Origin: Frankiales bacterium
GTDB taxonomy: Bacteria > Actinomycetota > Actinomycetes > Mycobacteriales > Geodermatophilaceae
NCBI GenBank assembly: GCA_025465155.1
Contig: JAODNJ010000403.1
Location: 367-64,366, forward strand
Direction of reading: 5' to 3'
Length of the DNA stretch: 64,000 bases
In this document: positions 1-64,000 of the stretch, one piece after another
How positions within the stretch are numbered: the stretch's first letter is position 1
Layout: each line of letters starts with the position of its first letter
Position numbers and translations under genes: made by a program
The notes under the pieces: model-generated
Databases searched by the model: none
The model's input: only the letters and a program-made list of their open reading frames with translations
What the model was told of the DNA's origin: nothing

Positions 1-1197
1 CAGGCGCAGCTGTGCCGCGCCGTGCACCAGGAGTGTGGCCGGATCGACCCCGTCCAGGAGGGTGTCGGACAGGCCCTTGGGGCTGCGCAGGCCGAACAGG
101 ACGGCCGAATCGACCCCTGCCGCGCCCGCGTCGATCATGATCGTGCTCGAGCCCGCCACGGACAGCGCCAGCGCCAGATTGGAACTGGTCAGCATGGCCG
201 TACGGCCCGGGGTCGCGCTGCTCACCAGAATGGTGACCGGGTGCTGCGGCAGTGCCGCCACCGTCGCAGCACGCAGGCGCCGGTAGGCGTCGCTGACCTC
301 ACTCTTGGGCGCGTCGACCAGCGCGAGCCCATGCGCGGGGTCGTCGAACGGTGGAATGACGCTGAGCACTCGAAGACCGAGCCGCTCGACCCCCTCGGCC
401 GCACTGATGCGGCGCTCCAGCCGCGCACGGAGCATCGAGACGCCCAGTCCGATGAGGAGGCCGCCCACCAGGCCCCCGGCACCGCCCAGCAGGGTGCCGG
501 TCACCTTGCCGGCACTGCCCGGTAGCGCGGCCGGGGTGATGACCTGGCCGGGGTTCACGGTGGTGCTGGCGAGGTCGTTGGACTGCTCGTCGATGATGCC
601 GAGCTGGTTGGTGTAGGCACTGATGCGCTGGCTGAGGAAGGTGCGCTGGGAGCCGGTGGCGGCCGGCAGCCGTAGGGTCGCCGCCTGGAGCTCCTGCTGG
701 ACCCGCCTGGACTGGTCCTTGAGCTTGCTGAGCTTGCCGTCCAGGATGTTCTGCGTGCGCTGCCTGCGGTAGTCGAGATAGGACTCCGCGAAGGCCTGGG
801 CACCGGCGCGGGCGCTCTGCCGCGCCGAGCCGCTGAACGAGATGTTCAGGACCTGTGTGTTGGGCGGGTTGTCGACCGCGACCTGGGCCCGCAGCGCTGC
901 CGGATCACCGGCGCGCAGCCGGTCGCGCGCCATCTTCGCGACCGCGTCGGTGCTGACCAGCTGTGCCTCGGTGCCGAGGTTGACGATGTCGTCGCCCCGT
1001 CCGATGGGAGAGTAGGGATTGCCCTCGAGGGGAGCCACGAGGACCGAGGCCGACGCTTTGTAGGACGCCGGCATGAGGAACCCGGCGGCCAGCCCCGCCA
1101 GCAGTCCGAGCAGGCCGATGAGCCCGATGAAGGTGCGATGCCTCGACACCACGGCGGCCAGCTGTCCCGGTGACGCCCCCGACTGGTCAGCCGCCAC
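1..1197 (-). CDS. Polysaccharide co-polymerase / chain-length determinant (Wzz/Wzc-like), 3' end runs off the window
   Basis: Not in the ORF track because there is no stop in the window. I translated it by hand from GTG 1197 with a GGAGG RBS: MAADQSGASPGQ... It has an N-terminal TM, YKASASVLV, a coiled-coil region, a second TM, then a BY-kinase-like domain (AYRRLRA...LVSSATPGRTAMLTSSNLA). Confidence 0.8.
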   Translation of the reverse strand, partial: MAADQSGASPGQLAAVVSRHRTFIGLIGLLGLLAGLAAGFLMPASYKASASVLVAPLEGNPYSPIGRGDDIVNLGTEAQLVSTDAVAKMARDRLRAGDPAALRAQVAVDNPPNTQVLNISFSGSARQSARAGAQAFAESYLDYRRQRTQNILDGKLSKLKDQSRRVQQELQAATLRLPAATGSQRTFLSQRISAYTNQLGIIDEQSNDLASTTVNPGQVITPAALPGSAGKVTGTLLGGAGGLVGGLLIGLGVSMLRARLERRISAAEGVERLGLRVLSVIPPFDDPAHGLALVDAPKSEVSDAYRRLRAATVAALPQHPVTILVSSATPGRTAMLTSSNLALALSVAGSSTIMIDAGAAGVDSAVLFGLRSPKGLSDTLLDGVDPATLLVHGAAQLRL

Positions 1198-1299
1198 GTT
1201 AGGTCCCCTCCGGGTGCTCGGCGGTCACATCGCGATGGCCGCTTGTTGGCAAGCAGATTATCGGCAGTTGACGCGCCGGTGGGGCGGGTCGAGCCGGGA

Positions 1300-2745
1300 T
1301 CACTTGCGGTGTCCCTGCTTTGCCCGATCGGTCAGAACGAGGCCACGGGGCGGCGCGGCGGCGTAGGCAAGGTAGGTCGCTCCCGCGATGAGCTGGCCAG
1401 CGGACAGGCCGCCGAGCTCCACCACCACGAAGGTGAGATCGCAGACCGCCGTCAGGGTAGCGGTTTCGGGGGTGTGCAGTGACGGCCCCGTGACGACCAC
1501 CAGATCCGCGTCGCGCCCCGCCTTGCGCACGGCCGCCGACAGGTGCCGGTCGCCGCCGGCCGGGATCGTCGTCACACTGGTCCGGCCACTGGCCCGCGTC
1601 CGCCATTCGTGCTCGGGCCCGGACTCGACGTCGTCAAGCGAGTCGTCCCGCGCGGCCTCTTCGATCCCGACCAGCAGGAGCGTGGTGGACATCCCCCCTT
1701 GGGCGCACACCGAGACGAGCGTTCTCGCCATCGCCTCGGTCGCGGCACCGGCCGCGCCGCTGAGCAGAACCGTCGTCGCCTTCTCCTCCTGGATGACGTT
1801 GCGCAGCCTCCGGCAGGCCTCCCGGAGCCCGTCGGTCCCGTTGCGGTCCTCGGCGAGCACGGGCACCGTGACCGTGCGCCGCACGTCGGCCGAGGACCGG
1901 ATGCGCCGCGGCCGGCGGTCCTGCACCAGGCCGAGCAGGAGGCCTGTCAGCAGCCCGATGCCGAGCCAGCTGCTCAACGTCACGTCGGCGCGCCGGCTGT
2001 CGGGGCCCAGCGGGAGGTTCGCGCTGTCCACCACCTCACCGGACTGCAGGCTCTTGTCGTCGTTCTGCGCGAGTTGCCGCTGGATCGTGGCGATCTGCTT
2101 GTTGATCATCTGGCGGCGGCCACGGGCGGTCAGCCGGGCGATGTCGGTCGGCCTGCCGTCGATGACGCGCACCTGCGCCCGCAGCAGAGACAGGTTGCGC
2201 TGGAGCGTCTCGCGGTTGCGGGCCTGGATGCCCGCGACGATCTGTTTGCGAAGCCCGAGGTAGCTCTTGGCGAGCGTGCGGGCGCCGTTGCGCGCGTCCT
2301 TGGCGGTGTGCGCACGGACCTTGATGGACAGGACCCGGGTGTAGGCCGGAACGATGATGGAGATGCGTTTCTTCAGCCGCTCTCGATCGAGCCGGAAGCC
2401 GCGGACCGTGGCCAGCCGGCGGAGCGTCGCGTCCGAGAGGGCGATCTGCGCCTCGGTGTCCATGGTCGACTCACGTGGTGGCCTGGGGTCTTCCGCGGTG
2501 GGGACGCTTCCCAGCACTGGCGCGCCCGAATGCAGTGCCACGGGCGGAGCGAAGATGGCCACGGTCGAGGTGTAGGTCCGCTGGCTGAAACCCAGGCGAA
2601 GCCCGCCCACCGCGATGCCGAGGACCAAGGCGAGGGCCACGACCCGGCCGTTGCGCCGTAGGAACGCTCCGTAGCGGCCGAACGGAACGGCGTCCGGGGT
2701 CCCTCCGGACGGCCCGGAGGTACGGACCTCGAACCCGTTGACCAT
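1300..2745 (-). CDS. Second polysaccharide co-polymerase / chain-length determinant with a degenerate kinase-like C-terminus
   Basis: ORF 1300..2793; ATG 2745 chosen because it lies 8 nt past the upstream stop. TM-YTSTVAIF...TEAQIALS...coiled coil-TM architecture, then EACRRLRN and a P-loop-like segment lacking GK[ST]. Confidence 0.75.
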   Translation of the reverse strand: MVNGFEVRTSGPSGGTPDAVPFGRYGAFLRRNGRVVALALVLGIAVGGLRLGFSQRTYTSTVAIFAPPVALHSGAPVLGSVPTAEDPRPPRESTMDTEAQIALSDATLRRLATVRGFRLDRERLKKRISIIVPAYTRVLSIKVRAHTAKDARNGARTLAKSYLGLRKQIVAGIQARNRETLQRNLSLLRAQVRVIDGRPTDIARLTARGRRQMINKQIATIQRQLAQNDDKSLQSGEVVDSANLPLGPDSRRADVTLSSWLGIGLLTGLLLGLVQDRRPRRIRSSADVRRTVTVPVLAEDRNGTDGLREACRRLRNVIQEEKATTVLLSGAAGAATEAMARTLVSVCAQGGMSTTLLLVGIEEAARDDSLDDVESGPEHEWRTRASGRTSVTTIPAGGDRHLSAAVRKAGRDADLVVVTGPSLHTPETATLTAVCDLTFVVVELGGLSAGQLIAGATYLAYAAAPPRGLVLTDRAKQGHRK

Positions 2746-2752
2746 CGCCAGA

Positions 2753-3619
2753 TCACCGCCGCCAGGCCGGAACTTCGCCGAGGAGCGCGGCAAGCCTCTC
2801 GTCGTAGGAGGCGAAGTGCTCGGTCAGCCGGTTGCGAACGTCCTGCGGCATGGGCGACCGGGGCCGGGCGTTGTGCTGTTCGAAGGCGGCGGGACGCCGG
2901 CGCGGGAGCCCCAGAAACTCGATGACCCGGTCATGACAGGGCTCGGGGTCACTGAAGAAGTCCTCCGCGAAGACGACCAGCACGTTGTCACGGGGGAACA
3001 GCTCGAAGAGCGTTTCGAGCTGCTCGACGTAATGTCCTCGATCCACGTACGAGTGGTGACGGTGGCTGTGGCTCAGATAGGCCGGGTCGGCCTGGATCTT
3101 CGCGACCTCTCCGGCGAGCCGTTCCGGCTCGAGCTCGAGGGCCCGTTCGAAGGGCTCGGTCTCGAACCCGCGGGCCAGCTCATGCTTGTGTGCGGAGTAG
3201 GCGCGCTCCACCGGGTCCCGCAGGATGGCCAGCAGTTTCACCCCGGGCAGGTCCCTGGCGATGCGGGCGGGTGCCAGCGGGTGGTGCATGTAGTAACCCG
3301 CGGACTCGAACGCCAGCGGCCCGCCGGCGCCGTCTGTGGCGCGCCGGGCCGCCGCCCGGATGGGGAAATGCCCGCGGTACCAGCTCAGCCCGCGGTCATA
3401 GTGCACGTCGAAATAGTGCACGCCCTTGTGGAGGTTCGGGCCCGTGATGCCGGGGTGCTCGGCCAGCGCGCGGAACAACGAGGTGGTCCCACCGCGCTGA
3501 GTCCCCACCAGCAGGAAGTCGGGGAGCATCCGGGCACCCGAGGTGAGCCGCCCGGTGCCGCGGCTCACCGCCCGGCCGGCCTCCTTCGCCCACTGGGGCG
3601 CGTCGCGTCGCGAAATCAT
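2753..3619 (-). CDS. PAPS-dependent sulfotransferase (Sulfotransfer_1/3 fold, heparan-sulfate-ST-like motifs)
   Basis: 5'-PSB loop PDFLLVGTQRGGTTSL, KGVHYFD..YDRGLSWYR, and 3'-PB motif ILRDPVERAYS. ATG 3619 overlaps the upstream TGA (ATGA). Confidence 0.9.
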   Translation of the reverse strand: MISRRDAPQWAKEAGRAVSRGTGRLTSGARMLPDFLLVGTQRGGTTSLFRALAEHPGITGPNLHKGVHYFDVHYDRGLSWYRGHFPIRAAARRATDGAGGPLAFESAGYYMHHPLAPARIARDLPGVKLLAILRDPVERAYSAHKHELARGFETEPFERALELEPERLAGEVAKIQADPAYLSHSHRHHSYVDRGHYVEQLETLFELFPRDNVLVVFAEDFFSDPEPCHDRVIEFLGLPRRRPAAFEQHNARPRSPMPQDVRNRLTEHFASYDERLAALLGEVPAWRR

Positions 3620-4821
3620 GTGACCCTTCCGGCATTGTTCTCGAGCAGCGTGAGGAGACGGTCCGCCTGGGGCCGAAGCGGCGCGCCGATCGGGCCCTGC
3701 GCGGCAAGCTCGTAGCGCCGGCACAGTTCCAGGAAGTAGAGCTCGACGGTGGCCTCGGCGCCGGCACCGGTGATCCCGAGCTCGGCGAGTGACGCCGCGG
3801 CTCCTGCCGGCCACTCGGTGTAGGGCTCGACGGCCGCCGAGCGCATCGCCTCCTGCAGCCGGTAGTGCAGCAGGTCCAGCCCGGCGGGCACGCCCCGGGC
3901 GAAGCGCTCCCAGTCCCACAAGCGCACCGTGCCGCGATGCCAGGCCATGTTCCACGGGGTCCAGTCGCCATGCCAGGCGCCGAAGTCCAGTGTCCGCGCG
4001 CCATGGACCTGCGCTGCCCGCTCGATTACCGCGGTGAGCCTGCGGGCCCGCGCCTGGTCGGTGAGTCGCCCCGGGACCGCGGAGATCTGCTCCCAGAACC
4101 GGCTGTCGGCGAGTGGACCTCTGCTCAGGCCCGCCACGGCGAACAGCGACCGCATCGCCGCCAAGGGGACGCTGCCGCGGGGACGCCAGCCACGGGCACT
4201 CGTCGGCAACGGCGACAGCACCAAGAGCGTCATCTCGTTCCACGGGCCGTGATGGAGGACCTCCGGTATGGCCACTCCCGGTATCGGCCGGCCGGCGAGA
4301 TACTCCAGCGCCGCCGCCTCCTGTGCGATGAGCTCCCTGGCCATGGCGGTATCGCCGACCTTGACGAACGCGGCCGGGCGTCCGGAGGAGGTCAGCGCGT
4401 GCAGGATCGGTTTGCGGTTGGCCCGTGCCGGGCCGAGTCCCACGCTGACCACGACCGGCCGGCCGAGGAGCTCGCTGAGCCGGTCCTCGACGGACTGTTC
4501 GCCCTCGCCCGTCAGCCGGAGCCGGTCGCGAAGGGTCCGCTGGGGCAGCCCGGTGCGCAGTGCGGTGGCGGTGACGCTCCGCGACAGCCGCTGGGGGATG
4601 GTGAGGTCGTGGCTGTAGCGGCGCAGCGCGGCAGCGGCATGGCGGGATCTCGCCGGCAACAGCAGCCGGGGCCGTTCGGCGTCCGGCAGGAACGTGAGCT
4701 CCCGCCGATCCGCGCCTTCGCCGGCCGCGCCGGGTCCTACGAGCTCGACGCGCGTCCCCGGCCACAGCGCCGCGACGGTCTCCACCCACGCCTGCGCGGC
4801 CCCGGCCGTACGCTCGTTCAT
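3616..4821 (-). CDS. APH/choline-kinase-like phosphotransferase
   Basis: AFVKVG (ATP-binding Lys), HGDWTPWN catalytic loop, LWDWE metal-binding motif. ATGA-coupled on both sides. Confidence 0.75.
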   Translation of the reverse strand: MNERTAGAAQAWVETVAALWPGTRVELVGPGAAGEGADRRELTFLPDAERPRLLLPARSRHAAAALRRYSHDLTIPQRLSRSVTATALRTGLPQRTLRDRLRLTGEGEQSVEDRLSELLGRPVVVSVGLGPARANRKPILHALTSSGRPAAFVKVGDTAMARELIAQEAAALEYLAGRPIPGVAIPEVLHHGPWNEMTLLVLSPLPTSARGWRPRGSVPLAAMRSLFAVAGLSRGPLADSRFWEQISAVPGRLTDQARARRLTAVIERAAQVHGARTLDFGAWHGDWTPWNMAWHRGTVRLWDWERFARGVPAGLDLLHYRLQEAMRSAAVEPYTEWPAGAAASLAELGITGAGAEATVELYFLELCRRYELAAQGPIGAPLRPQADRLLTLLENNAGRVT

Positions 4822-6194
4822 CGGAGGCGTTCCCGGGGCTCGTCGCGCTGCGCTCGCCACATGAGCGCGACCGCGATCATCACGGTGTACAGCGGAACCT
4901 CCACCAGGTCATAGATGAACAGGAACAGCCCACAGGAGAGCACCGCACAACAGCCCGCCATGCCGTAGGCGGATCTGTCCCGCCAGTGGCGAACGAACCG
5001 TACGGAGAAGAACGCCAGGAACATCACGGTACCGACCAGGCCGTTGGCGAAGATCAGCAACCAGATGTGGCCCTGCGTTCCGAGCGGCGGGGCACCGCAG
5101 GCCTTGCAGCCCGGCCGGCTCCCGCCGCCGAGCGTCTCGAGGTTGCCCTGCACGTTGCGCGTGGAGCCGAAGCCGACCACGGGTGAGCCGCTGAGCGCGC
5201 TGCGCACGGTGTGCTCGGCCAGCATGTATCTGCGGTTGTTGCTGTGCGGGTTGTCCAGACGTTTCTGGATCATCCCCGGCAGCGGTGAGAACGCGAACAC
5301 GATGCCGCCCATGGTGAGGGCCACGAGCGTCCACGCGATGGCCCGTCCACCGCGCCACAAGATCATCTTGAACGCGACGAAGACGGCGATGAGTCCGAGC
5401 GCCACCCACAGCCCCCGGTCCAGGGAGTAGACGACCGGCCACAGCGACGCGAGGAGGATGGGCACCGCCAGCAGCCGGCGCCACCGGTCACCCCGGACGA
5501 TCCAGGTGATGCCGAAGTACGGGAGGAAGAACGCGTAGGCCGCGCCCCAGGTGTTGGCATAGGCGAACGGCGCCATCGGGCGGGCCTGCGCCGAGCCGGT
5601 GATGGTCTCGATGGTGGCCGTCTTGGGATGGATCGCGTCGAGGAGGAACCCGTTCGTGGCCAGCCCGTGCGGGAGAACCGTCTCGACGAGCGAGGTCAGC
5701 TGCAGATGGGGATAGAAGGAGCCGAGCAGCCCCCCGGCGGTGGTCACGACGAACATGTAGGCCAGCAGCCGGCCGATCCGGTCGCTCGGGAGCTCGTCCT
5801 CACGCAGGTTGCCGACATAGAGCAACGCGATCGTGCAGGACGCGTACCAGGCCATGCGCCAGCCGAAGACCAAGGCCCTGCTGATGCCGCCGCCGGGTAC
5901 CGCCCCGGGGGCGTCGGCCCACAGCACCGCGATCCCGAGCAGGGCCCACGTCAGGAACAGCAGCCAGGCTCCGAAACCGCGCGGGACCACCAGGCTCGCT
6001 CGCCGGCGGTAGAGGAACACCGCCATCGGCACAGCCATGATCATGAAGATCAGCGCGCCGAGGCCCAGCACCCACCACAGGGGGAAACCGATGAACACCA
6101 CGGACAGGGGCCAGCCCGCTCGGGACCGGGGCCCTCTCGGCCCGGTGACCTCGGCCGGCGGCGGCGCGGTGATCGGTGTCGTCGCAGTCACCAT
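4818..6194 (-). CDS. wzy: Wzy/O-antigen-ligase-family polymerase
   Basis: About 10-12 hydrophobic segments, ARPMAPFAYANTWG, SLDRGLW, and a late loop with SPVVGFG...GTQGHIW, typical of Wzy_C proteins. Confidence 0.8.
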   Translation of the reverse strand: MVTATTPITAPPPAEVTGPRGPRSRAGWPLSVVFIGFPLWWVLGLGALIFMIMAVPMAVFLYRRRASLVVPRGFGAWLLFLTWALLGIAVLWADAPGAVPGGGISRALVFGWRMAWYASCTIALLYVGNLREDELPSDRIGRLLAYMFVVTTAGGLLGSFYPHLQLTSLVETVLPHGLATNGFLLDAIHPKTATIETITGSAQARPMAPFAYANTWGAAYAFFLPYFGITWIVRGDRWRRLLAVPILLASLWPVVYSLDRGLWVALGLIAVFVAFKMILWRGGRAIAWTLVALTMGGIVFAFSPLPGMIQKRLDNPHSNNRRYMLAEHTVRSALSGSPVVGFGSTRNVQGNLETLGGGSRPGCKACGAPPLGTQGHIWLLIFANGLVGTVMFLAFFSVRFVRHWRDRSAYGMAGCCAVLSCGLFLFIYDLVEVPLYTVMIAVALMWRAQRDEPRERLR

Positions 6195-6369
6195 CCGGAT
6201 CCCGTCCCCGCGCCGTGAACGGCCCGTCCCTGTGTGTCCTTGCTCGGCCGGTCCCCGCCGACCGGCGTTGGGGGGTGCTCGTCCGCCGGGCGAACTGTAC
6301 CGCCCAGGAGGCCGGCCCGGCGGGGCGTCCGCCGGCCGGGTCCGGGCCTGCGGCGCTGCGGCCGGCCGG

Positions 6370-7530
6370 TCAGGGGTTGAACACCGGGTCTCGCCCGAGC
6401 CTGCGGAAGGCGCGGAGTGTCTGCGGGTCGGTGTGGATCTGCGAGTCGCCGAGGCCGCCGTGCGGGGCCTCGAAGTAGACGAGTGCCTTGAGCCGCGGAT
6501 AGTTCCTGATCTGGGCGCCCACGCTCTGGAAGAAGGCGACCCTTTCCTCCGCAGTGGTCTTGTCCTGTAGGACTCCCCACTCCGCGATCATCAACGGCTT
6601 GCCCGGCATATGGCTCTTCGACCAGGAGTAGAAGCCCGGATAGCCCTGGTCATGCTCCAGCGGCGCGGCCTTGTCGATGAGCGAGGCGAAGTCGGGGGTG
6701 TGCTCGGCACCCTTGACATAGGGGTCGAAGGCGACCCAGTCCACCACGTCCGCGCCGGGGTAGAGCTGCATGAACCAGGGCTTGACGGTCCAGTTGGAAT
6801 AGCCGCGGTAGGCGACCGTGAAGAGCGCGTTGTGCACGCCGTTCTTGCGGAACCGCTGCACGACGTGCCGGAACATCCGGCTGTAGTCCGCGGGCGTGTA
6901 GCCCGAATCCGTCTTGAACCGGACCTCCTCCTCGGGCTCGTGATGGATCACCAGCCAGAACCGCTCCGGATAGGTCGCCTTGATGTGCGCGGACAGCCGG
7001 TCGATGTGCGCGTCCATGGAGCCGCCGGCGACCTGGGCCCAGGTCTGCCCCTCGTCGGGCTTCCAGTTCAGCAGGAGCTTGCGCTCCTTGCCGGGCTCGC
7101 GGGCGATGGCGATCTCGGCCGGCGTGGGGAAGAGCTGCTTGCCCTTGTGGAAGTAGTGGAAGACGTCGACGGTCCGGCCGGTCCGCCGCTCGAAGGTGCT
7201 GAGGGCCTGCCGGGGGTGCTCGCCGCTGAAGGCTCCCGGCGTCACCCCCCACCACACCCCGCACGACGGCACGAGGAGGGCGGACACCGTGCAGTTGCGC
7301 GCTTTGCCGCCGGCCGTTCCGGTCGCGGACCCGCCGGCGGGTGCGCCGTGCGTCCCCTGGCCGGCCGGCGTGGAATACAGCGGGTTGGCGGACGCGCTCG
7401 GGGAGCCGGAGTCGACGACCGCGATCCCGACGGCCAGGGCACAGGCCGTCGCGCCCGCCGCGGCGAGGCCTCCCCAGAGCCACGTGCGGCCTTTGGACCT
7501 TGACCGGCGGCGGTTCTGTGGGGCAGTCAT
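6370..7530 (-). CDS. Membrane-anchored/secreted glycoside hydrolase, GH26-like
   Basis: N-terminal basic stretch plus TM, LLLNWKP, IHHEPE (acid/base), DVVDWVAFDPY, KPLMIAEWG (nucleophile). Confidence 0.75.
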   Translation of the reverse strand: MTAPQNRRRSRSKGRTWLWGGLAAAGATACALAVGIAVVDSGSPSASANPLYSTPAGQGTHGAPAGGSATGTAGGKARNCTVSALLVPSCGVWWGVTPGAFSGEHPRQALSTFERRTGRTVDVFHYFHKGKQLFPTPAEIAIAREPGKERKLLLNWKPDEGQTWAQVAGGSMDAHIDRLSAHIKATYPERFWLVIHHEPEEEVRFKTDSGYTPADYSRMFRHVVQRFRKNGVHNALFTVAYRGYSNWTVKPWFMQLYPGADVVDWVAFDPYVKGAEHTPDFASLIDKAAPLEHDQGYPGFYSWSKSHMPGKPLMIAEWGVLQDKTTAEERVAFFQSVGAQIRNYPRLKALVYFEAPHGGLGDSQIHTDPQTLRAFRRLGRDPVFNP

Positions 7531-7592
7531 GGCGGTGAATCATAGTTACACCGCAATGGCCGGGCCACCCGGATCGCGGCTTTGGTCGAACG

Positions 7593-7629
7593 GCGAAGGG
7601 CCACCGAGGCGTCCTCGGTGGCCCTTCGC
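7593..7629. terminator. Perfect 17-bp stem-loop between the beta-propeller and GH26 genes (terminator or intercistronic stabiliser)
   Basis: GCGAAGGGCCACCGAGG-cgt-CCTCGGTGGCCCTTCGC; no U-tract. Confidence 0.6.
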
Positions 7630-7651
7630 GGACAATTGTGCTTCAGCCGGT

Positions 7652-8920
7652 TCAGGGAAGCGGGAAGAATCCGACCCTGCCGTGGAACTCGTGGCCGAGC
7701 TGGTCGGTGTCGCTGCCGACCCAGAGTCCCGCGGACGTGGCGACGAGGGCCTCCACACCGTGTCCGCGCGAGCGGGTCGGGTTCCAGGGGAGGGCTTTGC
7801 CGTCGGTGGGGCTGAGCGCGGCGATCCCGGGCCGCTCGACCGCTCCCGCACCGGCGGAGTCGCTGCCGTACGGGTTGTTCTGCCAGCGCTGGTGACCACC
7901 GACGTAGACGGCGGCTCCGGTGACCGAGACCGCCAGCAGGGTGTCGCCACCGGTCCAGTTCACCCACGTCGGCTGCAGCCTGGAGCCCGTGGCGTTGGTC
8001 TCCCACCGGGCCGCGCTGTCGCACAGCTGTGTGGTGCCGCCGGGGCCCCCGGTCGTCACGACCACGAAGTAGGAGCCGTCGGGGGAGAAGTCCATGCCCC
8101 GCATGTAGGTGTCGAAGGAGTTCGGGTTGCACGGCGTCGCGTATCGCTCGGTCGACCAGGTCGTCAGCGCCGCCGGCTTGGCGGTCGTGTCGATCATCGC
8201 GATCTGGTAACGGCGCTGACCGGACACCATCGTGAAGGTCCCGTTGATGAGCAGGCGGGTGTCCTGCGGGTTCACGGCCAGCTTGAAGATCTTGAGGTCA
8301 CCCTGGCGCGGGGTGCTCACGTTCAGGTTGAAGTTGTCGTCGACATTGCCGGTGGTCGCGTCGACCCGGGCCAGGATGGTGCGCGGCTTGGTCGCGACCT
8401 TGGTGAACCTGCCGCCGATGTAAATGTGGGCGTTGCGCCGGATCATCGTGAAGACGAGGCCGCCGCCGACCCGCGGCTTGAACGTGGTGACGGCCGTGCC
8501 GGAGGCCACCTTGAGCTGCGCCAGGGCGCCGAGGTCGACGCCGTTCACGCTGCCGAACGAGCCGGCGGTGTAGATGGTGTCCGCCGGGCCGGGCTCGAGG
8601 GCGTAGACGGTGCCGTTCAGCTTCGGCGCGAAGGTCGCGTCGACCTTCCCGGTCTTGAGGTCGAAGGAGAAGATGTTGTGCCGGGCGATGTCCGGCTTGG
8701 CCTTGCCCGCCTCGCGGACCTTCTCGAAGTTGCCGCCCACGACGACCTTGCCGCCGACCACAGCGACGGCCCGGACGGTGCCGTCGAGGACGTGGGGGGT
8801 GGTGTCCGACGGGTTCGCGGACACCACGGCGGACTGTTTGAGATCCGCATTGGCGGCTGGTATGACGCTCACGGTGGTCGCGAGGACCGCGGCCGCCACC
8901 GCGAAGAGACGTCGGCGCAT
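7652..8920 (-). CDS. Secreted beta-propeller protein (delta-60/PKD-associated type)
   Basis: Sec signal (MRRRLFAVAAA...ANA) and repeated blades ending in GGxF/GTF/AGSF/GG.Q. Confidence 0.7.
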   Translation of the reverse strand: MRRRLFAVAAAVLATTVSVIPAANADLKQSAVVSANPSDTTPHVLDGTVRAVAVVGGKVVVGGNFEKVREAGKAKPDIARHNIFSFDLKTGKVDATFAPKLNGTVYALEPGPADTIYTAGSFGSVNGVDLGALAQLKVASGTAVTTFKPRVGGGLVFTMIRRNAHIYIGGRFTKVATKPRTILARVDATTGNVDDNFNLNVSTPRQGDLKIFKLAVNPQDTRLLINGTFTMVSGQRRYQIAMIDTTAKPAALTTWSTERYATPCNPNSFDTYMRGMDFSPDGSYFVVVTTGGPGGTTQLCDSAARWETNATGSRLQPTWVNWTGGDTLLAVSVTGAAVYVGGHQRWQNNPYGSDSAGAGAVERPGIAALSPTDGKALPWNPTRSRGHGVEALVATSAGLWVGSDTDQLGHEFHGRVGFFPLP

Positions 8921-9099
8921 AAGGCTTCCTTAAGGAGCGCTGGCAAGAGGTCGGCATGATGATGGCACATATCCGGCGGAGCGGGTCCTCCGTTTGCGCG
9001 ATCGAGATGTTCGGGCAGTTGTTTGGGTCCTGCAATGGAATACCAGGTAAAGGATCAATACGCGGATGGCGCGGTAGGCCGCTGTGGCACACTGCTTCG

Positions 9100-10038
9100 A
9101 TGCTCTTTGCGATCCTCACCGGGGTCGGGGGCGCGCTCATCGTGTTCCTCCTGGTCTTCCTGCTCTTCTCCCTGAGCGGTGCACCGAAGCGGCACAACGG
9201 CGGCCGCCCGGCGGCCTGGGCGCTCCGCCTCCGTGCCACCAGGACCGATTCGGTGGCCCGACTCGGCCCGATCGGCGCATTCACCCTCTTTCTGGGCGCC
9301 GGCGTATTCCTGACGGCCGCGGCCGGTATCGCTCTGGGTGAAGCGCTGTCCCGGCTCGAGGGCGTGGTGGACCGGCCGACCTTCCATTGGGTCGAGCGAG
9401 TGCAGGATCACGATCTGGCACAGCTGGTCGAGACCATCGGCCGGATGGGCAACCTTCCGCAGACCCGCGGGGCCGGGGCGCTGGCCGCGATCGGCCTCGT
9501 CCTCCTGGCCCGGGGCCGCCGGTGGGTCCCCCCGCTCCTCATCGGGTCGGTGATCATTGTGCAGAAGTACGCCCAGACCGGGCTCGCCAAGATCGTGGAT
9601 CGTGGTCACCCGCCCACCACACTGGGCACGTATCCGTCCGGCGGCTGCGCCCGAACCGTGGTGATCTACGGCACGATCATGTTCCTGCTGCTGTTCTACG
9701 CCCGGGCCGGCCGGCGGTGGCAGGGCGCCGGGTGGGCACTGATCGCCATGCTCGCGTTCATCGAGGGCTACACCAGGACCTATCTCAACAAGCACTGGGT
9801 GACGGACGTGCTGGGCGGCTGGGCCTTCGGGCTCATGCTGCTCGTGGTGGTGGTGTTCGCCGGAAGGGCGCTGCTCCCGTCCCGCGACGGCACCGCGCCG
9901 GAAGGCCCCGCGCCCGGTCAGGCGACCGGGCGCACCCAGCCCCCGGTCTCGAGCACCTCGACCACTGCGGCCACGGCCTCCTGCGGAGTCATCGCCGACG
10001 TGTCGATCACCAACTCGGCGTCCTCGGGTTCCTCGTAG
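9100..10038 (+). CDS. PAP2-superfamily membrane protein with atypical catalytic motifs
   Basis: Multi-TM; C1-like KIVDRGHP, C2-like YPSGG, C3 TRTYLNKHWVTD. ATG 9100 is in ORF 8956..10038. Confidence 0.75.
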   Translation: MLFAILTGVGGALIVFLLVFLLFSLSGAPKRHNGGRPAAWALRLRATRTDSVARLGPIGAFTLFLGAGVFLTAAAGIALGEALSRLEGVVDRPTFHWVERVQDHDLAQLVETIGRMGNLPQTRGAGALAAIGLVLLARGRRWVPPLLIGSVIIVQKYAQTGLAKIVDRGHPPTTLGTYPSGGCARTVVIYGTIMFLLLFYARAGRRWQGAGWALIAMLAFIEGYTRTYLNKHWVTDVLGGWAFGLMLLVVVVFAGRALLPSRDGTAPEGPAPGQATGRTQPPVSSTSTTAATASCGVIADVSITNSASSGSS

Positions 10039-11495
10039 GGGTCGGAGACGCCGGTGAACTCCGGGATGAGACCCGCGCGGGCCTTGGCATAGAGCCCTTT
10101 CCGGTCGCGGCGCTCGCACTCCTCCAACGGAGTGGCGACATGGACCAGAAGGAAGTCGCCGACGGCGGACACCATGCGCCGCACCTCCGAGCGGGTCGCC
10201 GCGTAGGGAGCGATGGGCGCGCAGATCGCCACGCCGCCGTGCCGCGTGATCTCGGCGGCCACGAAGCCGATGCGGCGGATGTTGAGGTCGCGGTCCATGC
10301 GGGAGAACGTGAGCCCGGCCGACAGCAGGCGCCGGACCACGTCGCCGTCGAGCAGGCTCACCGTGCGGGTGGTGTGCTCGGCCAGCGCGTCGGCGAGCCC
10401 CCGGGCGATGGTCGACTTGCCGGATCCCGACAGCCCGGTGAAGAACACGGTCACGCCCCTGCGGTGCCGGGGCGGCCGGGCCGCGCCGAGCTCCGCGGCG
10501 ACGGCCGGCGTGGTGAACCACTCGGGGATCGGGTCGCCGCGGTCCAGCATCTCCTCGATGTCCCGCGTGGTGAGCTCGATCCGGGCATGGTCCGGCTCGA
10601 TCTTGGCGATGGGCCGCCATACCTCCAGCACGGAGTCGTAGGCCCACGGTTCCGGCACGGCGAGGGGGATGGCGGTGCCTTCGATCTCGGTATCGGGGGC
10701 CCCGTCGTGGCGCTGCTCGAGCCCTTCCGAGGCGTCGGCGAACAAATGGGTCGCGCCGTAGGTCCTGGCGACGTAGGAACGGAGGCGCAGGTCCCTCACG
10801 GGATCCGTGCGCCTGGTCAGCGGCACCGGCACGATCTGGGTGCCCTCCGGGAGCTCTCGGCGCACCGCCAGCAGCGCGCGGACCAGCGCGTCGTCGTACT
10901 CGTCGGACAGCAGGGCCAGGATGAGCACCCGCACTCCGTCGCGCCCCGCGCCCGGCCGGGCGCCCACTCCGGCCGCAAGCCTCTCGGTCACCTGCCTGAG
11001 CTGGCCCAGCTGGCGCCGGTGCAGCGGTTCGCGTGCCGCCACCGCGAGTACGGCCGTGGGCGCCGGCGGCCGCGTTCCGTCCGGCAGCGGCTCGCCGGAG
11101 AAGTCGACCTCACTGGGGCGGCGGCGCAGGCTGCGGAACCTGCCGTGTGCGGGCTCGCGCACCGGCTGGACCGAGCCGGCGAGCCGGTGGGTGCCGGTCG
11201 CCGGGTCCTGCCAGGCCTCGCTGACGTGCAGGAGGGCAAGGGGCAGCCCCTCGGGGTCCTGCAGGACGAGCCGCTGTTCCTTGGCCAGCTCCTCCGGTAC
11301 GGTCAAAACGACCGGAACCGGCCACGGCGTGCCGTCCGCGAGCCGCCCGCCGGCGATCACGGCGGCGGTGTCGATCGAGCCGAGGAAGCCGTTGAGCGGC
11401 GCGAAGGCTCCGGACAGCAGGAGCTCGAGGTCGGCCAGCTCGACCGGGTCGGGCGTCCACGTGGGCAGGTCGGGAATGTTGGATTCGGCGGTCAC
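9918..11495 (-). CDS. cysC: Adenylyl-sulfate kinase fused to a degenerate ATP-sulfurylase (Sat)-like N-terminal region
   Basis: N-terminal DLELLLSGAFAPLNGFL (Sat PUA-like). C-terminal APS kinase has FTGLSGSGKST, LDGD, R..NIRRIGFVA, RDRKGLY and FTGVSDPYEEP. Confidence 0.9.
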   Translation of the reverse strand: MTAESNIPDLPTWTPDPVELADLELLLSGAFAPLNGFLGSIDTAAVIAGGRLADGTPWPVPVVLTVPEELAKEQRLVLQDPEGLPLALLHVSEAWQDPATGTHRLAGSVQPVREPAHGRFRSLRRRPSEVDFSGEPLPDGTRPPAPTAVLAVAAREPLHRRQLGQLRQVTERLAAGVGARPGAGRDGVRVLILALLSDEYDDALVRALLAVRRELPEGTQIVPVPLTRRTDPVRDLRLRSYVARTYGATHLFADASEGLEQRHDGAPDTEIEGTAIPLAVPEPWAYDSVLEVWRPIAKIEPDHARIELTTRDIEEMLDRGDPIPEWFTTPAVAAELGAARPPRHRRGVTVFFTGLSGSGKSTIARGLADALAEHTTRTVSLLDGDVVRRLLSAGLTFSRMDRDLNIRRIGFVAAEITRHGGVAICAPIAPYAATRSEVRRMVSAVGDFLLVHVATPLEECERRDRKGLYAKARAGLIPEFTGVSDPYEEPEDAELVIDTSAMTPQEAVAAVVEVLETGGWVRPVA

Positions 11496-11620
11496 ATGAC
11501 TCTCCGCTCAGATCAGCGCAAGGATCCAGCGATCAAACGTTAATGCTGGTCAGCGCCGAGCGCACATCGAGGGAACACAATGGGAGGGTCGTAGTCCAAA
11601 GGCCGTGATCCCAGGACCTG

Positions 11621-12502
11621 TCAGATGACGCGGGCGAAGCGGTTCTCGGGTTTGCGGATCACCAGGGTCACGTCGCTGTGGCCGGCGCTCAGCCGGCCCC
11701 GCGACATCGCGGCGACCAGACGGCAGATGCCGCTGACCACGTGGCTCCAGCGGCCGAAGGCGGCCACCGTGTCGAGAGAGGTGTACTCCTCGGCGATCAT
11801 CAGGCCGCGCATCACGCAGTAACTCCGCATGCCCTCACGGGAGGCGATCGCCTCATAGACGGCCGGCGGCGGGGCCGCCGTGTCCGCTCCCGCGGAACGG
11901 TCCTCGCCGGCCTCGATCCCCCGCGCGACTTCGGGATCGCCATCGGCGAGTTCGCGGCGCTGTGCGTGCTCGGCGCCGCCCGTACCGCTCCGGGGCCGCT
12001 CGGTCCCGGCCGGCGACAGCCGCTGCCACGCGAGAGCGCGCAGCCAGCCCGGCAGGACACGGTCGATGAAGCCGTAGGAGCTGGCCCGGTCGCGGAACCG
12101 CATGAGCAGGAGCCCTCCCGGCTTCAGCGCGGCGACGAACCGGTCGAGGACCAGCTCGGCATGCTGGACCCGCTCGATGAGGAAGTGCGCGTGCACGATG
12201 TCGTACATGCGCGGCGGCATGGGCACGGTGCGCAGGTCGCCGAGGTGCCAGGCATCGAGGTCCGCGCGGGCGCGGGTGTGCGCCCGCACCGAGGGCGTGT
12301 CCACGTCCACCCCCGTGACATGCCGCTCCTTGGCGCCGAGGTGGAGTCCATCGCCCCAGCCGCAACCGGCCTCCAATATCTGGATCCGCTGCAGGGGCTT
12401 CTGGTAGGCGTACTCGCGGGCACGCACCGAGAAGAGCTGGGTCGGATGGCGCGGCCCGGTTGACTCGCCGTCGTTGACCGACGGCGTCCGCAGATCGGTC
12501 AC
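11621..12502 (-). CDS. Class I SAM-dependent methyltransferase
   Basis: ILEAGCG motif I, VTGVD, GDL, YDIVH, LKPGGLL. The upstream part of ORF 11621..13009 is antisense to mfd, so GTG 12502 was chosen. Confidence 0.8.
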   Translation of the reverse strand: MTDLRTPSVNDGESTGPRHPTQLFSVRAREYAYQKPLQRIQILEAGCGWGDGLHLGAKERHVTGVDVDTPSVRAHTRARADLDAWHLGDLRTVPMPPRMYDIVHAHFLIERVQHAELVLDRFVAALKPGGLLLMRFRDRASSYGFIDRVLPGWLRALAWQRLSPAGTERPRSGTGGAEHAQRRELADGDPEVARGIEAGEDRSAGADTAAPPPAVYEAIASREGMRSYCVMRGLMIAEEYTSLDTVAAFGRWSHVVSGICRLVAAMSRGRLSAGHSDVTLVIRKPENRFARVI

Positions 12503-12724
12503 GATATCGCAGCGTAGCCATCCGGCTGCGGAGTGTCCGCTATTTACGTATTCTTGACGTGTCTTGGGTGGTAGCGCTAAGTCCCCGCCCGTGTGCCGCC
12601 CGGGGCGGGGGGAGGGCCGCGTAGGCTGGTTGGGCAGCCCGGGCCTGACGGTTTCCGGGTTGTTCGGGCTGCACCGACGAGGCGACGCCCCCGCCTGACC
12701 CCGGCAGAAAATCTTTGGCAGAAA

Positions 12725-16270
<3,546 letters not shown>

Positions 16271-16319
16271 ACTCCTGGCACCCGTCGTGATCATGCTTAA
16301 CGGACGTGATTGGAAGCCC

Positions 16320-16994
16320 GTGTTGCGGACATCTTTGCGAGCGGTCGTCATCGGCGCCGCGGCCGTCCTCGCCGCAGGCGCGCTCAGCGCGTGCCAGCCG
16401 GTGAAGATGGGCGCCGCCGCGACCATCGGCGACCAGCGCATCACGACCGCGGAGCTCGACGCGGTCGTCGTGGACTGGCGCAGCCAGTTCACCCGGAACC
16501 CCGACGCCGGCCAGCTCCAGCAGCAGCTGCAGCAGCAGGGCCACCAGGTCCCCTTCGACCCGGCCTCGCCGGTGCGCAGCGCGCTCTACCAGCTCGTCGA
16601 GATCAAGGTGTGGGATCAGGTGGCCCGGCAGAAGGGCATCGCCGTCTCCAAGGGCCAGGTGGACGAGATCATCTCGCGCAACGGCGGCGATCGGGCGGTC
16701 CAGGCCAACCTCCTGGCCAGTGATCTCCCGGCTCGCTACAGCCGCGAGTTCGTACGGTCCGGGATGATCATCCGTGCCGTCGCGGCGCAGGCCGGCGCGG
16801 TGGTGACCGGTCAGGGGCCGGTCGACCAGCAGAAGCAGCAGGACGCCATGCGCCAGGTCCAGGCCGCCTACGCCGCCGCGGCCACGTCGCTCCGCGTCAA
16901 AATCAACCCGCGCTATGGGTCCTTCGACCCGGCTCAGGGGGGCATGGGCGCCGTGGCCTACAGGCTGTCCAAGACCGCCTCGGGCACCGTCTGA
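16320..16994 (+). CDS. SurA N-terminal-domain lipoprotein
   Basis: Lipobox LSAC, GAAATIGDQRIT, C-terminal VKINPRYGSFD; syntenic between mfd and mazG. Start uncertain (16293 or 16320). Confidence 0.7.
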   Translation: MLRTSLRAVVIGAAAVLAAGALSACQPVKMGAAATIGDQRITTAELDAVVVDWRSQFTRNPDAGQLQQQLQQQGHQVPFDPASPVRSALYQLVEIKVWDQVARQKGIAVSKGQVDEIISRNGGDRAVQANLLASDLPARYSREFVRSGMIIRAVAAQAGAVVTGQGPVDQQKQQDAMRQVQAAYAAAATSLRVKINPRYGSFDPAQGGMGAVAYRLSKTASGTV

Positions 16995-16995
16995 C

Positions 16996-17958
16996 ATGTC
17001 CCTCGTCCTGCTCGCCACCACCCACCGGGTCGCGCCCGGCGTGCTCACCTGGCCGGCCTGGCAGACGTTGCGGTCGGCCTCCCGGGTCCTCGTGGGCTCC
17101 GACGACCATCCGCAGCTGCCCTATCTCCGAGAGGCCGGTGTCGACTACGAGCGGGCACCGGCCGACGCCCGCGCGCTCGTCGAGGCGGCACGCTCCGGCA
17201 GCGTCGTCTGGATGGCCGCGCCGGATGGGGACGAGCGGCTGCTCCGCGAGATCGGCACGCTCCTGGTGTCGGGCGAGGGCAAGGCCGTGGACATGGAGGT
17301 GCTGCACGGCTCCTACGACCTCCCGGGCGCCCGGCTGCTCGATCTGGTGTCGGTCATGGACACGCTCCGGCGCGAGTGCCCGTGGGACCGCGAGCAGACG
17401 CACGCCTCGCTGGCCCCCTACCTGCTCGAGGAGTCCTACGAGGTCGTCGACACCATCGACGGCGGTGACCTGCACGGGCTCCGTGAGGAGCTCGGCGATG
17501 TGCTCATGCAGGTGGCCTTTCATTCGGTGGTGGCCTCCGAGCGTTCCGGTGACACGCACTTCACCATCGACGACGTGGCCGGTGGCATCGTGGACAAGCT
17601 CGTACGCCGCCACCCGCACGTGTTCGCGGACGTGACGGTCGCCGACGCCGACGAGGTCAACGCCAACTGGGAGCAGATCAAGGCGGCCGAGCGCGCCGCC
17701 AAGAGCGACGACCACTCGATCTTCGACGGAGTGCCGATGGGGCAGCCCGCGCTGTCGCTGGCCGCGAAGCTCCAGCGCCGGGCCGCCCGGGCGCAGGCGC
17801 CCGCGGAGCTGTTCACCGAGGTCGGCGAGGGACTCGGGGCCGAGTTGTTCGAGCTGGTGGCGCGGGCCCGCGCGGAGGGCCGTGACCCGGAGGCCGAACT
17901 GCGGGAGATCGCCCGGAATTTCCGCGAACGCGTCCGGGAGTGGGAGCAGGATCGTTAG
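16996..17958 (+). CDS. mazG: MazG-family nucleoside triphosphate pyrophosphohydrolase with YabN-like N-terminal domain
   Basis: CPWDREQTHASL..YLLEESYE, EELGDVL.QV.FH, KLVRRHPHVF, NWEQIKAAE. Confidence 0.92.
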   Translation: MSLVLLATTHRVAPGVLTWPAWQTLRSASRVLVGSDDHPQLPYLREAGVDYERAPADARALVEAARSGSVVWMAAPDGDERLLREIGTLLVSGEGKAVDMEVLHGSYDLPGARLLDLVSVMDTLRRECPWDREQTHASLAPYLLEESYEVVDTIDGGDLHGLREELGDVLMQVAFHSVVASERSGDTHFTIDDVAGGIVDKLVRRHPHVFADVTVADADEVNANWEQIKAAERAAKSDDHSIFDGVPMGQPALSLAAKLQRRAARAQAPAELFTEVGEGLGAELFELVARARAEGRDPEAELREIARNFRERVREWEQDR

Positions 17959-17991
17959 GGCTGCGGGATCTACGCGTTCTAGGCTGTCCCT

Positions 17992-20310
17992 GTGGTGTCA
18001 CGCGGGGAGGCACGTGGTGGCGCATCGCTTCATGCCGTGAGCCGTCTTGCCGGGATGGGGGCCATCGCGGGTGTGCTGGCCGCCCTGACGGCGCTGCCCG
18101 TCGCCTGTACGGCAGGGGTGGGCGCGCGCGACGCCGCTGACTGGTTACGCACCATGCCGCGTGACCTGCGTCCTCCGACGCTGCCGCAGCAGTCCAGGAT
18201 CCTCGCGGCCGACGGCTCCACGCTCGCGACGTTCTTCTTGGAGAACCGGGTGGAGATACCACTCGCGCAGGTCGCGCCGATAGCCCGCAAGTCCGTGCTG
18301 GCGGTCGAGGACAGCCGCTTCTACCAGCACGGGGCGCTCGACTCGCATGGCACGGTGCGGGCACTGCTGCAGAACGTGCAGGCCGGCAAGGTGACCCAGG
18401 GCGGCTCCGGCATCACCCAGCAATACGTGAAGAACCTGCTGTTCGAGATGGCCACCACCGACGAGGAGCGGCGCGCCGCGCTCGACGTGACGCCCGCGCG
18501 CAAGGTCCGGGAACTGCGGTACGCCGTGGCCCTGGAGCGGCGGATGCCCAAGGACGAGATCCTGCAGAACTACCTCAACATCGCCTATTTCGGGGACGGT
18601 GCGTACGGCATCGAGGCGGCGGCCCGGCACTACTACGGCAAGCCCGCCGCCAATCTGAGGCTCGCGGAGGCCGCGACGCTGGCCGGGCTCGTGCGCTATC
18701 CGCACGCCTACAACCCCAACCTGCATCCCGAGGCCGCCCGCGCGCGCCGTGACGTCGTGCTGGGCCGGCTGTCCTCGCTGGGCTGGATCCCGCGGGACGA
18801 GGCCGCGGCCGCGGCCCGCGAGCCCCTGGGCCTGCGGATACGGCACACCCCGAACGGCTGCATGACCAGCCGGGCGTCCTTTTTCTGCGACTACGTGCAG
18901 CGCGAGCTGCTGGCCAACCCGGTCTTCGGGAGCACCCTCGAGGAACGGCGGCGGCTGCTCGAGCGCGGCGGCCTGACCATCCGCACAACGCTCGACTGGC
19001 AGGTGCAGCGCGCCGCCCAGCGCGCCCTCGACCGCCAGGTGCCGCCGAAGAACTCCGCCCGCAAGGCGGCCGCCGAGGCGCTGATCGAACCCGGCACAGG
19101 GGAGATCAGGGGCCTGGCGGTGGACCGTAGCCTCGGGCCGGACAAGGAGCGGGGCAAGACCTGGATCAACTTCGCGGCCGACGCCTCCCACGGCTCCAGC
19201 ATCGGGATGCAGGCCGGGTCGACCTTCAAGGTGTTCACGCTGGCCACGGCCCTCGAGGAGGGGATGCCCTTCGGGCAGCGGCTCATGGCGCCGCGGCGGT
19301 TCCAGCCCATGGGCTACCGCAACTGCAGGGGCCAGCGGGTGGGCGACACCACGCTGCTGCGCAATTCCGCCGACGGTGAGGGCGGCAGGTCCTTCACCCT
19401 GCTGACCGGCACGCACCACTCCGTGAACACGTTCTTCCTCAGCCTCGAGCGAAAGGTGGGGCTCTGCGACACCGCCACCATGGCCGAAAAACTCGGCCTG
19501 CGGCAGGCGAGTGGCGCGCCCCTGGCGCAGTACCCGTCCTTCACGCTGGGCTTCAACACCGTCTCACCCGTACGCATGGCGGCCGCCTACGCGGCGTTCG
19601 CCGCACGCGGACGCTACTGCGAGCCCATCGCGATCAAGGAGATCACCGACACCACCGGCCGGCACCTGCGGGCGCCCGAGCCGCAGTGCCGGCAGGCCAT
19701 GCGCGCGGGTGCCGCCGACGCCGTCAACCACGTGCTGCGCGGGGTGCTGACCGAGGGCACCGCCCGAGGTCGTGGCATCGGCCGGCCGGCCGCGGGCAAG
19801 ACCGGGACGGTGGACAACTTCTCGGCGGCCTGGTTCGCGGGATACACGCCCGACCTCGCCGCGGCGGTCTGGGTGGGCGACCCGCGCGGCGGCTACGCGC
19901 ATCCGATGAACAGCCTCTGCATGGACGGCCGGTGCTATGGGCCGGTGTTCGGCGCGACGATCCCGGCACCGATCTGGCAGGACACCATGATCCACGCGTT
20001 GGGCGGAAAACCGGTCCAGCGGTTCCATCGACCGCCGGCACACTATTTCAGCAAGGGCTCCGGCGCGGACGCCATACGCGTGCCGGACGTACGCGGCCTC
20101 AAGCCGGCCGAGGCCATCGGGCGTCTGCGCGCGTCCGGGTTCACGGTTCGCATGGCGCCCAAGCCCATTCCGTCGAAGAAGTACAAGGCCGGGACCGTCA
20201 CCGGGGCCAGTCCCGGCCCGGGCGCCGCCGTCGAGCCGGGCACTGTCGTGACCCTCTACGTCAGTGATGGGAAGCCGGACCACTCCGCGTCTCCCACCCC
20301 ATCGCCCTGA
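17992..20310 (+). CDS. Class A penicillin-binding protein (transglycosylase + transpeptidase + PASTA)
   Basis: EDSRF..H, GGSGITQQYVKN, RKVRE, YLN..YFG; SxxK (STFK), SxN (SVN), KTG; C-terminal PASTA (VPDVRG). Start uncertain (17992 or 18037). Confidence 0.92.
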   Translation: MVSRGEARGGASLHAVSRLAGMGAIAGVLAALTALPVACTAGVGARDAADWLRTMPRDLRPPTLPQQSRILAADGSTLATFFLENRVEIPLAQVAPIARKSVLAVEDSRFYQHGALDSHGTVRALLQNVQAGKVTQGGSGITQQYVKNLLFEMATTDEERRAALDVTPARKVRELRYAVALERRMPKDEILQNYLNIAYFGDGAYGIEAAARHYYGKPAANLRLAEAATLAGLVRYPHAYNPNLHPEAARARRDVVLGRLSSLGWIPRDEAAAAAREPLGLRIRHTPNGCMTSRASFFCDYVQRELLANPVFGSTLEERRRLLERGGLTIRTTLDWQVQRAAQRALDRQVPPKNSARKAAAEALIEPGTGEIRGLAVDRSLGPDKERGKTWINFAADASHGSSIGMQAGSTFKVFTLATALEEGMPFGQRLMAPRRFQPMGYRNCRGQRVGDTTLLRNSADGEGGRSFTLLTGTHHSVNTFFLSLERKVGLCDTATMAEKLGLRQASGAPLAQYPSFTLGFNTVSPVRMAAAYAAFAARGRYCEPIAIKEITDTTGRHLRAPEPQCRQAMRAGAADAVNHVLRGVLTEGTARGRGIGRPAAGKTGTVDNFSAAWFAGYTPDLAAAVWVGDPRGGYAHPMNSLCMDGRCYGPVFGATIPAPIWQDTMIHALGGKPVQRFHRPPAHYFSKGSGADAIRVPDVRGLKPAEAIGRLRASGFTVRMAPKPIPSKKYKAGTVTGASPGPGAAVEPGTVVTLYVSDGKPDHSASPTPSP

Positions 20311-20325
20311 GAGGCGCGCATCCCG

Positions 20326-21246
20326 TCAGTTGCGGGTGCTGAGGCCCCGGCGCGTGCGGAGGGTGCGGTCGGCCAGGCCGAAGAGCTGGTCGATCACGAT
20401 TCCGATGACCAAGATGACGATCATGACTGAGATCATCGCCGCCGTGTCGTTGAGCTCCCGCGAGTCCGACAGCAGCCGGCCCACCGAGGAGGTCGTCCCG
20501 ATCTGGACCAGCAGCTCACCCGCCATGAGACTGCGCCAGGCGAAGGCCCAGCCCTGCTTGAGACCGGCGACGAACGCGGGCAGCGACGCGGGCATGATCA
20601 AGTGCCGGTACAGCGACACGCCGCGGAGCCCCATCACCTTGCCGGCCCTGAGCAGGATGGGCGGCAGGTAGTCCACCCCCGCGATCAGGCCGTTGGCGAT
20701 CGACGGCGTCGCGCCGAGCACGACCACGAACATGATCGCACTCTCGCTCAGCTGGAACAGCAGGATGGCCAGCGGGAACCACGCGATCGAGGGCATCGTC
20801 TGCAAGCCGGTGATCAATGAGCCGAAGGCCCGCCGGAGCACGCTCGAGCGAGAGACCACCGCGCCCAGGACCACGCCGGCGAGCACGGACACCGCGAACC
20901 CGAGCAGGGCGCGCCACATCGTCAGGCCGACGGCACCCCAGAAGGCTCCGCTGGTGAGCAAGCCGCCCAGCTTGGGCAGCACGTCCGCCGGCCCCGGCAG
21001 GACCCAGGACTCCTTCCAGCCGCTCAAGACGACCGCCTGCCAGATCGCGAGGGCGATGAGCACCGCCGCGGCGACGGGCCAGAGGGCCGACCAGACGCGG
21101 GCCAGGGGGTTGCGGCGGGAGGTGCTCGCCAGCTCCAGCGCGTCGAGTCCGGTGATGTGCCGGTTGACGAGCGGCTCCGGGCCCTCGTCGCCGCTTCGCC
21201 GTCGCGTTTGCGTGGTCATCGTGGCATCCGCCTTCTCAGTGCCCAT
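20326..21246 (-). CDS. NitT/TauT/SsuC-type ABC permease
   Basis: GLQTMPSIAWFP, GLKQGWAFAWRSLMAGE; start overlaps the ATPase stop. Confidence 0.9.
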   Translation of the reverse strand: MGTEKADATMTTQTRRRSGDEGPEPLVNRHITGLDALELASTSRRNPLARVWSALWPVAAAVLIALAIWQAVVLSGWKESWVLPGPADVLPKLGGLLTSGAFWGAVGLTMWRALLGFAVSVLAGVVLGAVVSRSSVLRRAFGSLITGLQTMPSIAWFPLAILLFQLSESAIMFVVVLGATPSIANGLIAGVDYLPPILLRAGKVMGLRGVSLYRHLIMPASLPAFVAGLKQGWAFAWRSLMAGELLVQIGTTSSVGRLLSDSRELNDTAAMISVMIVILVIGIVIDQLFGLADRTLRTRRGLSTRN

Positions 21247-22069
21247 GGCGGCTCACCTCCGCGCGCAACCGGTCCGTGATGGTGGCGGAGAGCCGCGCGA
21301 CGTCGGCGGAGTCGATCCGCCGGGGCCGCTCGAAGGTCACCGGGAACTCCTCGACCACCCTGCCGGGGCGGCTCGACAGGAGCACGACCCGGTCGCCGAG
21401 GCGCACGGCCTCGCGGACGTTGTGCGTGACGAACAGCACCGTGAGGTTGCGTTGGCGCCAGATGCGCTCGATCTCGTCGTGCAGCAGGTCACGGGTCATC
21501 GCGTCGAGGGCGCCGAAGGGCTCGTCCATGAGGAGCACGGTGCCGCTCGCAGGGTCCGCGTCGTCGACGGTGAGGGCGAGCGCACGAGCCAGCGCCACGC
21601 GCTGGCGCATCCCGCCCGAAAGCTGGTGCGGGCGCCTCTTGCCGAAGCCGCTCAGGTGAACGGACGCGAGCAGCTCGGCGGCCCGCTCCCGGCGCTCCTG
21701 CCGGGTAAGGCCGCGCATCCGCAGCGCGAGCTCGATGTTCCCGGCGACCGTCAGCCACGGGAAGAGGGCCGGCTCCTGGAACATCAGTGCCACCCGGGCG
21801 CCGCCGACGTCGATGGTCCCGGCGCTGGGCCGGTCGAGGTCGGCCACGAGGTTGAGCAGGGTGCTCTTGCCGCAGCCGGACGCGCCGAGCAGGCAGACGA
21901 ACTCACCCGGCGCCACGTCGAGGGACACGTTGTCGAGCGCGAGCAGAGCAGCGGATCCCGAGCCGAACGCCTTGGACACGCCGTCCAGCCGGACCGGGTG
22001 CCCGGTCCGGTGGTGGTGATCCTGTGTGAGAGATCCTGTGGCCGCTCTCGCAGCGGAGGTCTGGGTCAT
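21236..22069 (-). CDS. NitT/TauT/SsuB-type ABC ATP-binding protein
   Basis: GASGCGKST, LSGGMRQR, LLMDEPFGALD, VTHN. Confidence 0.95.
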   Translation of the reverse strand: MTQTSAARAATGSLTQDHHHRTGHPVRLDGVSKAFGSGSAALLALDNVSLDVAPGEFVCLLGASGCGKSTLLNLVADLDRPSAGTIDVGGARVALMFQEPALFPWLTVAGNIELALRMRGLTRQERRERAAELLASVHLSGFGKRRPHQLSGGMRQRVALARALALTVDDADPASGTVLLMDEPFGALDAMTRDLLHDEIERIWRQRNLTVLFVTHNVREAVRLGDRVVLLSSRPGRVVEEFPVTFERPRRIDSADVARLSATITDRLRAEVSRHGH

Positions 22070-23112
22070 GAGTCGCTCACCGGGCTCTTTCCCCCTGCCT
22101 TGAGGACCTCGTTCAGGGGCCCGAGGTCATAGATGCCGTTGAGGTCGACCGGGGCGAGTAGCCCGATCTCCTGCGCGTGTTCGGCGCCGCCCCGAAGCGA
22201 GGAGGCGATCGGGTCGTTGGTGAACGTCAGCTCCTTGAAGGCCGACTGCAGGACGTTGTCCGCCAGCGGCTTGCCGGTCAACGCGGCCAGCTGGGCGTTC
22301 GCCGACTTCTGGGCGTCCGCGGGGTCGTGGCCGATGTAGTCGTTGGCCTCTACAGAGCCGGCGAGGAGCTTCTTCACCAGATCGGGGTGGGCCTTGAGGA
22401 ACTCGGTCCGCACGAGGAGGTTGGTGACCACGAACTTGTGGCCGGGCCACAGGTCGTTCTCGTTGATGAGCCGCTTGCCCTTGTTCTCCAGGACCAGCCG
22501 GGAGGCGTGCGGCTCCGGCACCCAGGCGCCGTCGACGGCACCCTGGGCGAAGGACTGGAGTGTCACCGAGTTGTCCTGCGGCCGGACCTTGACGTCGCCA
22601 CCACCGTTCTTGTCGGTCTTGAGGCCCTTCTGCCGCAGGTAATAGCGCAGCGCCACATCCTGGGTGTTACCGAGCTGAGGGGTGGCGATGGTCTTGCCCC
22701 TGAGCTGCTCCACGCTGGTGATGGAGGGCTTCACGACCAGTGACGCCCCACCTGCGGCGGCTCCCGAGATCACCTTCACGGCCTGGCCGTGTGACTTCGC
22801 CCAGGCATTGATGGACGGGCTGGGACCGACGTAGGTCGCGTCGATCGCGCCCGAGAACAGCGCCTCGATGGCCGCGGGGCCCGCGTTGAAGGTGGCCGTC
22901 CTGAGCTTCACCGCGCCGAGGTGCTTGGCGAAGAAACCCTTCTGGACACCCACCAGTGCGGTCGCGTGCGTGATGTTGGGGAAGTAGCCGAGCCTGACCT
23001 CGGTGCTGCTGCCGGAGGCGCCCGAGCCGCTGCCACACGCGCTCAGAGTCCCCACGCCGGCGAGCAGGGCCAGAGCTGCGGCGGCCGGCCGCAATCTCCT
23101 TCTGCGCTTCAT
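22066..23112 (-). CDS. SsuA/TauA-type ABC substrate-binding lipoprotein (sulfonate/sulfate-like ligand)
   Basis: Lipobox LSAC, RLGYFPNITHA, FNAGP, ATPQLGNTQDVALR. Confidence 0.9.
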   Translation of the reverse strand: MKRRRRLRPAAAALALLAGVGTLSACGSGSGASGSSTEVRLGYFPNITHATALVGVQKGFFAKHLGAVKLRTATFNAGPAAIEALFSGAIDATYVGPSPSINAWAKSHGQAVKVISGAAAGGASLVVKPSITSVEQLRGKTIATPQLGNTQDVALRYYLRQKGLKTDKNGGGDVKVRPQDNSVTLQSFAQGAVDGAWVPEPHASRLVLENKGKRLINENDLWPGHKFVVTNLLVRTEFLKAHPDLVKKLLAGSVEANDYIGHDPADAQKSANAQLAALTGKPLADNVLQSAFKELTFTNDPIASSLRGGAEHAQEIGLLAPVDLNGIYDLGPLNEVLKAGGKSPVSDS

Positions 23113-23148
23113 TGCGTGTCTTCCCCACTAATCAAGTCGATTTGGCCA

Positions 23149-23165
23149 CCTTAGTTCACTATAGG
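23149..23165. promoter_or_regulatory. Possible operator upstream of the ABC operon
   Basis: Imperfect palindrome CCTTAGTtcACTATAGG about 40 nt upstream of the substrate-binding gene, in the intergenic region shared with eno. Confidence 0.3.
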
Positions 23166-23269
23166 ACGCGGACCCAGGTCAAGCCGAGGCTCTCCACCGG
23201 TCGGGAATACACACCGACGGCCGTTCGGCGCGCCAGTTGGGCGGCCGTGGGGGCACCCGACTACCCTGA

Positions 23270-24595
<1,326 letters not shown>

Positions 24596-24603
24596 CCCGG
24601 CCG

Positions 24604-25041
24604 ATGGCGGACAGCGCGGACGGAAAGGCCCCCCGATCGGCCGGCACCCGGCCGTCCGGGGGTGCCTCGGCGCGCGGCCACCTCACCAGCCGTGCGGCCA
24701 TCCTGGCGATCGTCATGTGCGCGATAGCGCTCAGCCTGGCCTATCCGGTCAGGGAGTACATCGCGCAGCGGCGCGAGATCGCCGCGCTTCGGCATCAGGA
24801 GCGGGTGGCCGAACAGCAGGTGGAACAACTCGCTCTGCGTAAACAGCGGCTCGGCGACGAGTCCTACATTAAACGTGAGGCACGTCGCCGTCTGCACTAC
24901 TGCATGCCGGACGAGAAGTGCTATGTCGTCCTCGACGGCAGCGTGGTGCCGGGCCGGCCGGGCGGCCAGGCCGCGTCCTCGCGGACGCCGCCGTGGTACG
25001 AGACCTTGTGGCGGTCGGTGCAGGCCGCGGATCGCCACTAG
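24604..25041 (+). CDS. divIC: Septum formation initiator (FtsB/DivIC)
   Basis: TM followed by coiled coil, YIKREARRRLHY, PWYETLW; canonical position after eno. Confidence 0.88.
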   Translation: MADSADGKAPRSAGTRPSGGASARGHLTSRAAILAIVMCAIALSLAYPVREYIAQRREIAALRHQERVAEQQVEQLALRKQRLGDESYIKREARRRLHYCMPDEKCYVVLDGSVVPGRPGGQAASSRTPPWYETLWRSVQAADRH

Positions 25042-25093
25042 GGCGCGGACGGGGCCGGATGCGCTCAGCCGGCGGGTGGAGAGGAAACCGGGC

Positions 25094-25669
25094 TTGATCG
25101 AGCAAGACGACGTGACCGCGGTGGCCGCCCAGCTGGGCCGCGCGCCCCGCGGCGTGCGCGCCGTGGCGCACAGGTGCGCCTGCGGGCTGCCCGACGTGAT
25201 CGAGAGTTCACCGCGGCTGCCGGACGGCACGCCCTTCCCCACGCTCTACTACCTGACCTGCCCGAAGGCGGCCTCGGCCATCGGCACCCTCGAGGCCAGT
25301 GGCCTGATGCGAGAGATGACCGAGCGCCTCGCCGCGGACCCGTCGCTGGCCGAGAAGTACGCCATGGCCCACGAGGATTATCTGGAGCGCAGACAGTCGG
25401 CGGCCGGGGATGAGGGACTCGAGCCACTCCCCGAGGGCACGCAGAGCGCCGGCGGGATGCCGGCGCGGGTGAAGTGCCTGCACGCGCTCGTCGCCCATGA
25501 GCTCGCCGTGCCGGGATCCAACCCGTTCGGCCGGGAGGCCCTGGACGCCCTGCCCGAATGGTGGCGGGGCCGCCCATGTGTCGAGCCCTGCGCAGACCAG
25601 GCCGGCACATACCAGGCCGGTACAGACCAGGCCGGTACCGATGTTCTTCCGTCCGAGGAGGCCCAGTGA
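25094..25669 (+). CDS. DUF501 family protein
   Basis: QLGRAPRG, CACGLP, PRLPDGTPFPTLYYLTCP, GGMPARVKCLH; position between divIC and ppx. TTG start inferred from the RBS. Confidence 0.9.
   Translation: MIEQDDVTAVAAQLGRAPRGVRAVAHRCACGLPDVIESSPRLPDGTPFPTLYYLTCPKAASAIGTLEASGLMREMTERLAADPSLAEKYAMAHEDYLERRQSAAGDEGLEPLPEGTQSAGGMPARVKCLHALVAHELAVPGSNPFGREALDALPEWWRGRPCVEPCADQAGTYQAGTDQAGTDVLPSEEAQ
25595..25639 (+). repeat. 3 x 15-bp in-frame tandem repeat (DQAGT/YQAGT/DQAGT)
   Basis: gaccaggccggcaca taccaggccggtaca gaccaggccggtacc. Confidence 0.9.
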
Positions 25670-26664
25670 TCGAACCGGAGGCACGCCCTGCCGCGGAGCA
25701 GGCGGCGGACGTGACAAGGGTGGCCGCGATCGACTGCGGAACCAACTCGGTCCGCCTGCTGCTGGCCGACGTCGGCGGCGGCCGGTTGACCGACGTCGAG
25801 CGGCGGATGCAGATCGTACGGCTCGGCCAGGGCGTGGACCAGACCGGGATGCTCGCGCCGGAGGCGCTGGAGCGGACCTTCACCGCCATGCGGGGCTACG
25901 CCGGGCTCATCGAGGCCCACGGTGCCGAGAAGGTCCGGGTGGTCGCGACGAGCGCGACCCGCGACGCCGCCAACCGTGCCGACTTCGTGAGCGGGGTCGT
26001 GGACATCTTCGGCGTGGTCCCCGAGGTCATCAGCGGTGACGAGGAGGCGCGGCTTTCGTTCATGGGGGCGACCCGTGACCTCGTGGAGCTGCGCCCGACC
26101 CGTCCCTACCTGGTCGTAGACATCGGGGGCGGGTCGACCGAGTTCGTCCTCGGCACCTCGACCGTGGACGCCGCGCGGTCGGTCGACATCGGCTGCGTCC
26201 GCATGACCGAGCGGCACCTGTGCGCTGCCGACCCGCAGGACGGGACGGCCGCCACGGCGCAGGATCCGCCGACCCCCGAGCAGATCGCCGCGGCGGTGGC
26301 CGACATCGACGCCCAGCTCGCGGCCGTACGCGAGGTCGTCCCGGTCGACCAGGCCCGCACGCTGGTCGCGCTCGCCGGATCGGCCACCACCGTCGCCGGG
26401 ATCGCGCTGGACCTGCCCGAGTACGACCCGGAGCGCATCCACCTGTCCCGGATCACCGCCGCACAGGTGCACGAGGTCACCCGCAGGCTGCTGCATTCCA
26501 CCCACGAGGAGCGCGCCGCCATCGGCGTCATGCACCCGGGCCGGGTCGACGTCATCGGCGCCGGTGCCCTGATCCTGGACCGGATCATGCGCGAGTACGG
26601 GTTCGGCGGCGTCGTCGTCAGCGAACACGACATCCTGGACGGCATCGCCTGGTCCCTGGCATAA
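25666..26664 (+). CDS. ppx: Ppx/GppA-family exopolyphosphatase (Ppx2-type)
   Basis: AAIDCGTNSVRLL, ATSATRDAAN, DEEARLSF, DIGGGSTE, SEHDILDG; GTGA overlap with DUF501. Confidence 0.95.
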   Translation: MIEPEARPAAEQAADVTRVAAIDCGTNSVRLLLADVGGGRLTDVERRMQIVRLGQGVDQTGMLAPEALERTFTAMRGYAGLIEAHGAEKVRVVATSATRDAANRADFVSGVVDIFGVVPEVISGDEEARLSFMGATRDLVELRPTRPYLVVDIGGGSTEFVLGTSTVDAARSVDIGCVRMTERHLCAADPQDGTAATAQDPPTPEQIAAAVADIDAQLAAVREVVPVDQARTLVALAGSATTVAGIALDLPEYDPERIHLSRITAAQVHEVTRRLLHSTHEERAAIGVMHPGRVDVIGAGALILDRIMREYGFGGVVVSEHDILDGIAWSLA

Positions 26665-26759
26665 AGCTCGGGCCGCCTGTTTGCGCGCATCGGGGCTCTC
26701 CCCGGCTCGCCGGTCGATAGGCTCCCTCAGCCACAGGCATTCGCAGCGCGAGGGGTCTC

Positions 26760-27545
26760 ATGGAGATGAGCTGGCCGCACGACAGCGTGGACGTGCTCGG
26801 GGTCCAGGTCAGCAAGGCCGATGTGCCGCTGCTGCGGCGGTTCATGACCGAGGCGGTCCGGACGCGCCGGCAGCTCGCGGTCACCTTCGCCAACCCCAAC
26901 TACGTCATGGCGGCGCAGCAGGACGCGGGGCTGCGGGACCTGATGAACGGGTTCGACCTGAACCTGGCCGATGGCTGGGGCGTCGTCCTCGCCGCCAGGG
27001 TCTTCGGCCGGCCGCTACCGGCCCGGATGGCCAACGATGACCTCACCGACCACTTCTTCGGGCTCCCGGCCGAGGAAGGGTGGCGGGTCTTCCTGTTCGG
27101 CAACGCCCCGGGGACCGCGGACGCGGCCGCGGACAACCTGCGTCAGTGGTATCCCGGCCTCGAGATCGTCGGCACTCAGCACGGGCACTGGTCGGACGAC
27201 GCCGGGCGTATCCCCGACGCCGACGTCGACCGGCTGGTGGGCGAGATCAACGAGGCCAAGCCGGACATCCTGCACGTCGGGCTGGGCACGCCGCTGCAAC
27301 AGATCTTCGTCACCGCGAACCGTGCGCGACTGGACGTACCGGTGATCATCACGTGCGGGGCCTACTTCGAGCATCTCGCCGAGCGCCGGGAGTGGTACCC
27401 AGGGTGGGTCCTGAAGCTGCGCGCCGGCTGGCTCTACCGGCTCTACCGCGACCCCCGGCGGCTGTGGCGGCGCTACACGATCGAGCTGGGGTCATACCTC
27501 TCACTGGTCCTGCGGCACCGCATCCGGCACGGCAGGCAGCCCTAG
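26760..27545 (+). CDS. WecB/TagA/CpsF-family glycosyltransferase
   Basis: TFANP, LADGWGV, VFLFG, VGTQHG, DILHVGLGTPLQ, CGAYF, WLYRL..DPRRLWRRY. Confidence 0.9.
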   Translation: MEMSWPHDSVDVLGVQVSKADVPLLRRFMTEAVRTRRQLAVTFANPNYVMAAQQDAGLRDLMNGFDLNLADGWGVVLAARVFGRPLPARMANDDLTDHFFGLPAEEGWRVFLFGNAPGTADAAADNLRQWYPGLEIVGTQHGHWSDDAGRIPDADVDRLVGEINEAKPDILHVGLGTPLQQIFVTANRARLDVPVIITCGAYFEHLAERREWYPGWVLKLRAGWLYRLYRDPRRLWRRYTIELGSYLSLVLRHRIRHGRQP

Positions 27546-27678
27546 CGGCGAGCCACGTCCGTACGGAGCTCGGCGGGCCCGACCGTATCTTTGAGGTACG
27601 GCGTGTCCCTTGCCATTCGCCCTCGCCGCGCCCGGGGGACGCCTCGCTCAGGGACCAGGAATGTGAGGATCACCGTTC

Positions 27679-28506
27679 GTGACCGACGCCGAGCCAGCGA
27701 ACCCGCCGTACGTCCCGCCAGGGACGGGATGGCCGCACGACCCGGCGGCACCGGACACTCCCGTGGCGCACGGCCCGGAGGACGTACGGTCGCTGGCGGC
27801 ACAGGCCCCGACGCTGCCCGAGCTGATGGCCCGCCAGTCGGTGTGCCGGGCCTGTCCCCGCCTTGTGGAGTGGCGCGAGAAGATCGCCGTCCAGCGCCGG
27901 CGGGCCTTCGCGAAGGAGACCTACTGGGGCCGCCCGATCGCGGGCTGGGGGGATGAGGAGCCGCGCGTCCTGATCGTGGGCCTGGCGCCCGCGGCACACG
28001 GCGGCAACCGCACCGGCCGGATCTTCACCGGCGACAGGTCGGGAGACTGGCTGTTCGCGTCTCTGTACCGGGTCGGCCTCGCGGCCAGTCCCACCAGTGT
28101 CACGGCAGCGGACGACCAGCGGCTCCTGCGGACCCGCATGCTGGCCACGGTCCGCTGCGCCCCGCCGGACAACAAGCCGACGCCGGCCGAGCGCGACTGC
28201 TGTTCCCCATGGCTGGTGCGCGAGGTGACCGAGACGGCCGAGAGCGTACGGGCGATCGTCGTCCTCGGCGGCTATGCCTGGCAGGCGGTCTGGCCGGCGC
28301 TCAGGGAGGCGGGCTATGACCTGCCGCGCCCTCGGCCCGCCTTCGGCCACGGCGTCGAAGCCGAACTACCACGCGGCGGGCGGAGTGGCGCGCTGCTGCT
28401 CGGCTGCTATCACCCCAGCCAGCAGAACACCTTCACCGGCCGGGTCACCGAGGACATGCTCGACGACGTCTTCATCCGTGCCCGTGACCGGGCCCTGCCC
28501 AGCTGA
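27679..28506 (+). CDS. udgB: Family-5 uracil-DNA glycosylase (Fe-S)
   Basis: [44 protein letters not shown]. Confidence 0.92.
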
Positions 28507-28766
28507 GTGCCCGGTCACGGAGCAGGGCCGGCCAAGCGGTCTGACCGCTTGGCGCCCCCGTCTGACCCTGCCCCGCCCCTCCCCGCCCCGGCATGGAGCG
28601 GGATCTTCCGGGCTGCACGCTGAAGGGCCTGTTCTCCGGCTCTCCAGCGCTTCGCACATCTGCTCTGACGCACGTCCACGCCATCCGGTTCGGGGCTGAT
28701 AGCCCGATTTTCGGCGGATCCGACACCCGGGGTTGCCAGGCCCAAGACCCGGGTACCGGCCGGGAC

Positions 28767-30107
28767 ATGTCCCCACAGACGACGCACATACTGGTTGTCG
28801 GCGCCGGCACCGTCGGGATGCCGCTCGTCCGGAGGCTGCAGCGAAGGCTCCGACGTGAGCTGAAGCGCGGCGACGTGGAGATCACGGTGGTCGACCCCCA
28901 GTCCTACATGACCTACCAGCCGTTCCTGCCCGAGGCGGCGGCCGGCAACCTGGAGCCCCGGCACGTCGTCACCCCGCTGCGGCCGGTGCTCGACCGGGCC
29001 AGGATCCTCAACGGCAGGGTCGTCAAAGTGGATCACGCCGCGCGGCGCGCGACCGTCCGGGTCGCCGGCGCCGAGCCGCGCGAGGAGGGCGACCGGGACA
29101 TCTCCTATGACGTGCTGGTGCTGGCGGCCGGCTCGATCTCGAGCACGCTCCCGATCCCGGGGCTGGCGGAGAACGGGATCGGCTTCAAGACCATCGGGGA
29201 GGCCATCTACCTGCGCAACCACGTGCTCGGGCAGCTCGACATCGCCGACTCCACCGATGATGAGGAGTCCCGCCGGCGCGCACTGACCTTCGTCTTCGTG
29301 GGCGGTGGCTTCGCGGGCGTGGAGGCACTGGCCGAGCTCGAGGACATGGCGCATGACGCCTGCCGCTACTACCCGCGTATCGACCCCGGTGACATGCGGT
29401 GGGTCCTCGTCGAGGCGACCGGACGCATCCTGCCCGAGGTCGGTGAGGACATGGGCAGGTGGACCGTCGAGGCCCTGCGCAAGAGAGGCATCGAGGTCCG
29501 GCTCGAGACGAAGCTGAAGTCGGCCGAGAACTGTCACATCGTCCTGAGCTCGGGTGATGGCTTCGATGCCGGCACGCTCGTATGGACGGCCGGCGTCAAG
29601 CCGCACCCGGTGGTCCGCAGCACCGACCTGCCCCTGGACGAGAAGGGCCGGGTCAAGGCGACCGCGGAGCTGACTGTGGAGGGGACGCAGCGGGCCTTCA
29701 CCGCCGGGGACAACGCCGCTGTGCCCGACCTCACCAATCCCGGCTCCTACTGCGCCCCGAACGCCCAGCACGCCGTCCGGCAGGCCACGCGCCTGGCCGA
29801 CAACATCGTGGCCGAACTGCGTGGCAAGCCGCTCCGGCCGTACAGGCACGCCTACGTGGGGTCGGTCGCGAGCCTGGGCCTGCACAGGGGTGTGGCGCAG
29901 ATCTACGGTGTCAAACTGCGGGGTGTGCCGGCCTGGCTTGTGCACCGTACCTACCATCTTTCCCGGATGCCTACGCTCAACCGAAAAGTACGCGTGCTCG
30001 CCGACTGGACGCTCGCGCTGTTCTTCCGCCGGGAGATCGTCTCGCTGGGCGAGCTGCAGCGGCCGCGTGAGGAGTTCGATCTGGCGGTGGGCCGGCGTCC
30101 GGACTAG
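28767..30107 (+). CDS. NAD(P)/FAD-dependent oxidoreductase, type II NADH dehydrogenase-like
   Basis: VVGAGTVG, YQPFLPE, YDVLVLAAGS, FVGGGFAGVE, WTAG, AGD, PNAQHA.RQ, HRTYHL; syntenic with the Streptomyces gene between ppx and bldA. Confidence 0.9.
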   Translation: MSPQTTHILVVGAGTVGMPLVRRLQRRLRRELKRGDVEITVVDPQSYMTYQPFLPEAAAGNLEPRHVVTPLRPVLDRARILNGRVVKVDHAARRATVRVAGAEPREEGDRDISYDVLVLAAGSISSTLPIPGLAENGIGFKTIGEAIYLRNHVLGQLDIADSTDDEESRRRALTFVFVGGGFAGVEALAELEDMAHDACRYYPRIDPGDMRWVLVEATGRILPEVGEDMGRWTVEALRKRGIEVRLETKLKSAENCHIVLSSGDGFDAGTLVWTAGVKPHPVVRSTDLPLDEKGRVKATAELTVEGTQRAFTAGDNAAVPDLTNPGSYCAPNAQHAVRQATRLADNIVAELRGKPLRPYRHAYVGSVASLGLHRGVAQIYGVKLRGVPAWLVHRTYHLSRMPTLNRKVRVLADWTLALFFRREIVSLGELQRPREEFDLAVGRRPD

Positions 30108-30594
30108 CCGGGCCCGCCGGAAGGAAGGCATAGCCCTATGCAGGATGTGCGGCCTCTCGGCTCGCCCCGCTGCTGACCCGGAGCGGACGCGCTCGGCCTG
30201 GCCCCATATGGCTGCTTTACCTGGCGGCTTCCGCGCTGGCATGCGAGAGCGGACGCATGGGTGTTCACGACGTGCGCGCCATCCGTCGTGATCGCGAAGG
30301 CGGCGCGGGTGAAACCTTGGTCGAGGACAGGGCTGCCCGCGGTCAGCGAGTCGGCGCTTTCGTCACGCGGGTTTCGGGCATTGGTCAACAAACGCTTACC
30401 CTGCGCGGTGGCGGTAGGGTAGGGAGACCCAGTCAGCCTGCTGACCTGCGTGTTCGTCCGTCCGGCCAGCGCGGTTTTGACAGTTTTCGGGGGAATAACG
30501 GTCGGGCTCCGCTGACGTTTTTCTTCCCGGCTTGGTCAATAGTGAATGGAATCCGATTCGATTTCCATAGGGCATGCTATTCGTGTGCCGACGG

Positions 30595-30600
30595 TATGAT
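30595..30600 (+). promoter_or_regulatory. Candidate -10 element for the tRNA
   Basis: TATGAT ends 6 nt before the tRNA 5' end; no clear -35. Confidence 0.45.
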
Positions 30601-30606
30601 TGCGGC

Positions 30607-30680
30607 GCCCCCGTAGCCCAACGGCAGAGGCAGGCCCCCTCAAAGGGCCAAAGGTGTCGGTTCGAGTCCGACCGGGGGCA
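30607..30680 (+). tRNA. 74-nt tRNA on the short-arm tRNA-Leu(UAA) scaffold but with anticodon TCA (UCA, opal-reading) and C33
   Basis: Acceptor GCCCCCG/CGGGGGC with A73. D-arm GCC..GGC with GG. Anticodon stem GGCCC/GGGCC closes the loop CCTCAAA (30638-30644). 6-nt variable region AAAGGT; T-arm GTCGG-TTCGAGT-CCGAC; CCA not encoded. Confidence 0.9.
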
Positions 30681-30711
30681 CGCCAATTGCCGCGAAGCCG
30701 TCACACTCAAG

Positions 30712-30739
30712 GGAACGATAGGGCCTGCTCGCACGTCTA
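30712..30739 (+). promoter_or_regulatory. Candidate ECF-sigma promoter for the BI-1/YccA gene
   Basis: GGAAC-N17-CGTCTA, about 35 nt upstream of the start. Confidence 0.35.
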
Positions 30740-30775
30740 CACTGGTCACAGAGCCATGACCCGTGGAGGCAAGTG

Positions 30776-31567
30776 ATGGAGAGCAGGAACCCCGCGTTCT
30801 CCCGGCGTGGTGCCTTCGGGCAGCAGCAGGCGCCGGGGCACGTCCCGACCCCACAGCAGTTGCAGGGCATGTACGACGCGCCCTCCTACGCCCCGCCGGC
30901 GACCCGCCGGATGACCGTGGACGACGTGGTCGTCCGCGGGTTCCTGATGCTGGGCACGCTGGTCGCGACCGGAGCCGTCGCCTGGGTGCTGAACCCCCCG
31001 CCCATCGTCGCGATCGTCTCCCTGATCGTCGGCCTGGTGTGCTGGGCGATCATGACCTTCGGCCACCGGGTCAACGCGCCGCTGGCCCTGGGCTTCGCGG
31101 CCGCCTACGGCGTGTCGGTCGGCATCGTCAGCCATGCCTACAACCAGTTCTACAACGGCGTGGTCCTCCAGGCCGTGGTGGGCACCGCGCTCGCCTTCGC
31201 CGCGATGCTTGCGGTGCACGCCCTGAAAATCATCCGGGTCACCCCGAAGCTCGTGCGCTATGTCGTTGCGGCCGGTTTCGCGCTGCTCGGGCTGATGCTG
31301 GTCAATGTGCTGTTCCAGGTGTTCGGTGTCGCCGGTGGCATCGGGATCCGTGACCCCGGCAGCCCCATCGCCTATGTCTTCAGCGTCGTCGCGATCCTGG
31401 TCGGCTGTTTCTTCCTGCTGCTCGACTTCGCCGCGGTGGAGGAGGGCGTGGCCGCGGGCGCGCCGGAGAAATTCGCTTGGTACTGCGCGTTCGGCCTGAC
31501 CCTGAGCCTGGTGTGGATCTATCTTGAAATGCTGCGCTTCCTGTCGTACTTCTCCGGCAGGGACTGA
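30776..31567 (+). CDS. Bax inhibitor-1/YccA-family membrane protein
   Basis: MESRNPAFSR, MTVDDVV, about 7 TMs, LLLDF, LSLVWIYLEMLRFL; GGAGG RBS. Confidence 0.9.
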   Translation: MESRNPAFSRRGAFGQQQAPGHVPTPQQLQGMYDAPSYAPPATRRMTVDDVVVRGFLMLGTLVATGAVAWVLNPPPIVAIVSLIVGLVCWAIMTFGHRVNAPLALGFAAAYGVSVGIVSHAYNQFYNGVVLQAVVGTALAFAAMLAVHALKIIRVTPKLVRYVVAAGFALLGLMLVNVLFQVFGVAGGIGIRDPGSPIAYVFSVVAILVGCFFLLLDFAAVEEGVAAGAPEKFAWYCAFGLTLSLVWIYLEMLRFLSYFSGRD

Positions 31568-31608
31568 GTCGGGCAGGCGACCGGAGCCCGTAGCGACGCT
31601 CCGTGGTC

Positions 31609-31648
31609 AAGGCCCCCTCTGCTCGCTCCGGCGAGTACAGGGGGCCTT
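31609..31648. terminator. Likely bidirectional terminator between convergent genes
   Basis: AAGGCCCCCT...AGGGGGCCTT long hairpin. Confidence 0.75.
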
Positions 31649-31672
31649 GCCGTTGCGAAGCGAGCTCATGAC

Positions 31673-31900
31673 TCAGTAGTGCCGTTCGCGGCGGAGCCGC
31701 TCGTGCTCGCGTACCAGGGCGGTCGCGTAGCCGTGCGAGATGCCGTGTTCCTCGGCGAGCCAGGTCGACCGCTCCTCGCAGCGCAGGAAGGCGGGTCCGT
31801 TCTCAATGGCTGTGAACCACTCGGTGATGTCACGTCCTGTGACTGACGGGATGCGTTCGATCAGGTTCTTGTGCGTCTCCTGTGAGTGGTTCAAAGACAT
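31673..31900 (-). CDS. DUF4287 family small protein
   Basis: MSLNHSQETHKNLIERIP..TGR...EW, EEHGISHGYA.ALV. Confidence 0.85.
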   Translation of the reverse strand: MSLNHSQETHKNLIERIPSVTGRDITEWFTAIENGPAFLRCEERSTWLAEEHGISHGYATALVREHERLRRERHY

Positions 31901-32115
31901 CTGCACCTCCAGGTCGCTGTACCTTTCTGCTGACTCTGCAACAGGACCCCGGATGAGACAAGCCCCCCACGGGGACCTCTCTGTCACGTTGGGTAGATCC
32001 TCTATTACCGAGCCGGGCCGGGGTCCGGCAGGCCGAGGACGCAGGACGGCCGCGGACACCCTCCCGAGTGAGCTCGGGTGTCCGCGGCCGCTTCCGTACG
32101 GCACCGCTCAGACGA

Positions 32116-33336
32116 TCAGCTGAGGCGCTCCAGCACCATGGCCATGCCCTGGCCGCCGCCCACGCACATGGTCTCGAGACCGAACTGCTTGTCATGGAAC
32201 TGCAGGCTGTTGATCAGCGTGGTCGAGATGCGCGCACCGGTCATGCCGAAGGGGTGCCCCACCGCGATGGCGCCGCCGTTGACGTTCAGCTTGCCGATGT
32301 CGATGCCGAGCTCCTCGGCCGAGGGCAGCACCTGTGCCGCGAAGGCCTCGTTGATCTCGACGAGGTCGATGTCGTCGATGGTCATGCCGGCCTTGGCGAG
32401 GGCCTTACGTGATGCCTCGACCGGGCCCAGGCCCATGATCTCCGGGGACAGGCCGGACACGCCTGTGGCGACCACGCGGGCCAGCGGGGTGATGCCCAGC
32501 TCCGCCGCCTTGGTGTCGCTCATCACTACCAGGGCCGCCGCGCCGTCATTGAGCGCGCAGCAGTTGCCCGCCGTCACGGTGCCGTCCGGGCGGAAAACCG
32601 GCTTGAGCTCGGAGACCTTCTCCAGTGTCGTCCCCGGCCGGGGGCCGTCGTCCTTGGCGGCCATGGTGCCGTCGGGCAGCCTGACCGGCGTGATGTCCCG
32701 CTCCCAGAACCCGTTGCCGAGCGCCTTCTCCGCAAGGTTCTGCGAGCGGACGCCGAACTCGTCCTGAGCCTCGCGGCTGATGCCGCGCAGCGCCGCGACG
32801 TTCTCCGCGGTCTGGCCCATCGCGATGTAGACGTCCGGCAGGTCGCTGTCTTCGCGTGGGTCGCGCCAGACGCCGGCGCCACCCTCCGCCGCCTTGGCCG
32901 TACGAGTGATCGCCTCCCCGAACACCGGGTTCTGGGTGTCCTGGCCGGAATCGCTGCTGCCCTTGACGAAACGGCTGACCATTTCGACGCCCGCGGAGAT
33001 GATCACGTCCGCCTCGCCGGACTTGATCGCGTGAAAGGCCATCCGGGTGGTCTGCAGCGACGATGAGCAGTAGCGCGTGACGGTCGCGCCGGGGAGGCTG
33101 TCGTAGCCGAGGAGCACGGCGACGATCCGGGCCATGTTGTAGCCCTGCTCGCCCCCCGGCAGACCGCAGCCGAGGAGCAGGTCGTCGATGTCGCCAGGGT
33201 CGAGTTGCGGGACCTTGTCGAGTGCCGCCCGGACCATCTGTGCGGTGATGTCGTCGGGACGCAGATCCTTCAGCGAGCCCTTGAACGCGCGTCCGATCGG
33301 GGATCGGGCGGTAGCGACGATGACGGCCTCAGCCAT
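32116..33336 (-). CDS. Acetyl-CoA C-acetyltransferase (thiolase)
   Basis: RYCSSS (catalytic Cys), NEAFA, GHPFG, CVGGGQG. Confidence 0.97.
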   Translation of the reverse strand: MAEAVIVATARSPIGRAFKGSLKDLRPDDITAQMVRAALDKVPQLDPGDIDDLLLGCGLPGGEQGYNMARIVAVLLGYDSLPGATVTRYCSSSLQTTRMAFHAIKSGEADVIISAGVEMVSRFVKGSSDSGQDTQNPVFGEAITRTAKAAEGGAGVWRDPREDSDLPDVYIAMGQTAENVAALRGISREAQDEFGVRSQNLAEKALGNGFWERDITPVRLPDGTMAAKDDGPRPGTTLEKVSELKPVFRPDGTVTAGNCCALNDGAAALVVMSDTKAAELGITPLARVVATGVSGLSPEIMGLGPVEASRKALAKAGMTIDDIDLVEINEAFAAQVLPSAEELGIDIGKLNVNGGAIAVGHPFGMTGARISTTLINSLQFHDKQFGLETMCVGGGQGMAMVLERLS

Positions 33337-33455
33337 GCCGATTCTCCTTGTCTAGGCTGGGTTACCCACGGGTACAGGTGCAACCTAACCCCTGCCGGGG
33401 GCATGCGTACATGTCAGGGGGCCGGTGCGTGCCGACCGGTCCGGGGCGCGCATTG

Positions 33456-34511
33456 TCATGCCCTGCCCGGCGTGGTGGTGGCCGAGCCGTCCGGGCCCGG
33501 ACTCTCGTCGAGGCCCTCTCCGACACTGTCCGCCACCTTGTCGCCGGCCTTGTGCCGCCGTAGCAGGGTGGCCCAGCGCCCCCGGGGCCCGCGTTCCCGG
33601 CCGGCGACCTGGGTGCCGGCGACCTCGGTGCCGGGTTCCTCCGCGGCTTCGGCGGCCGCGAGATAGACCGGGAGCACACCCTCGCCGCGGCGGCGGTCGG
33701 GCAGCACCTCGGCCTCCTGCTCGAAACTCAGAGCGGCGGCCATGGAAGGCAGAAGCGCGGCCGCAGCGGCCGCGTAGCCCCTTGAGGAAGGGTGGTATCT
33801 ATCCGAGCTGAACATCTCCCCAGGATTCGCCGCGAACTCCCCGCCGAGCAGGTCGCCGAGGGAGACCGAGCGGGCCCCCCGCTCCACGACCGCGATGGTC
33901 TGCGCCGCCGCGAGCTGCCTGCTCGCCCGCTGCGCGAACCATCGCAGGGGCTGCATCACCGGCTTCACCGAGCCCAGGTCGGGGCAGGTCCCCACGACCA
34001 CCACGCAGCCCGCGTCGAGCAACCGTCGCACCGCACCGTCCAGATGGCGTACGGATTCGGCCGCCGGCACCCGCGCGGTGACGTCGTTAGCGCCGATCAT
34101 GATGACCGCCACGTCCGGGTCCGCCAGCAGCGCTCGGGTGGTCTGCTCGGCGAGAGTCTCGGACCGGGCACCGGACCGCGCCACATTGGTGAGCCGCACC
34201 GGCCGGGAGGAGATCGCGGACAACCCGGCGGCGAGCAGCGCGGCCGGGGTCTCATCCGGGTCCTCCACGCCGAGTCCGGCCGCCGTCGAATCCCCCATCA
34301 TCACGAAGGCGATCGGATCGCCGGGGGAGCCGGCGCCGTACACCCGGTCGGCCACCGGCGGATCTCCGTAGGGCGTGGCCTGGATGATCTTCTTGGCCAT
34401 CCGGGCCTCGGCCACCAGCAGCCCGAAGGTGACCCCGCCGAGCGCAGTGAGGCCGCCGCCTCCGTAGGCGGCGGCTCTCGCGATGCGCCGTGCGGTGAGC
34501 GCTCGAATCAC
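33456..34511 (-). CDS. SGNH/GDSL hydrolase
   Basis: GDSTAAG, IGAND, DRYHP; conserved neighbour of cbs. Confidence 0.9.
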   Translation of the reverse strand: MIRALTARRIARAAAYGGGGLTALGGVTFGLLVAEARMAKKIIQATPYGDPPVADRVYGAGSPGDPIAFVMMGDSTAAGLGVEDPDETPAALLAAGLSAISSRPVRLTNVARSGARSETLAEQTTRALLADPDVAVIMIGANDVTARVPAAESVRHLDGAVRRLLDAGCVVVVGTCPDLGSVKPVMQPLRWFAQRASRQLAAAQTIAVVERGARSVSLGDLLGGEFAANPGEMFSSDRYHPSSRGYAAAAAALLPSMAAALSFEQEAEVLPDRRRGEGVLPVYLAAAEAAEEPGTEVAGTQVAGRERGPRGRWATLLRRHKAGDKVADSVGEGLDESPGPDGSATTTPGRA

Positions 34512-34844
34512 TTATCCATCACCGGCCCCCTCATCCTGCCCGCGTCACGTCGCGCGTCCGCGTTGACAACAATCACGCCGGGTCACCGCGGCCGCTCGTC
34601 CCCCATGGTGGACTACCGTCGCGCCGTGCTGGACTTCGGGCCCACCGATGGAGGCGCCACACTCGCGCCCTGGACGCCGCGCCGCGGTTTCACGGCCATA
34701 CTTGTCCGGTGGCCTGGCTATCGTGACCGGGGACAGGGACGAAGCGAGTCCCAGGCCGCAGAAATACGATGGAAACGTATCCGGATCCGCTGGTGGCCAG
34801 TCTGTCGGCGACGCGGACAGGGCAAAGCTGACAAGGACGTCGCT

Positions 34845-36224
34845 GTGCAAGTACACGATTCGCTGATCGAGCTGATGGGCGACACCCCTCTCGTCCGGCT
34901 ACGCAAAGTGACCTCGGGGCTGGCGCCACAAGTGCTGGCCAAGGTCGAATACTTCAACCCCGGTGGCTCGGTCAAGGATCGCATCGCCGTACGCATGATC
35001 GAGGCCGCGGAGGAGTCGGGTGCGCTGAAGCCCGGCGGCACGATTGTCGAGCCCACGTCCGGAAACACCGGCGTGGGGCTGGCCATCGTGGCCCAGGAGC
35101 GGGGTTATCGCTGTGTCTTCGTCTGCCCGGACAAGGTCGGCGGCGACAAGATCAATGTGCTGAGGGCTTACGGCGCCGAGGTGGTGATCTGCCCCACGGC
35201 GGTGTCACCCGAGCACCCGGAGTCCTACTACTCGGTGTCCGACCGGCTGGCCCGGGAGATCTCCGGGGCGTGGAAGCCGGACCAGTACGTGAACCCCAAC
35301 AACCCGTTGTCGCACTACGAATCGACGGGCCCGGAGATCTGGGAACAGACCGACGGCCGCGTGACCCATTTCGTGGCGGGCATCGGCACGGGGGGCACGA
35401 TCTCCGGCACCGGCCGCTATCTCAAGGAGATCTCCGGCGGCCGGGTGAAAATCATCGGTGCCGACCCCGAGGGCTCGGTCTATTCCGGCGGCACCGGACG
35501 CCCGTACCTCGTCGAGGGCGTCGGCGAGGACATCTGGCCGCAGACCTATGACCGCGAGATCTGCGACGAGATCATGGCGGTGAGCGACCGCGACTCCTTC
35601 GTGATGACTCGCCGGCTGGCTCGCGAAGAGGCTTTGCTGGTCGGTGGATCCTGCGGGCTCGCGGTGGTGGCGGGGCTGCGGGTGGCCGCGACGGCCGCGC
35701 CCGACGATGTGATCGTGGTGCTGCTGCCGGACGGCGGCCGGGGCTATCTCTCCAAGATCTTCAACGACGACTGGATGGCGGACTACGGTTTCCTGGCGTC
35801 CTCGTCGGAAGAGGCCAAGGTCGGCGAGGTGCTGGCGCGCAAGAGCCCGGGCATGCCGGAGTTCGTGCACGTGCATCCCGACGAGACGGTCGATACCGCC
35901 ATCTCGGTGATGAGGGAGTACAACGTCTCGCAGCTTCCGGTCATGAAGGAGGAGCCGCCGGTCATGGCCGCCGAGGTGGTCGGCTCCATCGTGGAGCGTG
36001 ACCTGCTCGACGCGCTCGTCCAGGGCCGGGCGCGGCTGGAGGACCAGATCGAGGGGCACATGTCACCACCGCTGCCGATGATCGGCTCGGGCGAGCCGGT
36101 GAGCAAGGCGGTCGGTGTGCTGGAGAAGGCCGGAGCGGCGGTCGTCCTCATCGACGGCAAGCCGGCGGGTGTCATCACCCGCCAGGACCTGCTGGGCTTT
36201 CTCGCCAGCGCGGCCGGGGCCTGA
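34845..36224 (+). CDS. cbs: Cystathionine beta-synthase (with C-terminal CBS domains)
   Basis: NPGGSVKDRIA, EPTSGNTG, GTGGT, YLSKIFND, CBS pair. GTG 34845 lies within ORF 33792..36224. Confidence 0.96.
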   Translation: MQVHDSLIELMGDTPLVRLRKVTSGLAPQVLAKVEYFNPGGSVKDRIAVRMIEAAEESGALKPGGTIVEPTSGNTGVGLAIVAQERGYRCVFVCPDKVGGDKINVLRAYGAEVVICPTAVSPEHPESYYSVSDRLAREISGAWKPDQYVNPNNPLSHYESTGPEIWEQTDGRVTHFVAGIGTGGTISGTGRYLKEISGGRVKIIGADPEGSVYSGGTGRPYLVEGVGEDIWPQTYDREICDEIMAVSDRDSFVMTRRLAREEALLVGGSCGLAVVAGLRVAATAAPDDVIVVLLPDGGRGYLSKIFNDDWMADYGFLASSSEEAKVGEVLARKSPGMPEFVHVHPDETVDTAISVMREYNVSQLPVMKEEPPVMAAEVVGSIVERDLLDALVQGRARLEDQIEGHMSPPLPMIGSGEPVSKAVGVLEKAGAAVVLIDGKPAGVITRQDLLGFLASAAGA

Positions 36225-36268
36225 CGGGCCCCGCTCTGCCCGCTGCGGGGGCCCGTTAACCTCGGGGG

Positions 36269-37423
36269 ATGGACCGTTTCAGCGACGCAGCCGGTTTTGA
36301 GACCCTGGCCATCCATGCCGGTCAGGAGCCCGATCCCGCCACGGGGGCGGTCGTGCCGCCCATCTATCAGGTTTCGACGTACAAGCAGGACGGCATCGGG
36401 GGCCTGCGGGGCGGCTATGAATACAGCCGATCCGGCAATCCGACCCGCACGGCGCTGGAGGAGTGCCTCGCCGCCATCGAGGGCGGCACCCGCGGCCTGG
36501 CCTTCGCCTCCGGCCTGGCGGCCGAGGACACGCTGCTGCGAACGATCTGCAAGCCCGGAGACCACGTCCTGATCCCCGGGGACGCCTACGGCGGCACCTA
36601 CCGGCTCTTCGCCAAGGTCCTGGAGCCCTGGGGCGTGGCCTTCGACCCCGTGCCGCTCTCCGACATCGGCGCGGTTCGCGCCGCCCTACGCCCGGAGACG
36701 GTCGCGATCTGGGTGGAGACCCCCACCAACCCACTGCTGGGCGTCGCCGACATCGCCGCGCTGGCCCAGGTGGCCCATGGCGCCGGAGCCCTGCTCGTCG
36801 TGGACAACACTTTCGCCTCGCCCTATCTCCAGCAGCCGCTCGCACTGGGTGCGGATGTGGTCGTGCACTCGACCACCAAATACCTGGGGGGCCACTCCGA
36901 CGTGGTCGGCGGAGCGCTCGTGGTGGCCGACGGCTCCCTCGGTGAACAGCTGACCTTCCACCAGAACGCGATGGGGGCCATCGCCGGGCCGTTCGACGCC
37001 TGGCTCACGCTGCGCGGCATCAAGACCCTGGGCGTACGGATGGAGCGGCACTCCGCCAACGCCGCCGCCATCGTGGACATGCTCGTGCGGCACCCACGCG
37101 TGGCCGAGGTCCGTTATCCCGGTCTGCCGGGGCACCCGGGGTACGACGTCGCCGCGAAGCAGATGCGCGCCTTCGGCGGCATGGTGTCGTTCCGCCTGGC
37201 CGAAGGTGAGGAGGCGGCCGTGCGAGTGTGCGAGAAGACCGAGCTGTTCACCCTCGGCGAGTCGCTCGGAGGCGTCGAATCCCTCATCGAGCACCCAGGC
37301 CGGATGACCCACGCGTCAGCGGCCGGCTCGCCGCTGGAGGTGCCGCCCGACCTGGTACGGCTGTCGGTCGGCATCGAGGATCTCGACGACCTGATGCGCG
37401 ACCTCGAACGAGCGCTCGCCTGA
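36269..37423 (+). CDS. metB: Cystathionine gamma-synthase/gamma-lyase (PLP)
   Basis: YSRSGNPT, ETPTNP, VDNTF, HSTTKYLGGHSD, ESLGGVESL. Confidence 0.93.
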   Translation: MDRFSDAAGFETLAIHAGQEPDPATGAVVPPIYQVSTYKQDGIGGLRGGYEYSRSGNPTRTALEECLAAIEGGTRGLAFASGLAAEDTLLRTICKPGDHVLIPGDAYGGTYRLFAKVLEPWGVAFDPVPLSDIGAVRAALRPETVAIWVETPTNPLLGVADIAALAQVAHGAGALLVVDNTFASPYLQQPLALGADVVVHSTTKYLGGHSDVVGGALVVADGSLGEQLTFHQNAMGAIAGPFDAWLTLRGIKTLGVRMERHSANAAAIVDMLVRHPRVAEVRYPGLPGHPGYDVAAKQMRAFGGMVSFRLAEGEEAAVRVCEKTELFTLGESLGGVESLIEHPGRMTHASAAGSPLEVPPDLVRLSVGIEDLDDLMRDLERALA

Positions 37424-37527
37424 GAGACTCCCCCCTCTTGCCGGCCACCACGGTGAGCGATCTCCATGCGCGGCCCTGACCTGGGATCTATGATGACGCC
37501 AGATTCCACCACAAGAGGGAGCATTGG

Positions 37528-38499
37528 GTGCGCAAGGCATTGGTGCTCAGTGCGGCGGTCGCCGCCGCCTACGCGACGTCGGCGCTCACGCCGGCCTACA
37601 GCGAGACGTTCCCCCGGCGCGAGCCCGTCGTGCCCGCGGCTCCGGCCGCCACCGCCGGGCTGGGGGGCCAGGTGGACACGGCCGAGGCCTTCATCGTCAC
37701 GCTGCCCCGCCTGCAGCAGAAGACGTATTCCTACGGCGCTCAGCGGGAACAGCAGATGGACGCCTACTGGCGGGCCCCCCTGAAGGGGACGCAGCCGGCG
37801 ATCGTGCTGTTGCACGGCGGCTACTGGCTGCAGGGGGACAAGTCCTCCTGGCGCGACGTCGCGCGGCGGCTGACCGGCCGTGGATATGCGGTCTTCGCGC
37901 CGGACTACCGGCTCAGCGGGGTCGCGCCATGGCCGGCGCAGCGCGACGACGCCGAGGCCGCACTCGCCTTCGTCAAGCGGCACGCCGGCCACTTCAAGGT
38001 GGACACGTCCCGGATCGTGGTGCTCGGGTCCTCGGCCGGCGGGCAGCTGGCGACGATGCTCGGCACCTATGGCTCGGGGGAGCAGCGCGTCCGGGGCGTG
38101 GTCGCCCTGTCACCGGTGAACTCGCCCTACCTCGGTTATGTCGACGGGGGCGCGGCCACGGCGTCCAGCGCGTCGGCGAAACTCCGCAGGGCCGTGAAGC
38201 AGTTGATCGGCTGCACGCCGGAGGCCGGGGACCTGACCTGCTGGCACCGGATGGAGGACGTCGCCCCGGCCACCTACGCGAGCGCGGACGACGCGCCGGT
38301 GCTGATCATGCACTCGGCCGACGAGTTCGTGCCCGCCGCGCACAGCACCGGGTTGGTCTCGACCCTGAGGGGCCTGGGTGTGCAGGCGACCATGCACGTC
38401 GTGCCTGGCGCGGTCCATGGCGCAGGGATCCTCGGCAATGCCACGGCGTGGCGGACGGTCGTCTCCTGGATCGACTCGGTGGCGAAGACCAAGGCATAG
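37528..38499 (+). CDS. Secreted alpha/beta hydrolase (esterase, BD-FAE-like)
   Basis: Signal peptide, HGGYW, GSSAGG nucleophile, DEFV, HG. Confidence 0.85.
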   Translation: MRKALVLSAAVAAAYATSALTPAYSETFPRREPVVPAAPAATAGLGGQVDTAEAFIVTLPRLQQKTYSYGAQREQQMDAYWRAPLKGTQPAIVLLHGGYWLQGDKSSWRDVARRLTGRGYAVFAPDYRLSGVAPWPAQRDDAEAALAFVKRHAGHFKVDTSRIVVLGSSAGGQLATMLGTYGSGEQRVRGVVALSPVNSPYLGYVDGGAATASSASAKLRRAVKQLIGCTPEAGDLTCWHRMEDVAPATYASADDAPVLIMHSADEFVPAAHSTGLVSTLRGLGVQATMHVVPGAVHGAGILGNATAWRTVVSWIDSVAKTKA

Positions 38500-38508
38500 T
38501 CGGTCTGG

Positions 38509-39111
38509 CTACCGGCCGTACCAGACCATCAGGACCAGGATCACCAGCCAGAGCAGTGCGACGACGCCGGAGATCGCGGCGATCCGGCCCTGCTCCACCT
38601 GTGCGACCGGCTCGGTGGAGACGGCCCCGGTGTCGCGCCGGATGTCGGCGCCGGCTCCGGGGACCGAGGTCTCCCGCGCGGCGGCGGCCGCGGCCGGGCC
38701 CTCGTCCACGGGTGCCCCCGCGGCCGGCTGCTCGCCGGTGCCGGTGGCCGGTTCGCCCGCCGTGTCCGGCGCGGCCACGTGCCCGGCGGCGGCGAGTTCG
38801 AGGGCGTGGACCGCCTTGCGCTGGTCGCGCTCCACGATGAACAGCAGTACGAGGGCGACGATGAAGAGCGTCATCGAGGCCGACAGCCAAACCTGGGCGA
38901 ACTTGCCCTTCGCCAGGAGCAGCCCGAACAGGAAGACGCCCAGGGTCAGCACACCGTAGATACGCGTCGCCCGGTTCAGGTAGCGAAGCACCGTGACCTC
39001 CCGCCTGCGGATATAGCGCGGGGAGGCCATGGTGGCCGCGGTGAGGGGGCCCAGGGTGAAGATCGCAAAGCCGAGGTGCAGGAGCAGCAGCAGGCGATCG
39101 GTGCTCGACAT
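38509..39111 (-). CDS. DUF2269-like membrane protein with an Ala/Pro-rich insertion
   Basis: LLHLGFAIFTLGP, QVWLSAS, GRIAAISG, ILVLMVW; 4 TMs. Confidence 0.7.
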   Translation of the reverse strand: MSSTDRLLLLLHLGFAIFTLGPLTAATMASPRYIRRREVTVLRYLNRATRIYGVLTLGVFLFGLLLAKGKFAQVWLSASMTLFIVALVLLFIVERDQRKAVHALELAAAGHVAAPDTAGEPATGTGEQPAAGAPVDEGPAAAAAARETSVPGAGADIRRDTGAVSTEPVAQVEQGRIAAISGVVALLWLVILVLMVWYGR

Positions 39112-39216
39112 GACGCAGACCCTAATCGCACGCAGCGTCATCCTCTACGCCGCCACGCGCACCAGCCCACTCAAACGCGGAGAAAGCACCGCGTCACCGG
39201 TCGGAGCGGCACGGCG

Positions 39217-41169
39217 TCAACTCGCGCGGCGGCGGGCCCGCAGGTAGTCGCTGACGAGATACTCCCCGAGCCGGTCCGGCGTGGGGGCGAACACCCGCCC
39301 GCCGTTGCGGCGCGCTACCTCCTCCACGAAGGAGACCAGCCGGCGGTCGTCGGCCAGCATGAACACGTTCAGCGTCGCGCCGCGCCGCGTCATCCTGTCG
39401 ACCTCGGCCATGGTGAGCACCAGGGTCTCCGGCGACGGCGGGTAGTCGAACACCGAATGCCCGTCGCCGCGCAGATGCGCGGTCGGCTCGCCGTCGGTGA
39501 CCACCAGCACGATGGGCTCGAAGTCGGGGTGCTGGTCGAGATGACGCCCCGCGATCATGAGGGCGTGGTGGAGGTTCGTGCCCTGCACCATGTCCCAGTC
39601 CAGACCGGCCATCTCGGTCGAGTGCAGGACCCGGGCGTAGTTCGAGAAGCCGATGATCTGGATGGAGTCCTGCGGATACTTGGTGGTCACCAGGGAGTGC
39701 AGGGCCAGAGCGGTCTGCTTGGCGGTTCCCCACGTCCCGCGCAGCACCATCGAGTAGGACAGGTCCACGAGCAGGCAGACCGCGGCCGCCGTACGGCTTT
39801 CGGTCTCGAGCACCTCGAAGTCGTCCGCCCGCAGGCGCACCGGCCGGTCGGCACCGGACCGGCGTACGGCGTTGCCGAGGGTGCGGACGACGTCGATGGG
39901 CTGCTCGTCACCGAACCGCCACTCCCGGCTGGCACCGGTGAGCTCTCCGGCCTGGCCGGCGCTGTCCTGGTCGTGGTCTCCACGCCGCCCGGCCTCGAGC
40001 TGGTCGAACACCCGCCGGAGCGCCGTCTCGCCGAGGCGGCGCACGGCTTTCGGGGTGAGCTCGAGCGAACCACCCCGGCGCCGCAGGTATCCCTGCCGCT
40101 CCAGCTCGGCCTCGATGCGCCGCAGCCCCGCCAGGTCGTCGACCGCCTGGCGGCCGAGCGCGCGCCGGACCGCCTCCTCGTCGATGTCGTCCATCCGGGC
40201 GCCGGGGTAGTCCTGGCGCAGTGCCGCCTCGAGGTCGGCCAGATCGGCGAGCTCCTCCAGCGCGGTGGTCGCGTCACCCATCCCCATGGGGTCGTCGCCG
40301 GTCATCCGCTCGGATCCGCCCCAGTCGAGGTCGGGCCGCCGGGCGCGGAGGGAGTCCGACAGCCGCGACATCTCCAGGGCCAGGCCGGCGTCCTCGAGCG
40401 CCTCCGCCATGAGGCCGGCCAGCTCCGAACGCTGCTCGGGGGTGAGCGAGGACAGAAGCCGGTTCATCGCGGCCGCCCGCCGGGCGAGCGAGTCGACCAG
40501 CTCCTCGAGCGTGCCGGGAGAGTCCGGGAACAGGTCTCCGTACTCCCCCATGAAACGCTCGAAGTCCTCTTGGGTGTGCTCCCCGCGGGCGTCCTTCTCG
40601 AGCATCGCGTTCAGCCCGGCCATCATGTCCTTGACCCGCTGCATCATGGCCGGGTCGGACTGCTCGAGGGCCTGCTTCATGCCACGGAACTGCGAGTCGA
40701 GCACATCACGGCGCAGGAGGTTCTTGAGCTCCTCGAAGGTCGCCCGCGCCTGCGGCGACCGCCAGTCGTAGTCCCTGAGCCGGGTGATCGCCTGCGCGGT
40801 GTCGTTCGGCAGTGTGTCGAGCTCGGCCTCCCGGATCCTGGCGTCATCGCCCGGATCCGGGAACAGCGCCGCGCGCTCCTGCCCGATCGCGGTGTCGAGG
40901 AGTGCCCGGGCCTGCTCCAGGGTGCCGTCGAGCCTGCCCTGTCCGCGCAGGTCCCGCCGGCGGTCGCGGACCCGGCGGAGCAGGTCCTCCAGGCCCCGGC
41001 CCCGTGGCGACCCGGGAAGGCCGCGGCGGAGCAGATCCCGCAGGGCCTCCGCCGGGCTCGTTCCCTCGAGCACCGAGTCGCCCATCGAGTCCAGCGCCGC
41101 CCGTACGTCGTAGGGCGGGTCGAGCGGATCGGGCCCGTCGTGGTAGGCCCCGTACCGGTAGCGCGTCAT
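39217..41169 (-). CDS. vWA-domain protein (partner of the chelatase-like ATPase, Rv0959-like)
   Basis: MIDAS DLSYS, GTNLHHAL, VTDGEPTAH; long helical N-terminus. Confidence 0.9.
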   Translation of the reverse strand: MTRYRYGAYHDGPDPLDPPYDVRAALDSMGDSVLEGTSPAEALRDLLRRGLPGSPRGRGLEDLLRRVRDRRRDLRGQGRLDGTLEQARALLDTAIGQERAALFPDPGDDARIREAELDTLPNDTAQAITRLRDYDWRSPQARATFEELKNLLRRDVLDSQFRGMKQALEQSDPAMMQRVKDMMAGLNAMLEKDARGEHTQEDFERFMGEYGDLFPDSPGTLEELVDSLARRAAAMNRLLSSLTPEQRSELAGLMAEALEDAGLALEMSRLSDSLRARRPDLDWGGSERMTGDDPMGMGDATTALEELADLADLEAALRQDYPGARMDDIDEEAVRRALGRQAVDDLAGLRRIEAELERQGYLRRRGGSLELTPKAVRRLGETALRRVFDQLEAGRRGDHDQDSAGQAGELTGASREWRFGDEQPIDVVRTLGNAVRRSGADRPVRLRADDFEVLETESRTAAAVCLLVDLSYSMVLRGTWGTAKQTALALHSLVTTKYPQDSIQIIGFSNYARVLHSTEMAGLDWDMVQGTNLHHALMIAGRHLDQHPDFEPIVLVVTDGEPTAHLRGDGHSVFDYPPSPETLVLTMAEVDRMTRRGATLNVFMLADDRRLVSFVEEVARRNGGRVFAPTPDRLGEYLVSDYLRARRRAS

Positions 41170-41185
41170 GCTGGTCGCCTCACCG

Positions 41186-42616
41186 TCAGGTTCTGTACGT
41201 CGTGGTGGCGTCCGGCCCGGCAGAGGAGACGTCCTTGGACAGCCGGCGGGTGAGGAAGAGCCCCTCGAGGGCGAACTCGAGGGCCGCGGCCGCCTGCCCG
41301 GGTGACTCTCCGGACATTCCCAGCCGCTCCATGATCTTTGCCAGGCCGGGGACCTGGCCGATGCGCTTCAGCAGTTCGGTGGCCGAGATGAGCTCCCCCG
41401 AGTCCACGCTGTCCCCGGCGTCGAATTTGTCCAGCAGCCCGGACAGGTCGGCAGGTCCGAGTGTGCGCCGGTAGGTCTCGGCCGTGGCGCGCCGCAGCAG
41501 GTGCTCGAGCACCTCCTGCTCGCGGCCCTCCTCGCTCACCTCGAACTCGACCTTGCCGAGCAGGGTCGGCACCACGGCCGGCAGGTCGCAGACCCGGGCC
41601 ACGGGCTGCTGCTCTCCGGTGATGGCCGCTCGCCGGACCGCACCGGCGGCCACGGTCTCGGCGCCCGCGATGGCGAACCGGGCGGACACTCCGGATCGGG
41701 AGTCGACGGCCGTCGAGTCCCGGACCAGCCGGGTGAACCGGCCGATCACCTCGATGAGATGGTCGGGCATCTCCGCGCCCAGCGTGGACAGCTCGGCCTC
41801 CTGGCGGACGAGGTCGAGTTCGTCCTGGAGCTCCAGGGGATAGTGGGTGCGGATCTCGGCCCCGAAGCGGTCCTTGAGCGGAGTGATGATCCGGCCGCGG
41901 TTGGTGTAGTCCTCGGGGTTCGCGGTGGAGACGAGCAGGACGTCCAGCGGCAGGCGCAGGGTGTACCCGCGGACCTGGATGTCGCGCTCCTCCATCACGT
42001 TGAGCAGCGCGACCTGGATGCGCTCGGCGAGGTCGGGCAGCTCGTTGATCGCGACGATCCCGCGGTGCGCGCGCGGGACGAGTCCGAAGTGGATCGTTTC
42101 CGGGTCGCCCAGGCTGCGGCCTTCGGCCACCTTGACCGGGTCGACGTCGCCGATCAGGTCACCGACGGACGTGTCGGGCGTCGCCAGCTTCTCGGTGTAG
42201 CGGGCGTCGCGGTGCAGCCAGGCGACGGGCAGGTTGTCGCCGAGTTCGGCGGCGCGGCGGATCGACACCGGGGTGATCGGCGCGAGCGGGTGCTCGGCGA
42301 GCTCGGCACCCTCGATGACCGGCGTCCACTCGTCGAGCAGGCCGGCGAGGCTGCGCAGCAGGCGGGTCTTGCCCTGGCCGCGTTCGCCGAGCAGGACGAC
42401 GTCGTGTCCGGCGAGCAGTGCGCGTTCCAGCTGGGGCAGCACTGTCCGCGAGAACCCGACGATGCCGGGCCAGGGATCCACCCCGGCGCGCAGCGCGGCC
42501 AGCAGGTTGTCGTGGATCTCGGTTTTCACACCGCGCGGGACATGCCCGGCGGCACGGAGCTCCCCGGCGGTCCGGGGCAGGTTTGCGGGCGCGGAAGCAG
42601 GTGAAGACAGAGTCAC
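41186..42616 (-). CDS. Mg-chelatase-subunit-like AAA+ ATPase (Rv0958-like), apparently chimeric
   Basis: GERGQGKT, NELPDL, NPEDYTNRGRIITPLKDRFG. GTG 42616 lies within ORF 41186..43405. Confidence 0.92.
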   Translation of the reverse strand: MTLSSPASAPANLPRTAGELRAAGHVPRGVKTEIHDNLLAALRAGVDPWPGIVGFSRTVLPQLERALLAGHDVVLLGERGQGKTRLLRSLAGLLDEWTPVIEGAELAEHPLAPITPVSIRRAAELGDNLPVAWLHRDARYTEKLATPDTSVGDLIGDVDPVKVAEGRSLGDPETIHFGLVPRAHRGIVAINELPDLAERIQVALLNVMEERDIQVRGYTLRLPLDVLLVSTANPEDYTNRGRIITPLKDRFGAEIRTHYPLELQDELDLVRQEAELSTLGAEMPDHLIEVIGRFTRLVRDSTAVDSRSGVSARFAIAGAETVAAGAVRRAAITGEQQPVARVCDLPAVVPTLLGKVEFEVSEEGREQEVLEHLLRRATAETYRRTLGPADLSGLLDKFDAGDSVDSGELISATELLKRIGQVPGLAKIMERLGMSGESPGQAAAALEFALEGLFLTRRLSKDVSSAGPDATTTYRT

Positions 42617-42715
42617 TCCACCAACGCTACTTACCTGTTCGGCGAACGTCGACGTGGAGCTGCTCAAGGACGTCCGTTCCCCGGACGCGGACCGACCAGA
42701 GTAAAATCGACGGTC

Positions 42716-43510
42716 GTGTGCTGTCCGAGTGCGACTTTCGCCGTCTGGTCCTCCGCGTGGCTGAACGGTGCCGCGGCGTCCGACGATGTGCTGGATTCCC
42801 TGCAGTGCTGGGGACAGGCCCACGACGTGGTCGCCGCCGACCCGCGCGCGGCCGAAACCTTCGACCTGCCGCTGGCGTTCAACCGGCCCGCGACCCCGGT
42901 CCAGCTGCTGCTCGCGCTGCGCTCGCTGGCGGTCACCGATGTCCGGCTGGTGCTGCCGGCGCCGGGCGACGTCCGCGGTCTGGGTGGCGGCGGTCCGTTC
43001 ACTGCCGCCGCGCTGAGGGCTGGTGAAGCCGTCGTCGTCAGCGAGATCGGCTACGGACTGGTGCCGGAGTCGATCGCCGAGGGCCTGATGCGGTGGACCG
43101 TGTTCGCCCTGCCGAACCCCGCGCACGTCGAGCACGTCGGACTCGCCGACGCCGAGCACGGCATGACAGACGCCATCCGATCGAGCGCCGGAGCACTGCA
43201 GACGCTCAACGTGGCGCGCGAACGCCCCGGCGTCCGGGCCGAGTTGTCCGCACGCCTGCGATCCGCGCCCGAACCGGCATGGCCCGCCGGGACCCCCGGC
43301 CGCGCGCTCCGGGTGCTGCAGCGCGCCGAGGAGGTCGACGCGATCCTCGCACTGGCCCAGACCGACGAACCCGGCGGCGCGCTTTCGGCGTCCGCGGCCG
43401 TCCAACGCGCCGACGCGCTACGCCCGCTGTCCGACGCCATCCGCACCGCCCGCGCCGCCGCCGTCAACGAGACCGTACGAGTCTTCGCCGAACAACCCGA
43501 CCGGCTGTAG
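42716..43510 (+). CDS. Conserved hypothetical protein (Rv1486c-like, convergent on ferrochelatase)
   Basis: MCCPS...W..AWL.G.AA.DDVLD, LP.PGDVRGL, AL.AGEAV recalled from the mycobacterial protein; same position. Confidence 0.7.
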   Translation: MCCPSATFAVWSSAWLNGAAASDDVLDSLQCWGQAHDVVAADPRAAETFDLPLAFNRPATPVQLLLALRSLAVTDVRLVLPAPGDVRGLGGGGPFTAAALRAGEAVVVSEIGYGLVPESIAEGLMRWTVFALPNPAHVEHVGLADAEHGMTDAIRSSAGALQTLNVARERPGVRAELSARLRSAPEPAWPAGTPGRALRVLQRAEEVDAILALAQTDEPGGALSASAAVQRADALRPLSDAIRTARAAAVNETVRVFAEQPDRL

Positions 43511-43570
43511 GACTCGTGCGTGTTCCGGCCGGTTAGAAGCGGGTTAGAAGCGGCCGGAACGCTCACGAGT
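43511..43570. repeat. Palindromic REP-like element, family B copy 1
   Basis: actcgtg..gttccggcc-(ggttagaagcg)x2-gccggaacgctcacgagt, between convergent stops. Confidence 0.8.
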
Positions 43571-43572
43571 TT

Positions 43573-44610
43573 CTACGGGCGTTTCGCGGGTTCGCAGCAG
43601 GAGATGGCGCAGGGGGCGCCGTTGAGGGTGCAGCCCGCGGCCGGGAAGCCGGAAAGCTTGCGGGGCGAAGCGTCTTCGAGGTGCTCGCGGATCAGTTCGA
43701 CAACAAGTTCGGCGAAGCGCGGATCGGTGCCTGGGGTGGCCACCCTGGCGAACGCCATCCCCAGCTCGGCCGCCTTCTCCGCGGCCTCGTTGTCGAGGTC
43801 CCAGATCACCTCGAGATGGTCGGAAACGAACCCGACCGGGCAGACGACGACCGAGGTGACGCCCTGGGCGTGCAGAGCCTCGATATGGTCGACGATGTCC
43901 GGCTCCAGCCACGGAACCTGGGGCGGGCCGGAGCGCGACTGCCAGACGAGATCGTAGGACTCGATGCCGACCTCGGCGGCGACGAGACGGGCCGCTTCGG
44001 CAATCTGGCGCGAGTAGAGGTACCCGCCTTCGGCCGGCGGACCGGCCGCCTTGTCCGCGCTGGACGGGACCGAGTGCGCGCAGAACACCGTGCGCGTGTC
44101 CGCCCGGTCGCCGAGTTCGGCGTGGGCCGTCCGCAGTGCGTCGGCGAACGCCCCGATGAACAGCGGGTGGTCGAAGAACTGGCGCAGCTTGACCAACTCC
44201 GGCGCGTTTTCGCCGAGCGACGCCTGGATGCGCCGGATGTCTTCGTCGTACTGGCGGCACGCCGAATAGCCGCCGTAAGCGCTGGTCGGGAAGACGAGCG
44301 CCTTCGCGACGCCGTCGGCGGTCATGGTGGCCGCGGTGTCCTCGGCCATCGGCTGCCAGTTGCGGTTGCCGAAGTAGACCGGCAGGTCGATGCCCTCGAC
44401 CGCGAGCCGCTTCTCCACCGCGGCGATGGCATCGCGATTGAGGCCGTTGATCGGCGAGACCCCGCCGAAGTGGTGGTAGTGCTCGGCGACTTCGAGCAGC
44501 CGCTCCCGGGGCACCCCCCGACCCCGCGTCACGTTCTCGAGGAACGGCATGACCTCGTCAGGGCCTTCGGGTCCACCGAAGGAAAGCCAGAGCAGCGCGT
44601 CGTAACCCAC
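43573..44610 (-). CDS. hemH: Ferrochelatase (coproporphyrin ferrochelatase type in actinobacteria)
   Basis: [30 protein letters not shown]...[17 protein letters not shown]. Confidence 0.96.
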
Positions 44611-44655
44611 TCCCCCATCTTGCCGCTGTGGCGGCCCCCACGCTGACCCGGGACC

Positions 44656-44694
44656 GACTCGGGGACCTTCCGCGTGCGAAAGGTCCCCCGAGTC
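44656..44694. repeat. Palindromic REP-like element, family A copy 1
   Basis: gactcggggaccttc-cgcgtgcg-aaaggtcccccgagtc. Confidence 0.7.
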
Positions 44695-44709
44695 GAGCTT
44701 GAACGTGGA

Positions 44710-45477
44710 TCAGATGCCGAGCGCGTGCACTCCACCGTCGACCATGATCATCGAGCCGGTCGTCGACGGCAGCCAGTCCGACAGCACGGCGCAGACGGTC
44801 TTCGCGACCGGGATCGGGTCAGAGCTGTCCCAGCCGAGCGGCGCGCGATCGTTCCAGCCGTCCTCCAGGTCGGCGAAGCCGGGGATGGACTTCGCGGCCA
44901 TCGTCTTCATCGGGCCCGCGCTGACCAGGTTGACCCGGATGCCCTGTGGGCCGAGGTCGCGCGCGAGGTAGCGGTTGACCGACTCCAGTGCCGCCTTCGC
45001 GACGCCCATCCAGTTGTAGGCGGGCCAGGCGACACGCGCGTCGAAGTCCATGCCGACGATCGACGCGCCGCGGCTCAGCAGCGGCAGCGTCGCCACGGCG
45101 AGCGACTTGAAGGAGAACGCCGACACGTCGACGGCAACGGAGACATCGGCCGACGGCGCGTCGAGGAACGGCGCGCCCAGGCAGGTCTGCGGCGCGAAGC
45201 CGACGGAGTGCAGCACACCGTCGAGGCCGTCGACGTGCTCGCGAACGCGGTCTGCCAGCGAAGCGAGCTGCTCCTCGTTGGTCACGTCGAGCTCGAGCAC
45301 CGGCGCGGGCTCGGGGAGCCGCTTCGCGATGCGCTCGACGAGCGACATCCTGCCGAAGCCGGTCAGGATGACCGTCGCACCCTGCTCCTGAGCGAGCTTC
45401 GCGGCGTGGAATGCCAGCGAGGCGTCGGTGATGATGCCGGTGACGAGCAGGCGCTTACCTTCGAGAATTCCGGGCAC
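44710..45477 (-). CDS. inhA: Enoyl-ACP reductase (InhA/FabI)
   Basis: [35 protein letters not shown]; GTG start after GGAG. Confidence 0.96.
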
Positions 45478-45524
45478 TCTGGTCTCCAAGTTCGTTCGGG
45501 AACGTTTCGGGGTGGAACGCGGGC

Positions 45525-46271
<747 letters not shown>

Positions 46272-46456
46272 TTATCGGCTCGGCCCGCCCCCGCCGAATC
46301 CGCGCCACCGCTACCCCCAAGTAACCACGACCAGGTCAGATACGGTTCCCGCGGCACGCCGCCCCCACCGCTGGTGACCACGGTGAGCCGAGCCACAGCG
46401 GCTGCGTCGATGCGGCGTTCACCACATCTTTCACGTCGCGGGTGTCGGGGGTCGGG

Positions 46457-46514
46457 ACTCGCGAGCGTTCCGACCGGTTCTAGGCTGGTTCTAGGCGGCG
46501 GGAACACTCACGAC
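46457..46514. repeat. Palindromic REP-like element, family B copy 2 (opposite orientation to copy 1)
   Basis: actcgcgagcgttccgacc-ggttctaggct-ggttctaggc-ggcgggaacactcacga aligns with the reverse complement of 43511-43570. Confidence 0.8.
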
Positions 46515-46561
46515 CGGGCGCCACGACGGACCTCGACACCACCCCGTGGTGGAATGTGCGG

Positions 46562-47032
46562 GTGTTCCGCATCCTGTTCTACCACCCGGAGATCCCCGGC
46601 AATACCGGCAACGCGATCCGCCTCGCCGCGAACACCGGGTGCGAGCTGCACCTCGTCGAGCCGCTCGGCTTCAACTTCGAGGACAAGCAGCTCAAGCGGG
46701 CCGGGCTCGACTACCACGACCTCGCGCGGGTGACCGTCCACGCGGACCTCGACGCGGCGTGGAAGGTACTCCTCCCGGCGACCGTGTACGCCTTCACCGC
46801 GGCCGCGACCCGGCAGTACACCGACGCCGTCTACGCGCCCGGCGACGTGCTGATGTACGGGCCGGAGTCGGTCGGCCTGCCCCTCGAAGTCCAGCAGGCC
46901 GCGGAGGTCACCGACCGGCTGCGCCTGCCGATGATCCCCGCGTCCCGTTCGCTGAACCTCGCCAACACCGTCGCGATCAGCGTGTACGAGGCATGGCGCC
47001 AGCTCGACTTCTCAGGGCAGTCGGCTTCTTAG
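46562..47032 (+). CDS. trmL: tRNA (cytidine(34)-2'-O)-methyltransferase
   Basis: PEIPGNTGN, LKRAGLDY, GPESVGL, RSLNLAN. Start 46556 or 46562. Confidence 0.93.
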   Translation: MFRILFYHPEIPGNTGNAIRLAANTGCELHLVEPLGFNFEDKQLKRAGLDYHDLARVTVHADLDAAWKVLLPATVYAFTAAATRQYTDAVYAPGDVLMYGPESVGLPLEVQQAAEVTDRLRLPMIPASRSLNLANTVAISVYEAWRQLDFSGQSAS

Positions 47033-47054
47033 GGCAGTCGGCTTCTTAGGGCAG
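47014..47054 (+). repeat. 17-bp tandem duplication at the convergent trmL/vWA stops
   Basis: (agggcagtcggcttctt)x2 followed by agggcag. Confidence 0.9.
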
Positions 47055-48026
47055 GCGCTGACCGATCACCAGTGAGCTGCCCGCGGCCGCCAGCAGCAGC
47101 AGGGTGCCCAGGATGATCCACGACCTGCTCGCGTCGGTGTCCTTGAGCTCGTAGCCGATCTGCTCGCCGAGCGTCGCGTAGACGGCCTTCAGTTGCTCGG
47201 CCGTCACCGCCTTGTGGAAGTCCCCGCCCGAAAGGCGCGCGATCTCCTGCAACGACGCGTCGTCGACGGCGACTTCCTGCTGCTGGCCCTCGATCATCAC
47301 CGCGCCGTGCGAGGTGCCGAACGAAATGGTCGAGATGGGCACGCCCTGCTGCTTCGCGGCCTGCGCGGCGGTGTACGAACCACGCGGATCGGACTCGTCG
47401 CGCGGCACGGTCTGCTTGCCGTCGCTCATCAACACGATCCGGGCCGGCGGCGGTCCGTCGACCCCGCTGACCACCGACGAGAACGTGTCGATCTGCTGCA
47501 GCGCGGAGAAAATCCCCTCACCGGTGGCTGTCGACTGCGCGAGCTTCAGGTTGTCGATCGCCTTGACCACGCCGGTGCGCTCGGTCGTCGGCGCGACGAG
47601 CACGGTCGCCGTGCCGGCGAACGAGATCAGGCCGAGGTTGACGCCCGGGGTGAGGCCCTGCGCGAACTGCGTCGCCGCTTCCTGTGCCGCCTTCAGCCGT
47701 GTCGGAGCGACGTCGGTTGCCTCCATCGACAACGAAACGTCGATCACCAGCATCACCGTGGCACGGTTGCGTGGCACCTTCTGCTCCGCGGTCGGACCGG
47801 CCAGCGACACCGTCAGAACGATGAGCGAGACGATCATCAGCGCCGCCGGCACATGCCGGATCCAGCCCTGACGCTTCGGCGCGACCTTGTCCAGCAGCTC
47901 CAGATTGGCGAACCGCATGGTGCGCCGGCGCCGCGACCGCTGCACGAGGACGTACCCCGCGACGAGCGCGGCCACCGCCAGCAGCAGCAGGAACCACCAC
48001 GGCGCCGCGAAACCCGACAGGCTCAC
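47046..48026 (-). CDS. Membrane vWA protein (Rv1481/BatA-like)
   Basis: BatA-type N-terminus, DVSLSM, TATGEG, MSDG, C-terminal TM. Confidence 0.92.
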   Translation of the reverse strand: MSLSGFAAPWWFLLLLAVAALVAGYVLVQRSRRRRTMRFANLELLDKVAPKRQGWIRHVPAALMIVSLIVLTVSLAGPTAEQKVPRNRATVMLVIDVSLSMEATDVAPTRLKAAQEAATQFAQGLTPGVNLGLISFAGTATVLVAPTTERTGVVKAIDNLKLAQSTATGEGIFSALQQIDTFSSVVSGVDGPPPARIVLMSDGKQTVPRDESDPRGSYTAAQAAKQQGVPISTISFGTSHGAVMIEGQQQEVAVDDASLQEIARLSGGDFHKAVTAEQLKAVYATLGEQIGYELKDTDASRSWIILGTLLLLAAAGSSLVIGQRLP

Positions 48027-48970
48027 GCCACTCCCCCCGACCAGCGGCGCTTGCGCGCGACGACGAACCGCACCATGTCCGCGATCCAGTCCGAATCCGT
48101 CCGCAGCACCAGGTGCCCGGCTCCGGCACGGCGCAGCGCGGCGGCCACTTCCTGCCGGTGCGCGTGCGCGGCCGCGCCGAACTCCTTACGCAGCAACGCC
48201 GAAGCGTGCACTTCGCGCTGCTTCCCGGTTTCCGGGTCGGCCAGTACGACCGTGCCGACGTCGGGCAGGTCCACATCGCGCGGGTCGACGATCTCGATCC
48301 CGATCAGTTCGTGGCGCGACGACAACGCGCGCAGCGGACCCTGCCACGTCGTGTCGCCCAGGAAGTCCGAGATGACCACGGCCAGGCCGCGGCGCCTCGG
48401 CGGACGACGCAACTGCTCGACCGCCGCGGCGAGGTCGCCTCGGGTGCCTTCGGGCGCTCTCGGCGTCTCCGCGAGCTTCCGCACCATGCCCCTGGCGTGC
48501 GGTAACCCGCCCCGGGCCGGTACGCGCACCGCGTCGGAACCGGTGGAGATCAACGCGCCGAGCCGGTTGCCACCGCCGCCGGTCAGATGCGCGATCGCGG
48601 CGACCGCGCACACGACGAGGTCGCGCTTCTCGCACAGCGCGGTGCCGAAGTCCAGGCTGGCCGACAGGTCGGCGACCACCCAGGTCTCCAGTTCGCGGTC
48701 CGCGACGGTCTCGCGGATGTGCGGGGTCGTGGTGCGCGCGGTGACCGCCCAGTCCATCCGGCGCACGTCGTCGCCGGGCTGGTACGGGCGTGCTTCACCC
48801 GGCTCCGAGCCCGGCCCCGGCACCAGGCCGAGGTGGTTGCCCTGCAGGAGTCCGTCCAAGCGTCGGCGGACTTCGAGCTCCAGCGTGCGCAGCCCGGCCT
48901 CGAGCCGCTCGCCGCGCAACACCGGCGGCGCCCAGGACGGGCGCCCCTGATCGTCCTTCACGGTCGCCAC
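48023..48970 (-). CDS. DUF58 family protein (Rv1480-like)
   Basis: RPYQPGDDVRRMDW, DLSASLDFG, VISDFL. Confidence 0.92.
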   Translation of the reverse strand: MATVKDDQGRPSWAPPVLRGERLEAGLRTLELEVRRRLDGLLQGNHLGLVPGPGSEPGEARPYQPGDDVRRMDWAVTARTTTPHIRETVADRELETWVVADLSASLDFGTALCEKRDLVVCAVAAIAHLTGGGGNRLGALISTGSDAVRVPARGGLPHARGMVRKLAETPRAPEGTRGDLAAAVEQLRRPPRRRGLAVVISDFLGDTTWQGPLRALSSRHELIGIEIVDPRDVDLPDVGTVVLADPETGKQREVHASALLRKEFGAAAHAHRQEVAAALRRAGAGHLVLRTDSDWIADMVRFVVARKRRWSGGVA

Positions 48971-50037
48971 TACCGGCCCGGCACACCCGCCGGCACCGGC
49001 TGCCCCGAACCCCCCTGCGGGCGGGCGGAGACCTGGGGCAGCGGGACGGTCTGCAGGACGCGGGTGATGATGTGGTCGATCGGCACGCCGTCGGCGAGCG
49101 CGTCGTAGGACAGCACGAGCCGGTGGCGCAGCACGTCCGGGACGACGTCGACGACGTCCTGCGGCAGCACGTAGTCGCGGCCGCGGATCAGGGCCAGCGC
49201 GCGGGACGCGGCGATGATGCCGAGGCTCGCGCGCGGCGAGGCACCGTACGACACCCAGCCCGCGACGTCGGCCAGGCCGTGCTCGTTCGGGGTACGGGTC
49301 GTCAGCACGACACGGACGACGTAGTCGACGAGCGCGTGGTGCACGAACACCTGCGAGGCGACACCCTGCAGCCGCACCAGCTCCTGCGGGCTCAACACCT
49401 CGTGCGGCTCCGGCGGAGTGACACCCATCCGGTAGACGATTTCGCGTTCTTCCTCGGCCGTGGGGTACTCGACCAGGATCTTGAACAGGAACCTGTCGCG
49501 CTGCGCCTCGGGAAGCGGGTAGACGCCCTCGTTCTCGATCGGGTTCTGCGTGGCGAGGACCAGGAACGGGTCGGGCATCGGGAAGGTCTTGCCGCCGATG
49601 GTCACGTGCCGCTCGGCCATCACCTCGAGCATCGCCGACTGCACCTTCGCCGGCGCGCGGTTGATCTCGTCGGCGAGGACGAAGTTCGCCACGACCGGGC
49701 CGAGCTCGACGTCGAACCGCTCGGCGCCCTGGCGGTAGATCCGGGTGCCGAGGATGTCGGCGGGCACCAGGTCCGGGGTGAACTGCAGGCGGGAGAACGT
49801 GCCGCCGACCACCCTGGCGAAGGTTTCGACCGCGAGGGTCTTCGCGACCCCGGGGACTCCTTCGAGCAGCATGTGGCCCTTGGCCAGCAGCCCGACGAGC
49901 ATGCGCTCGACCAGCCTGTCCTGGCCGACGATCACCCGCTTGACCTCGAACACGGTCCGCTCCAGCAACTGGGCGTCCCGCGCTGGCGTTCCGGCTTGCT
50001 GGCCGCCTGCGCCCTCGGCGTAGCCGGGCTCGGTCAC
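48970..50037 (-). CDS. moxR: MoxR-family AAA+ ATPase
   Basis: EGVPGVAKT, QFTPDLVPAD, DEINRAPAKVQSA, TQNPIE, DRF; GAGGAGG RBS. Confidence 0.95.
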   Translation of the reverse strand: MTEPGYAEGAGGQQAGTPARDAQLLERTVFEVKRVIVGQDRLVERMLVGLLAKGHMLLEGVPGVAKTLAVETFARVVGGTFSRLQFTPDLVPADILGTRIYRQGAERFDVELGPVVANFVLADEINRAPAKVQSAMLEVMAERHVTIGGKTFPMPDPFLVLATQNPIENEGVYPLPEAQRDRFLFKILVEYPTAEEEREIVYRMGVTPPEPHEVLSPQELVRLQGVASQVFVHHALVDYVVRVVLTTRTPNEHGLADVAGWVSYGASPRASLGIIAASRALALIRGRDYVLPQDVVDVVPDVLRHRLVLSYDALADGVPIDHIITRVLQTVPLPQVSARPQGGSGQPVPAGVPGR

Positions 50038-50115
50038 GGTGCCTCCTCGCTGATGATCACTGGTGCTCGCGCACGGTACTGGAACGCGTCTGTACGCGAC
50101 GGTAGCCAACCGGAC

Positions 50116-50691
50116 TCACGGTATGACGGGGGTAAAGCGGTCTAGATCCTCCGGCGTGTCGATGTCGGCGCTCTCCCCCTGCTCGGCGAGCACCTCGACG
50201 ATCTCCAGCCCGCCGAGCATCCGGCGCAGCGACGCGCCTGCCACCCGTTCGGGCAGCGCCCGCCGCAGTGAACCGGCGCGCCAGGCGCCGATGAGCCACT
50301 GCCGGTGGCCCGTGTCGTCGACGAGCACCGCGCCATCCGCCCGGCCCACCGCCGCGACCACCTTGTCCACAGTGGACCGGCGAACTCCGGCGAGGTCCGC
50401 GGCGAGGACGACGACAAGGCCCTCTGCCCCGGTCTCCAAGGCGTCGAGACCGGCTGCGAGCGCGGCCACCGGTCCGCTGCCCGGCTCAGCCTCCCGCGTC
50501 CACACCACCCCGGGGAAACCGGCGCGCTCCGGCCCGACCACCACGATCGGGCTCACCTCGCCCAGCGCTTCGATCGCCCTCGCCAGCAGAGACTTCCCAC
50601 CGACCACCAGAACGGACTTGTCCACACCGGAAAGCCGGCGGGCCGCTCCGCCCGCCACGATGATTCCGCCGGCGACTTCCGTGCCGGCCAT
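50116..50691 (-). CDS. mobA: Molybdenum cofactor guanylyltransferase-like NTP transferase
   Basis: IVAGGAARRLSGVDK, GPVAAL, LAADL, DIDTPEDL. Confidence 0.8.
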   Translation of the reverse strand: MAGTEVAGGIIVAGGAARRLSGVDKSVLVVGGKSLLARAIEALGEVSPIVVVGPERAGFPGVVWTREAEPGSGPVAALAAGLDALETGAEGLVVVLAADLAGVRRSTVDKVVAAVGRADGAVLVDDTGHRQWLIGAWRAGSLRRALPERVAGASLRRMLGGLEIVEVLAEQGESADIDTPEDLDRFTPVIP

Positions 50692-51203
50692 TACTCCCCA
50701 ACCTGCCCGCCGGCGAGCTCGGCGACGATGTCCAAGTGCCCGACGTGCCGCGCGTACTCCTGCACCAGGTGGAAGAGCACGCGCTCAAGAGGCGGCGGCT
50801 CGCCGCCGTTCCAGCGCGGGCCTGGCTTGCCGATCGCGGCGAGGTCGGCGGCGTCGACGACGACGGCCCTGGTATGCGCCGCCCGGGAGCGCAGCGCCGC
50901 GCTCAGTTCGTCGAGCGTCTCCTCGGGAGCGACGTACCAGCGGTCGTCACGGCGGTCCCCCCACGGCTCGGCGACCTCGCGGCCCTCGAACCCCCATTCG
51001 ATCCACCGCAGCTCGACGAAGGTCAGGTGCTTGAGTAGCTCCAACGGCGTCCATCCCGACGGAAGGCCGCTCTGACGCAGTGCGCCGGCCGGAAGGCTCT
51101 CGACCTTGTCCAGGACCTGCGAACGGAAGTAGTCCAAGTAACCGAGGAAGACTTCGCCCCTCGACGAAGCAGGGACGGTCGGTTCCGGGAAATCCACGCT
51201 CAT
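50691..51203 (-). CDS. DinB/DUF664 family protein
   Basis: LKHLTFVE.RW, LFHLVQEYARHVGHLDI. Confidence 0.88.
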   Translation of the reverse strand: MSVDFPEPTVPASSRGEVFLGYLDYFRSQVLDKVESLPAGALRQSGLPSGWTPLELLKHLTFVELRWIEWGFEGREVAEPWGDRRDDRWYVAPEETLDELSAALRSRAAHTRAVVVDAADLAAIGKPGPRWNGGEPPPLERVLFHLVQEYARHVGHLDIVAELAGGQVGE

Positions 51204-51308
51204 CGGGCGAGTATGCCCGGCCTTCCGCGCTGATGCGGATACCACGGCTAGGCGCCCACAGTCGGACTGCACAATCATGCACAACGTCACCACCACCGCG
51301 GGAAGGCC

Positions 51309-52388
51309 ATGATGTCGCCGAACGGGAAAACCGCCCTGACCAACGTCCGGGTCTTCGACGGGACGCGGCTGCTGTCCCCGGAGACGGTCGTGATCGACCA
51401 GGGCCGGATCACGGCCGACGCCGCCGGCGCGCGGGTGGTCGACGGCGGCGGTGCGGTGCTGCTGCCCGGCCTGATCGACGCCCACGTGCACCTCAGCGGC
51501 CGGCCGGACCTGGAGCGGCTGCGGGAGTTCGGCGTGACCACCGCACTCGACATGGGCTCGGCGCCGCACGAGTTCGTCGACTCCTTGCGCGGCCTACACG
51601 GCCTCACCGATATCCGCAGCGCGGGCGTCCCCGCGATCGCGCCGGGAAGCCCGCACTCGCACATCCCGCTGCTCGGCGAGCTCGGCGTAGTACGCGACGC
51701 CGGCGAGGCGGAGAAGTTCGTCGAAGCCCGGGTGGCCGAGGGCTCCGACTACCTCAAGATCGTCGTCGGCGACCCCGCACCGAGCCACGACCACGCCACC
51801 CTGGCAGCGCTCGTCGCGGCCGCCCGTGAGCGGGGGCTGCTGGTCGTCGCCCACGCCGCTGCCCGGCCGGCGGTGGAGATGGCGCTGAAGGCGGGCGTCG
51901 ACGTACTGACCCACGTGCCGATGGACCTCGCCATGGACGTCGAGACGGCGGCGCGGATGCGGACCGACAGGCGGATCGTCGTGCCCACCCTCGCCATGAT
52001 GGAGGGCATCATCGCCCAGTCGGCGCCGCCCGGCGCCGACTACGAAGCCTCACGCGCCAGTGTGGCCCAGTTGCATCGTGCCGGTGTGCCGATCCTCGCC
52101 GGCACCGACGCGAACTCCGCGCCCGGTGTGCCCGCGGCGATCAGCCACGGCGACAGCCTGCACCGCGAACTGGAACTGCTCGTCGACGCCGGACTGAGCA
52201 CCCTCGACGCCCTGCGCTCCGCCACCGTGCTGCCCGCACGGCACTTCGGTCTCGACGACCGCGGGGTAATCGCCCCCGGTTACCGCGCCGACCTGGTGCT
52301 CATCGACGGCGACCCGGTGCACGACATCAGCGCCACGCGCAGGATCCGCGGCGTCTGGTGCGGCGGCGTCGAACACGTGCCCGCCTGA
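51309..52388 (+). CDS. Metal-dependent amidohydrolase
   Basis: LLPGLIDAHVH, VVAHA, THVP, AGTD, G.IAPGYRADLVL. Confidence 0.92.
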   Translation: MMSPNGKTALTNVRVFDGTRLLSPETVVIDQGRITADAAGARVVDGGGAVLLPGLIDAHVHLSGRPDLERLREFGVTTALDMGSAPHEFVDSLRGLHGLTDIRSAGVPAIAPGSPHSHIPLLGELGVVRDAGEAEKFVEARVAEGSDYLKIVVGDPAPSHDHATLAALVAAARERGLLVVAHAAARPAVEMALKAGVDVLTHVPMDLAMDVETAARMRTDRRIVVPTLAMMEGIIAQSAPPGADYEASRASVAQLHRAGVPILAGTDANSAPGVPAAISHGDSLHRELELLVDAGLSTLDALRSATVLPARHFGLDDRGVIAPGYRADLVLIDGDPVHDISATRRIRGVWCGGVEHVPA

Positions 52389-52430
52389 CGGCCGCGCGAC
52401 ATCCGACACCTGTTCAGGGCCTGGGTGCGC

Positions 52431-53075
52431 TCATCGTGTCGGAGGCATCCACGATCCGTCGATCGGGACGCCGGCGGCCGCGGCGATCCGATCGCGAGAC
52501 GCCAGCAGCCGTGCGCGCAACGCCGGTAGGTCTACCCCGAGCAGCCGGCCATTCCGCTTGACCGCCTTTCCCGCGACGAACACGCTGTCCACCAGACCGG
52601 GATGGCCGGCGGCGACGATCGTGCCGACGGGGTTTCCGACCGGGAAGACCGAGAGATCCTCGGCGTCGAGCAGGATCAGGTCTGCGTCCTTGCCGACGGT
52701 GATGCTGCCTGTCCGGGCGTCCAGGCCGTGAGCCCGCCGTCCAGGCCGCGCTGCACGGCGAAAGCGGTGCGCATGGTGGCGAACATGTCACCGCCGGCGG
52801 ACGGGCAGTCGTCGATCGGGCGGCGACCACTGGGCCAGTCGGCAGCGCCGTGCACGTGCACACTCACTCGCAGCCCGAGTTCCCTCGCCAGCGCGACGTC
52901 GGCGGCAGTGGTGTCCCTTGTGGTCAGTTGCGGGCCGCGCAGGCCCAGCGCCATGCCGTCGTCGGGCAGCTGCGACCGCACACGCTTGATTTCCGCCGCG
53001 ATATCCAGCTCGCCGGCGGTGCCCGCGCAGTAGCAGAACACCGAGTGGCCGGGCGCCTCGCGCAGCGCCGCATCG
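52431..53075 (-). pseudogene. Internally deleted, frameshifted MTA/SAH-deaminase-like amidohydrolase remnant
   Basis: Frame A gives ...REAPGHSVFCY...RVSVHV...IDDCPSAGGDMFATMRTAFAVQRG. After a frameshift near 52730, frame B gives GLDARTGSITVGKDADLILL...VDSVFVAGK...*. The N-terminal HxH region is absent. Confidence 0.8.
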
Positions 53076-53080
53076 CGCAG

Positions 53081-53245
53081 AGCGCCATCCGCGGGCACGC
53101 CGGCAACATCCGCCGCTACTTCCTCGACTCACTCACACCCGAGCTGGCCGCGACCATCCGGGCATGGAGCGCGCAAGTGATCGACCGCATCGAGCCGGAC
53201 CGCGGCGAGACCGTCACGGAGGAACCCGCCATCCGCGGCCTGTGA
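53081..53245 (+). pseudogene. C-terminal remnant of a MarR-type regulator
   Basis: AIRGHAGNIRRYFLDSLTPE...IRAWS.QVIDRI resembles the actinobacterial MarR C-terminal helices; no start or HTH. Confidence 0.55.
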
Positions 53246-53273
53246 GCAAGTGCCCAGGAGAAGCCAGGCGGCG

Positions 53274-54647
53274 TCAGCCGATCAGCCGGGTCGCGTACGG
53301 CATGATCCCGCCGTAGCGAACCGGAGCGATGCGCACCCGCAGACCGGACTCCGGCGCCTCGACCATCTGACCGTTGCCGAGGTACAGCGCGACGTGGTGG
53401 ATGCCGCCATACCCGCCGTAGAAGATCATGTCGCCGCGCCGCATCTGCGACAGCGGCACCTGACGACCCGCGGTGTACTGGTAACCGCTGTAGTGCGGCA
53501 GGGAGGTGACCCCGGCGAAGGCGTACATCATCAGGCCCGAGCAGTCGAAGCCGATCTTGTTGTAGTCGCCGTACTCGTCGGCGACCCCGCCGTCGCGGAT
53601 ACCGCGGCTCGGGCCGCTGGCGTTGCCGCCGCCCCAGGCGTAGGGCATGCCGAGCTTGGACAGCGCCCGCGCGATGACGGCCTCGACACCCGCCCCGACC
53701 GGCGCCGACGACCCGCCGCCGTGAGCCTGGCTGCCGCCACCAGAGTTGTGGCTGGCCGTCAACGCCGCCTGCTGGGCGCGTTGTTCGTCTTCACGCTGCT
53801 TCTGCGCGACCCAGTCGTCGTAGCGCTGACGCTGCCCCTGTAACCCGCTGACCGTGGACTGCGCCGCGTACAACTGCTGTTCGACAGTGGTCTTGTTGGC
53901 CTCGAGCTGCGCGTTCTGAGTCTGCTGCGTGCTCTGCGCGCGCCGCGCCGACGCCGTCGCGGAATCGGCGTTGCCCTTGGCCCGCTGGGCAGCCGCCTTC
54001 TTCTCCTGGGCGTTCTGGAGCGCTTTGCGGGCCGAGGCGTCCTTGTTGGCCTTGGCCGTCTGCGCCTGCTCCATGACCTGCAGCGCGTTCAGCTCGGTAC
54101 CGCCGACGGCGTTGAGCAGCTGCGCCCTGGCCAGCAGGTCCTTCGGGTCGGTGGCGCCGAGGTACGCCGACATCGACCCGATCGTGCTGCCCTGCTGGTA
54201 GCTGCCGGCGACGAACTTGTCGACCGCCGTCCGCGCCTTTTCGATGTCACCGGCGGCGGCGTCGGATTCGACCCGCGCGGATTGGGCGTCCTGCTCGGCC
54301 TGCGACGCGGCGTCCTGCGCGGTCTGCATGTCGACCAGCGCTTTGTTCGCCTGCTCTAGCTTGAGCTCGACGTCGTCCTGCAGCCCAGAGAGCCGGTCTT
54401 CGGCCTGGGCGAGCTGGTTCGTGAGCTTGCCGACCTCGCCCGCTTTCGCGTTGGCGGCGGCCTGGCCGGCGCTGATCTGGGAGTCGCTGGGGTTCGGCGG
54501 AGGCGGCGGCACGGCCGCGCTGACCTGGGCCGTGGCGACCAGAAACACCAGGCCCAGTGCGCCGGCGGTCAGCCAGCGGACGACCTCACGCGTTGTCCTG
54601 CGCACGGCCTCCACCTCTCGTTCTTCCGCTAGAACCCGCTTTGGCAC
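53274..54647 (-). CDS. ripA: NlpC/P60 peptidoglycan endopeptidase, RipA-type
   Basis: Signal, PPPPNPSD, long coiled coil, PYAWGGG, GFDCSGL, HHVALY; ripA-moxR-acn synteny. Confidence 0.9.
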   Translation of the reverse strand: MPKRVLAEEREVEAVRRTTREVVRWLTAGALGLVFLVATAQVSAAVPPPPPNPSDSQISAGQAAANAKAGEVGKLTNQLAQAEDRLSGLQDDVELKLEQANKALVDMQTAQDAASQAEQDAQSARVESDAAAGDIEKARTAVDKFVAGSYQQGSTIGSMSAYLGATDPKDLLARAQLLNAVGGTELNALQVMEQAQTAKANKDASARKALQNAQEKKAAAQRAKGNADSATASARRAQSTQQTQNAQLEANKTTVEQQLYAAQSTVSGLQGQRQRYDDWVAQKQREDEQRAQQAALTASHNSGGGSQAHGGGSSAPVGAGVEAVIARALSKLGMPYAWGGGNASGPSRGIRDGGVADEYGDYNKIGFDCSGLMMYAFAGVTSLPHYSGYQYTAGRQVPLSQMRRGDMIFYGGYGGIHHVALYLGNGQMVEAPESGLRVRIAPVRYGGIMPYATRLIG

Positions 54648-54665
54648 GGACAGCCCCGCGCAGTC

Positions 54666-54691
54666 GTTACCGACTGTTGCTCCACTGTCAC
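54666..54691. promoter_or_regulatory. Candidate MtrA/OmpR-family direct-repeat site upstream of ripA
   Basis: GTTAC-n5-GTTGC-n6-GTCAC. Confidence 0.35.
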
Positions 54692-55043
54692 ACCATCATC
54701 AGATGTCCCACAAGAAACTTACGCACCGTACGCCTCATTTCCCCCATTCAGGGGACCCTCCGACGGGGGATGTCCCCAACGGGTCAACGAGAGGTGTGTC
54801 CGCGACGGCGAGTCCCCTTGAAGTTAAAAAAGGACGCGCGTACTGTTTGGGAGGACGAACGAGGTGTGCCATCCCGCATCGGGACCTACGGTGGGGGTAC
54901 GCAACACTCGGTCCGGCCGCCCCGACGGCCTAGCACTGACGGTCGGACATCGACCAGAACTGACCACCCGAACTGACCCGGGACCCACCGCCCGCGAGCA
55001 CCACGGACCGCGGCCGGACGAGTCCATGCCACTGGAGTTAGAC

Positions 55044-57857
<2,814 letters not shown>

Positions 57858-57872
57858 GGGTTTTCAGCTGGA

Positions 57873-57921
57873 CGTGAAGGCCACCTTCACAGCGTCAGAC
57901 GCTGTGAAGGTGGCCTTCACG
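57873..57921. repeat. Perfect 24-bp inverted repeat with nested palindromes, family A copy 2
   Basis: cgtgaaggccaccttcacagcgtc-a-gacgctgtgaaggtggccttcacg; each arm contains GTGAAGG-nnn-CCTTCAC. Confidence 0.9.
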
Positions 57922-58410
57922 GCTACCGGCTTCACCCCCACGGCGACAAACTGCCGGACGAGCTGCTGTCGCTGATCACCCTCGAAACCACGGCCGACGG
58001 AATCGTCACCTACGAGCTCGTGGTCATCCCCGGACTTCCGCAAACTGAGCCGTATGTTCGCGAGCTGCTGCGGTGGGGCAAGAACTCAGGCGGAACGGCG
58101 TTCGAGTCGAGGGTGAACGCACGACTGGCCCGGCAGGTGATCTTCAACCGACCCTGGTCCACTCGCCTGACCTTCTATGTCCACGAGCACGCGCTTCGCT
58201 CGCTCGTCGGCAGCTCGCAGCTCAGGCACGAGCAGGTATTGCATCTGATCTTGACCAGTTCGCTGCCCAGGTGTCGAATCCTGGTCATCCCGGCCTCAGC
58301 GGCGCCGATCGGGATGTTCGGCGGTTCCTTCCGGTTCATGACCTTCACCGAGGTACCCCCGGTCGTCTATGCCCAGACGCACACGGCAAGCCTCTTCCTC
58401 GAAAACTCTC
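57921..58410 (+). pseudogene. Truncated XRE/DUF5753-type regulator lacking the N-terminal HTH and C-terminal helix
   Basis: GYRLHPHGDKLPDEL...YELVVIPGLPQTEPY...RLARQ...HEHALR...GGSF...VVY...ASLFLE. The frame begins at the repeat edge with no start codon and runs into a second repeat. Confidence 0.75.
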
Positions 58411-58420
58411 ACATGCGTCA

Positions 58421-58491
58421 CCGGCAAACTCACTCCATGGACGCGAGTTTGCCGGCTAGTGACGTGAGTTGCCTGGCCACGGACGCGAGTT
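58421..58491. repeat. 21-bp-periodic repeat with an internal hairpin, family C
   Basis: GGACGCGAGTT (58439), TGACGTGAGTT (58460), GGACGCGAGTT (58481); ccggcaaactc/gagtttgccgg inverted arms. Confidence 0.7.
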
Positions 58492-58504
58492 CCACGTTCG
58501 TGCC

Positions 58505-59209
58505 TCACACTGGGACCGTGACTTCCCAGCGGACGCTGGTGACGGACGGCTCGAGGGACAGGCGGCTGACGGCGGACTCCATCTGGGCGTCGTCGCGCTG
58601 GTCGCCGACGAGCGCGGCGCGGACTTCAACCGAGTGCTGGTCGGGCAGGTCTGTGCTCAGCACCGACAGCAGCCGGAAGTCCGTGCGGGTCAACGCCTGG
58701 ACGAGCAGTGCACGCACGTGGGCTTCGGCGTCGTCACGGGTGACAGCCTCGAACAGGTACTGCGTCGGGACTTCGTCGCCGGTGTCGGGACGCCGGTCGA
58801 CGACGCGCCCGAGGGCCCGCAGGCCGACGTTGACGCCGACGATGACGACCGTTCCCGCCAGCGCGATCTGGTACAGCCCCGCCCCGGCCAGCGAGCCGAT
58901 GGCCGCGGAGCACCACAGGGTCGCGGCGGTGTTGAGCCCGCGGACATTGAGGCCGTCACGAAGAATCACTCCCGCACCAAGGAATCCGATGCCCGACACG
59001 ATCTGCGCGGCGACGCGCGTGGGGTCGCCCTGCGAGGACAGACCGGAGAAGCCGTGGGCCGACAGGAGGACGAACAGGGTGGCACCGATCGCGACGAGGG
59101 CGTTGGTGCGCAGCCCCGCCATCCGGGCGCGGTACTGACGCTCGAACCCGATCACCGCGCCCAGTCCGACCCCGGTTCCGACGCGCAGCAGCATTTCGAA
59201 GGTGTTCAT
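58505..59209 (-). CDS. mgtC: MgtC/SapB family protein with C-terminal ACT-like domain
   Basis: IGFERQ, AGLRTNALVA.G, RVAAQIVSGIGFLGAG, GLNTAATLW..AAIG. Confidence 0.93.
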   Translation of the reverse strand: MNTFEMLLRVGTGVGLGAVIGFERQYRARMAGLRTNALVAIGATLFVLLSAHGFSGLSSQGDPTRVAAQIVSGIGFLGAGVILRDGLNVRGLNTAATLWCSAAIGSLAGAGLYQIALAGTVVIVGVNVGLRALGRVVDRRPDTGDEVPTQYLFEAVTRDDAEAHVRALLVQALTRTDFRLLSVLSTDLPDQHSVEVRAALVGDQRDDAQMESAVSRLSLEPSVTSVRWEVTVPV

Positions 59210-59281
59210 GGTTCCGGCTCTTTTCTGGCGTGCGTACACAAGGCCAGACAGGAAGAAGACCGGGACGAGCCAGCCGCTGGG

Positions 59282-59419
59282 CTAGGGAAGAACCCGCGAA
59301 GGAGCGGCGCTTCGGTTCCGTCCGGTCTTCTCAGGACTGTCTTCCGGCATGTGCCGCTCACCTCGCTTTCGTGCTCGTCGTGTGATGATCAGTTGATCAG
59401 CTCGGCCACTATGCCCCAT
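59282..59419 (-). CDS. Possible 45-aa leader/small ORF upstream of mgtC
   Basis: AGGAGGTG RBS before ATG 59419; internal GAGGTGA RBS and ATG give a 22-aa alternative. No recognisable family. Confidence 0.3.
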   Translation of the reverse strand: MGHSGRADQLIITRRARKRGERHMPEDSPEKTGRNRSAAPSRVLP

Positions 59420-59591
59420 GACGACACCTCCTGGCCACCCCGCTGTGACGCAGTCGTCTCGTGAGCCCTGGTGCCGCGGAAGCCGAGACTGCGACGAGCG
59501 CGGCGGGCGAGGCCAGCGCGCCCGTCCGGCACTCACGTCTCCCTGTTCACACTGGCCTCAAGAATCCGCCGGAACTCTAGCTCAATGACAA

Positions 59592-59634
59592 GAAGGGGAC
59601 CTTCCACGCTCAGAATGCGTGAAAAGTCCCCTTC
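59592..59634. repeat. Palindromic REP-like element, family A copy 3
   Basis: gaaggggaccttccacgc-tcagaat-gcgtgaaaagtccccttc. Confidence 0.75.
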
Positions 59635-59685
59635 AGGCGTTTTAACTGTCAGTGAGAGCAGTCCGTCAGCGAACGCGTCTAGCCA

Positions 59686-61314
59686 CTACCAACTGGTGTG
59701 GACGACCGCACCCGACTTCGGGTCGAGCGTGACCTTCTTGGCCTGCGGCCACCAGAAGTTGAACATGTTCCACAGCCCACCGGACCGCGTGTCGAACGAG
59801 TGGTCGCCGATCTTGCCGGTGAACCAGTTGTCCTCGATGAAGCTCAGAACCGAGGTCTGGTCGGTACGGGTGTGGTCGACGAAGTTGACCTTGCTGTACG
59901 GCGAGATCACCTCGAGCGGCAGCCGCGGACCGTAGCCGCAGCGGTCGGCGTACTGTCCGAGCACGGTGGGCGTGCCCGTGCAGAGACCGACGTCCTGCGT
60001 GGAGTCCTGAGAGCCGTTGATGAGCTGGCTCGCGTGGTCGTACCAGCCGTCGGAGTCGTCGTACGCCAGCACGATCGCTGTCGAACGCCAGTCCGGCGAC
60101 GCCTGGATCTTGTTGATCTCACCGGCGACGAACTGCTGCTCGTCGAGCGGGTCCGAGTAGCCGGCGTGGCCGTCCTGGTACTCCGGGGCCTTCAGGAAGC
60201 TGACCGCCGGCATCGAGCCCGCCTTGAGCGACGCGTCGAAGTCCGACGTGTCGTACTGGTGGTTCGCCTGATCCGTCTGCCCGATCGCCTTGACCGAGCT
60301 CGGGGCCAGGTGCTTCGGGTTGGCCGTCGACTTGTAGTACTGGAACGGCTCGTGGTGCGGGCTGTAGTCGACGGACGCCTGGCCGCCGACGTTGGCGTGC
60401 TTCTGCCCGCACACGGCGAACCCGTTGGCGCTGCCCGTCGGGCGGAACCCGCCCTGGAACCAGCCCCAGCTGACGCCCCGCTGGTTCAACAGGTCGCCGA
60501 TGTTCTGGCCCCCCATGCTGGCGAGGTTGTCCGTGGCCGTGTGGTTCTTGTCCGAGCAGTCGTCATACGCCGGGTCCGGGTCGTTGATGACGGTTCCGAC
60601 GCCCTGGGCGTTGGGCGAGGCAACCGCGTACGCGTCCGTCGTCGGCTGGTGCGTGACCGAAGTGAGCGCCTGCGCACCGTGTGTCTGCCCCGAGATCAGG
60701 TTGAGCGCTCCCGGGGTCGACGGGCCGAACGTCGTGTTGTAGGAGTTGTCGCTCATCGCGTAGTGCTGAGCGTAGTTCCACATCCCGGTGACCGTGTTGC
60801 CGTCGTAGTAGTCCATCACCAGGCCCGGCTCGCCGAAGAGCACCGGCTGGCCGGTGCACTTTTCGCGTTCGGTGTGCTCGACGAACTGGTCCATCTTGCC
60901 GCCGTTGAACGCCTTCTGCTCCGAGCTGTAGCCGTGGTCCTGGTCGCAGGTCAGCGCCTGGGCCGGACCGAGCCGCTTCGGGTTGTAGGCGTTCGGGTTG
61001 TTGTTGAGCAGCTGCGGGGACAGCCCGTTCACCTGGGGCGTGTTCCGCGCCGCGGTGAACGGCGTGCCGTCGGCGTTGGTCGCGTTCGGGTATGTGCCGA
61101 AGTAGTGGTCGAACGAGATGTTCTCGCCGAAGATGACCACCACGTGCTTGATCGGGGTCGCCGTGGGCGTCCAGTCGGGGCGCAGGCTCAGCAACGGCTG
61201 CGCGTCCGCCCCGCCGGCTGCCGAGGCGGAGACCGCCACGAGCGCCGCGACGGAGGCCAGCGCGCCGGCACCGAGAAGTCGCCGACGTCGCCACCTGCCG
61301 GGTCTTTTTTCCAC
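59686..61314 (-). CDS. Secreted phosphoesterase / phospholipase C (AcpA/PLC, alkaline-phosphatase-like fold)
   Basis: Arg-rich Tat-like signal (RWRRRRLL), IKHVVVIFGENISFDHYFG, DQDHGY, PSTPG, YDDSDGWYDH, GPRLP; AGGAGG RBS. Confidence 0.9.
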   Translation of the reverse strand: MEKRPGRWRRRRLLGAGALASVAALVAVSASAAGGADAQPLLSLRPDWTPTATPIKHVVVIFGENISFDHYFGTYPNATNADGTPFTAARNTPQVNGLSPQLLNNNPNAYNPKRLGPAQALTCDQDHGYSSEQKAFNGGKMDQFVEHTEREKCTGQPVLFGEPGLVMDYYDGNTVTGMWNYAQHYAMSDNSYNTTFGPSTPGALNLISGQTHGAQALTSVTHQPTTDAYAVASPNAQGVGTVINDPDPAYDDCSDKNHTATDNLASMGGQNIGDLLNQRGVSWGWFQGGFRPTGSANGFAVCGQKHANVGGQASVDYSPHHEPFQYYKSTANPKHLAPSSVKAIGQTDQANHQYDTSDFDASLKAGSMPAVSFLKAPEYQDGHAGYSDPLDEQQFVAGEINKIQASPDWRSTAIVLAYDDSDGWYDHASQLINGSQDSTQDVGLCTGTPTVLGQYADRCGYGPRLPLEVISPYSKVNFVDHTRTDQTSVLSFIEDNWFTGKIGDHSFDTRSGGLWNMFNFWWPQAKKVTLDPKSGAVVHTSW

Positions 61315-61363
61315 TGTGGTCCTCCTGTGATGAACCCTGTTGCGGGGACTGTTTTCTTGCTGT

Positions 61364-62590
61364 TCAGCCGAGCAGAGCGCGGCCGTAGTGGTCTTCGGGC
61401 CCGGTCACCCCGGGCAACACGAAGAAATAACCCCCACCGGTCGGGGAAATGTAGTCGACCAGCGGCTCGTCGGCGAGCCGGGTCTGGATCGCCTCGAACT
61501 GGCGTTCGGTATCCTGCTGGTAGCAGGTGAACACCAGACCCATGTCGAGGTTGCCGTTGACGTCGACACCCCGGTCGTAGTTCGCCGCCCGCCGCAGGAT
61601 CCGGCTCGAATCGGTCTCCGGGGTGCGCGGGTTGGCCTTGCGAATGTGGGCGGTCAGCGGGATCACCGTGCCGATCGGGTCCTGCGCGTACTGCGGAACG
61701 TCCATTTCCTTGGCACCGTCGAGTGGGGCGCCGGTGTCACGGCGACGCCCGAACATGTTCTCCTGCTCGGAGAGCGAAACGCGGTCCCAGAACTCCACGA
61801 GCATCCGGATCACCCGCACGACCTGATAACTGCCACCCGCCGTCCACGACGGCTCACCCGCACCGCCGGCGACCCAGACGAGCCGGTCCATTTCGGCGGC
61901 GTCGGTCGGGACGGGGTTCGCGGTGCCGTCCTTGAAGCCCATAAGGTTCCGGGGAGTGCCGTCAGGCCGCGGTGGCGAGCTGAAACCGTTGACCTTCCAA
62001 CGGAGCTGCATGCCGCCGCGAGTCGCACGAGCGATGTCCCGCAACGCGTGCACCACCGTGTCCGCGTTCGCGGCCGACAGCGTCAGACTGAGATCACCAT
62101 GGCACTCAGCTGGATCCAACGCGTCGTTGGGGAACGTCGTCATCGGCTTCAACTTCGCGGGTTTGCGGTCCGCCAGCCCATAACGCCCGTCGAACAGGGA
62201 CGAACCGACGCCGACAATCACCGAGAGGTCACCAGCGGGCACGGTGGGACCCAGTACACCCGAGTCGGCGGGCGGACCGGTGATGCCGAGCGCCGCCGGG
62301 GAACCTCCGGCGGTGAGGAACCGCGCCCGGTCGGTGATCGAGCGCAGGAGGGCCGTGAGTTCGGCCTTGTTCTCAGCGATGACGTCGAACGAGGCGACGA
62401 TCGTCTGCCCGGGCGGCTCACGGAGGATTGACGCCTGGTGGACCCCGTGGAACGGCACGGCCGAGTCGTTCGCGTCAGCCGCCGGAGCGAGGGTGACGCC
62501 CAGGCCGGCACCGGCCACCCCGACCGCGGTCGCGCTAGCGCCCATCGCGGCTCGGCGGAGGAAAACCCGCCGGGGCAGATCGGCACTCAA
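61364..62590 (-). CDS. efeB: Tat-exported Dyp-type heme peroxidase (EfeB-like)
   Basis: TTG start overlapping the efeO stop, with a GGAGG RBS; RRVFL Tat motif, [32 protein letters not shown]. Confidence 0.9.
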
Positions 62591-63753
62591 GAGACCCTCC
62601 GGGGTTCGGTGATGGCGGCGATCGGCGCGAGGAGTTCGGTCAGCTGGCCGACATCTCCGTTGATCTTCTGCCGCTGCGGCTGGGCCAGTTGGGTGACCGG
62701 AGTCCAGGAACCGTCGGCCTGCCGCGCCGTCTGGATGGCCGCCTGAGCCCTGGCCAGCCACGAATCCGCGGTCGGCAGCGCCGGGTAGCGAGGGATGAGC
62801 AGCGGCCGCAGGACGTCGAGCACCGCACGGGTGCCGTCGAGGTTCGCCAGGGCGGTGGCGAGGTTGGTGCCGCTGCCGTAGTCGGTCTTGCCGGTCAGTT
62901 CGAACTGCAGCGCGTTCTCGACGATCTCGTGGGCGCGCAGGCCCAGGTCGTTGGGATCGACCTGTGAGGAGGGGAAGGCCTCCCGCAGCTTCCGCGCGTC
63001 GGTGTCCAGCTGGTCCACGACGGCGCCGAGAGCCTCCATCGGCTCGCCATGCCACAAACCGAACTCGAGGCGGTGGAAACCGGTGAAACCCGGATCGGAC
63101 GTTCCACGGGGCAGACCGGCGGTGGTTCCGTTGAGCGCGCCGTCGGAATCACCGAACGCGTCGTAGGCCGCGCCGAGCCGCTCGTAGGACAGATGCGCGG
63201 TCAACCACGCTGTCTGACTCGCCGCCCGGTCCCCCGAGTGGACTGCGGACTTGAGCTTGTCGGTGTCCGTGATCAGCGTGCCGAGGCCCGCTGTCACCTT
63301 CTCGGTGTACGCCTTCAGCGGCGCGAGGAGATCGTTGCTGGTCACCGGGACGACCGACGGCCCGGAGCGCTCAGCGCCACCGGTCACCTTCGAGACGGGT
63401 CCGACGATCGCGCTCGTTTCGTCGGGCAAGCAGCGGAAGGCGTACTCACCGTTACCCAACGTGACAGCCATCGGGCGGGTCGTGTCGGGGCCGAGGCCCT
63501 CGACCTCACCGAAGATGGTCCCCGTTCCCGGGTCGATCAGGTCGACCTCGGCGGTCACGGTGCCGGTGTTGTGCAACTCGAAGGTCTGCGGTCCCGGCTT
63601 CGGATCTTCCCAGCCCAGGCCGCAGGAAGACCGCGATACCGAGATCTCCGGATCCTTCGCGGTGGCCGAACCGGGCCAGAGGACCACCACCGCGCCCGCC
63701 ACGACGAGGACGGCGATCGCCCCGATCCCGCCCGTACGCACAGAGCGCCGCAC
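62587..63753 (-). CDS. efeO: EfeO/EfeM-like protein (cupredoxin-like domain + peptidase-M75/imelysin-like domain)
   Basis: N-terminal [40 protein letters not shown]. Confidence 0.85.
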
Positions 63754-63850
63754 TCACTACCCCTTGTCACTCGGATGGACGAGCACCGGACAGGAATTAT
63801 GAGAGCGGAAAGTGAACAATGTCCCCCTTACGGGGTGTTGGATACCCGTT

Positions 63851-63872
63851 GTTCACCCAGACTTCACTACAG
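63851..63872 (+). promoter_or_regulatory. PHO-box-like pair of 11-nt direct repeats
   Basis: GTTCACCCAGA CTTCACTACAG. A further GTTCACT lies on the minus strand at 63811-63817, next to a CATAAT -10-like element (63796-63801). Confidence 0.5.
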
Positions 63873-64000
63873 CGAACGCTGACGTCCGTTTCCTACACTA
63901 TGCCGTTTGCGTCCAGTCCTCCGGGGCGCGTGGACTGGACCAGAGGCCAGTGTCCGTGGGGCAGGTGGTGTCGGTGTGACTGCTGGGGCTGGCCGGTCCG

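What the first reader, a model, noticed from the sequence alone, without database searches (positions are those of the whole stretch)
30607..30680. bldA/leuX-position tRNA converted to a UCA (opal-decoding) anticodon with C33
Seen: a well-paired 74-nt cloverleaf whose perfect anticodon stem encloses CCTCAAA, giving C32-C33-U34-C35-A36-A37-A38. Shifting the register to read CAA destroys the stem. Known: the tRNA after eno-divIC-DUF501-ppx(-ndh) and before BI-1/thiolase/cbs is tRNA-Leu(UAA) (bldA in Streptomyces, leuX in mycobacteria), whose loop would be CTTAAAA-like. Bacterial LeuRS largely ignores the anticodon and relies on A73 and tertiary features such as A15:U48, both retained here (30680; 30621:30655). 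U33 is near-universal. Inference: two substitutions turned the UUA reader into a Leu-chargeable UGA suppressor, weakened by C33. That would give low-level regulated UGA readthrough and make the strain a natural bldA-like mutant for TTA genes. Alternatives: a non-decoding regulatory tRNA, a pseudogene, or sequence error.
Basis: partly seen in the sequence, partly recalled or inferred. Interest (0 to 1): 0.9.

Follow-up and report, generated by a model that had tools for sequence, protein, structure and literature searches.

The report
Leucine tRNA with one-off anticodon change
This is the soil actinomycete's normal short-armed leucine tRNA for the rare UUA codon, and in this one contig alone a single base turns its anticodon into a stop-codon (UGA) reader, so it is a one-off mutant allele or a base-call error and not an evolved recoding system.

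Summary
Window 30607-30680 (+) is a real 74-nt tRNA (Rfam tRNA 49.3 bits; ARAGORN) with anticodon loop CCUCAAA, i.e. anticodon UCA and C33.

The gene is the positional orthologue of the UUA-reading tRNA-Leu. In this lineage, and across much of Actinomycetota, that tRNA is a type I (short variable loop) tRNA-Leu, a kind already described in Streptomyces coelicolor (Fan 2019).

C33 is native. The loop CCUAAAA occurs in all near-identical contigs and in Actinomadura and Nocardiopsis. So one substitution (A35>C at 30641) separates the window from its relatives, not two.

That C is private to this contig:
- Four other assemblies of the same population (99.1-99.9% identical) read A.
- None of 128 family members has UCA.
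- In-register scans of 241 M metagenome records and of IMG/VR found no clean UCA copy.

In my estimate it is a real rare allele with probability about 0.5: a bldA39-like loss of UUA reading that is probably still Leu-charged, hence an incidental UGA suppressor. It is a consensus error with probability about 0.35. An evolved, regulated readthrough device is unlikely, below 0.1. Interest is modest.

The parts
30607..30680 (+). tRNA gene: type I (short variable loop) tRNA-Leu body, 74 nt, A73, CCA not encoded (followed by CGC)
   Evidence: ARAGORN. Rfam RF00005 at 49.3 bits. Fold. Identical to L001-L004 apart from one base. Member of a 130-sequence family whose stems covary.
30640..30642 (+). Anticodon TCA; relatives have TAA
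30641..30641 (+). The single base private to this contig: C here, A in L001, L002 (= run X1), L003 and run X2. This is tRNA position 35.
   Evidence: No public run holds the two indexed 31-mers that span the C.
30639..30639 (+). C33, the native state of this lineage's tRNA-Leu(UAA) and not a new mutation
   Evidence: Loop CCTAAAA in L001-L005, L008, L011, L014, L015, L017, L038, L099.
30650..30655 (+). Six-nt variable loop AAAGGT ending in U48
   Evidence: Parse. Fan 2019 reports that at least 5 nt including nt 48 are needed for leucylation.
30560..30606 (+). Conserved upstream region with a -10-like TATGAT at 30595-30600, 6 nt before the mature 5' end; probably the gene's own promoter (inferred)
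   Evidence: CGGTATGATTGCG is invariant in the window and L001-L005 although the flanks diverge. The strict sigma-70 consensus scan found no hit.
30501..30516 (+). Terminator-like hairpin plus T run between ndh and the tRNA
   Evidence: a consensus match only.
28593..30107 (+). Upstream neighbour: NDH-2 type NADH dehydrogenase (synteny marker)
   Evidence: Pfam Pyr_redox_2 / NDH2_C. Synteny.
30776..31567 (+). Downstream neighbour: Bax inhibitor-1/YccA family membrane protein (synteny marker)
   Evidence: Pfam BaxI_1, 3.5e-68. Homologues. Synteny.

Best explanation
Identity (shown; about 0.97 confidence). The gene is the single-copy orthologue, at the conserved eno-ppx-ndh / BaxI-thiolase position, of the UUA-reading tRNA-Leu. 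In this uncultured Streptosporangiales lineage that tRNA is a type I tRNA-Leu: 74 nt, a 6-nt variable loop, a tRNA-Leu-type D arm, A73, and a native C33 in the loop CCUAAAA.

What is unusual (shown). This contig alone has A35>C, which makes the anticodon UCA.

Most likely reading (inferred; about 0.5). The C is a real, recent, rare allele in a polymorphic soil population. It is the natural counterpart of the classical S. coelicolor bldA39 mutant, which also changes anticodon position 35 (UAA>UGA).

Consequences if real (inferred):
1. The cell loses its dedicated UUA reader.
2. Bacterial LeuRS does not use the anticodon, and this family is charged with UAA, CAA and UAG anticodons on the same body. 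The mutant tRNA is therefore probably still leucylated.
3. It keeps A36-A37-A38, the context for i6A37-type modification, so it could read UGA and insert Leu at a low level in competition with RF2. If U34 carries an xm5U-type modification it might also misread UGG.

This would be an incidental by-product of a point mutation and probably mildly harmful. It is not an evolved or regulated decoding device.
For: - The cloverleaf is real.
- Contigs from three other samples that encode the identical BaxI carry the identical tRNA and flanks, with TAA. L002 differs from the window over 3.2 kb by this base and one G-run indel only. That indel is shared with run X2, so it is a real polymorphism. 30641 is therefore the only site private to the window.
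- Singleton SNPs are common among these strains, so a real private SNP is plausible.
- Gene content looks intact: 44 high-GC3 ORFs cover 54 of 64 kb. BaxI, thiolase and the GDSL lipase have the same lengths as in the relatives. This argues against a generally error-ridden assembly.
- Family: 130 sequences share the D arm. Anticodons are UAA 98, CAA 15, UAG 15; A73 in 129 of 130; the last variable-loop base is U in 91 of 95 distinct sequences.
- In the three stems that could vary (acceptor, anticodon, T; the D arm was fixed by the search pattern) every pair position is paired in at least 92 of 95 distinct sequences, and most show several pair types.
- Synteny holds in 85 loci.
- Type I tRNA-Leu is leucylated by an actinomycete LeuRS. 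It needs at least 5 variable-loop nt including nt 48, and U8-A14; a CAA body given a UAA anticodon complements a bldA mutant (PMC6614811).
- bldA39 is UAA>UGA (PMC11836424).
- The D-arm architecture matches E. coli leuZ.
Against: - No independent sequence supports the C. Four other assemblies of the population read A, and no indexed public run holds the C-spanning 31-mers.
- Raw reads of the source sample could not be examined, so a consensus error or other artefact is nearly as likely.
- The window has in-frame TTA codons in ordinary genes (class A PBP, DUF58, NlpC/P60), and 26 of 44 ORFs end in TGA. Such an allele should therefore be selected against.
- Charging, expression and readthrough were not tested.
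- A35 is common to all Leu anticodons, so its irrelevance to this LeuRS is inferred from other bacteria and has not been shown.
Confidence: 0.5

Rival explanations
1. Artefact. The organism has the normal UAA anticodon, and the C at 30641 is a consensus, base-call or assembly error, or some other corruption of this one record.
For: - It is a singleton. L001, L002/X1, L003 and X2 all read A.
- No run holds the C-spanning words.
- There is no UCA member among 128 relatives or in the metagenome and viral scans.
- The site lies in a hairpin between C and A/G runs, and coverage of this population is low (about 11-13x in X1 and X2).
- A harmful change is a priori less likely to be the majority base in a sample.
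Against: - The contig otherwise looks clean, with intact genes at the same lengths as in relatives.
- The only other apparently private difference (31571 +G) turned out to be a real polymorphism.
- From my own knowledge, short-read consensus substitution errors are rarer than the strain SNPs seen here.
Confidence: 0.35
2. One reading: an evolved, maintained, Leu-charged opal suppressor that gives regulated low-level UGA readthrough and makes the strain a natural bldA-like mutant.
For: - The UCA anticodon sits in a 7-nt loop with A37 and A38.
- The body belongs to a family that is charged whatever its Leu anticodon (PMC6614811).
- The upstream promoter-like region is intact.
Against: - There is no conservation. 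The nearest strain (99.94% identical) and all other relatives have UAA.
- No second example exists in 120 genome loci, 241 M metagenome records or IMG/VR.
- C33 is ancestral, not part of a conversion.
- TGA is the commonest stop, in 26 of 44 ORFs, with no sign of avoidance.
- TTA codons are still present in ordinary genes.
Confidence: 0.07
3. A real allele that is charged by another synthetase, or not charged at all. C35 is the main ArgRS determinant and C35-A36 are part of the TrpRS set. The product might therefore be an Arg or Trp inserter, an uncharged or non-decoding tRNA, or a gene on its way to becoming a pseudogene.
For: - The new C35 creates part of the Arg and Trp anticodon identity sets (established identity rules for E. 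coli ArgRS and TrpRS; my own knowledge).
- The acceptor GCCCCCG...A73 resembles actinobacterial tRNA-Arg acceptors (from memory; not tested).
Against: - The D loop AACGGCAG is that of tRNA-Leu, with no clear A20, and position 36 is A rather than G or U, so it fits ArgRS poorly.
- The discriminator is A73, not the G73 that bacterial TrpRS needs.
- The rest of the gene is identical to working relatives, so there is no decay.
Confidence: 0.05
4. A selenocysteine tRNA (ARAGORN's label).
For: Only the anticodon UCA.
Against: - It is 74 nt with a 7/5 acceptor/T helix, a 6-nt variable loop, a 3-4 bp D stem and A73.
- The hit at gathering score is the general tRNA model; no tRNA-Sec hit was listed.
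- Relatives have Leu anticodons.
Confidence: 0.01

Closest known systems
Type I (short variable loop) tRNA-Leu of Streptomyces coelicolor, tRNALeu(CAA) (Fan et al. 2019, NAR 47:6369, PMC6614811)
   Same: A class-I-sized tRNA with a Leu-family body: U8-A14, A73 and a short variable loop of at least 5 nt ending in nt 48. It is found in an actinomycete that has a single bacterial-type LeuRS. The D arm found here is shared by UAA, CAA and UAG isoacceptors in 128 genomes.
   Different: Here the type I body carries the UAA isoacceptor function; in S. coelicolor the UAA tRNA, bldA, is type II. The variable loop has 6 nt rather than 5. Position 33 is C. In this contig the anticodon is UCA.
bldA of Streptomyces and its classical mutant bldA39 (Lawlor 1987; Stone et al. 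2025, PMC11836424)
   Same: The only dedicated reader of the rare UUA codon in a high-GC actinomycete. bldA39 is likewise a single substitution at anticodon position 35 (UAA>UGA) that abolishes UUA reading and leaves the rest of the tRNA intact.
   Different: bldA is a type II tRNA with a 17-nt variable arm. bldA39 produces a sense (Ser) anticodon, not a stop-codon reader. Outside the Streptomycineae a developmental role for TTA codons is doubtful (PMC4255298). Whether Streptomyces bldA sits at the same chromosomal position was not tested here.
Classical suppressor tRNAs that arise by anticodon point mutation, such as E. coli tRNA-Leu amber suppressors and tRNA-Trp opal suppressors (my own knowledge)
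   Same: One base change in the anticodon of an otherwise normal elongator tRNA. The synthetase (LeuRS) ignores the anticodon, so the amino-acid identity is kept. Suppression is partial and competes with the release factor.
   Different: Those were selected in the laboratory and shown to work. This one comes from a single wild metagenome contig, is untested, and has C33 where U33 is nearly universal.
UGA-decoding tRNAs of reassigned genetic codes (tRNA-Trp(UCA) of Mollicutes, tRNA-Gly(UCA) of Gracilibacteria/SR1) and tRNA-Sec
   Same: The anticodon UCA.
   Different: Those are fixed across a lineage, sit on cognate Trp, Gly or Sec bodies, and go with loss of UGA as a stop. Here 26 of 44 ORFs end in TGA, the body is tRNA-Leu, and the allele is a singleton.

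Membership tests
Type I tRNA-Leu (Fan et al. 2019) | Short variable loop of at least 5 nt that includes nt 48 | tested here: met
   The variable loop is AAAGGT, 6 nt, with U as its last base. The requirement is taken from PMC6614811 section 14.
Type I tRNA-Leu (Fan et al. 2019) | U8-A14 tertiary pair and a tRNA-Leu-type D arm (3-bp stem, 13.22 mismatch, AAYGGYAG loop) | tested here: met
   T8 and A14 are present. The D arm GTAGCCCAAYGGYAGAGGCA is shared by 128 tRNAs that all have Leu anticodons. It has the same architecture as E. coli leuZ.
Type I tRNA-Leu (Fan et al. 2019) | A leucine anticodon (NAA or NAG) | tested here: not met
   The window has TCA. All 128 other clean family members have TAA, CAA or TAG; the irregular L135 also reads as a CAA type. 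The window copy differs from L001-L004 by this base alone.
Type I tRNA-Leu (Fan et al. 2019) | Leucylated by the cognate LeuRS | not testable with these tools
   This needs in vitro charging or an acid-urea northern blot.
bldA (Streptomyces UUA-reading tRNA) | UAA anticodon | tested here: not met
   UCA in the window; UAA in the four other assemblies of the same population.
bldA (Streptomyces UUA-reading tRNA) | Type II body with a long (17-nt) variable arm, as in S. coelicolor | tested here: not met
   74 nt with a 6-nt variable loop. The S. coelicolor structure is as given in PMC6614811.
bldA (Streptomyces UUA-reading tRNA) | Conserved chromosomal position (after eno-divIC-DUF501-ppx-ndh, before BaxI-thiolase-cbs) | tested here: inconclusive
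   Met for 85 UAA-tRNA loci across Actinomycetota. No Streptomyces locus could be fetched, so equivalence with bldA's own position was not checked.
bldA (Streptomyces UUA-reading tRNA) | Dispensable for growth, with a developmental or secondary-metabolism role through TTA codons | not testable with these tools
   The only indication is that 5 TTA codons occur in 17,996 codons of the window, some in ordinary genes.
tRNA-Sec | 13-bp acceptor plus T helix (8/5 in bacteria), long variable arm, 6-bp D stem, G73 | tested here: not met
   7/5 helices, 6-nt variable loop, 3-4 bp D stem, A73. The gathering-score hit is the general tRNA model and no tRNA-Sec hit was listed.
Functional opal suppressor tRNA | UCA anticodon in a 7-nt loop with a purine at position 37 | tested here: met
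   The loop is CCUCAAA between perfect 5-bp stems.
Functional opal suppressor tRNA | U33 (U-turn) | tested here: not met
   C33 at 30639. This is also the wild-type state of the UAA tRNA in this lineage, in Actinomadura and in Nocardiopsis, so it need not abolish decoding.
Functional opal suppressor tRNA | Demonstrated readthrough, or recurrence or conservation of the allele | tested here: not met
   No other UCA copy was found in 120 genome loci, 241 M metagenome records or IMG/VR. Readthrough itself cannot be tested here.
UGA sense-codon reassignment (genetic codes 4 and 25) | UGA not used as a stop; in-frame UGA within genes | tested here: not met
   26 of 44 high-GC3 ORFs end at TGA, and coding density under the standard code is normal.

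The most novel reading that the evidence does not exclude
A wild soil Streptosporangiales strain really carries a UCA allele as its only UUA-reader gene. That allele is expressed, leucylated and decodes UGA despite its native C33. The strain would then be a naturally occurring bldA-null that also shows genome-wide low-level Leu readthrough of its commonest stop codon. This would give a natural system for studying how a high-GC actinomycete tolerates opal suppression and how a C33 elongator tRNA decodes.
Probability: 0.22. Interest if true: 0.55.

Novelty: new member of a known kind. Interest (0 to 1): 0.3.

Why it matters
If the C is real, this is a rare look at a spontaneous suppressor and bldA-null allele segregating in nature, in an organism where UGA ends most genes.

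The work also corrects an easy annotation trap. A 74-nt actinobacterial tRNA with a Leu-type or near-Leu anticodon is a genuine type I tRNA-Leu. It is not tRNA-Sec, not a pseudogene and not a remodelled long-armed tRNA.

More useful than the singleton itself are two by-products. First, the UUA reader is type I at one conserved locus across most of Actinomycetota. Second, several genera use C33 in this elongator tRNA. Both bear on LeuRS-tRNA co-evolution and on how strictly U33 is required.

Tried and rejected
- Exact-protein look-up of the window thiolase found nothing.
- The RNA-run search found only same-study metatranscriptomes with 0.00 share of the query words, so there is no expression evidence.
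A wider comparison between the window and run X1 was therefore not possible.
- No run holds the 31-mers that span 30641-C. Only two such words were indexed, and the source run may not be served.
- The strict sigma-70 scan found no promoter. The TATGAT box rests on conservation only.
- A literature search for the gene neighbours of Streptomyces bldA found nothing. A search for C33 in bacterial elongator tRNAs found nothing specific.
- A register shift that would read CAA was considered and rejected because it breaks the stem.
- tRNA-Sec was rejected on structure.
- A phage or mobile-element origin was rejected because synteny is phylum-wide.
- A graph tangle with other tRNA-Leu genes as the source of the C was rejected, because the CAA isoacceptors share only the hexamer CTCAAA and not the flanking stem k-mers.
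- I did not build a covariance model. The D arm of all collected members was fixed by the search pattern, so the test would have been circular.

Full report
**1. Observation**

Window 30607-30680 (+) is a genuine tRNA gene.
- ARAGORN finds it as the only tRNA in the 64 kb, with anticodon tca. It labels it SeC from the anticodon alone.
- Rfam's general tRNA model matches it end to end at 49.3 bits, E = 1.5e-07.
- The free-energy fold gives the acceptor, anticodon and T helices.

The anticodon stem GGCCC/GGGCC is perfect and encloses CCUCAAA: C33 = 30639, U34 = 30640, C35 = 30641, A36 = 30642.

**2. Organism**

The BaxI protein just downstream has its best named relatives in Streptosporangiales. 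These are 72% to a Streptosporangiaceae MAG and about 69% to Actinomadura and Spirillospora; the 82-87% hits are all unnamed soil-metagenome proteins. The window therefore comes from an uncultured soil Streptosporangiales lineage with about 70% G+C.

**3. What the tRNA is**

Three other contigs from different samples encode the identical BaxI protein: L001 (JGI 3300053229), L002 (SRR13312976) and L003 (JGI 3300064033). All three carry the same tRNA and flanks, but with anticodon TAA and loop CCTAAAA.
- Relatives with 84% and 77% BaxI identity (L004, L005) have the same loop.
- Actinomadura viridis also has CCTAAAA. Streptosporangium roseum has CTTAAAA.
- The anticodon and T stems show compensatory changes among these sequences.

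So C33 is native to the lineage and only one base, 30641, distinguishes the window.

The tRNA is only 74 nt long with a 6-nt variable loop, so it is not a canonical long-armed bacterial tRNA-Leu. Together with the earlier loci this gives 130 sequences:
- Anticodons: UAA 98, CAA 15, UAG 15, plus the window's UCA and one irregular sequence (L135). All regular anticodons other than the window's are leucine anticodons.
- A73 in 129 of 130.
- Variable loop of 5-6 nt; its last base is U in 91 of 95 distinct sequences.
- In the acceptor, anticodon and T stems every pair position is paired in at least 92 of 95 distinct sequences, and most show several pair types. The D arm was fixed by the search pattern and could not be tested.

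The D arm has the same architecture as E. coli leuZ: a 3-bp stem, a 13.22 mismatch and an AAYGGYAG-type loop. The short tRNA simply lacks about 10 nt of variable arm.

The literature already describes this kind. Fan et al. 2019 (PMC6614811) showed the following for S. coelicolor:
- It has a type I tRNALeu(CAA) beside its type II tRNA-Leu species, and one LeuRS charges both.
- U8-A14, C74 and a variable loop of at least 5 nt including nt 48 matter for charging; A73 does not.
- They cite earlier work that the CAA body given a UAA anticodon can replace bldA.

**4. Position**

Proteins of the window were compared by tblastn with all collected loci.
- In 85 loci across Actinomycetota the UAA member of the family lies downstream of eno, ppx, UDG or ndh and/or upstream of BaxI or thiolase. 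The taxa include Microbacterium, Arthrobacter, Nocardiopsis, Nonomuraea, Streptosporangium, Nanopelagicales, Geodermatophilaceae and Dermatophilaceae.
- No CAA or UAG locus shows this neighbourhood.

The window tRNA is therefore the orthologue of the phylum's UUA-reading tRNA-Leu.

**5. How solid the C at 30641 is**

Against L001, L002 and L003, the window has two private differences in the 2.8 kb shared by all four: 30641 (C against A) and an extra G at 31571.
- Run X2, from the same study as X1, carries the extra G, so that difference is a real polymorphism. X2 still reads A at 30641.
- Logan contigs of X1 and X2 both read A.
- No indexed run holds the 31-mers that span the C.
- An in-register search for UCA in this tRNA body across 241 M metagenome records gave six hits, none of them a UCA tRNA. 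Four have no tRNA. One (L132) has only unrelated tRNA-Cys and tRNA-Arg genes kilobases from the match. L135 is a CAA-type gene with an extra base.
- IMG/VR gave one phage tRNA with an irregular 8-nt loop.

The allele is thus a singleton.

The contig otherwise looks clean. It has 44 high-GC3 ORFs covering 54 of 64 kb, and neighbouring genes have the same lengths as in the relatives. Singleton SNPs are common among these strains. A private real SNP and a consensus error are therefore both credible. I put them at about 0.5 and 0.35.

**6. Mechanism if the allele is real (inferred)**

- The change is at the same anticodon position as the classical bldA39 mutation, UAA>UGA (PMC11836424). It abolishes UUA reading.
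- Bacterial LeuRS does not contact the anticodon (my own knowledge, from E. coli and T. thermophilus structures and from Leu amber suppressors). This family is used with three different anticodons on one body. The UCA tRNA should therefore still be leucylated.
- A36-A37-A38 is kept, so A37 hypermodification should persist.
- The result would be a weak Leu-inserting UGA suppressor. It might also misread UGG if U34 is xm5-modified.
- In this organism 26 of 44 ORFs end in TGA. TTA codons occur 5 times in 17,996 codons, including in a class A PBP, a DUF58 protein and an NlpC/P60 protein. This agrees with the view that outside the Streptomycineae TTA is not confined to dispensable genes (PMC4255298).

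Such an allele should be mildly to clearly harmful, which fits its being a singleton. Nothing suggests regulation or adaptation.

**7. Rivals**

- Artefact, about 0.35 (see section 5).
- Evolved suppressor, about 0.07. Conservation is absent, C33 is ancestral, and TGA stops are not avoided.
- Charging by ArgRS or TrpRS through the new C35, or no charging at all, about 0.05. The body lacks the other Arg and Trp determinants.
- tRNA-Sec, about 0.01. It is refuted by structure.

**8. Verdict**

The cloverleaf and the UCA anticodon are really in the sequence. The gene is an ordinary member of a known kind, the type I tRNA-Leu, here the UUA reader at its conserved locus, with a one-off change at anticodon position 35.

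It should not be described as a converted opal-decoding tRNA until the source reads confirm the base. Interest in the finding itself is modest (0.3).

The side observations may be of more lasting value. The type I UUA reader is phylum-wide, and C33 is the wild-type state in several genera.

Noticed in passing
L011-L130 (genome-contig hits) and window 30607-30680: The UUA-reading tRNA-Leu is a type I (73-75 nt, 5-6 nt variable loop) tRNA at one conserved locus (eno..ppx..UDG..ndh | tRNA | BaxI..thiolase). This holds across much of Actinomycetota: Microbacterium, Arthrobacter, Nocardioides relatives, Pseudonocardia, Nocardiopsis, Nonomuraea, Streptosporangium, Nanopelagicales and Rubrobacteraceae. 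The same D arm also occurs in some Chloroflexota, Planctomycetota, Dormiibacterota and Eisenbacteria. The published case (S. coelicolor) has type I only for CAA and a type II bldA.
   Followed up: partly
window 30639; L001-L005, L008, L011, L014, L015, L017, L038, L099 (UAA); L033, L081 (UAG): C33 replaces the near-universal U33 as the wild-type state of an elongator tRNA-Leu. It is seen in this lineage, Actinomadura and Nocardiopsis/Allonocardiopsis (loop CCUAAAA), and in two Pseudonocardia tRNA-Leu(UAG) genes (CCUAGGA, CCUAGAA). The surrounding stems covary, so these are working genes. I found no paper on this.
   Followed up: partly
L135:1178-1254 (+): A soil-metagenome type I tRNA-Leu(CAA)-like gene with an extra base near the top of the anticodon arm. 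ARAGORN reads a 4-nt anticodon 'caaa'. It is either an oddity or a sequencing error.
   Followed up: no
L138:635-711 (-), IMG/VR UViG 3300028845_000073: A phage contig carries an array of 8 tRNA genes. One has the type I tRNA-Leu D arm but an irregular anticodon arm: a 4-bp stem and an 8-nt loop UCUCAAAC. ARAGORN labels it '???'.
   Followed up: no
window 30205-30225: Strain L001 has 73 extra bases after window position 30205 and lacks 30223-30225. This is an indel polymorphism just downstream of the ndh ORF, between strains that are 99% identical.
   Followed up: no
window 31571: A G-run length polymorphism (GGG against GG) 4 nt after the BaxI stop codon. It is shared by the window and run X2 but absent from L001-L003. 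Together with mosaic SNP patterns, this points to recombination among co-occurring strains.
   Followed up: partly
window 30560-30606: The upstream sequence CGGTATGATTGCG, with a TATGAT box ending 6 nt before the mature 5' end, is invariant down to relatives with 77% BaxI identity while neighbouring bases diverge. It is a likely promoter that would give an almost leaderless precursor.
   Followed up: no
L006:3000-7000 (Streptosporangiaceae MAG DASTYC01): This relative (BaxI 72% identical) has no tRNA next to BaxI and a different upstream neighbourhood, so the locus has been rearranged there.
   Followed up: partly

Follow-up and report, generated by a model that had tools for sequence, protein, structure and literature searches.

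A taxon switch inside an Rv0958-like ATPase gene on a soil metagenome contig very probably reflects an inter-genome assembly chimera

Misassembly at stretches shared between genomes is a class of problem discussed in the metagenome-assembly literature. Inter-genome chimeric contigs in short-read metagenome assemblies change taxon and synteny abruptly at a highly conserved stretch, show a coverage step, are joined seamlessly, and have sides that occur alone in other samples. Natural mosaic genes, such as the penicillin-binding-protein genes of Streptococcus and Neisseria, likewise show a sharp change of relatives within an intact frame and a conserved breakpoint, but they join close relatives, have the recipient genome on both sides, are evenly covered, and are found in isolates. 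The locus described here, in a window of 64,000 nt (the whole stretch of DNA analyzed), resembles chimeric contigs in each of these respects and differs from them in nothing essential; what stands out is that its join lies inside a coding gene and keeps the frame, so that the encoded protein would look plausible but be fictitious, and that public catalogues contain several chimeras from this core of the gene. From natural mosaic genes it differs in that its partners come from two orders, neither flank returns to the other genome, depth differs 5-fold between the sides, and no isolate carries it. The contig is very probably a chimera of two genomes that arose in the assembly of a soil metagenome, and not a biological feature. 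Its features are collected in Table 1.

Table 1. Features of the window and of one related mosaic gene (coordinates are those of the window unless stated otherwise)
Feature	Coordinates	Strand	Remarks
Left-parent segment	1-41891		Actinomadura-like (Thermomonosporaceae, Streptosporangiales), from best DNA matches and synteny with Actinomadura alba
Left-parent genes, outer			mfd, mazG (MazG), PBP1 (class A PBP), eno, ftsB, ppx, ndh
Left-parent genes, inner			tRNA, thiolase, cbs, metB-like gene, VWA partner, C-terminal half of ATPase
tRNA	30607-30681	+	75 nt; ARAGORN call SeC (tca)
Rv0959-like VWA partner gene	39217-41169	-	650 aa; left parent; downstream of ATPase gene
Mosaic (very probably chimeric) Rv0958-like ChlI/MoxR-type AAA+ ATPase ORF	41186-42616	-	476 aa (P0002)
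Crossover zone	41892-41920	-	29 nt, codons NPEDYTNRGR; both parents identical to window over at least 21 nt, probably all 29
Right-parent segment	41921-64000		Pseudonocardiaceae near Amycolatopsis/Qaidamihabitans, from DNA matches and synteny with Pseudonocardiales only
Right-parent genes			ATPase N-terminal half, Rv1486c-position ORF, hemH, inhA, fabG1, SpoU, BatA-VWA, DUF58, MoxR
Right-parent genes, further out			RipA-like gene, acn, Dyp peroxidase, imelysin
First right-parent genes beside the join	42716-46229	+ / -	Rv1486c-position ORF (+); ferrochelatase, InhA-type enoyl reductase, FabG1-type ketoreductase (-); from Pfam
Mosaic gene P0025	137-1555 of locus L081		JGI contig

The open reading frame in question runs from a GTG start at 42616 to a stop codon ending at 41186 and is intact and in frame, as the initial annotation had described it. 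Its Pfam matches (Mg_chelatase, AAA_5, and Sigma54_activat) identify a ChlI/MoxR-type AAA+ ATPase, and a protein search returned more than 8000 homologues. The product of the adjoining VWA partner gene is 92% identical to its counterpart in Actinomadura alba and 50-53% identical to those of Pseudonocardiales, Mycobacteriales, and Propionibacteriales. Because of the Pfam families of the ATPase and of the partner homologue in locus L081 (Rv0959_3rd and Mb0984_helical), we regard the two genes as a pair of the Rv0958/Rv0959 type of Mycobacterium tuberculosis. Both halves of the window ORF are orthologous pieces of this ATPase, and the partner gene follows it as in every relative examined; unlike the M. 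tuberculosis gene, however, the window's ATPase copy combines pieces from the genes of two organisms. An AAA+ ATPase domain with an adjacent VWA gene thus describes each half taken separately, but not the composite as a natural protein. Each parent genome presumably carries a normal copy of the ATPase gene.

Homologous loci, extended by 10 kb in either direction, were taken from 80 GTDB species genomes, and the two halves of the protein (N-half, residues 1 to 232; C-half, residues 262 to 476) were compared separately. The N-half was 84-92% identical to Pseudonocardiales proteins (91.9% for Amycolatopsis sacchari), 87-90% identical to those of Kribbella, and 81-86% identical to those of Mycobacteriales, versus 71-76% for 15 Actinomadura/Spirillospora genomes; its closest relatives, in the Pseudonocardiaceae (Amycolatopsis and Qaidamihabitans), reached 92-93%. 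The C-half was 91.6% identical to that of Actinomadura alba and 78-86% identical to those of other Actinomadura/Spirillospora genomes, versus 48-56% for Pseudonocardiales, with Amycolatopsis at ~50%, 47-50% for Kribbella, and 50-58% for Mycobacteriales. The assignment of the N-terminal half to a Pseudonocardiales type and of the C-terminal half to a Streptosporangiales type, made at first from sequence motifs, is borne out by these values. At sites that differ between the two nearest relatives, the window agreed with Pseudonocardiaceae at 46 and with Actinomadura at 7 before residue 231, and with Actinomadura at 85 and Pseudonocardiaceae at 2 after residue 263 (Fisher p = 7e-27). Neighbor-joining trees of the two half-genes, each with 200 bootstraps, conflicted in 200/200 replicates: the N-half was placed on the Pseudonocardiales/Mycobacteriales/Propionibacteriales side, apart from all Streptosporangiales, in 200/200, and the nearest clade to the C-half was Actinomadura in 200/200. 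The mosaic structure of the ATPase is real as an observation and far beyond chance.

A single organism without any junction might still show discordant halves if its domains evolved at different rates or if paralogues had undergone gene conversion, and the N-half is, in general, more conserved between orders than the C-half. Differences in rate, however, cannot place the N-half nearer to another order (92%) than to the genus of the C-half (75%). The Actinomadura genomes show no such inversion of N- and C-half identity, none of the 79 reference-genome loci was discordant between halves, and flanking gene content, synteny, and depth change together at one point. We consider this explanation vanishingly unlikely, and both domain-rate heterogeneity and paralogue conversion are ruled out by the half identities, the flanking genes, and the trees.

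Seven genes of the left flank are confined to Streptosporangiales neighborhoods. Those for a GDSL lipase, cystathionine beta-synthase, a Cys/Met PLP enzyme, an alpha/beta hydrolase, a membrane protein, and the VWA partner are neighbors of the ATPase gene in loci of this order but never in those of Pseudonocardiales or Mycobacteriales, and the thiolase has matches in other Streptosporangiales loci only. A single Nocardioides MAG locus gave weaker matches to the GDSL lipase (49%) and cbs (66%) products. On the right, eight genes (the Rv1486c-position ORF and those for ferrochelatase, the InhA-type and FabG1-type reductases, the SpoU methylase, BatA-VWA, DUF58, and MoxR) lie near the ATPase gene only in Pseudonocardiales loci, with 74-91% identity. 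The first of these beside the join (Table 1) are 74-88% identical to ATPase neighbors in Amycolatopsis and were near the ATPase gene in none of 15 Actinomadura loci. Consistent with this, 500-nt DNA chunks from 33.5 to 42.0 kb had their best match in, and were collinear with, Actinomadura alba, and those from 42.0 to 50.0 kb had best and syntenic matches in Amycolatopsis, Qaidamihabitans, and other Pseudonocardiaceae. The sequence did not switch back to the other taxon's backbone within 41 kb to the left or 22 kb to the right, a scope set by the 64.65-kb contig, which ends close to the ends of the window. A tetranucleotide classifier (Actinomadura versus Pseudonocardiales loci) was clear for 32-64 kb and ambiguous for 1-32 kb, and its result is weak evidence only, because it was trained on homologous neighborhoods. 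The right-parent assignment of 56-64 kb comes solely from this tetranucleotide signature; positions 1-10000 were assigned to the left parent from the same set of public runs (X1, X6, X7, X8, and X21) as positions 32000-41800, and the region from 10 to 32 kb between them would then be left-parent sequence as well.

The mfd-eno-tRNA-cbs block that the initial annotation had noted on the left is present, and the genes it had named on the right, namely an NlpC/P60 (RipA-like) gene, the Rv1486c-position ORF, and an aconitase gene with the N terminus then noted, were also found. Two of its details were not confirmed: no DUF4287 was detected among 40 proteins scanned, and where dense REP-like repeats had been described, 42-64 kb contained no REP-like repeat family, the short matches there being no more than chance would give, apart from one hairpin. 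Directly 3' of the aconitase stop codon (57873-57921) is a terminator-like, perfect inverted repeat of 24 nt with a 1-nt loop. The region from 56000 to 64000, which encodes a DUF5753 protein, a phosphoesterase, a Dyp-type peroxidase, and an imelysin (EfeB/EfeO-like), has a G+C content of 0.65-0.67 compared to ~0.71 elsewhere, with a tetranucleotide signature that is still Pseudonocardiales-like. On the left segment, the Cys/Met PLP-enzyme frame as called (36224-37423, plus strand; 262 aa) covers only positions 120-380 of a Pfam model with 381 positions; the real start is probably further upstream, unless the gene is truncated.

The left segment also carries an unusual tRNA. Although called as a selenocysteine tRNA, it forms a class-I cloverleaf in which the acceptor stem has 7 bp and the variable loop is short, and the call was rejected. 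Its anticodon loop is CCUCAAA (C33, anticodon UCA). Full-length homologues, 85-89% identical, were found in four Streptosporangiaceae, in Acidothermus, and in other actinomycete MAG loci, with a 41-nt partial match in locus L034; in these homologues the anticodon is UAA, but the long arm that a leucine tRNA would have is missing. The tRNA thus belongs to an unusual family in which the anticodon differs between relatives.

The switch point was located by aligning the genes of six Actinomadura and seven Pseudonocardiaceae genomes for diagnostic bases. In this nucleotide alignment the last Pseudonocardiaceae-diagnostic base is at ~41962 and the first Actinomadura-diagnostic base at ~41819, and the interval between them is nearly invariant in all 13 aligned genomes; outside the core, the parents differ at ~25-30% of nucleotides. 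The segment at 41834-41920 encodes NPEDYTNRGRIITPLKDRFGAEIRTHYPL, in agreement with the initial annotation, which had placed the switch inside this invariant segment; the crossover zone in Table 1 falls within it. In public run X1, a left-parent contig of 682 nt (9.8x) is identical to the window from 41790 up to its end at 41912, and in run X2 a right-parent contig of 105 nt (25.7x) matches it exactly over 41892-41996. Both parents are therefore identical to the window over at least 41892-41912. The shared stretch is at least 21 nt long, and it probably reaches 41920 (29 nt) if a further contig of run X1, 102 nt long, belongs to the left parent. The join thus lies inside a stretch that is identical in both sources. 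The 102-nt contig (18.4x) aligns to 41930-42001 with three differences, agrees with the window over 41900-41920, and then diverges. Read in gene sense over 41900-41929, it has GCG TCG GCC AAC CCC GAG GAC TAC ACC AAC, which encodes ASANPEDYTN, the Actinomadura type, versus S/A-T-A-N in the window and in Pseudonocardiaceae. This sequence marks the contig, which has a left-like depth, as a candidate continuation of the gene in the left parent.

We then turn to occurrence in public runs, where presence was read from a 31-mer index and Logan contigs were matched to the window; the depths given are contig word depths, not per-base read depths. The index found the window in soil metagenomes only. The left side (32000-41800 and 1-10000) was present in X1 (0.86 and 0.99 of words), X6, X7, X8, and X21, and the right side (42000-51800) was present in X1 (0.98), X2 (0.88), X3, X4, X5, and more than a dozen others; the index showed the right side to be absent from X6, X7, and X21. 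Left without right was thus seen in X6, X7, and X21 and right without left in X2 to X5, and the two sides occurred together in X1 only, where contigs match the window with 0-1 differences. In X1, exact left-side contigs had depths of 13.9, 18.1, 14.3, and 9.8x, and exact right-side contigs had depths of 74.4, 73.3, and 73.2x (from 42030 onward and over 52000-55223), a step of ~5-fold between 9.8-18x left of 41912 and 73-74x right of 42030. X2 had no left side and a right side at 21-25x with 12 differences in 3.2 kb; X6 had a left side at 9.5-12.7x and no right side; in X21 the left side was at ~3-4x and the right side was essentially absent, with short fragments only. From the depths across these four runs, we conclude that the sides represent two populations with independently varying abundance. 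Instead of a single taxon with even coverage, which the initial annotation had named as evidence against a chimera, two orders and a step in coverage were found.

No contig joining left-specific to right-specific sequence was found in X1, X2, X4, X6, or X21; in these runs, left and right contigs stop inside the core. Core words have depths of 1000-8000x, so the core must be common to very many community members. Given 31-nt words, a shared stretch of ~29 nt, and heavy branching, a genuine recombinant, too, would yield Logan contigs interrupted at the core. The X1 contigs contain no exact copy of window positions 41913-42029 (117 nt), which is present in X2, and at position 41966 every X1 contig aligned there has the other base. 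The gap in X1 may be due to graph fragmentation in a highly branched region, or the window sequence at this place may come from another run of the same sample. Searches of a 5.8-billion-protein collection with the half-proteins found no near-identical parents; the matches were mostly partial, the best being 89% for the N-half and 86% for the C-half. An exact scan of JGI metagenomes with a right-parent-specific 48-mer beside the junction, for a parent gene crossing it, gave no match; the protein searches revealed no relatives of the same species in JGI data, and the right parent's own C-half was not recovered.

The ATPase gene is mosaic elsewhere as well. A survey of the 120 best full-length homologues of the more than 8000 revealed six further mosaic ATPases (P0021, P0025, P0074, P0077, P0081, and P0097), each with an N-terminal part of Pseudonocardiales, Kribbella, or Nocardioides type and a C-terminal part of Streptosporangiaceae type. 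All six are on JGI or ENA metagenome contigs of 1.6-4.8 kb, and among the best 120 no protein from a named isolate was mosaic. Four of the six breakpoints lie at the same core as in the window, and the other two lie in other conserved stretches. In the case of P0025, positions 251-750 of locus L081 are 98-100% identical in nucleotides to a genome record of Amycolatopsis sp. cmx-4-37 (91% over 1-250), the title of which bears UNVERIFIED_CONTAM, and the sequence after that is 81-87% Streptosporangiaceae-like. Assembly chimerism probably accounts for these six catalogue entries too. In another homologue, P0001 (683 aa, on an 8505-nt ENA metagenome contig), part of the ATPase is duplicated internally in tandem, with residues 1-297 running into a second copy beginning RLLRSLA; it is most likely another misassembly. 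Together, the six mosaics and P0001 indicate that conserved cores of the ATPase gene are a repeated misjoin site in metagenome assemblies.

A real homologous recombination between orders would require that at least 22 kb of Pseudonocardiaceae chromosome entered an Actinomadura-like organism, or the reverse, through a crossover in the core, and that the recombinant was present in the sample at ~10-18x beside an abundant pure Pseudonocardiaceae strain. The depths in X1 also fit such a rare recombinant with an abundant right parent, an intact, in-frame ATPase gene is compatible with it, and a breakpoint in a conserved stretch is also expected for true homologous recombination. Against this, each block is made up of core housekeeping genes arranged as is native to its taxon, over 41 kb and 22 kb without return, so that the supposed import is not enclosed on both sides by the recipient genome. 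In addition, each side occurs without the other in independent runs, with X1 the only run to hold both; X1 itself contains, at left-like depth, the candidate Actinomadura-type continuation; none of the five runs inspected yielded a spanning contig; and similar mosaics are confined to short metagenome contigs, with none among the 79 reference loci. Homologous recombination normally tolerates far less than 25-30% nucleotide divergence, the distance between these parents outside the core, and the partners belong to different orders. The real inter-order crossover that the initial annotation had kept as an alternative gained no positive support, and we judge it extremely unlikely. It is equally hard to credit the corresponding organism, a low-abundance soil actinomycete in which at least 22 kb of Pseudonocardiaceae core is fused to an Actinomadura-like core over a 29-nt stretch; were the junction real, the other metagenome mosaics of this ATPase would mark a natural recombination hot spot and not repeated misassembly.

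These results favor the assembly chimera, which was also the reading first preferred: the taxon switch, the depth step, the separate occurrence of the sides, and a join in an invariant segment all support it. Each side has a different nearest taxon and keeps that taxon's native gene order, and the coverage step at the join goes together with the presence of each side alone in independent samples. Very probably, one sample contained two actinomycetes, a rarer Actinomadura-like left parent and a ~5-fold commoner Pseudonocardiaceae right parent, both carrying the conserved Rv0958-like ATPase gene and identical over at least 21 nt, and probably all 29 nt, of the crossover zone. Hundreds of other community members have the core words as well, with a local word depth above 1000x, and the core would then act as a repeat in the assembly graph, which the assembler would have entered on the right-parent path and left on the left-parent path. 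The product would be an intact, in-frame, but fictitious gene, encoding a 476-aa protein of no organism; the chimeric frame stays open because the join falls between homologous codons. The role of the shared stretch as a graph repeat and the wrong exit branch are what we infer from the sequences and depths, as are the assembler and the k-mer size of the join. A chimera could also have been made after assembly, by scaffolding, binning, or contig merging instead of in the graph, and the lack of an exact copy of 41913-42029 among the X1 contigs would fit this; the join, however, is seamless, without Ns, and lies exactly in a shared exact stretch, the hallmark of joins made in a graph or by overlap, which makes a later origin very unlikely. 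Whether the assembly chimera arose in the graph or afterward does not matter to the biological verdict.

The finding has no biological import, in that it reveals neither a recombinant organism nor a new gene, and its value lies in data quality. The contig should be split at ~41.9 kb before it is used for binning, taxonomy, or synteny analysis. Public metagenome protein catalogues hold at least six other mosaics and one internally duplicated protein of this ATPase family, and their recurrence indicates that short invariant cores of widespread genes can seed in-frame chimeras. Neither gene calling nor domain checks catch such chimeras, which could be misread as horizontal transfer.

Follow-up and report, generated by a model that had tools for sequence, protein, structure and literature searches.

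A permease-less efeO-efeB pair joined to an AcpA-type acid phosphatase gene behind PHO-box-like repeats in actinobacteria

The closest described relatives of the operon analysed here are the EfeUOB, YwbLMN and FepABC systems of E. coli, B. subtilis and S. aureus, which share with it an EfeO composed of cupredoxin-like and M75 domains with an acidic/His site, a Tat-exported A-type DyP peroxidase EfeB (GXXDG Asp, proximal His, distal Arg) and translational coupling of efeO and efeB. The physiological role of EfeO and of A-type DyP is debated, with ferrous oxidation, haem deferrochelation and lignin oxidation as the candidates. For the third gene, the reference enzyme is Francisella tularensis AcpA (2D1G), in which a Ser acts as nucleophile, E/N/D/D as metal ligands and four His in substrate binding, and whose site holds a single metal with ligands that are all oxygen, no iron having been reported (PMC6635428). 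The Streptomyces regulator PhoP uses direct repeat units (DRu) of consensus G(G/T)TCAYYYR(G/C)G on either strand and near the -35 (PMC2275107), the same PHO-box consensus has been described, with EMSA competition, in Amycolatopsis (PMC3004843), and Pho-regulon operators may also be found on the non-coding strand (PMC2275107; PMC3004843). A keyword search of two papers on the Streptomyces and Amycolatopsis Pho regulon returned no efeO/efeB-type gene among the PhoP targets. PhoD and PhoX are Fe(III)-dependent, exported, Tat-dependent phosphatases induced by phosphate starvation, and as such offer an analogy for an exported Pho-type phosphatase tied to extracellular iron; however, their folds and metal sites are unrelated to those described here, and iron is built into them, whereas here separate iron-handling polypeptides accompany an AcpA with no iron site.

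The operon and its three products

On the minus strand of the window, by which we mean the whole 64-kb stretch of DNA analysed, efeO is followed by efeB and then by a PF04185 phosphoesterase gene (PE), with a promoter-like site 5' and a strong terminator hairpin 3':

63836..63872, minus strand: PHO-box-like array of three 11-nt direct repeat units, from a motif scan and comparison across cassettes
63796..63825, minus strand: sigma-70-like promoter, GGGACA / 18-nt spacer / CATAAT, from a promoter scan
63753-62587, minus strand: efeO, GTG start, TGA stop, 388 aa
62590-61364, minus strand: efeB, TTG start, stop at 61366-61364, 408 aa
61314-59686, minus strand: AcpA-type acid phosphatase gene (PF04185), GTG start, 542 aa
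59592..59634, minus strand: intrinsic-terminator-like hairpin, 18-bp stem with 10 G-C pairs, then TTGTCATT

The gene structure and the family identities of the proteins are clear from the sequence, and the layout given in the initial annotation stands: the efeO stop and the efeB start share the letters TTGA (62590-62587), and the phosphatase GTG lies exactly 49 nt past the efeB stop with a ribosome-binding site of its own (AGGAGG, 61326-61321). A ribosome-binding-type GGAGGG is likewise found 5-10 nt upstream of the efeB TTG at 62590; an alternative start at 62593 was rejected, as the codon there is CTC. The hairpin, 52 nt past the phosphatase stop, marks the end of the operon and, like the repeat array and the promoter, had been missed. 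We infer that the three genes are co-transcribed. The mgtC gene downstream (59239-58505) adjoins the cassette in no relative. Among public sequencing runs, the operon sequence was found solely in DNA runs, from soil metagenomes, and in no RNA run.

EfeO consists of an N-terminal signal or anchor, a cupredoxin-like N-domain and an M75 (imelysin) C-domain (Pfam Peptidase_M75, 49 bits, cut-off 23.5), and its PDB matches are Algp7 and E. coli EfeO. Along with the M75 domain it retains the conserved metal-binding site, with E230, H275, E276, E279 and D291 invariant across PE-linked and EfeU-linked homologues and an HRLE motif at 227-230. On the NCBIfam EfeO equivalog it reaches 181 bits against a cut-off of 270, below which every actinobacterial EfeO tested also falls, the EfeU-linked ones included (180-221 bits). 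EfeB is an A-type DyP haem peroxidase with Dyp_perox_N and Dyp_perox_C domains, and among solved structures it comes closest to 'deferrochelatase' entries (24rq, 410 bits) and to E. coli EfeB/YcdB (393 bits), the model streptomycete DyPs being more distant in the PDB matches (S. coelicolor SCO3963, 197 bits; DtpA, about 190 bits). It falls just under the TIGR01412 cut-off (426.4 bits vs 428), which a PE-linked homologue at locus L060 passes (451). D221 (of GXXDG), H315 and R333, the Asp, proximal His and distal Arg expected of a Tat-exported DyP of this type, are invariant in 105 homologues. NCBIfam scores fail to split PE-linked from EfeU-linked EfeO and EfeB, just four positions in EfeO and two in EfeB are group-specific between these paralogues, and the sequences themselves carry no sign of a changed function.

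All three products had been described as exported, two of them with twin-arginine signals, and this description holds with one reservation. EfeB has the Tat motif P-R-R-V-F-L-R-R, with the RR conserved in 77/77 homologues, and the hydrophobic N-terminus of EfeO is a Sec-type signal or anchor. The arginine-rich n-region of the phosphatase (RWRRRRLLGAG) is Tat-like but less canonical, a loose RR pattern recurring in 52/88 homologues, so that a twin-arginine motif with a hydrophobic stretch is present in EfeB and, with less certainty, in the phosphatase.

The phosphatase belongs to PF04185 (269.5 bits, cut-off 23), in agreement with the earlier AcpA/PLC-family assignment, which can now be refined. 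It aligns with F. tularensis AcpA (2D1G) over 456 residues at 55% identity (E=2e-141), and all nine active-site residues are identical: E64, N65, H127, S199, H320, H321, H383, D419 and D420 correspond to AcpA E43, N44, H106, S175, H287, H288, H350, D386 and D387. Because its scores with the two NCBIfam subfamily models, 156 bits for acid_phos_Burk and 145 bits for PC_PLC, stay far under the cut-offs, the subtype is assigned only from the 2D1G match; by this match the protein is an acid phosphatase of the AcpA type and no generic PLC, with a predicted activity to suit. The two enzymes differ little in length and keep the nucleophile Ser, the four metal ligands and the four His, whereas the present one comes from a soil actinomycete, has an arginine-rich Tat-like signal and two insertions with a Cys pair, is encoded behind efeO-efeB under a PHO-type motif and has an activity predicted from sequence.

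Conservation of the cassette and its upstream region

The initial annotation had proposed a neighbourhood survey for efeO-efeB-phosphoesterase units that lack efeU. In our survey, efeO-efeB directly upstream of the phosphatase (O-B-PE, the cassette) was found at 49 genome and 39 metagenome loci (88), in at least 15 actinobacterial genera, with Amycolatopsis, Kribbella, Actinomadura, Streptomyces, Nocardia, Leifsonia and Flexivirga among the hosts; many of these loci are from related streptomycetes, and the counts are therefore not numbers of independent events. The gene order persists across six or more actinobacterial orders, with different neighbours on either side: the gene 5' of efeO varies by locus (73 Pfam families over 44 loci, FTR1 not among them), and no common gene was found downstream. 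When metagenome loci were sampled with EfeB, not the phosphatase, as anchor, the 59 classifiable ones divided into 39 O-B-PE, 6 with a divergent or upstream phosphatase, 9 U-O-B and 5 with O-B only. The three proteins diverge in step, their pairwise distances being correlated (r = 0.74-0.89, Mantel p = 0.001). We found no published description of an efeO-efeB-phosphatase operon, in keeping with the earlier remark that no characterisation of the three-gene unit was known.

No FTR1/EfeU adjoins the cassette at any of the 49 genome and 39 metagenome loci. In the 64-kb window, a Pfam-verified actinobacterial EfeU (L060, 183 bits) gave no tblastn match even at E<=10, which extends to the whole window the previous finding of none in the operon or upstream of it; the FTR1 permease that EfeUOB encodes with efeO-efeB is absent here. 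An efeU just outside the window, one of the cases named earlier as counting against a phosphate-related reading, is contradicted in every relative with enough upstream sequence, and at the present locus 360 nt were checked, of which 113 nt come from a metagenome contig with an identical efeO. This 360-nt stretch has segments of 53-55% GC (genome about 70% GC) and a dispersed repeat. One reading frame of the same strand stays open between the contig end and about 63901, so that a short ORF could conceivably end upstream of efeO. The earlier report of no IdeR/DtxR box was confirmed for IdeR-like sites, none being found upstream at up to 6 of 19 mismatches; the iron-responsive operator of an EfeUOB promoter, sought as such sites, is thus missing. 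Unlike EfeUOB, the cassette has no FTR1 permease and has a phosphatase as its third gene, its promoter carries a PHO-type direct repeat and not a Fur/IdeR box, and EfeU-linked EfeB forms one clade apart from PE-linked EfeB. Together these comparisons support a self-contained three-gene unit of predicted exported proteins that is conserved without EfeU and is probably independent of an adjacent one.

The array reads GGATACCCGTT / GTTCACCCAGA / CTTCACTACAG on the plus strand and AGTGAAGtctg GGTGAACaacg GGTATCCaaca on the minus (sense) strand. Against the Streptomyces DRu consensus, the central unit scores 10/11 and the others 7/11 and 5/7, the third for its core only, so that two or more direct repeat units of 11 nt, as in a putative PHO box, stand at the promoter. 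On both strands of the 64-kb window, this is the sole pair with at least 12/14 matches to GTTCACC-n4-GTTCACC. The array lies 11 nt 5' of the -35 hexamer that belongs to the sole promoter-like site in 58400-64000 on both strands (0.3 expected from shuffles); at the equivalent position, (C)ATAAT or TAnnAT is retained in close relatives. The arrangement resembles that of Streptomyces and Amycolatopsis Pho promoters (pstS, phoU-phoRP, phoD, SCO1196), which have two to three 11-nt GTTCACC-core units beside the -35.

An 11-nt-spaced GTTCACC direct repeat lies 5' of efeO in the same orientation in 42/69 cassettes (28/46 + 14/23), about 40% being without it at the threshold used, and in 0/8 U-O-B and 0/6 O-B-only loci; in the clade with the divergent arrangement it occurs in 0/5 sense and 1/5 antisense. 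GGTGAAC is the top enriched hexamer-derived word 5' of efeO, tandem repeats number 1.8/kb there vs 0.18/kb in other intergenic DNA, and they fall on the sense strand in 29/49 efeO-upstream regions and on the antisense strand in 1/49. These distributions support a PHO-type motif specific to the cassette and, with it, a phosphate-type regulation, in which PhoP would be expected to bind the array and low phosphate to induce the operon.

Possible roles of the operon

We propose that this is a phosphate-starvation operon of the PhoR-PhoP type that would scavenge extracellular phosphate, a reading in which we place about as much belief as doubt. PhoP would bind the three direct repeats just 5' of the -35 and drive a single efeO-efeB-acpA transcript that would end at the hairpin (59634-59592). 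EfeB and probably AcpA would be exported via Tat, and EfeO via Sec to remain tethered at the surface. AcpA, through its serine nucleophile and one metal, would free orthophosphate from organic phosphate esters, while EfeO and EfeB would be paralogues of the iron-handling half of EfeUOB that come without a permease but keep its haem-peroxidase and metal-binding residues. Here we infer the whole role of the pair for the phosphatase, namely that it might act on iron bound up with phosphate substrates or products, EfeB oxidising Fe(II) with peroxide and EfeO capturing Fe(III); iron-complexed esters would thereby become accessible and the freed phosphate would be spared re-precipitation and Fenton chemistry, with no iron fed to the cell. 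That EfeO would bind Fe(III) stoichiometrically is, as chemistry, speculative.

The iron-handling proteins EfeO and EfeB thus appear to have been co-opted for the scavenging of phosphate. The initial annotation's 'phosphate scavenging, not iron uptake' gains from the PHO-type motif, the lack of an iron box and the opposite pattern in the efeUOB relatives. Help by EfeO and EfeB in freeing phosphate that is bound to iron or present in organic compounds would fit our data; metal loading of the phosphatase, the other option offered there, is the weaker of the two. In its most specific form, the pair would be an extracellular iron-redox 'unmasking' device that oxidises and sequesters surface iron, so that iron-complexed organic (or mineral) phosphate is opened to AcpA and the product stays soluble; we put this forward tentatively and would sooner doubt than assert it.

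Iron uptake in trans seems unlikely to us. EfeO and EfeB would pass Fe(III) to EfeU or another permease encoded elsewhere and be induced with the Pho regulon because a lack of phosphate increases the need for iron, for instance that of Fe(III)-dependent PhoD/PhoX-type phosphatases, with AcpA just another Pho gene. Their retention of all conserved residues of the EfeU-linked paralogues, with equal NCBIfam scores, would fit, as would Streptomyces sp. S186, where a second, complete efeUOB, with efeU 5.5 kb from the cassette, provides the sole FTR1 within about 10 kb of cassettes. Elsewhere no permease was found within 7-10 kb of the cassette, however, and where EfeU occurs it is accompanied by EfeO and EfeB of its own, in a separate clade. 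One cassette (L009) has an IdeR-like box with 2 mismatches alongside its direct repeats, but such boxes (<=5 mismatches) occur in 2/69 cassettes vs 3/7 metagenome efeUOB loci. The phosphatase linkage also survives in a second, divergent arrangement, which is hard to square with AcpA as a passenger.

We think it distinctly unlikely that the repeats serve another OmpR-family regulator responsive to acid, redox or nitrogen, such as GlnR, and that the signal is not phosphate. The assignment to PhoP comes from the sequence motif; the second repeat is degenerate in streptomycete cassettes (GGGGAAn), where it looks like a GlnR b-site, PhoP and GlnR sites are known to overlap at some promoters (PMC3561978), and many hosts are, by record title, from acidic soils and bogs. 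Nevertheless, the best-conserved unit is exactly GTTCACC and its 11-nt periodicity is that of the PhoP consensus (PMC2275107), the operon product includes a phosphatase, and stand-alone relatives of that phosphatase have such repeats too (13/27, orientation mostly opposite).

A maturation role, in which EfeB and EfeO would make, deliver or keep oxidised the active-site metal of AcpA outside the cell, we hold to be quite improbable. Enzymes of the AcpA family depend on metal and are affected by reductants, Ft-AcpA being inhibited by ascorbate and SapM less active with DTT, with a possible effect on the metal or its oxidation state discussed (PMC6635428), and the tight linkage in two gene arrangements with co-varying divergence would agree. 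Against this, a Tat-type signal suggests folding before export. Purified Francisella AcpA has been studied by itself, with no EfeO/EfeB partner, its site is all oxygen, and efeOB is not adjacent in 27/80 close phosphatase relatives, which together weaken the metal-loading option. That the three secreted-protein genes are mere co-inherited neighbours is highly improbable: shared species phylogeny alone could give the distance correlations, but not readily an order conserved between changing flanks, a start-stop overlap and short spacer, an independent divergent arrangement and a cassette-specific promoter motif.

Annotation pipelines will name the cassette genes as parts of an 'iron uptake system', and a PE-linked EfeB does clear the NCBIfam equivalog threshold; given this context and the likely regulation, such a name is probably misleading. 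A permease-less EfeO-EfeB pair tied to a phosphatase and to a phosphate-starvation-type promoter provides a clean genetic handle on the role of EfeO and DyP, and Streptomyces sp. S186, with its cassette and canonical efeUOB 5.5 kb apart, would be a natural system for studying the division of labour. Soil phosphorus is mostly bound to iron, and the cassette suggests that in soil actinomycetes the chemistry of iron and the acquisition of phosphorus are linked. If true, the 'unmasking' device would be a so far undescribed way for bacteria to mine phosphorus bound to iron in (acidic) soils, and would give A-type DyP and EfeO a physiological role independent of iron import.

Architecture of the unit and identity of its phosphoesterase

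The efeO-efeB-phosphoesterase unit (the cassette) lies on the minus strand of the window, whose G+C content of about 70% is typical of actinomycetes. Its features and its downstream neighbour are as follows.

63825-63796, minus strand: promoter-like site GGGACA-18-CATAAT, the sole such site on either strand in a consensus scan of 58400-64000
63753 (GTG) to 62587 (TGA), minus strand: efeO, 388 aa; hydrophobic signal or anchor at the N-terminus, Peptidase_M75 (imelysin) domain at the C-terminus
from 62590 (TTG), minus strand: efeB, with both DyP domains and the canonical twin-arginine motif PRRVFLRR
61314 (GTG) to 59686, minus strand: phosphoesterase, PF04185 (269 bits), with the Tat-like n-region RWRRRRLLGAG
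59634-59592: terminator hairpin with an 18-bp stem and a T-rich tail, 52 nt past the phosphoesterase stop (scan of 58400-64000)
59239-58505, minus strand: mgtC (MgtC/SapB family), downstream of the terminator, with a leader of about 350 nt (59240-59590)

Re-checking the sequence bore out all that the initial annotation had observed of the unit, including the TTGA overlap between the efeO stop and the efeB start, the spacing of exactly 49 nt from the efeB stop to the phosphoesterase GTG, and the ribosome-binding site of the latter (AGGAGG, 61326-61321). The start of efeB is preceded by GGAGGG at 5-10 nt, and since codon 62593 is CTC and the start is the TTG at 62590, EfeB has 408 residues. Given the single promoter-like site upstream and the hairpin downstream, the unit is delimited as a three-gene operon. 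In many relatives the spacer between efeB and the phosphatase gene is longer (estimated median about 160 nt), and an internal promoter ahead of the phosphatase gene is possible in these. Membership of mgtC was ruled out by the intervening terminator and by the fact that no mgtC adjoins the cassette in any relative; its 5' region (59240-59590) holds a lone GTGAAC word at 59552-59547, and an Rfam scan of 58000-64000, mgtC leader included, gave zero matches. Sequencing runs containing the window's sequence were soil-metagenome DNA runs only.

Among all PDB sequences, the best match of the phosphoesterase was by far Francisella tularensis AcpA (2D1G; E=2e-141, 55% identity over 456 aligned residues), with phospholipases C following at E=1e-19 or weaker. 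In the alignment to 2D1G, 9/9 AcpA active-site residues, with roles as assigned in PMC6635428, are kept: the nucleophile S199 (AcpA S175), the metal ligands E64, N65, D419 and D420 (E43, N44, D386 and D387) and the substrate-binding histidines H127, H320, H321 and H383 (H106, H287, H288 and H350). Homology places the phosphoesterase among the AcpA-type acid phosphatases. An identity of 55% is high for hosts as distant as a soil actinomycete and the gammaproteobacterial pathogen Francisella, which suggests past horizontal transfer of acpA.

Distribution of the cassette and the place of EfeU

The combination of efeO, efeB and phosphoesterase without efeU, noted in the initial annotation, recurs at 49 genome and 39 metagenome loci. 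The former came from a phosphatase-anchored scan of one genome per species (80 loci, the nearest from Amycolatopsis at 77-79% identity) and have efeO-efeB directly upstream of the phosphatase gene on the same strand, although many are related streptomycetes and the counts are not independent events. Hosts include Amycolatopsis, Actinocatenispora, Kribbella, Labedaea, Actinomadura, Spirillospora, Nonomuraea, Streptomyces, Streptacidiphilus, Nocardia, Leifsonia, Humibacter, Subtercola, Flexivirga and several MAGs. Carriers with complete genomes include Kribbella sp. NBC_00359 (NZ_CP107975.1), Spirillospora sp. CA-142024 (NZ_CP192077.1) and Streptomyces sp. S186 (NZ_CP193932.1), and Amycolatopsis melonis NEAU-NG30 is among the carriers that can be cultured. 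To avoid phosphatase anchoring, metagenome contigs were scanned with EfeB as anchor, and the 59 loci with enough flank comprised, besides the cassettes, nine efeU-efeO-efeB sets, six loci with the phosphatase gene divergent from or upstream of efeO-efeB, and five with efeO-efeB alone. As judged by these sequence surveys, the cassette is widespread in soil actinomycetes.

In a neighbour-joining tree of EfeB, the ten EfeU-linked proteins form one clade, those of the divergent arrangement another, and those linked to the phosphoesterase the remainder. Pairwise protein distances co-vary across 69 complete cassettes (r = 0.89 for EfeO-EfeB, 0.80 for EfeO-phosphoesterase and 0.74 for EfeB-phosphoesterase; Mantel p = 0.001). 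On five metagenome contigs (L098, L112, L133, L135 and L161), whose EfeB proteins belong to the clade of the divergent arrangement, efeO-efeB is transcribed divergently from the gene of a PF04185 phosphoesterase that is more distant (42-52% identity), and at two loci (L009, 7200-13400; L090, 1500-4700) efeO-efeB is followed by two tandem phosphatase genes.

The upstream neighbour of efeO varies nearly everywhere (73 Pfam families at 44 loci), with FTR1, the family of the permease EfeU, at none of these 44 loci by Pfam. A fourth conserved cassette gene was rejected, as the upstream neighbours are all different and the commonest downstream family occurs at only 8 of 69 loci; Mrp/ApbC, found downstream in one subclade, reflects lineage synteny only. 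The sole FTR1 within about 10 kb of a cassette, in Streptomyces sp. S186 (locus L060), is the first gene of a second, complete efeU-efeO-efeB set lying 5.5 kb past the phosphatase gene, so that 7100-19500 of this locus (NZ_CP193932.1) spans both systems. With this streptomycete EfeU (FTR1 by Pfam, 183 bits) as tblastn query, the 64-kb window gave no match even at E≤10. Iron import by EfeO and EfeB through an EfeU encoded elsewhere in the genome is possible.

An exact-protein look-up found a 2.4-kb metagenome contig with an identical EfeO, which adds 113 nt and brings the known sequence upstream of efeO to 360 nt; look-ups with EfeB and the phosphatase yielded zero further contigs. This stretch contains segments of 53-55% G+C, and a same-strand frame that runs without a stop codon between the contig end and about 63901 is possibly the tail of an upstream ORF. 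Comparison of the window end with contigs of four soil metagenomes revealed a short, high-copy dispersed repeat at 63948-63998 (GTCCGTGGGGCAGGTGGTGTCGGTGTGACTGCTGGGGCTGGCCGGTC, plus strand), where contig word depth rises about 15-fold, from 76 to about 1100 (run X1), and where many tiny contigs begin or stop. The repeat argues for non-coding DNA there and is probably the reason why public assemblies of the organism break upstream of efeO.

A PHO-type direct repeat upstream of efeO

Of all hexamers, GTGAAC and GGTGAA showed the strongest enrichment in the regions preceding efeO (27-30 of 49 vs 5.5-7.5 expected). They form direct repeats that recur every 11 nt on the sense strand of efeO, as in the streptomycete example GGTGAACcccgGGGGAAAtcttGG. 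At a threshold of at least 11 of 14, tandem pairs are ten-fold enriched upstream of efeO (1.8/kb vs 0.18/kb in the remaining intergenic DNA of these loci), in sense orientation at 29/49 loci and antisense at 1/49; about 40% of cassettes have no pair at threshold. Read on the opposite strand, GGTGAAC is GTTCACC, which forms the core of the 11-nt direct repeat unit bound by Streptomyces PhoP (consensus G(G/T)TCAYYYR(G/C)G); the operators of PhoP are located near the -35 region and can be on either of the two strands (PMC2275107). PHO boxes from Amycolatopsis have the same consensus and, in EMSA, act as competitors of the S. coelicolor pstS box (PMC3004843). The PhoP target SCO1196, a 'putative secreted protein', has its operator on the non-coding strand. 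The repeat could in principle be the operator of another OmpR-family regulator.

In the window, the array reads GGATACCCGTT GTTCACCCAGA CTTCACTACAG on the plus strand (63840-63872), stops 11 nt upstream of the -35 hexamer and is the only pair at ≥12 of 14 on both strands of the whole window; its central unit agrees with the PhoP consensus at 10/11 positions. Compared across gene arrangements, the sense tandem repeat is cassette-specific in the sequences sampled.

Sense tandem repeats and IdeR-like boxes (≤5 mismatches) by gene arrangement
Arrangement; sense tandem repeat; IdeR-like box
Cassette, genome loci; 28/46; 1/46
Cassette, metagenome loci; 14/23; 1/23
efeUOB; 0/8; 3/7 (metagenome loci)
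efeO-efeB only; 0/6; 0/6
Divergent arrangement; 0/5; 0/5

An antisense pair occurs in 1/5 of the shared intergenic regions of the divergent loci (L098, L112, L133, L135, L161), and 13/27 stand-alone phosphatase relatives have such repeats, mostly in the opposite orientation. The efeU of L060 is preceded by an inverted repeat (GGTATGCCT...AGGCATACC), not direct repeats. At L009, a 13/14 direct-repeat pair is preceded, at a distance of about 50 nt, by an IdeR-like box (TTAGGTAAGACTAACCTAA) that has just 2 mismatches, which suggests that the organism controls this locus by both iron and phosphate. Other strong matches in the surveyed loci occur only ahead of an uncharacterised 263-aa protein without Pfam match, encoded some 4 kb upstream of the cassette in Spirillospora and Actinomadura (L012, 2621-3412; L019, 2509-2985; minus strand) behind a 13/14 GGTGAAC-n4-GATGAAC pair, and possibly a further member of the same regulon.

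A putative role for EfeO and EfeB

Among proteins of solved structure, EfeB is closest to 'deferrochelatase' entries and to E. coli EfeB/YcdB (393-410 bits), whereas Streptomyces DtpA is far more distant (190 bits). All of 105 homologues keep D221 (the GXXDG aspartate), the proximal histidine H315 and the distal arginine R333. For EfeO, the matches are Algp7 and E. coli EfeO, and its E230, H275, E276, E279 and D291 are invariant among the homologues compared, so that both proteins look fully functional. A sequence split between phosphoesterase-linked and EfeU-linked proteins was rejected, since EfeO has just 4 and EfeB just 2 positions specific to a group, all of them outside known functional sites.

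The initial annotation had proposed phosphate scavenging; sequence comparison supports its view of an EfeU-independent unit that belongs to the phosphate rather than the iron economy, while the role of EfeO and EfeB within it is one that we infer. The cassette is a permease-less form of the EfeOB module, apparently under Pho regulation and linked to an AcpA-type phosphatase. We favour a role in which EfeO and EfeB would act on iron bound up with the phosphatase's substrates or products, because both proteins retain their catalytic and metal-binding residues, because they are paralogues apart from the EfeU-linked pair, and because the phosphatase linkage outlasts a change of gene arrangement. 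The peroxidase EfeB would oxidise Fe(II), and EfeO would capture Fe(III) at the cell surface. Loading of the phosphatase with metal by EfeO and EfeB is a weaker explanation, as AcpA has been purified and studied alone, without such a partner, and adjacent efeOB is missing in a third of close phosphatase relatives. In addition, AcpA has one metal site, made up of oxygen ligands only, and iron has not been reported in it (PMC6635428).

No published description of an efeO-efeB-phosphatase unit was found in the literature searched, and the cassette is, as far as this search reached, undescribed. NCBIfam scores do not separate phosphoesterase-linked from EfeU-linked EfeO and EfeB: the actinobacterial EfeO proteins tested, from both contexts, all fall under the EfeO equivalog cut-off, and the phosphoesterase-linked EfeB of L060 (8558-9649) scores 451 bits against the cut-off of 428 for TIGR01412 (equivalog 'iron uptake transporter deferrochelatase/peroxidase subunit'). 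Because this EfeB passes the cut-off, automatic annotation will label the cassette genes as iron-uptake components. Streptomyces sp. S186, having both systems, offers a natural internal control for experiments.
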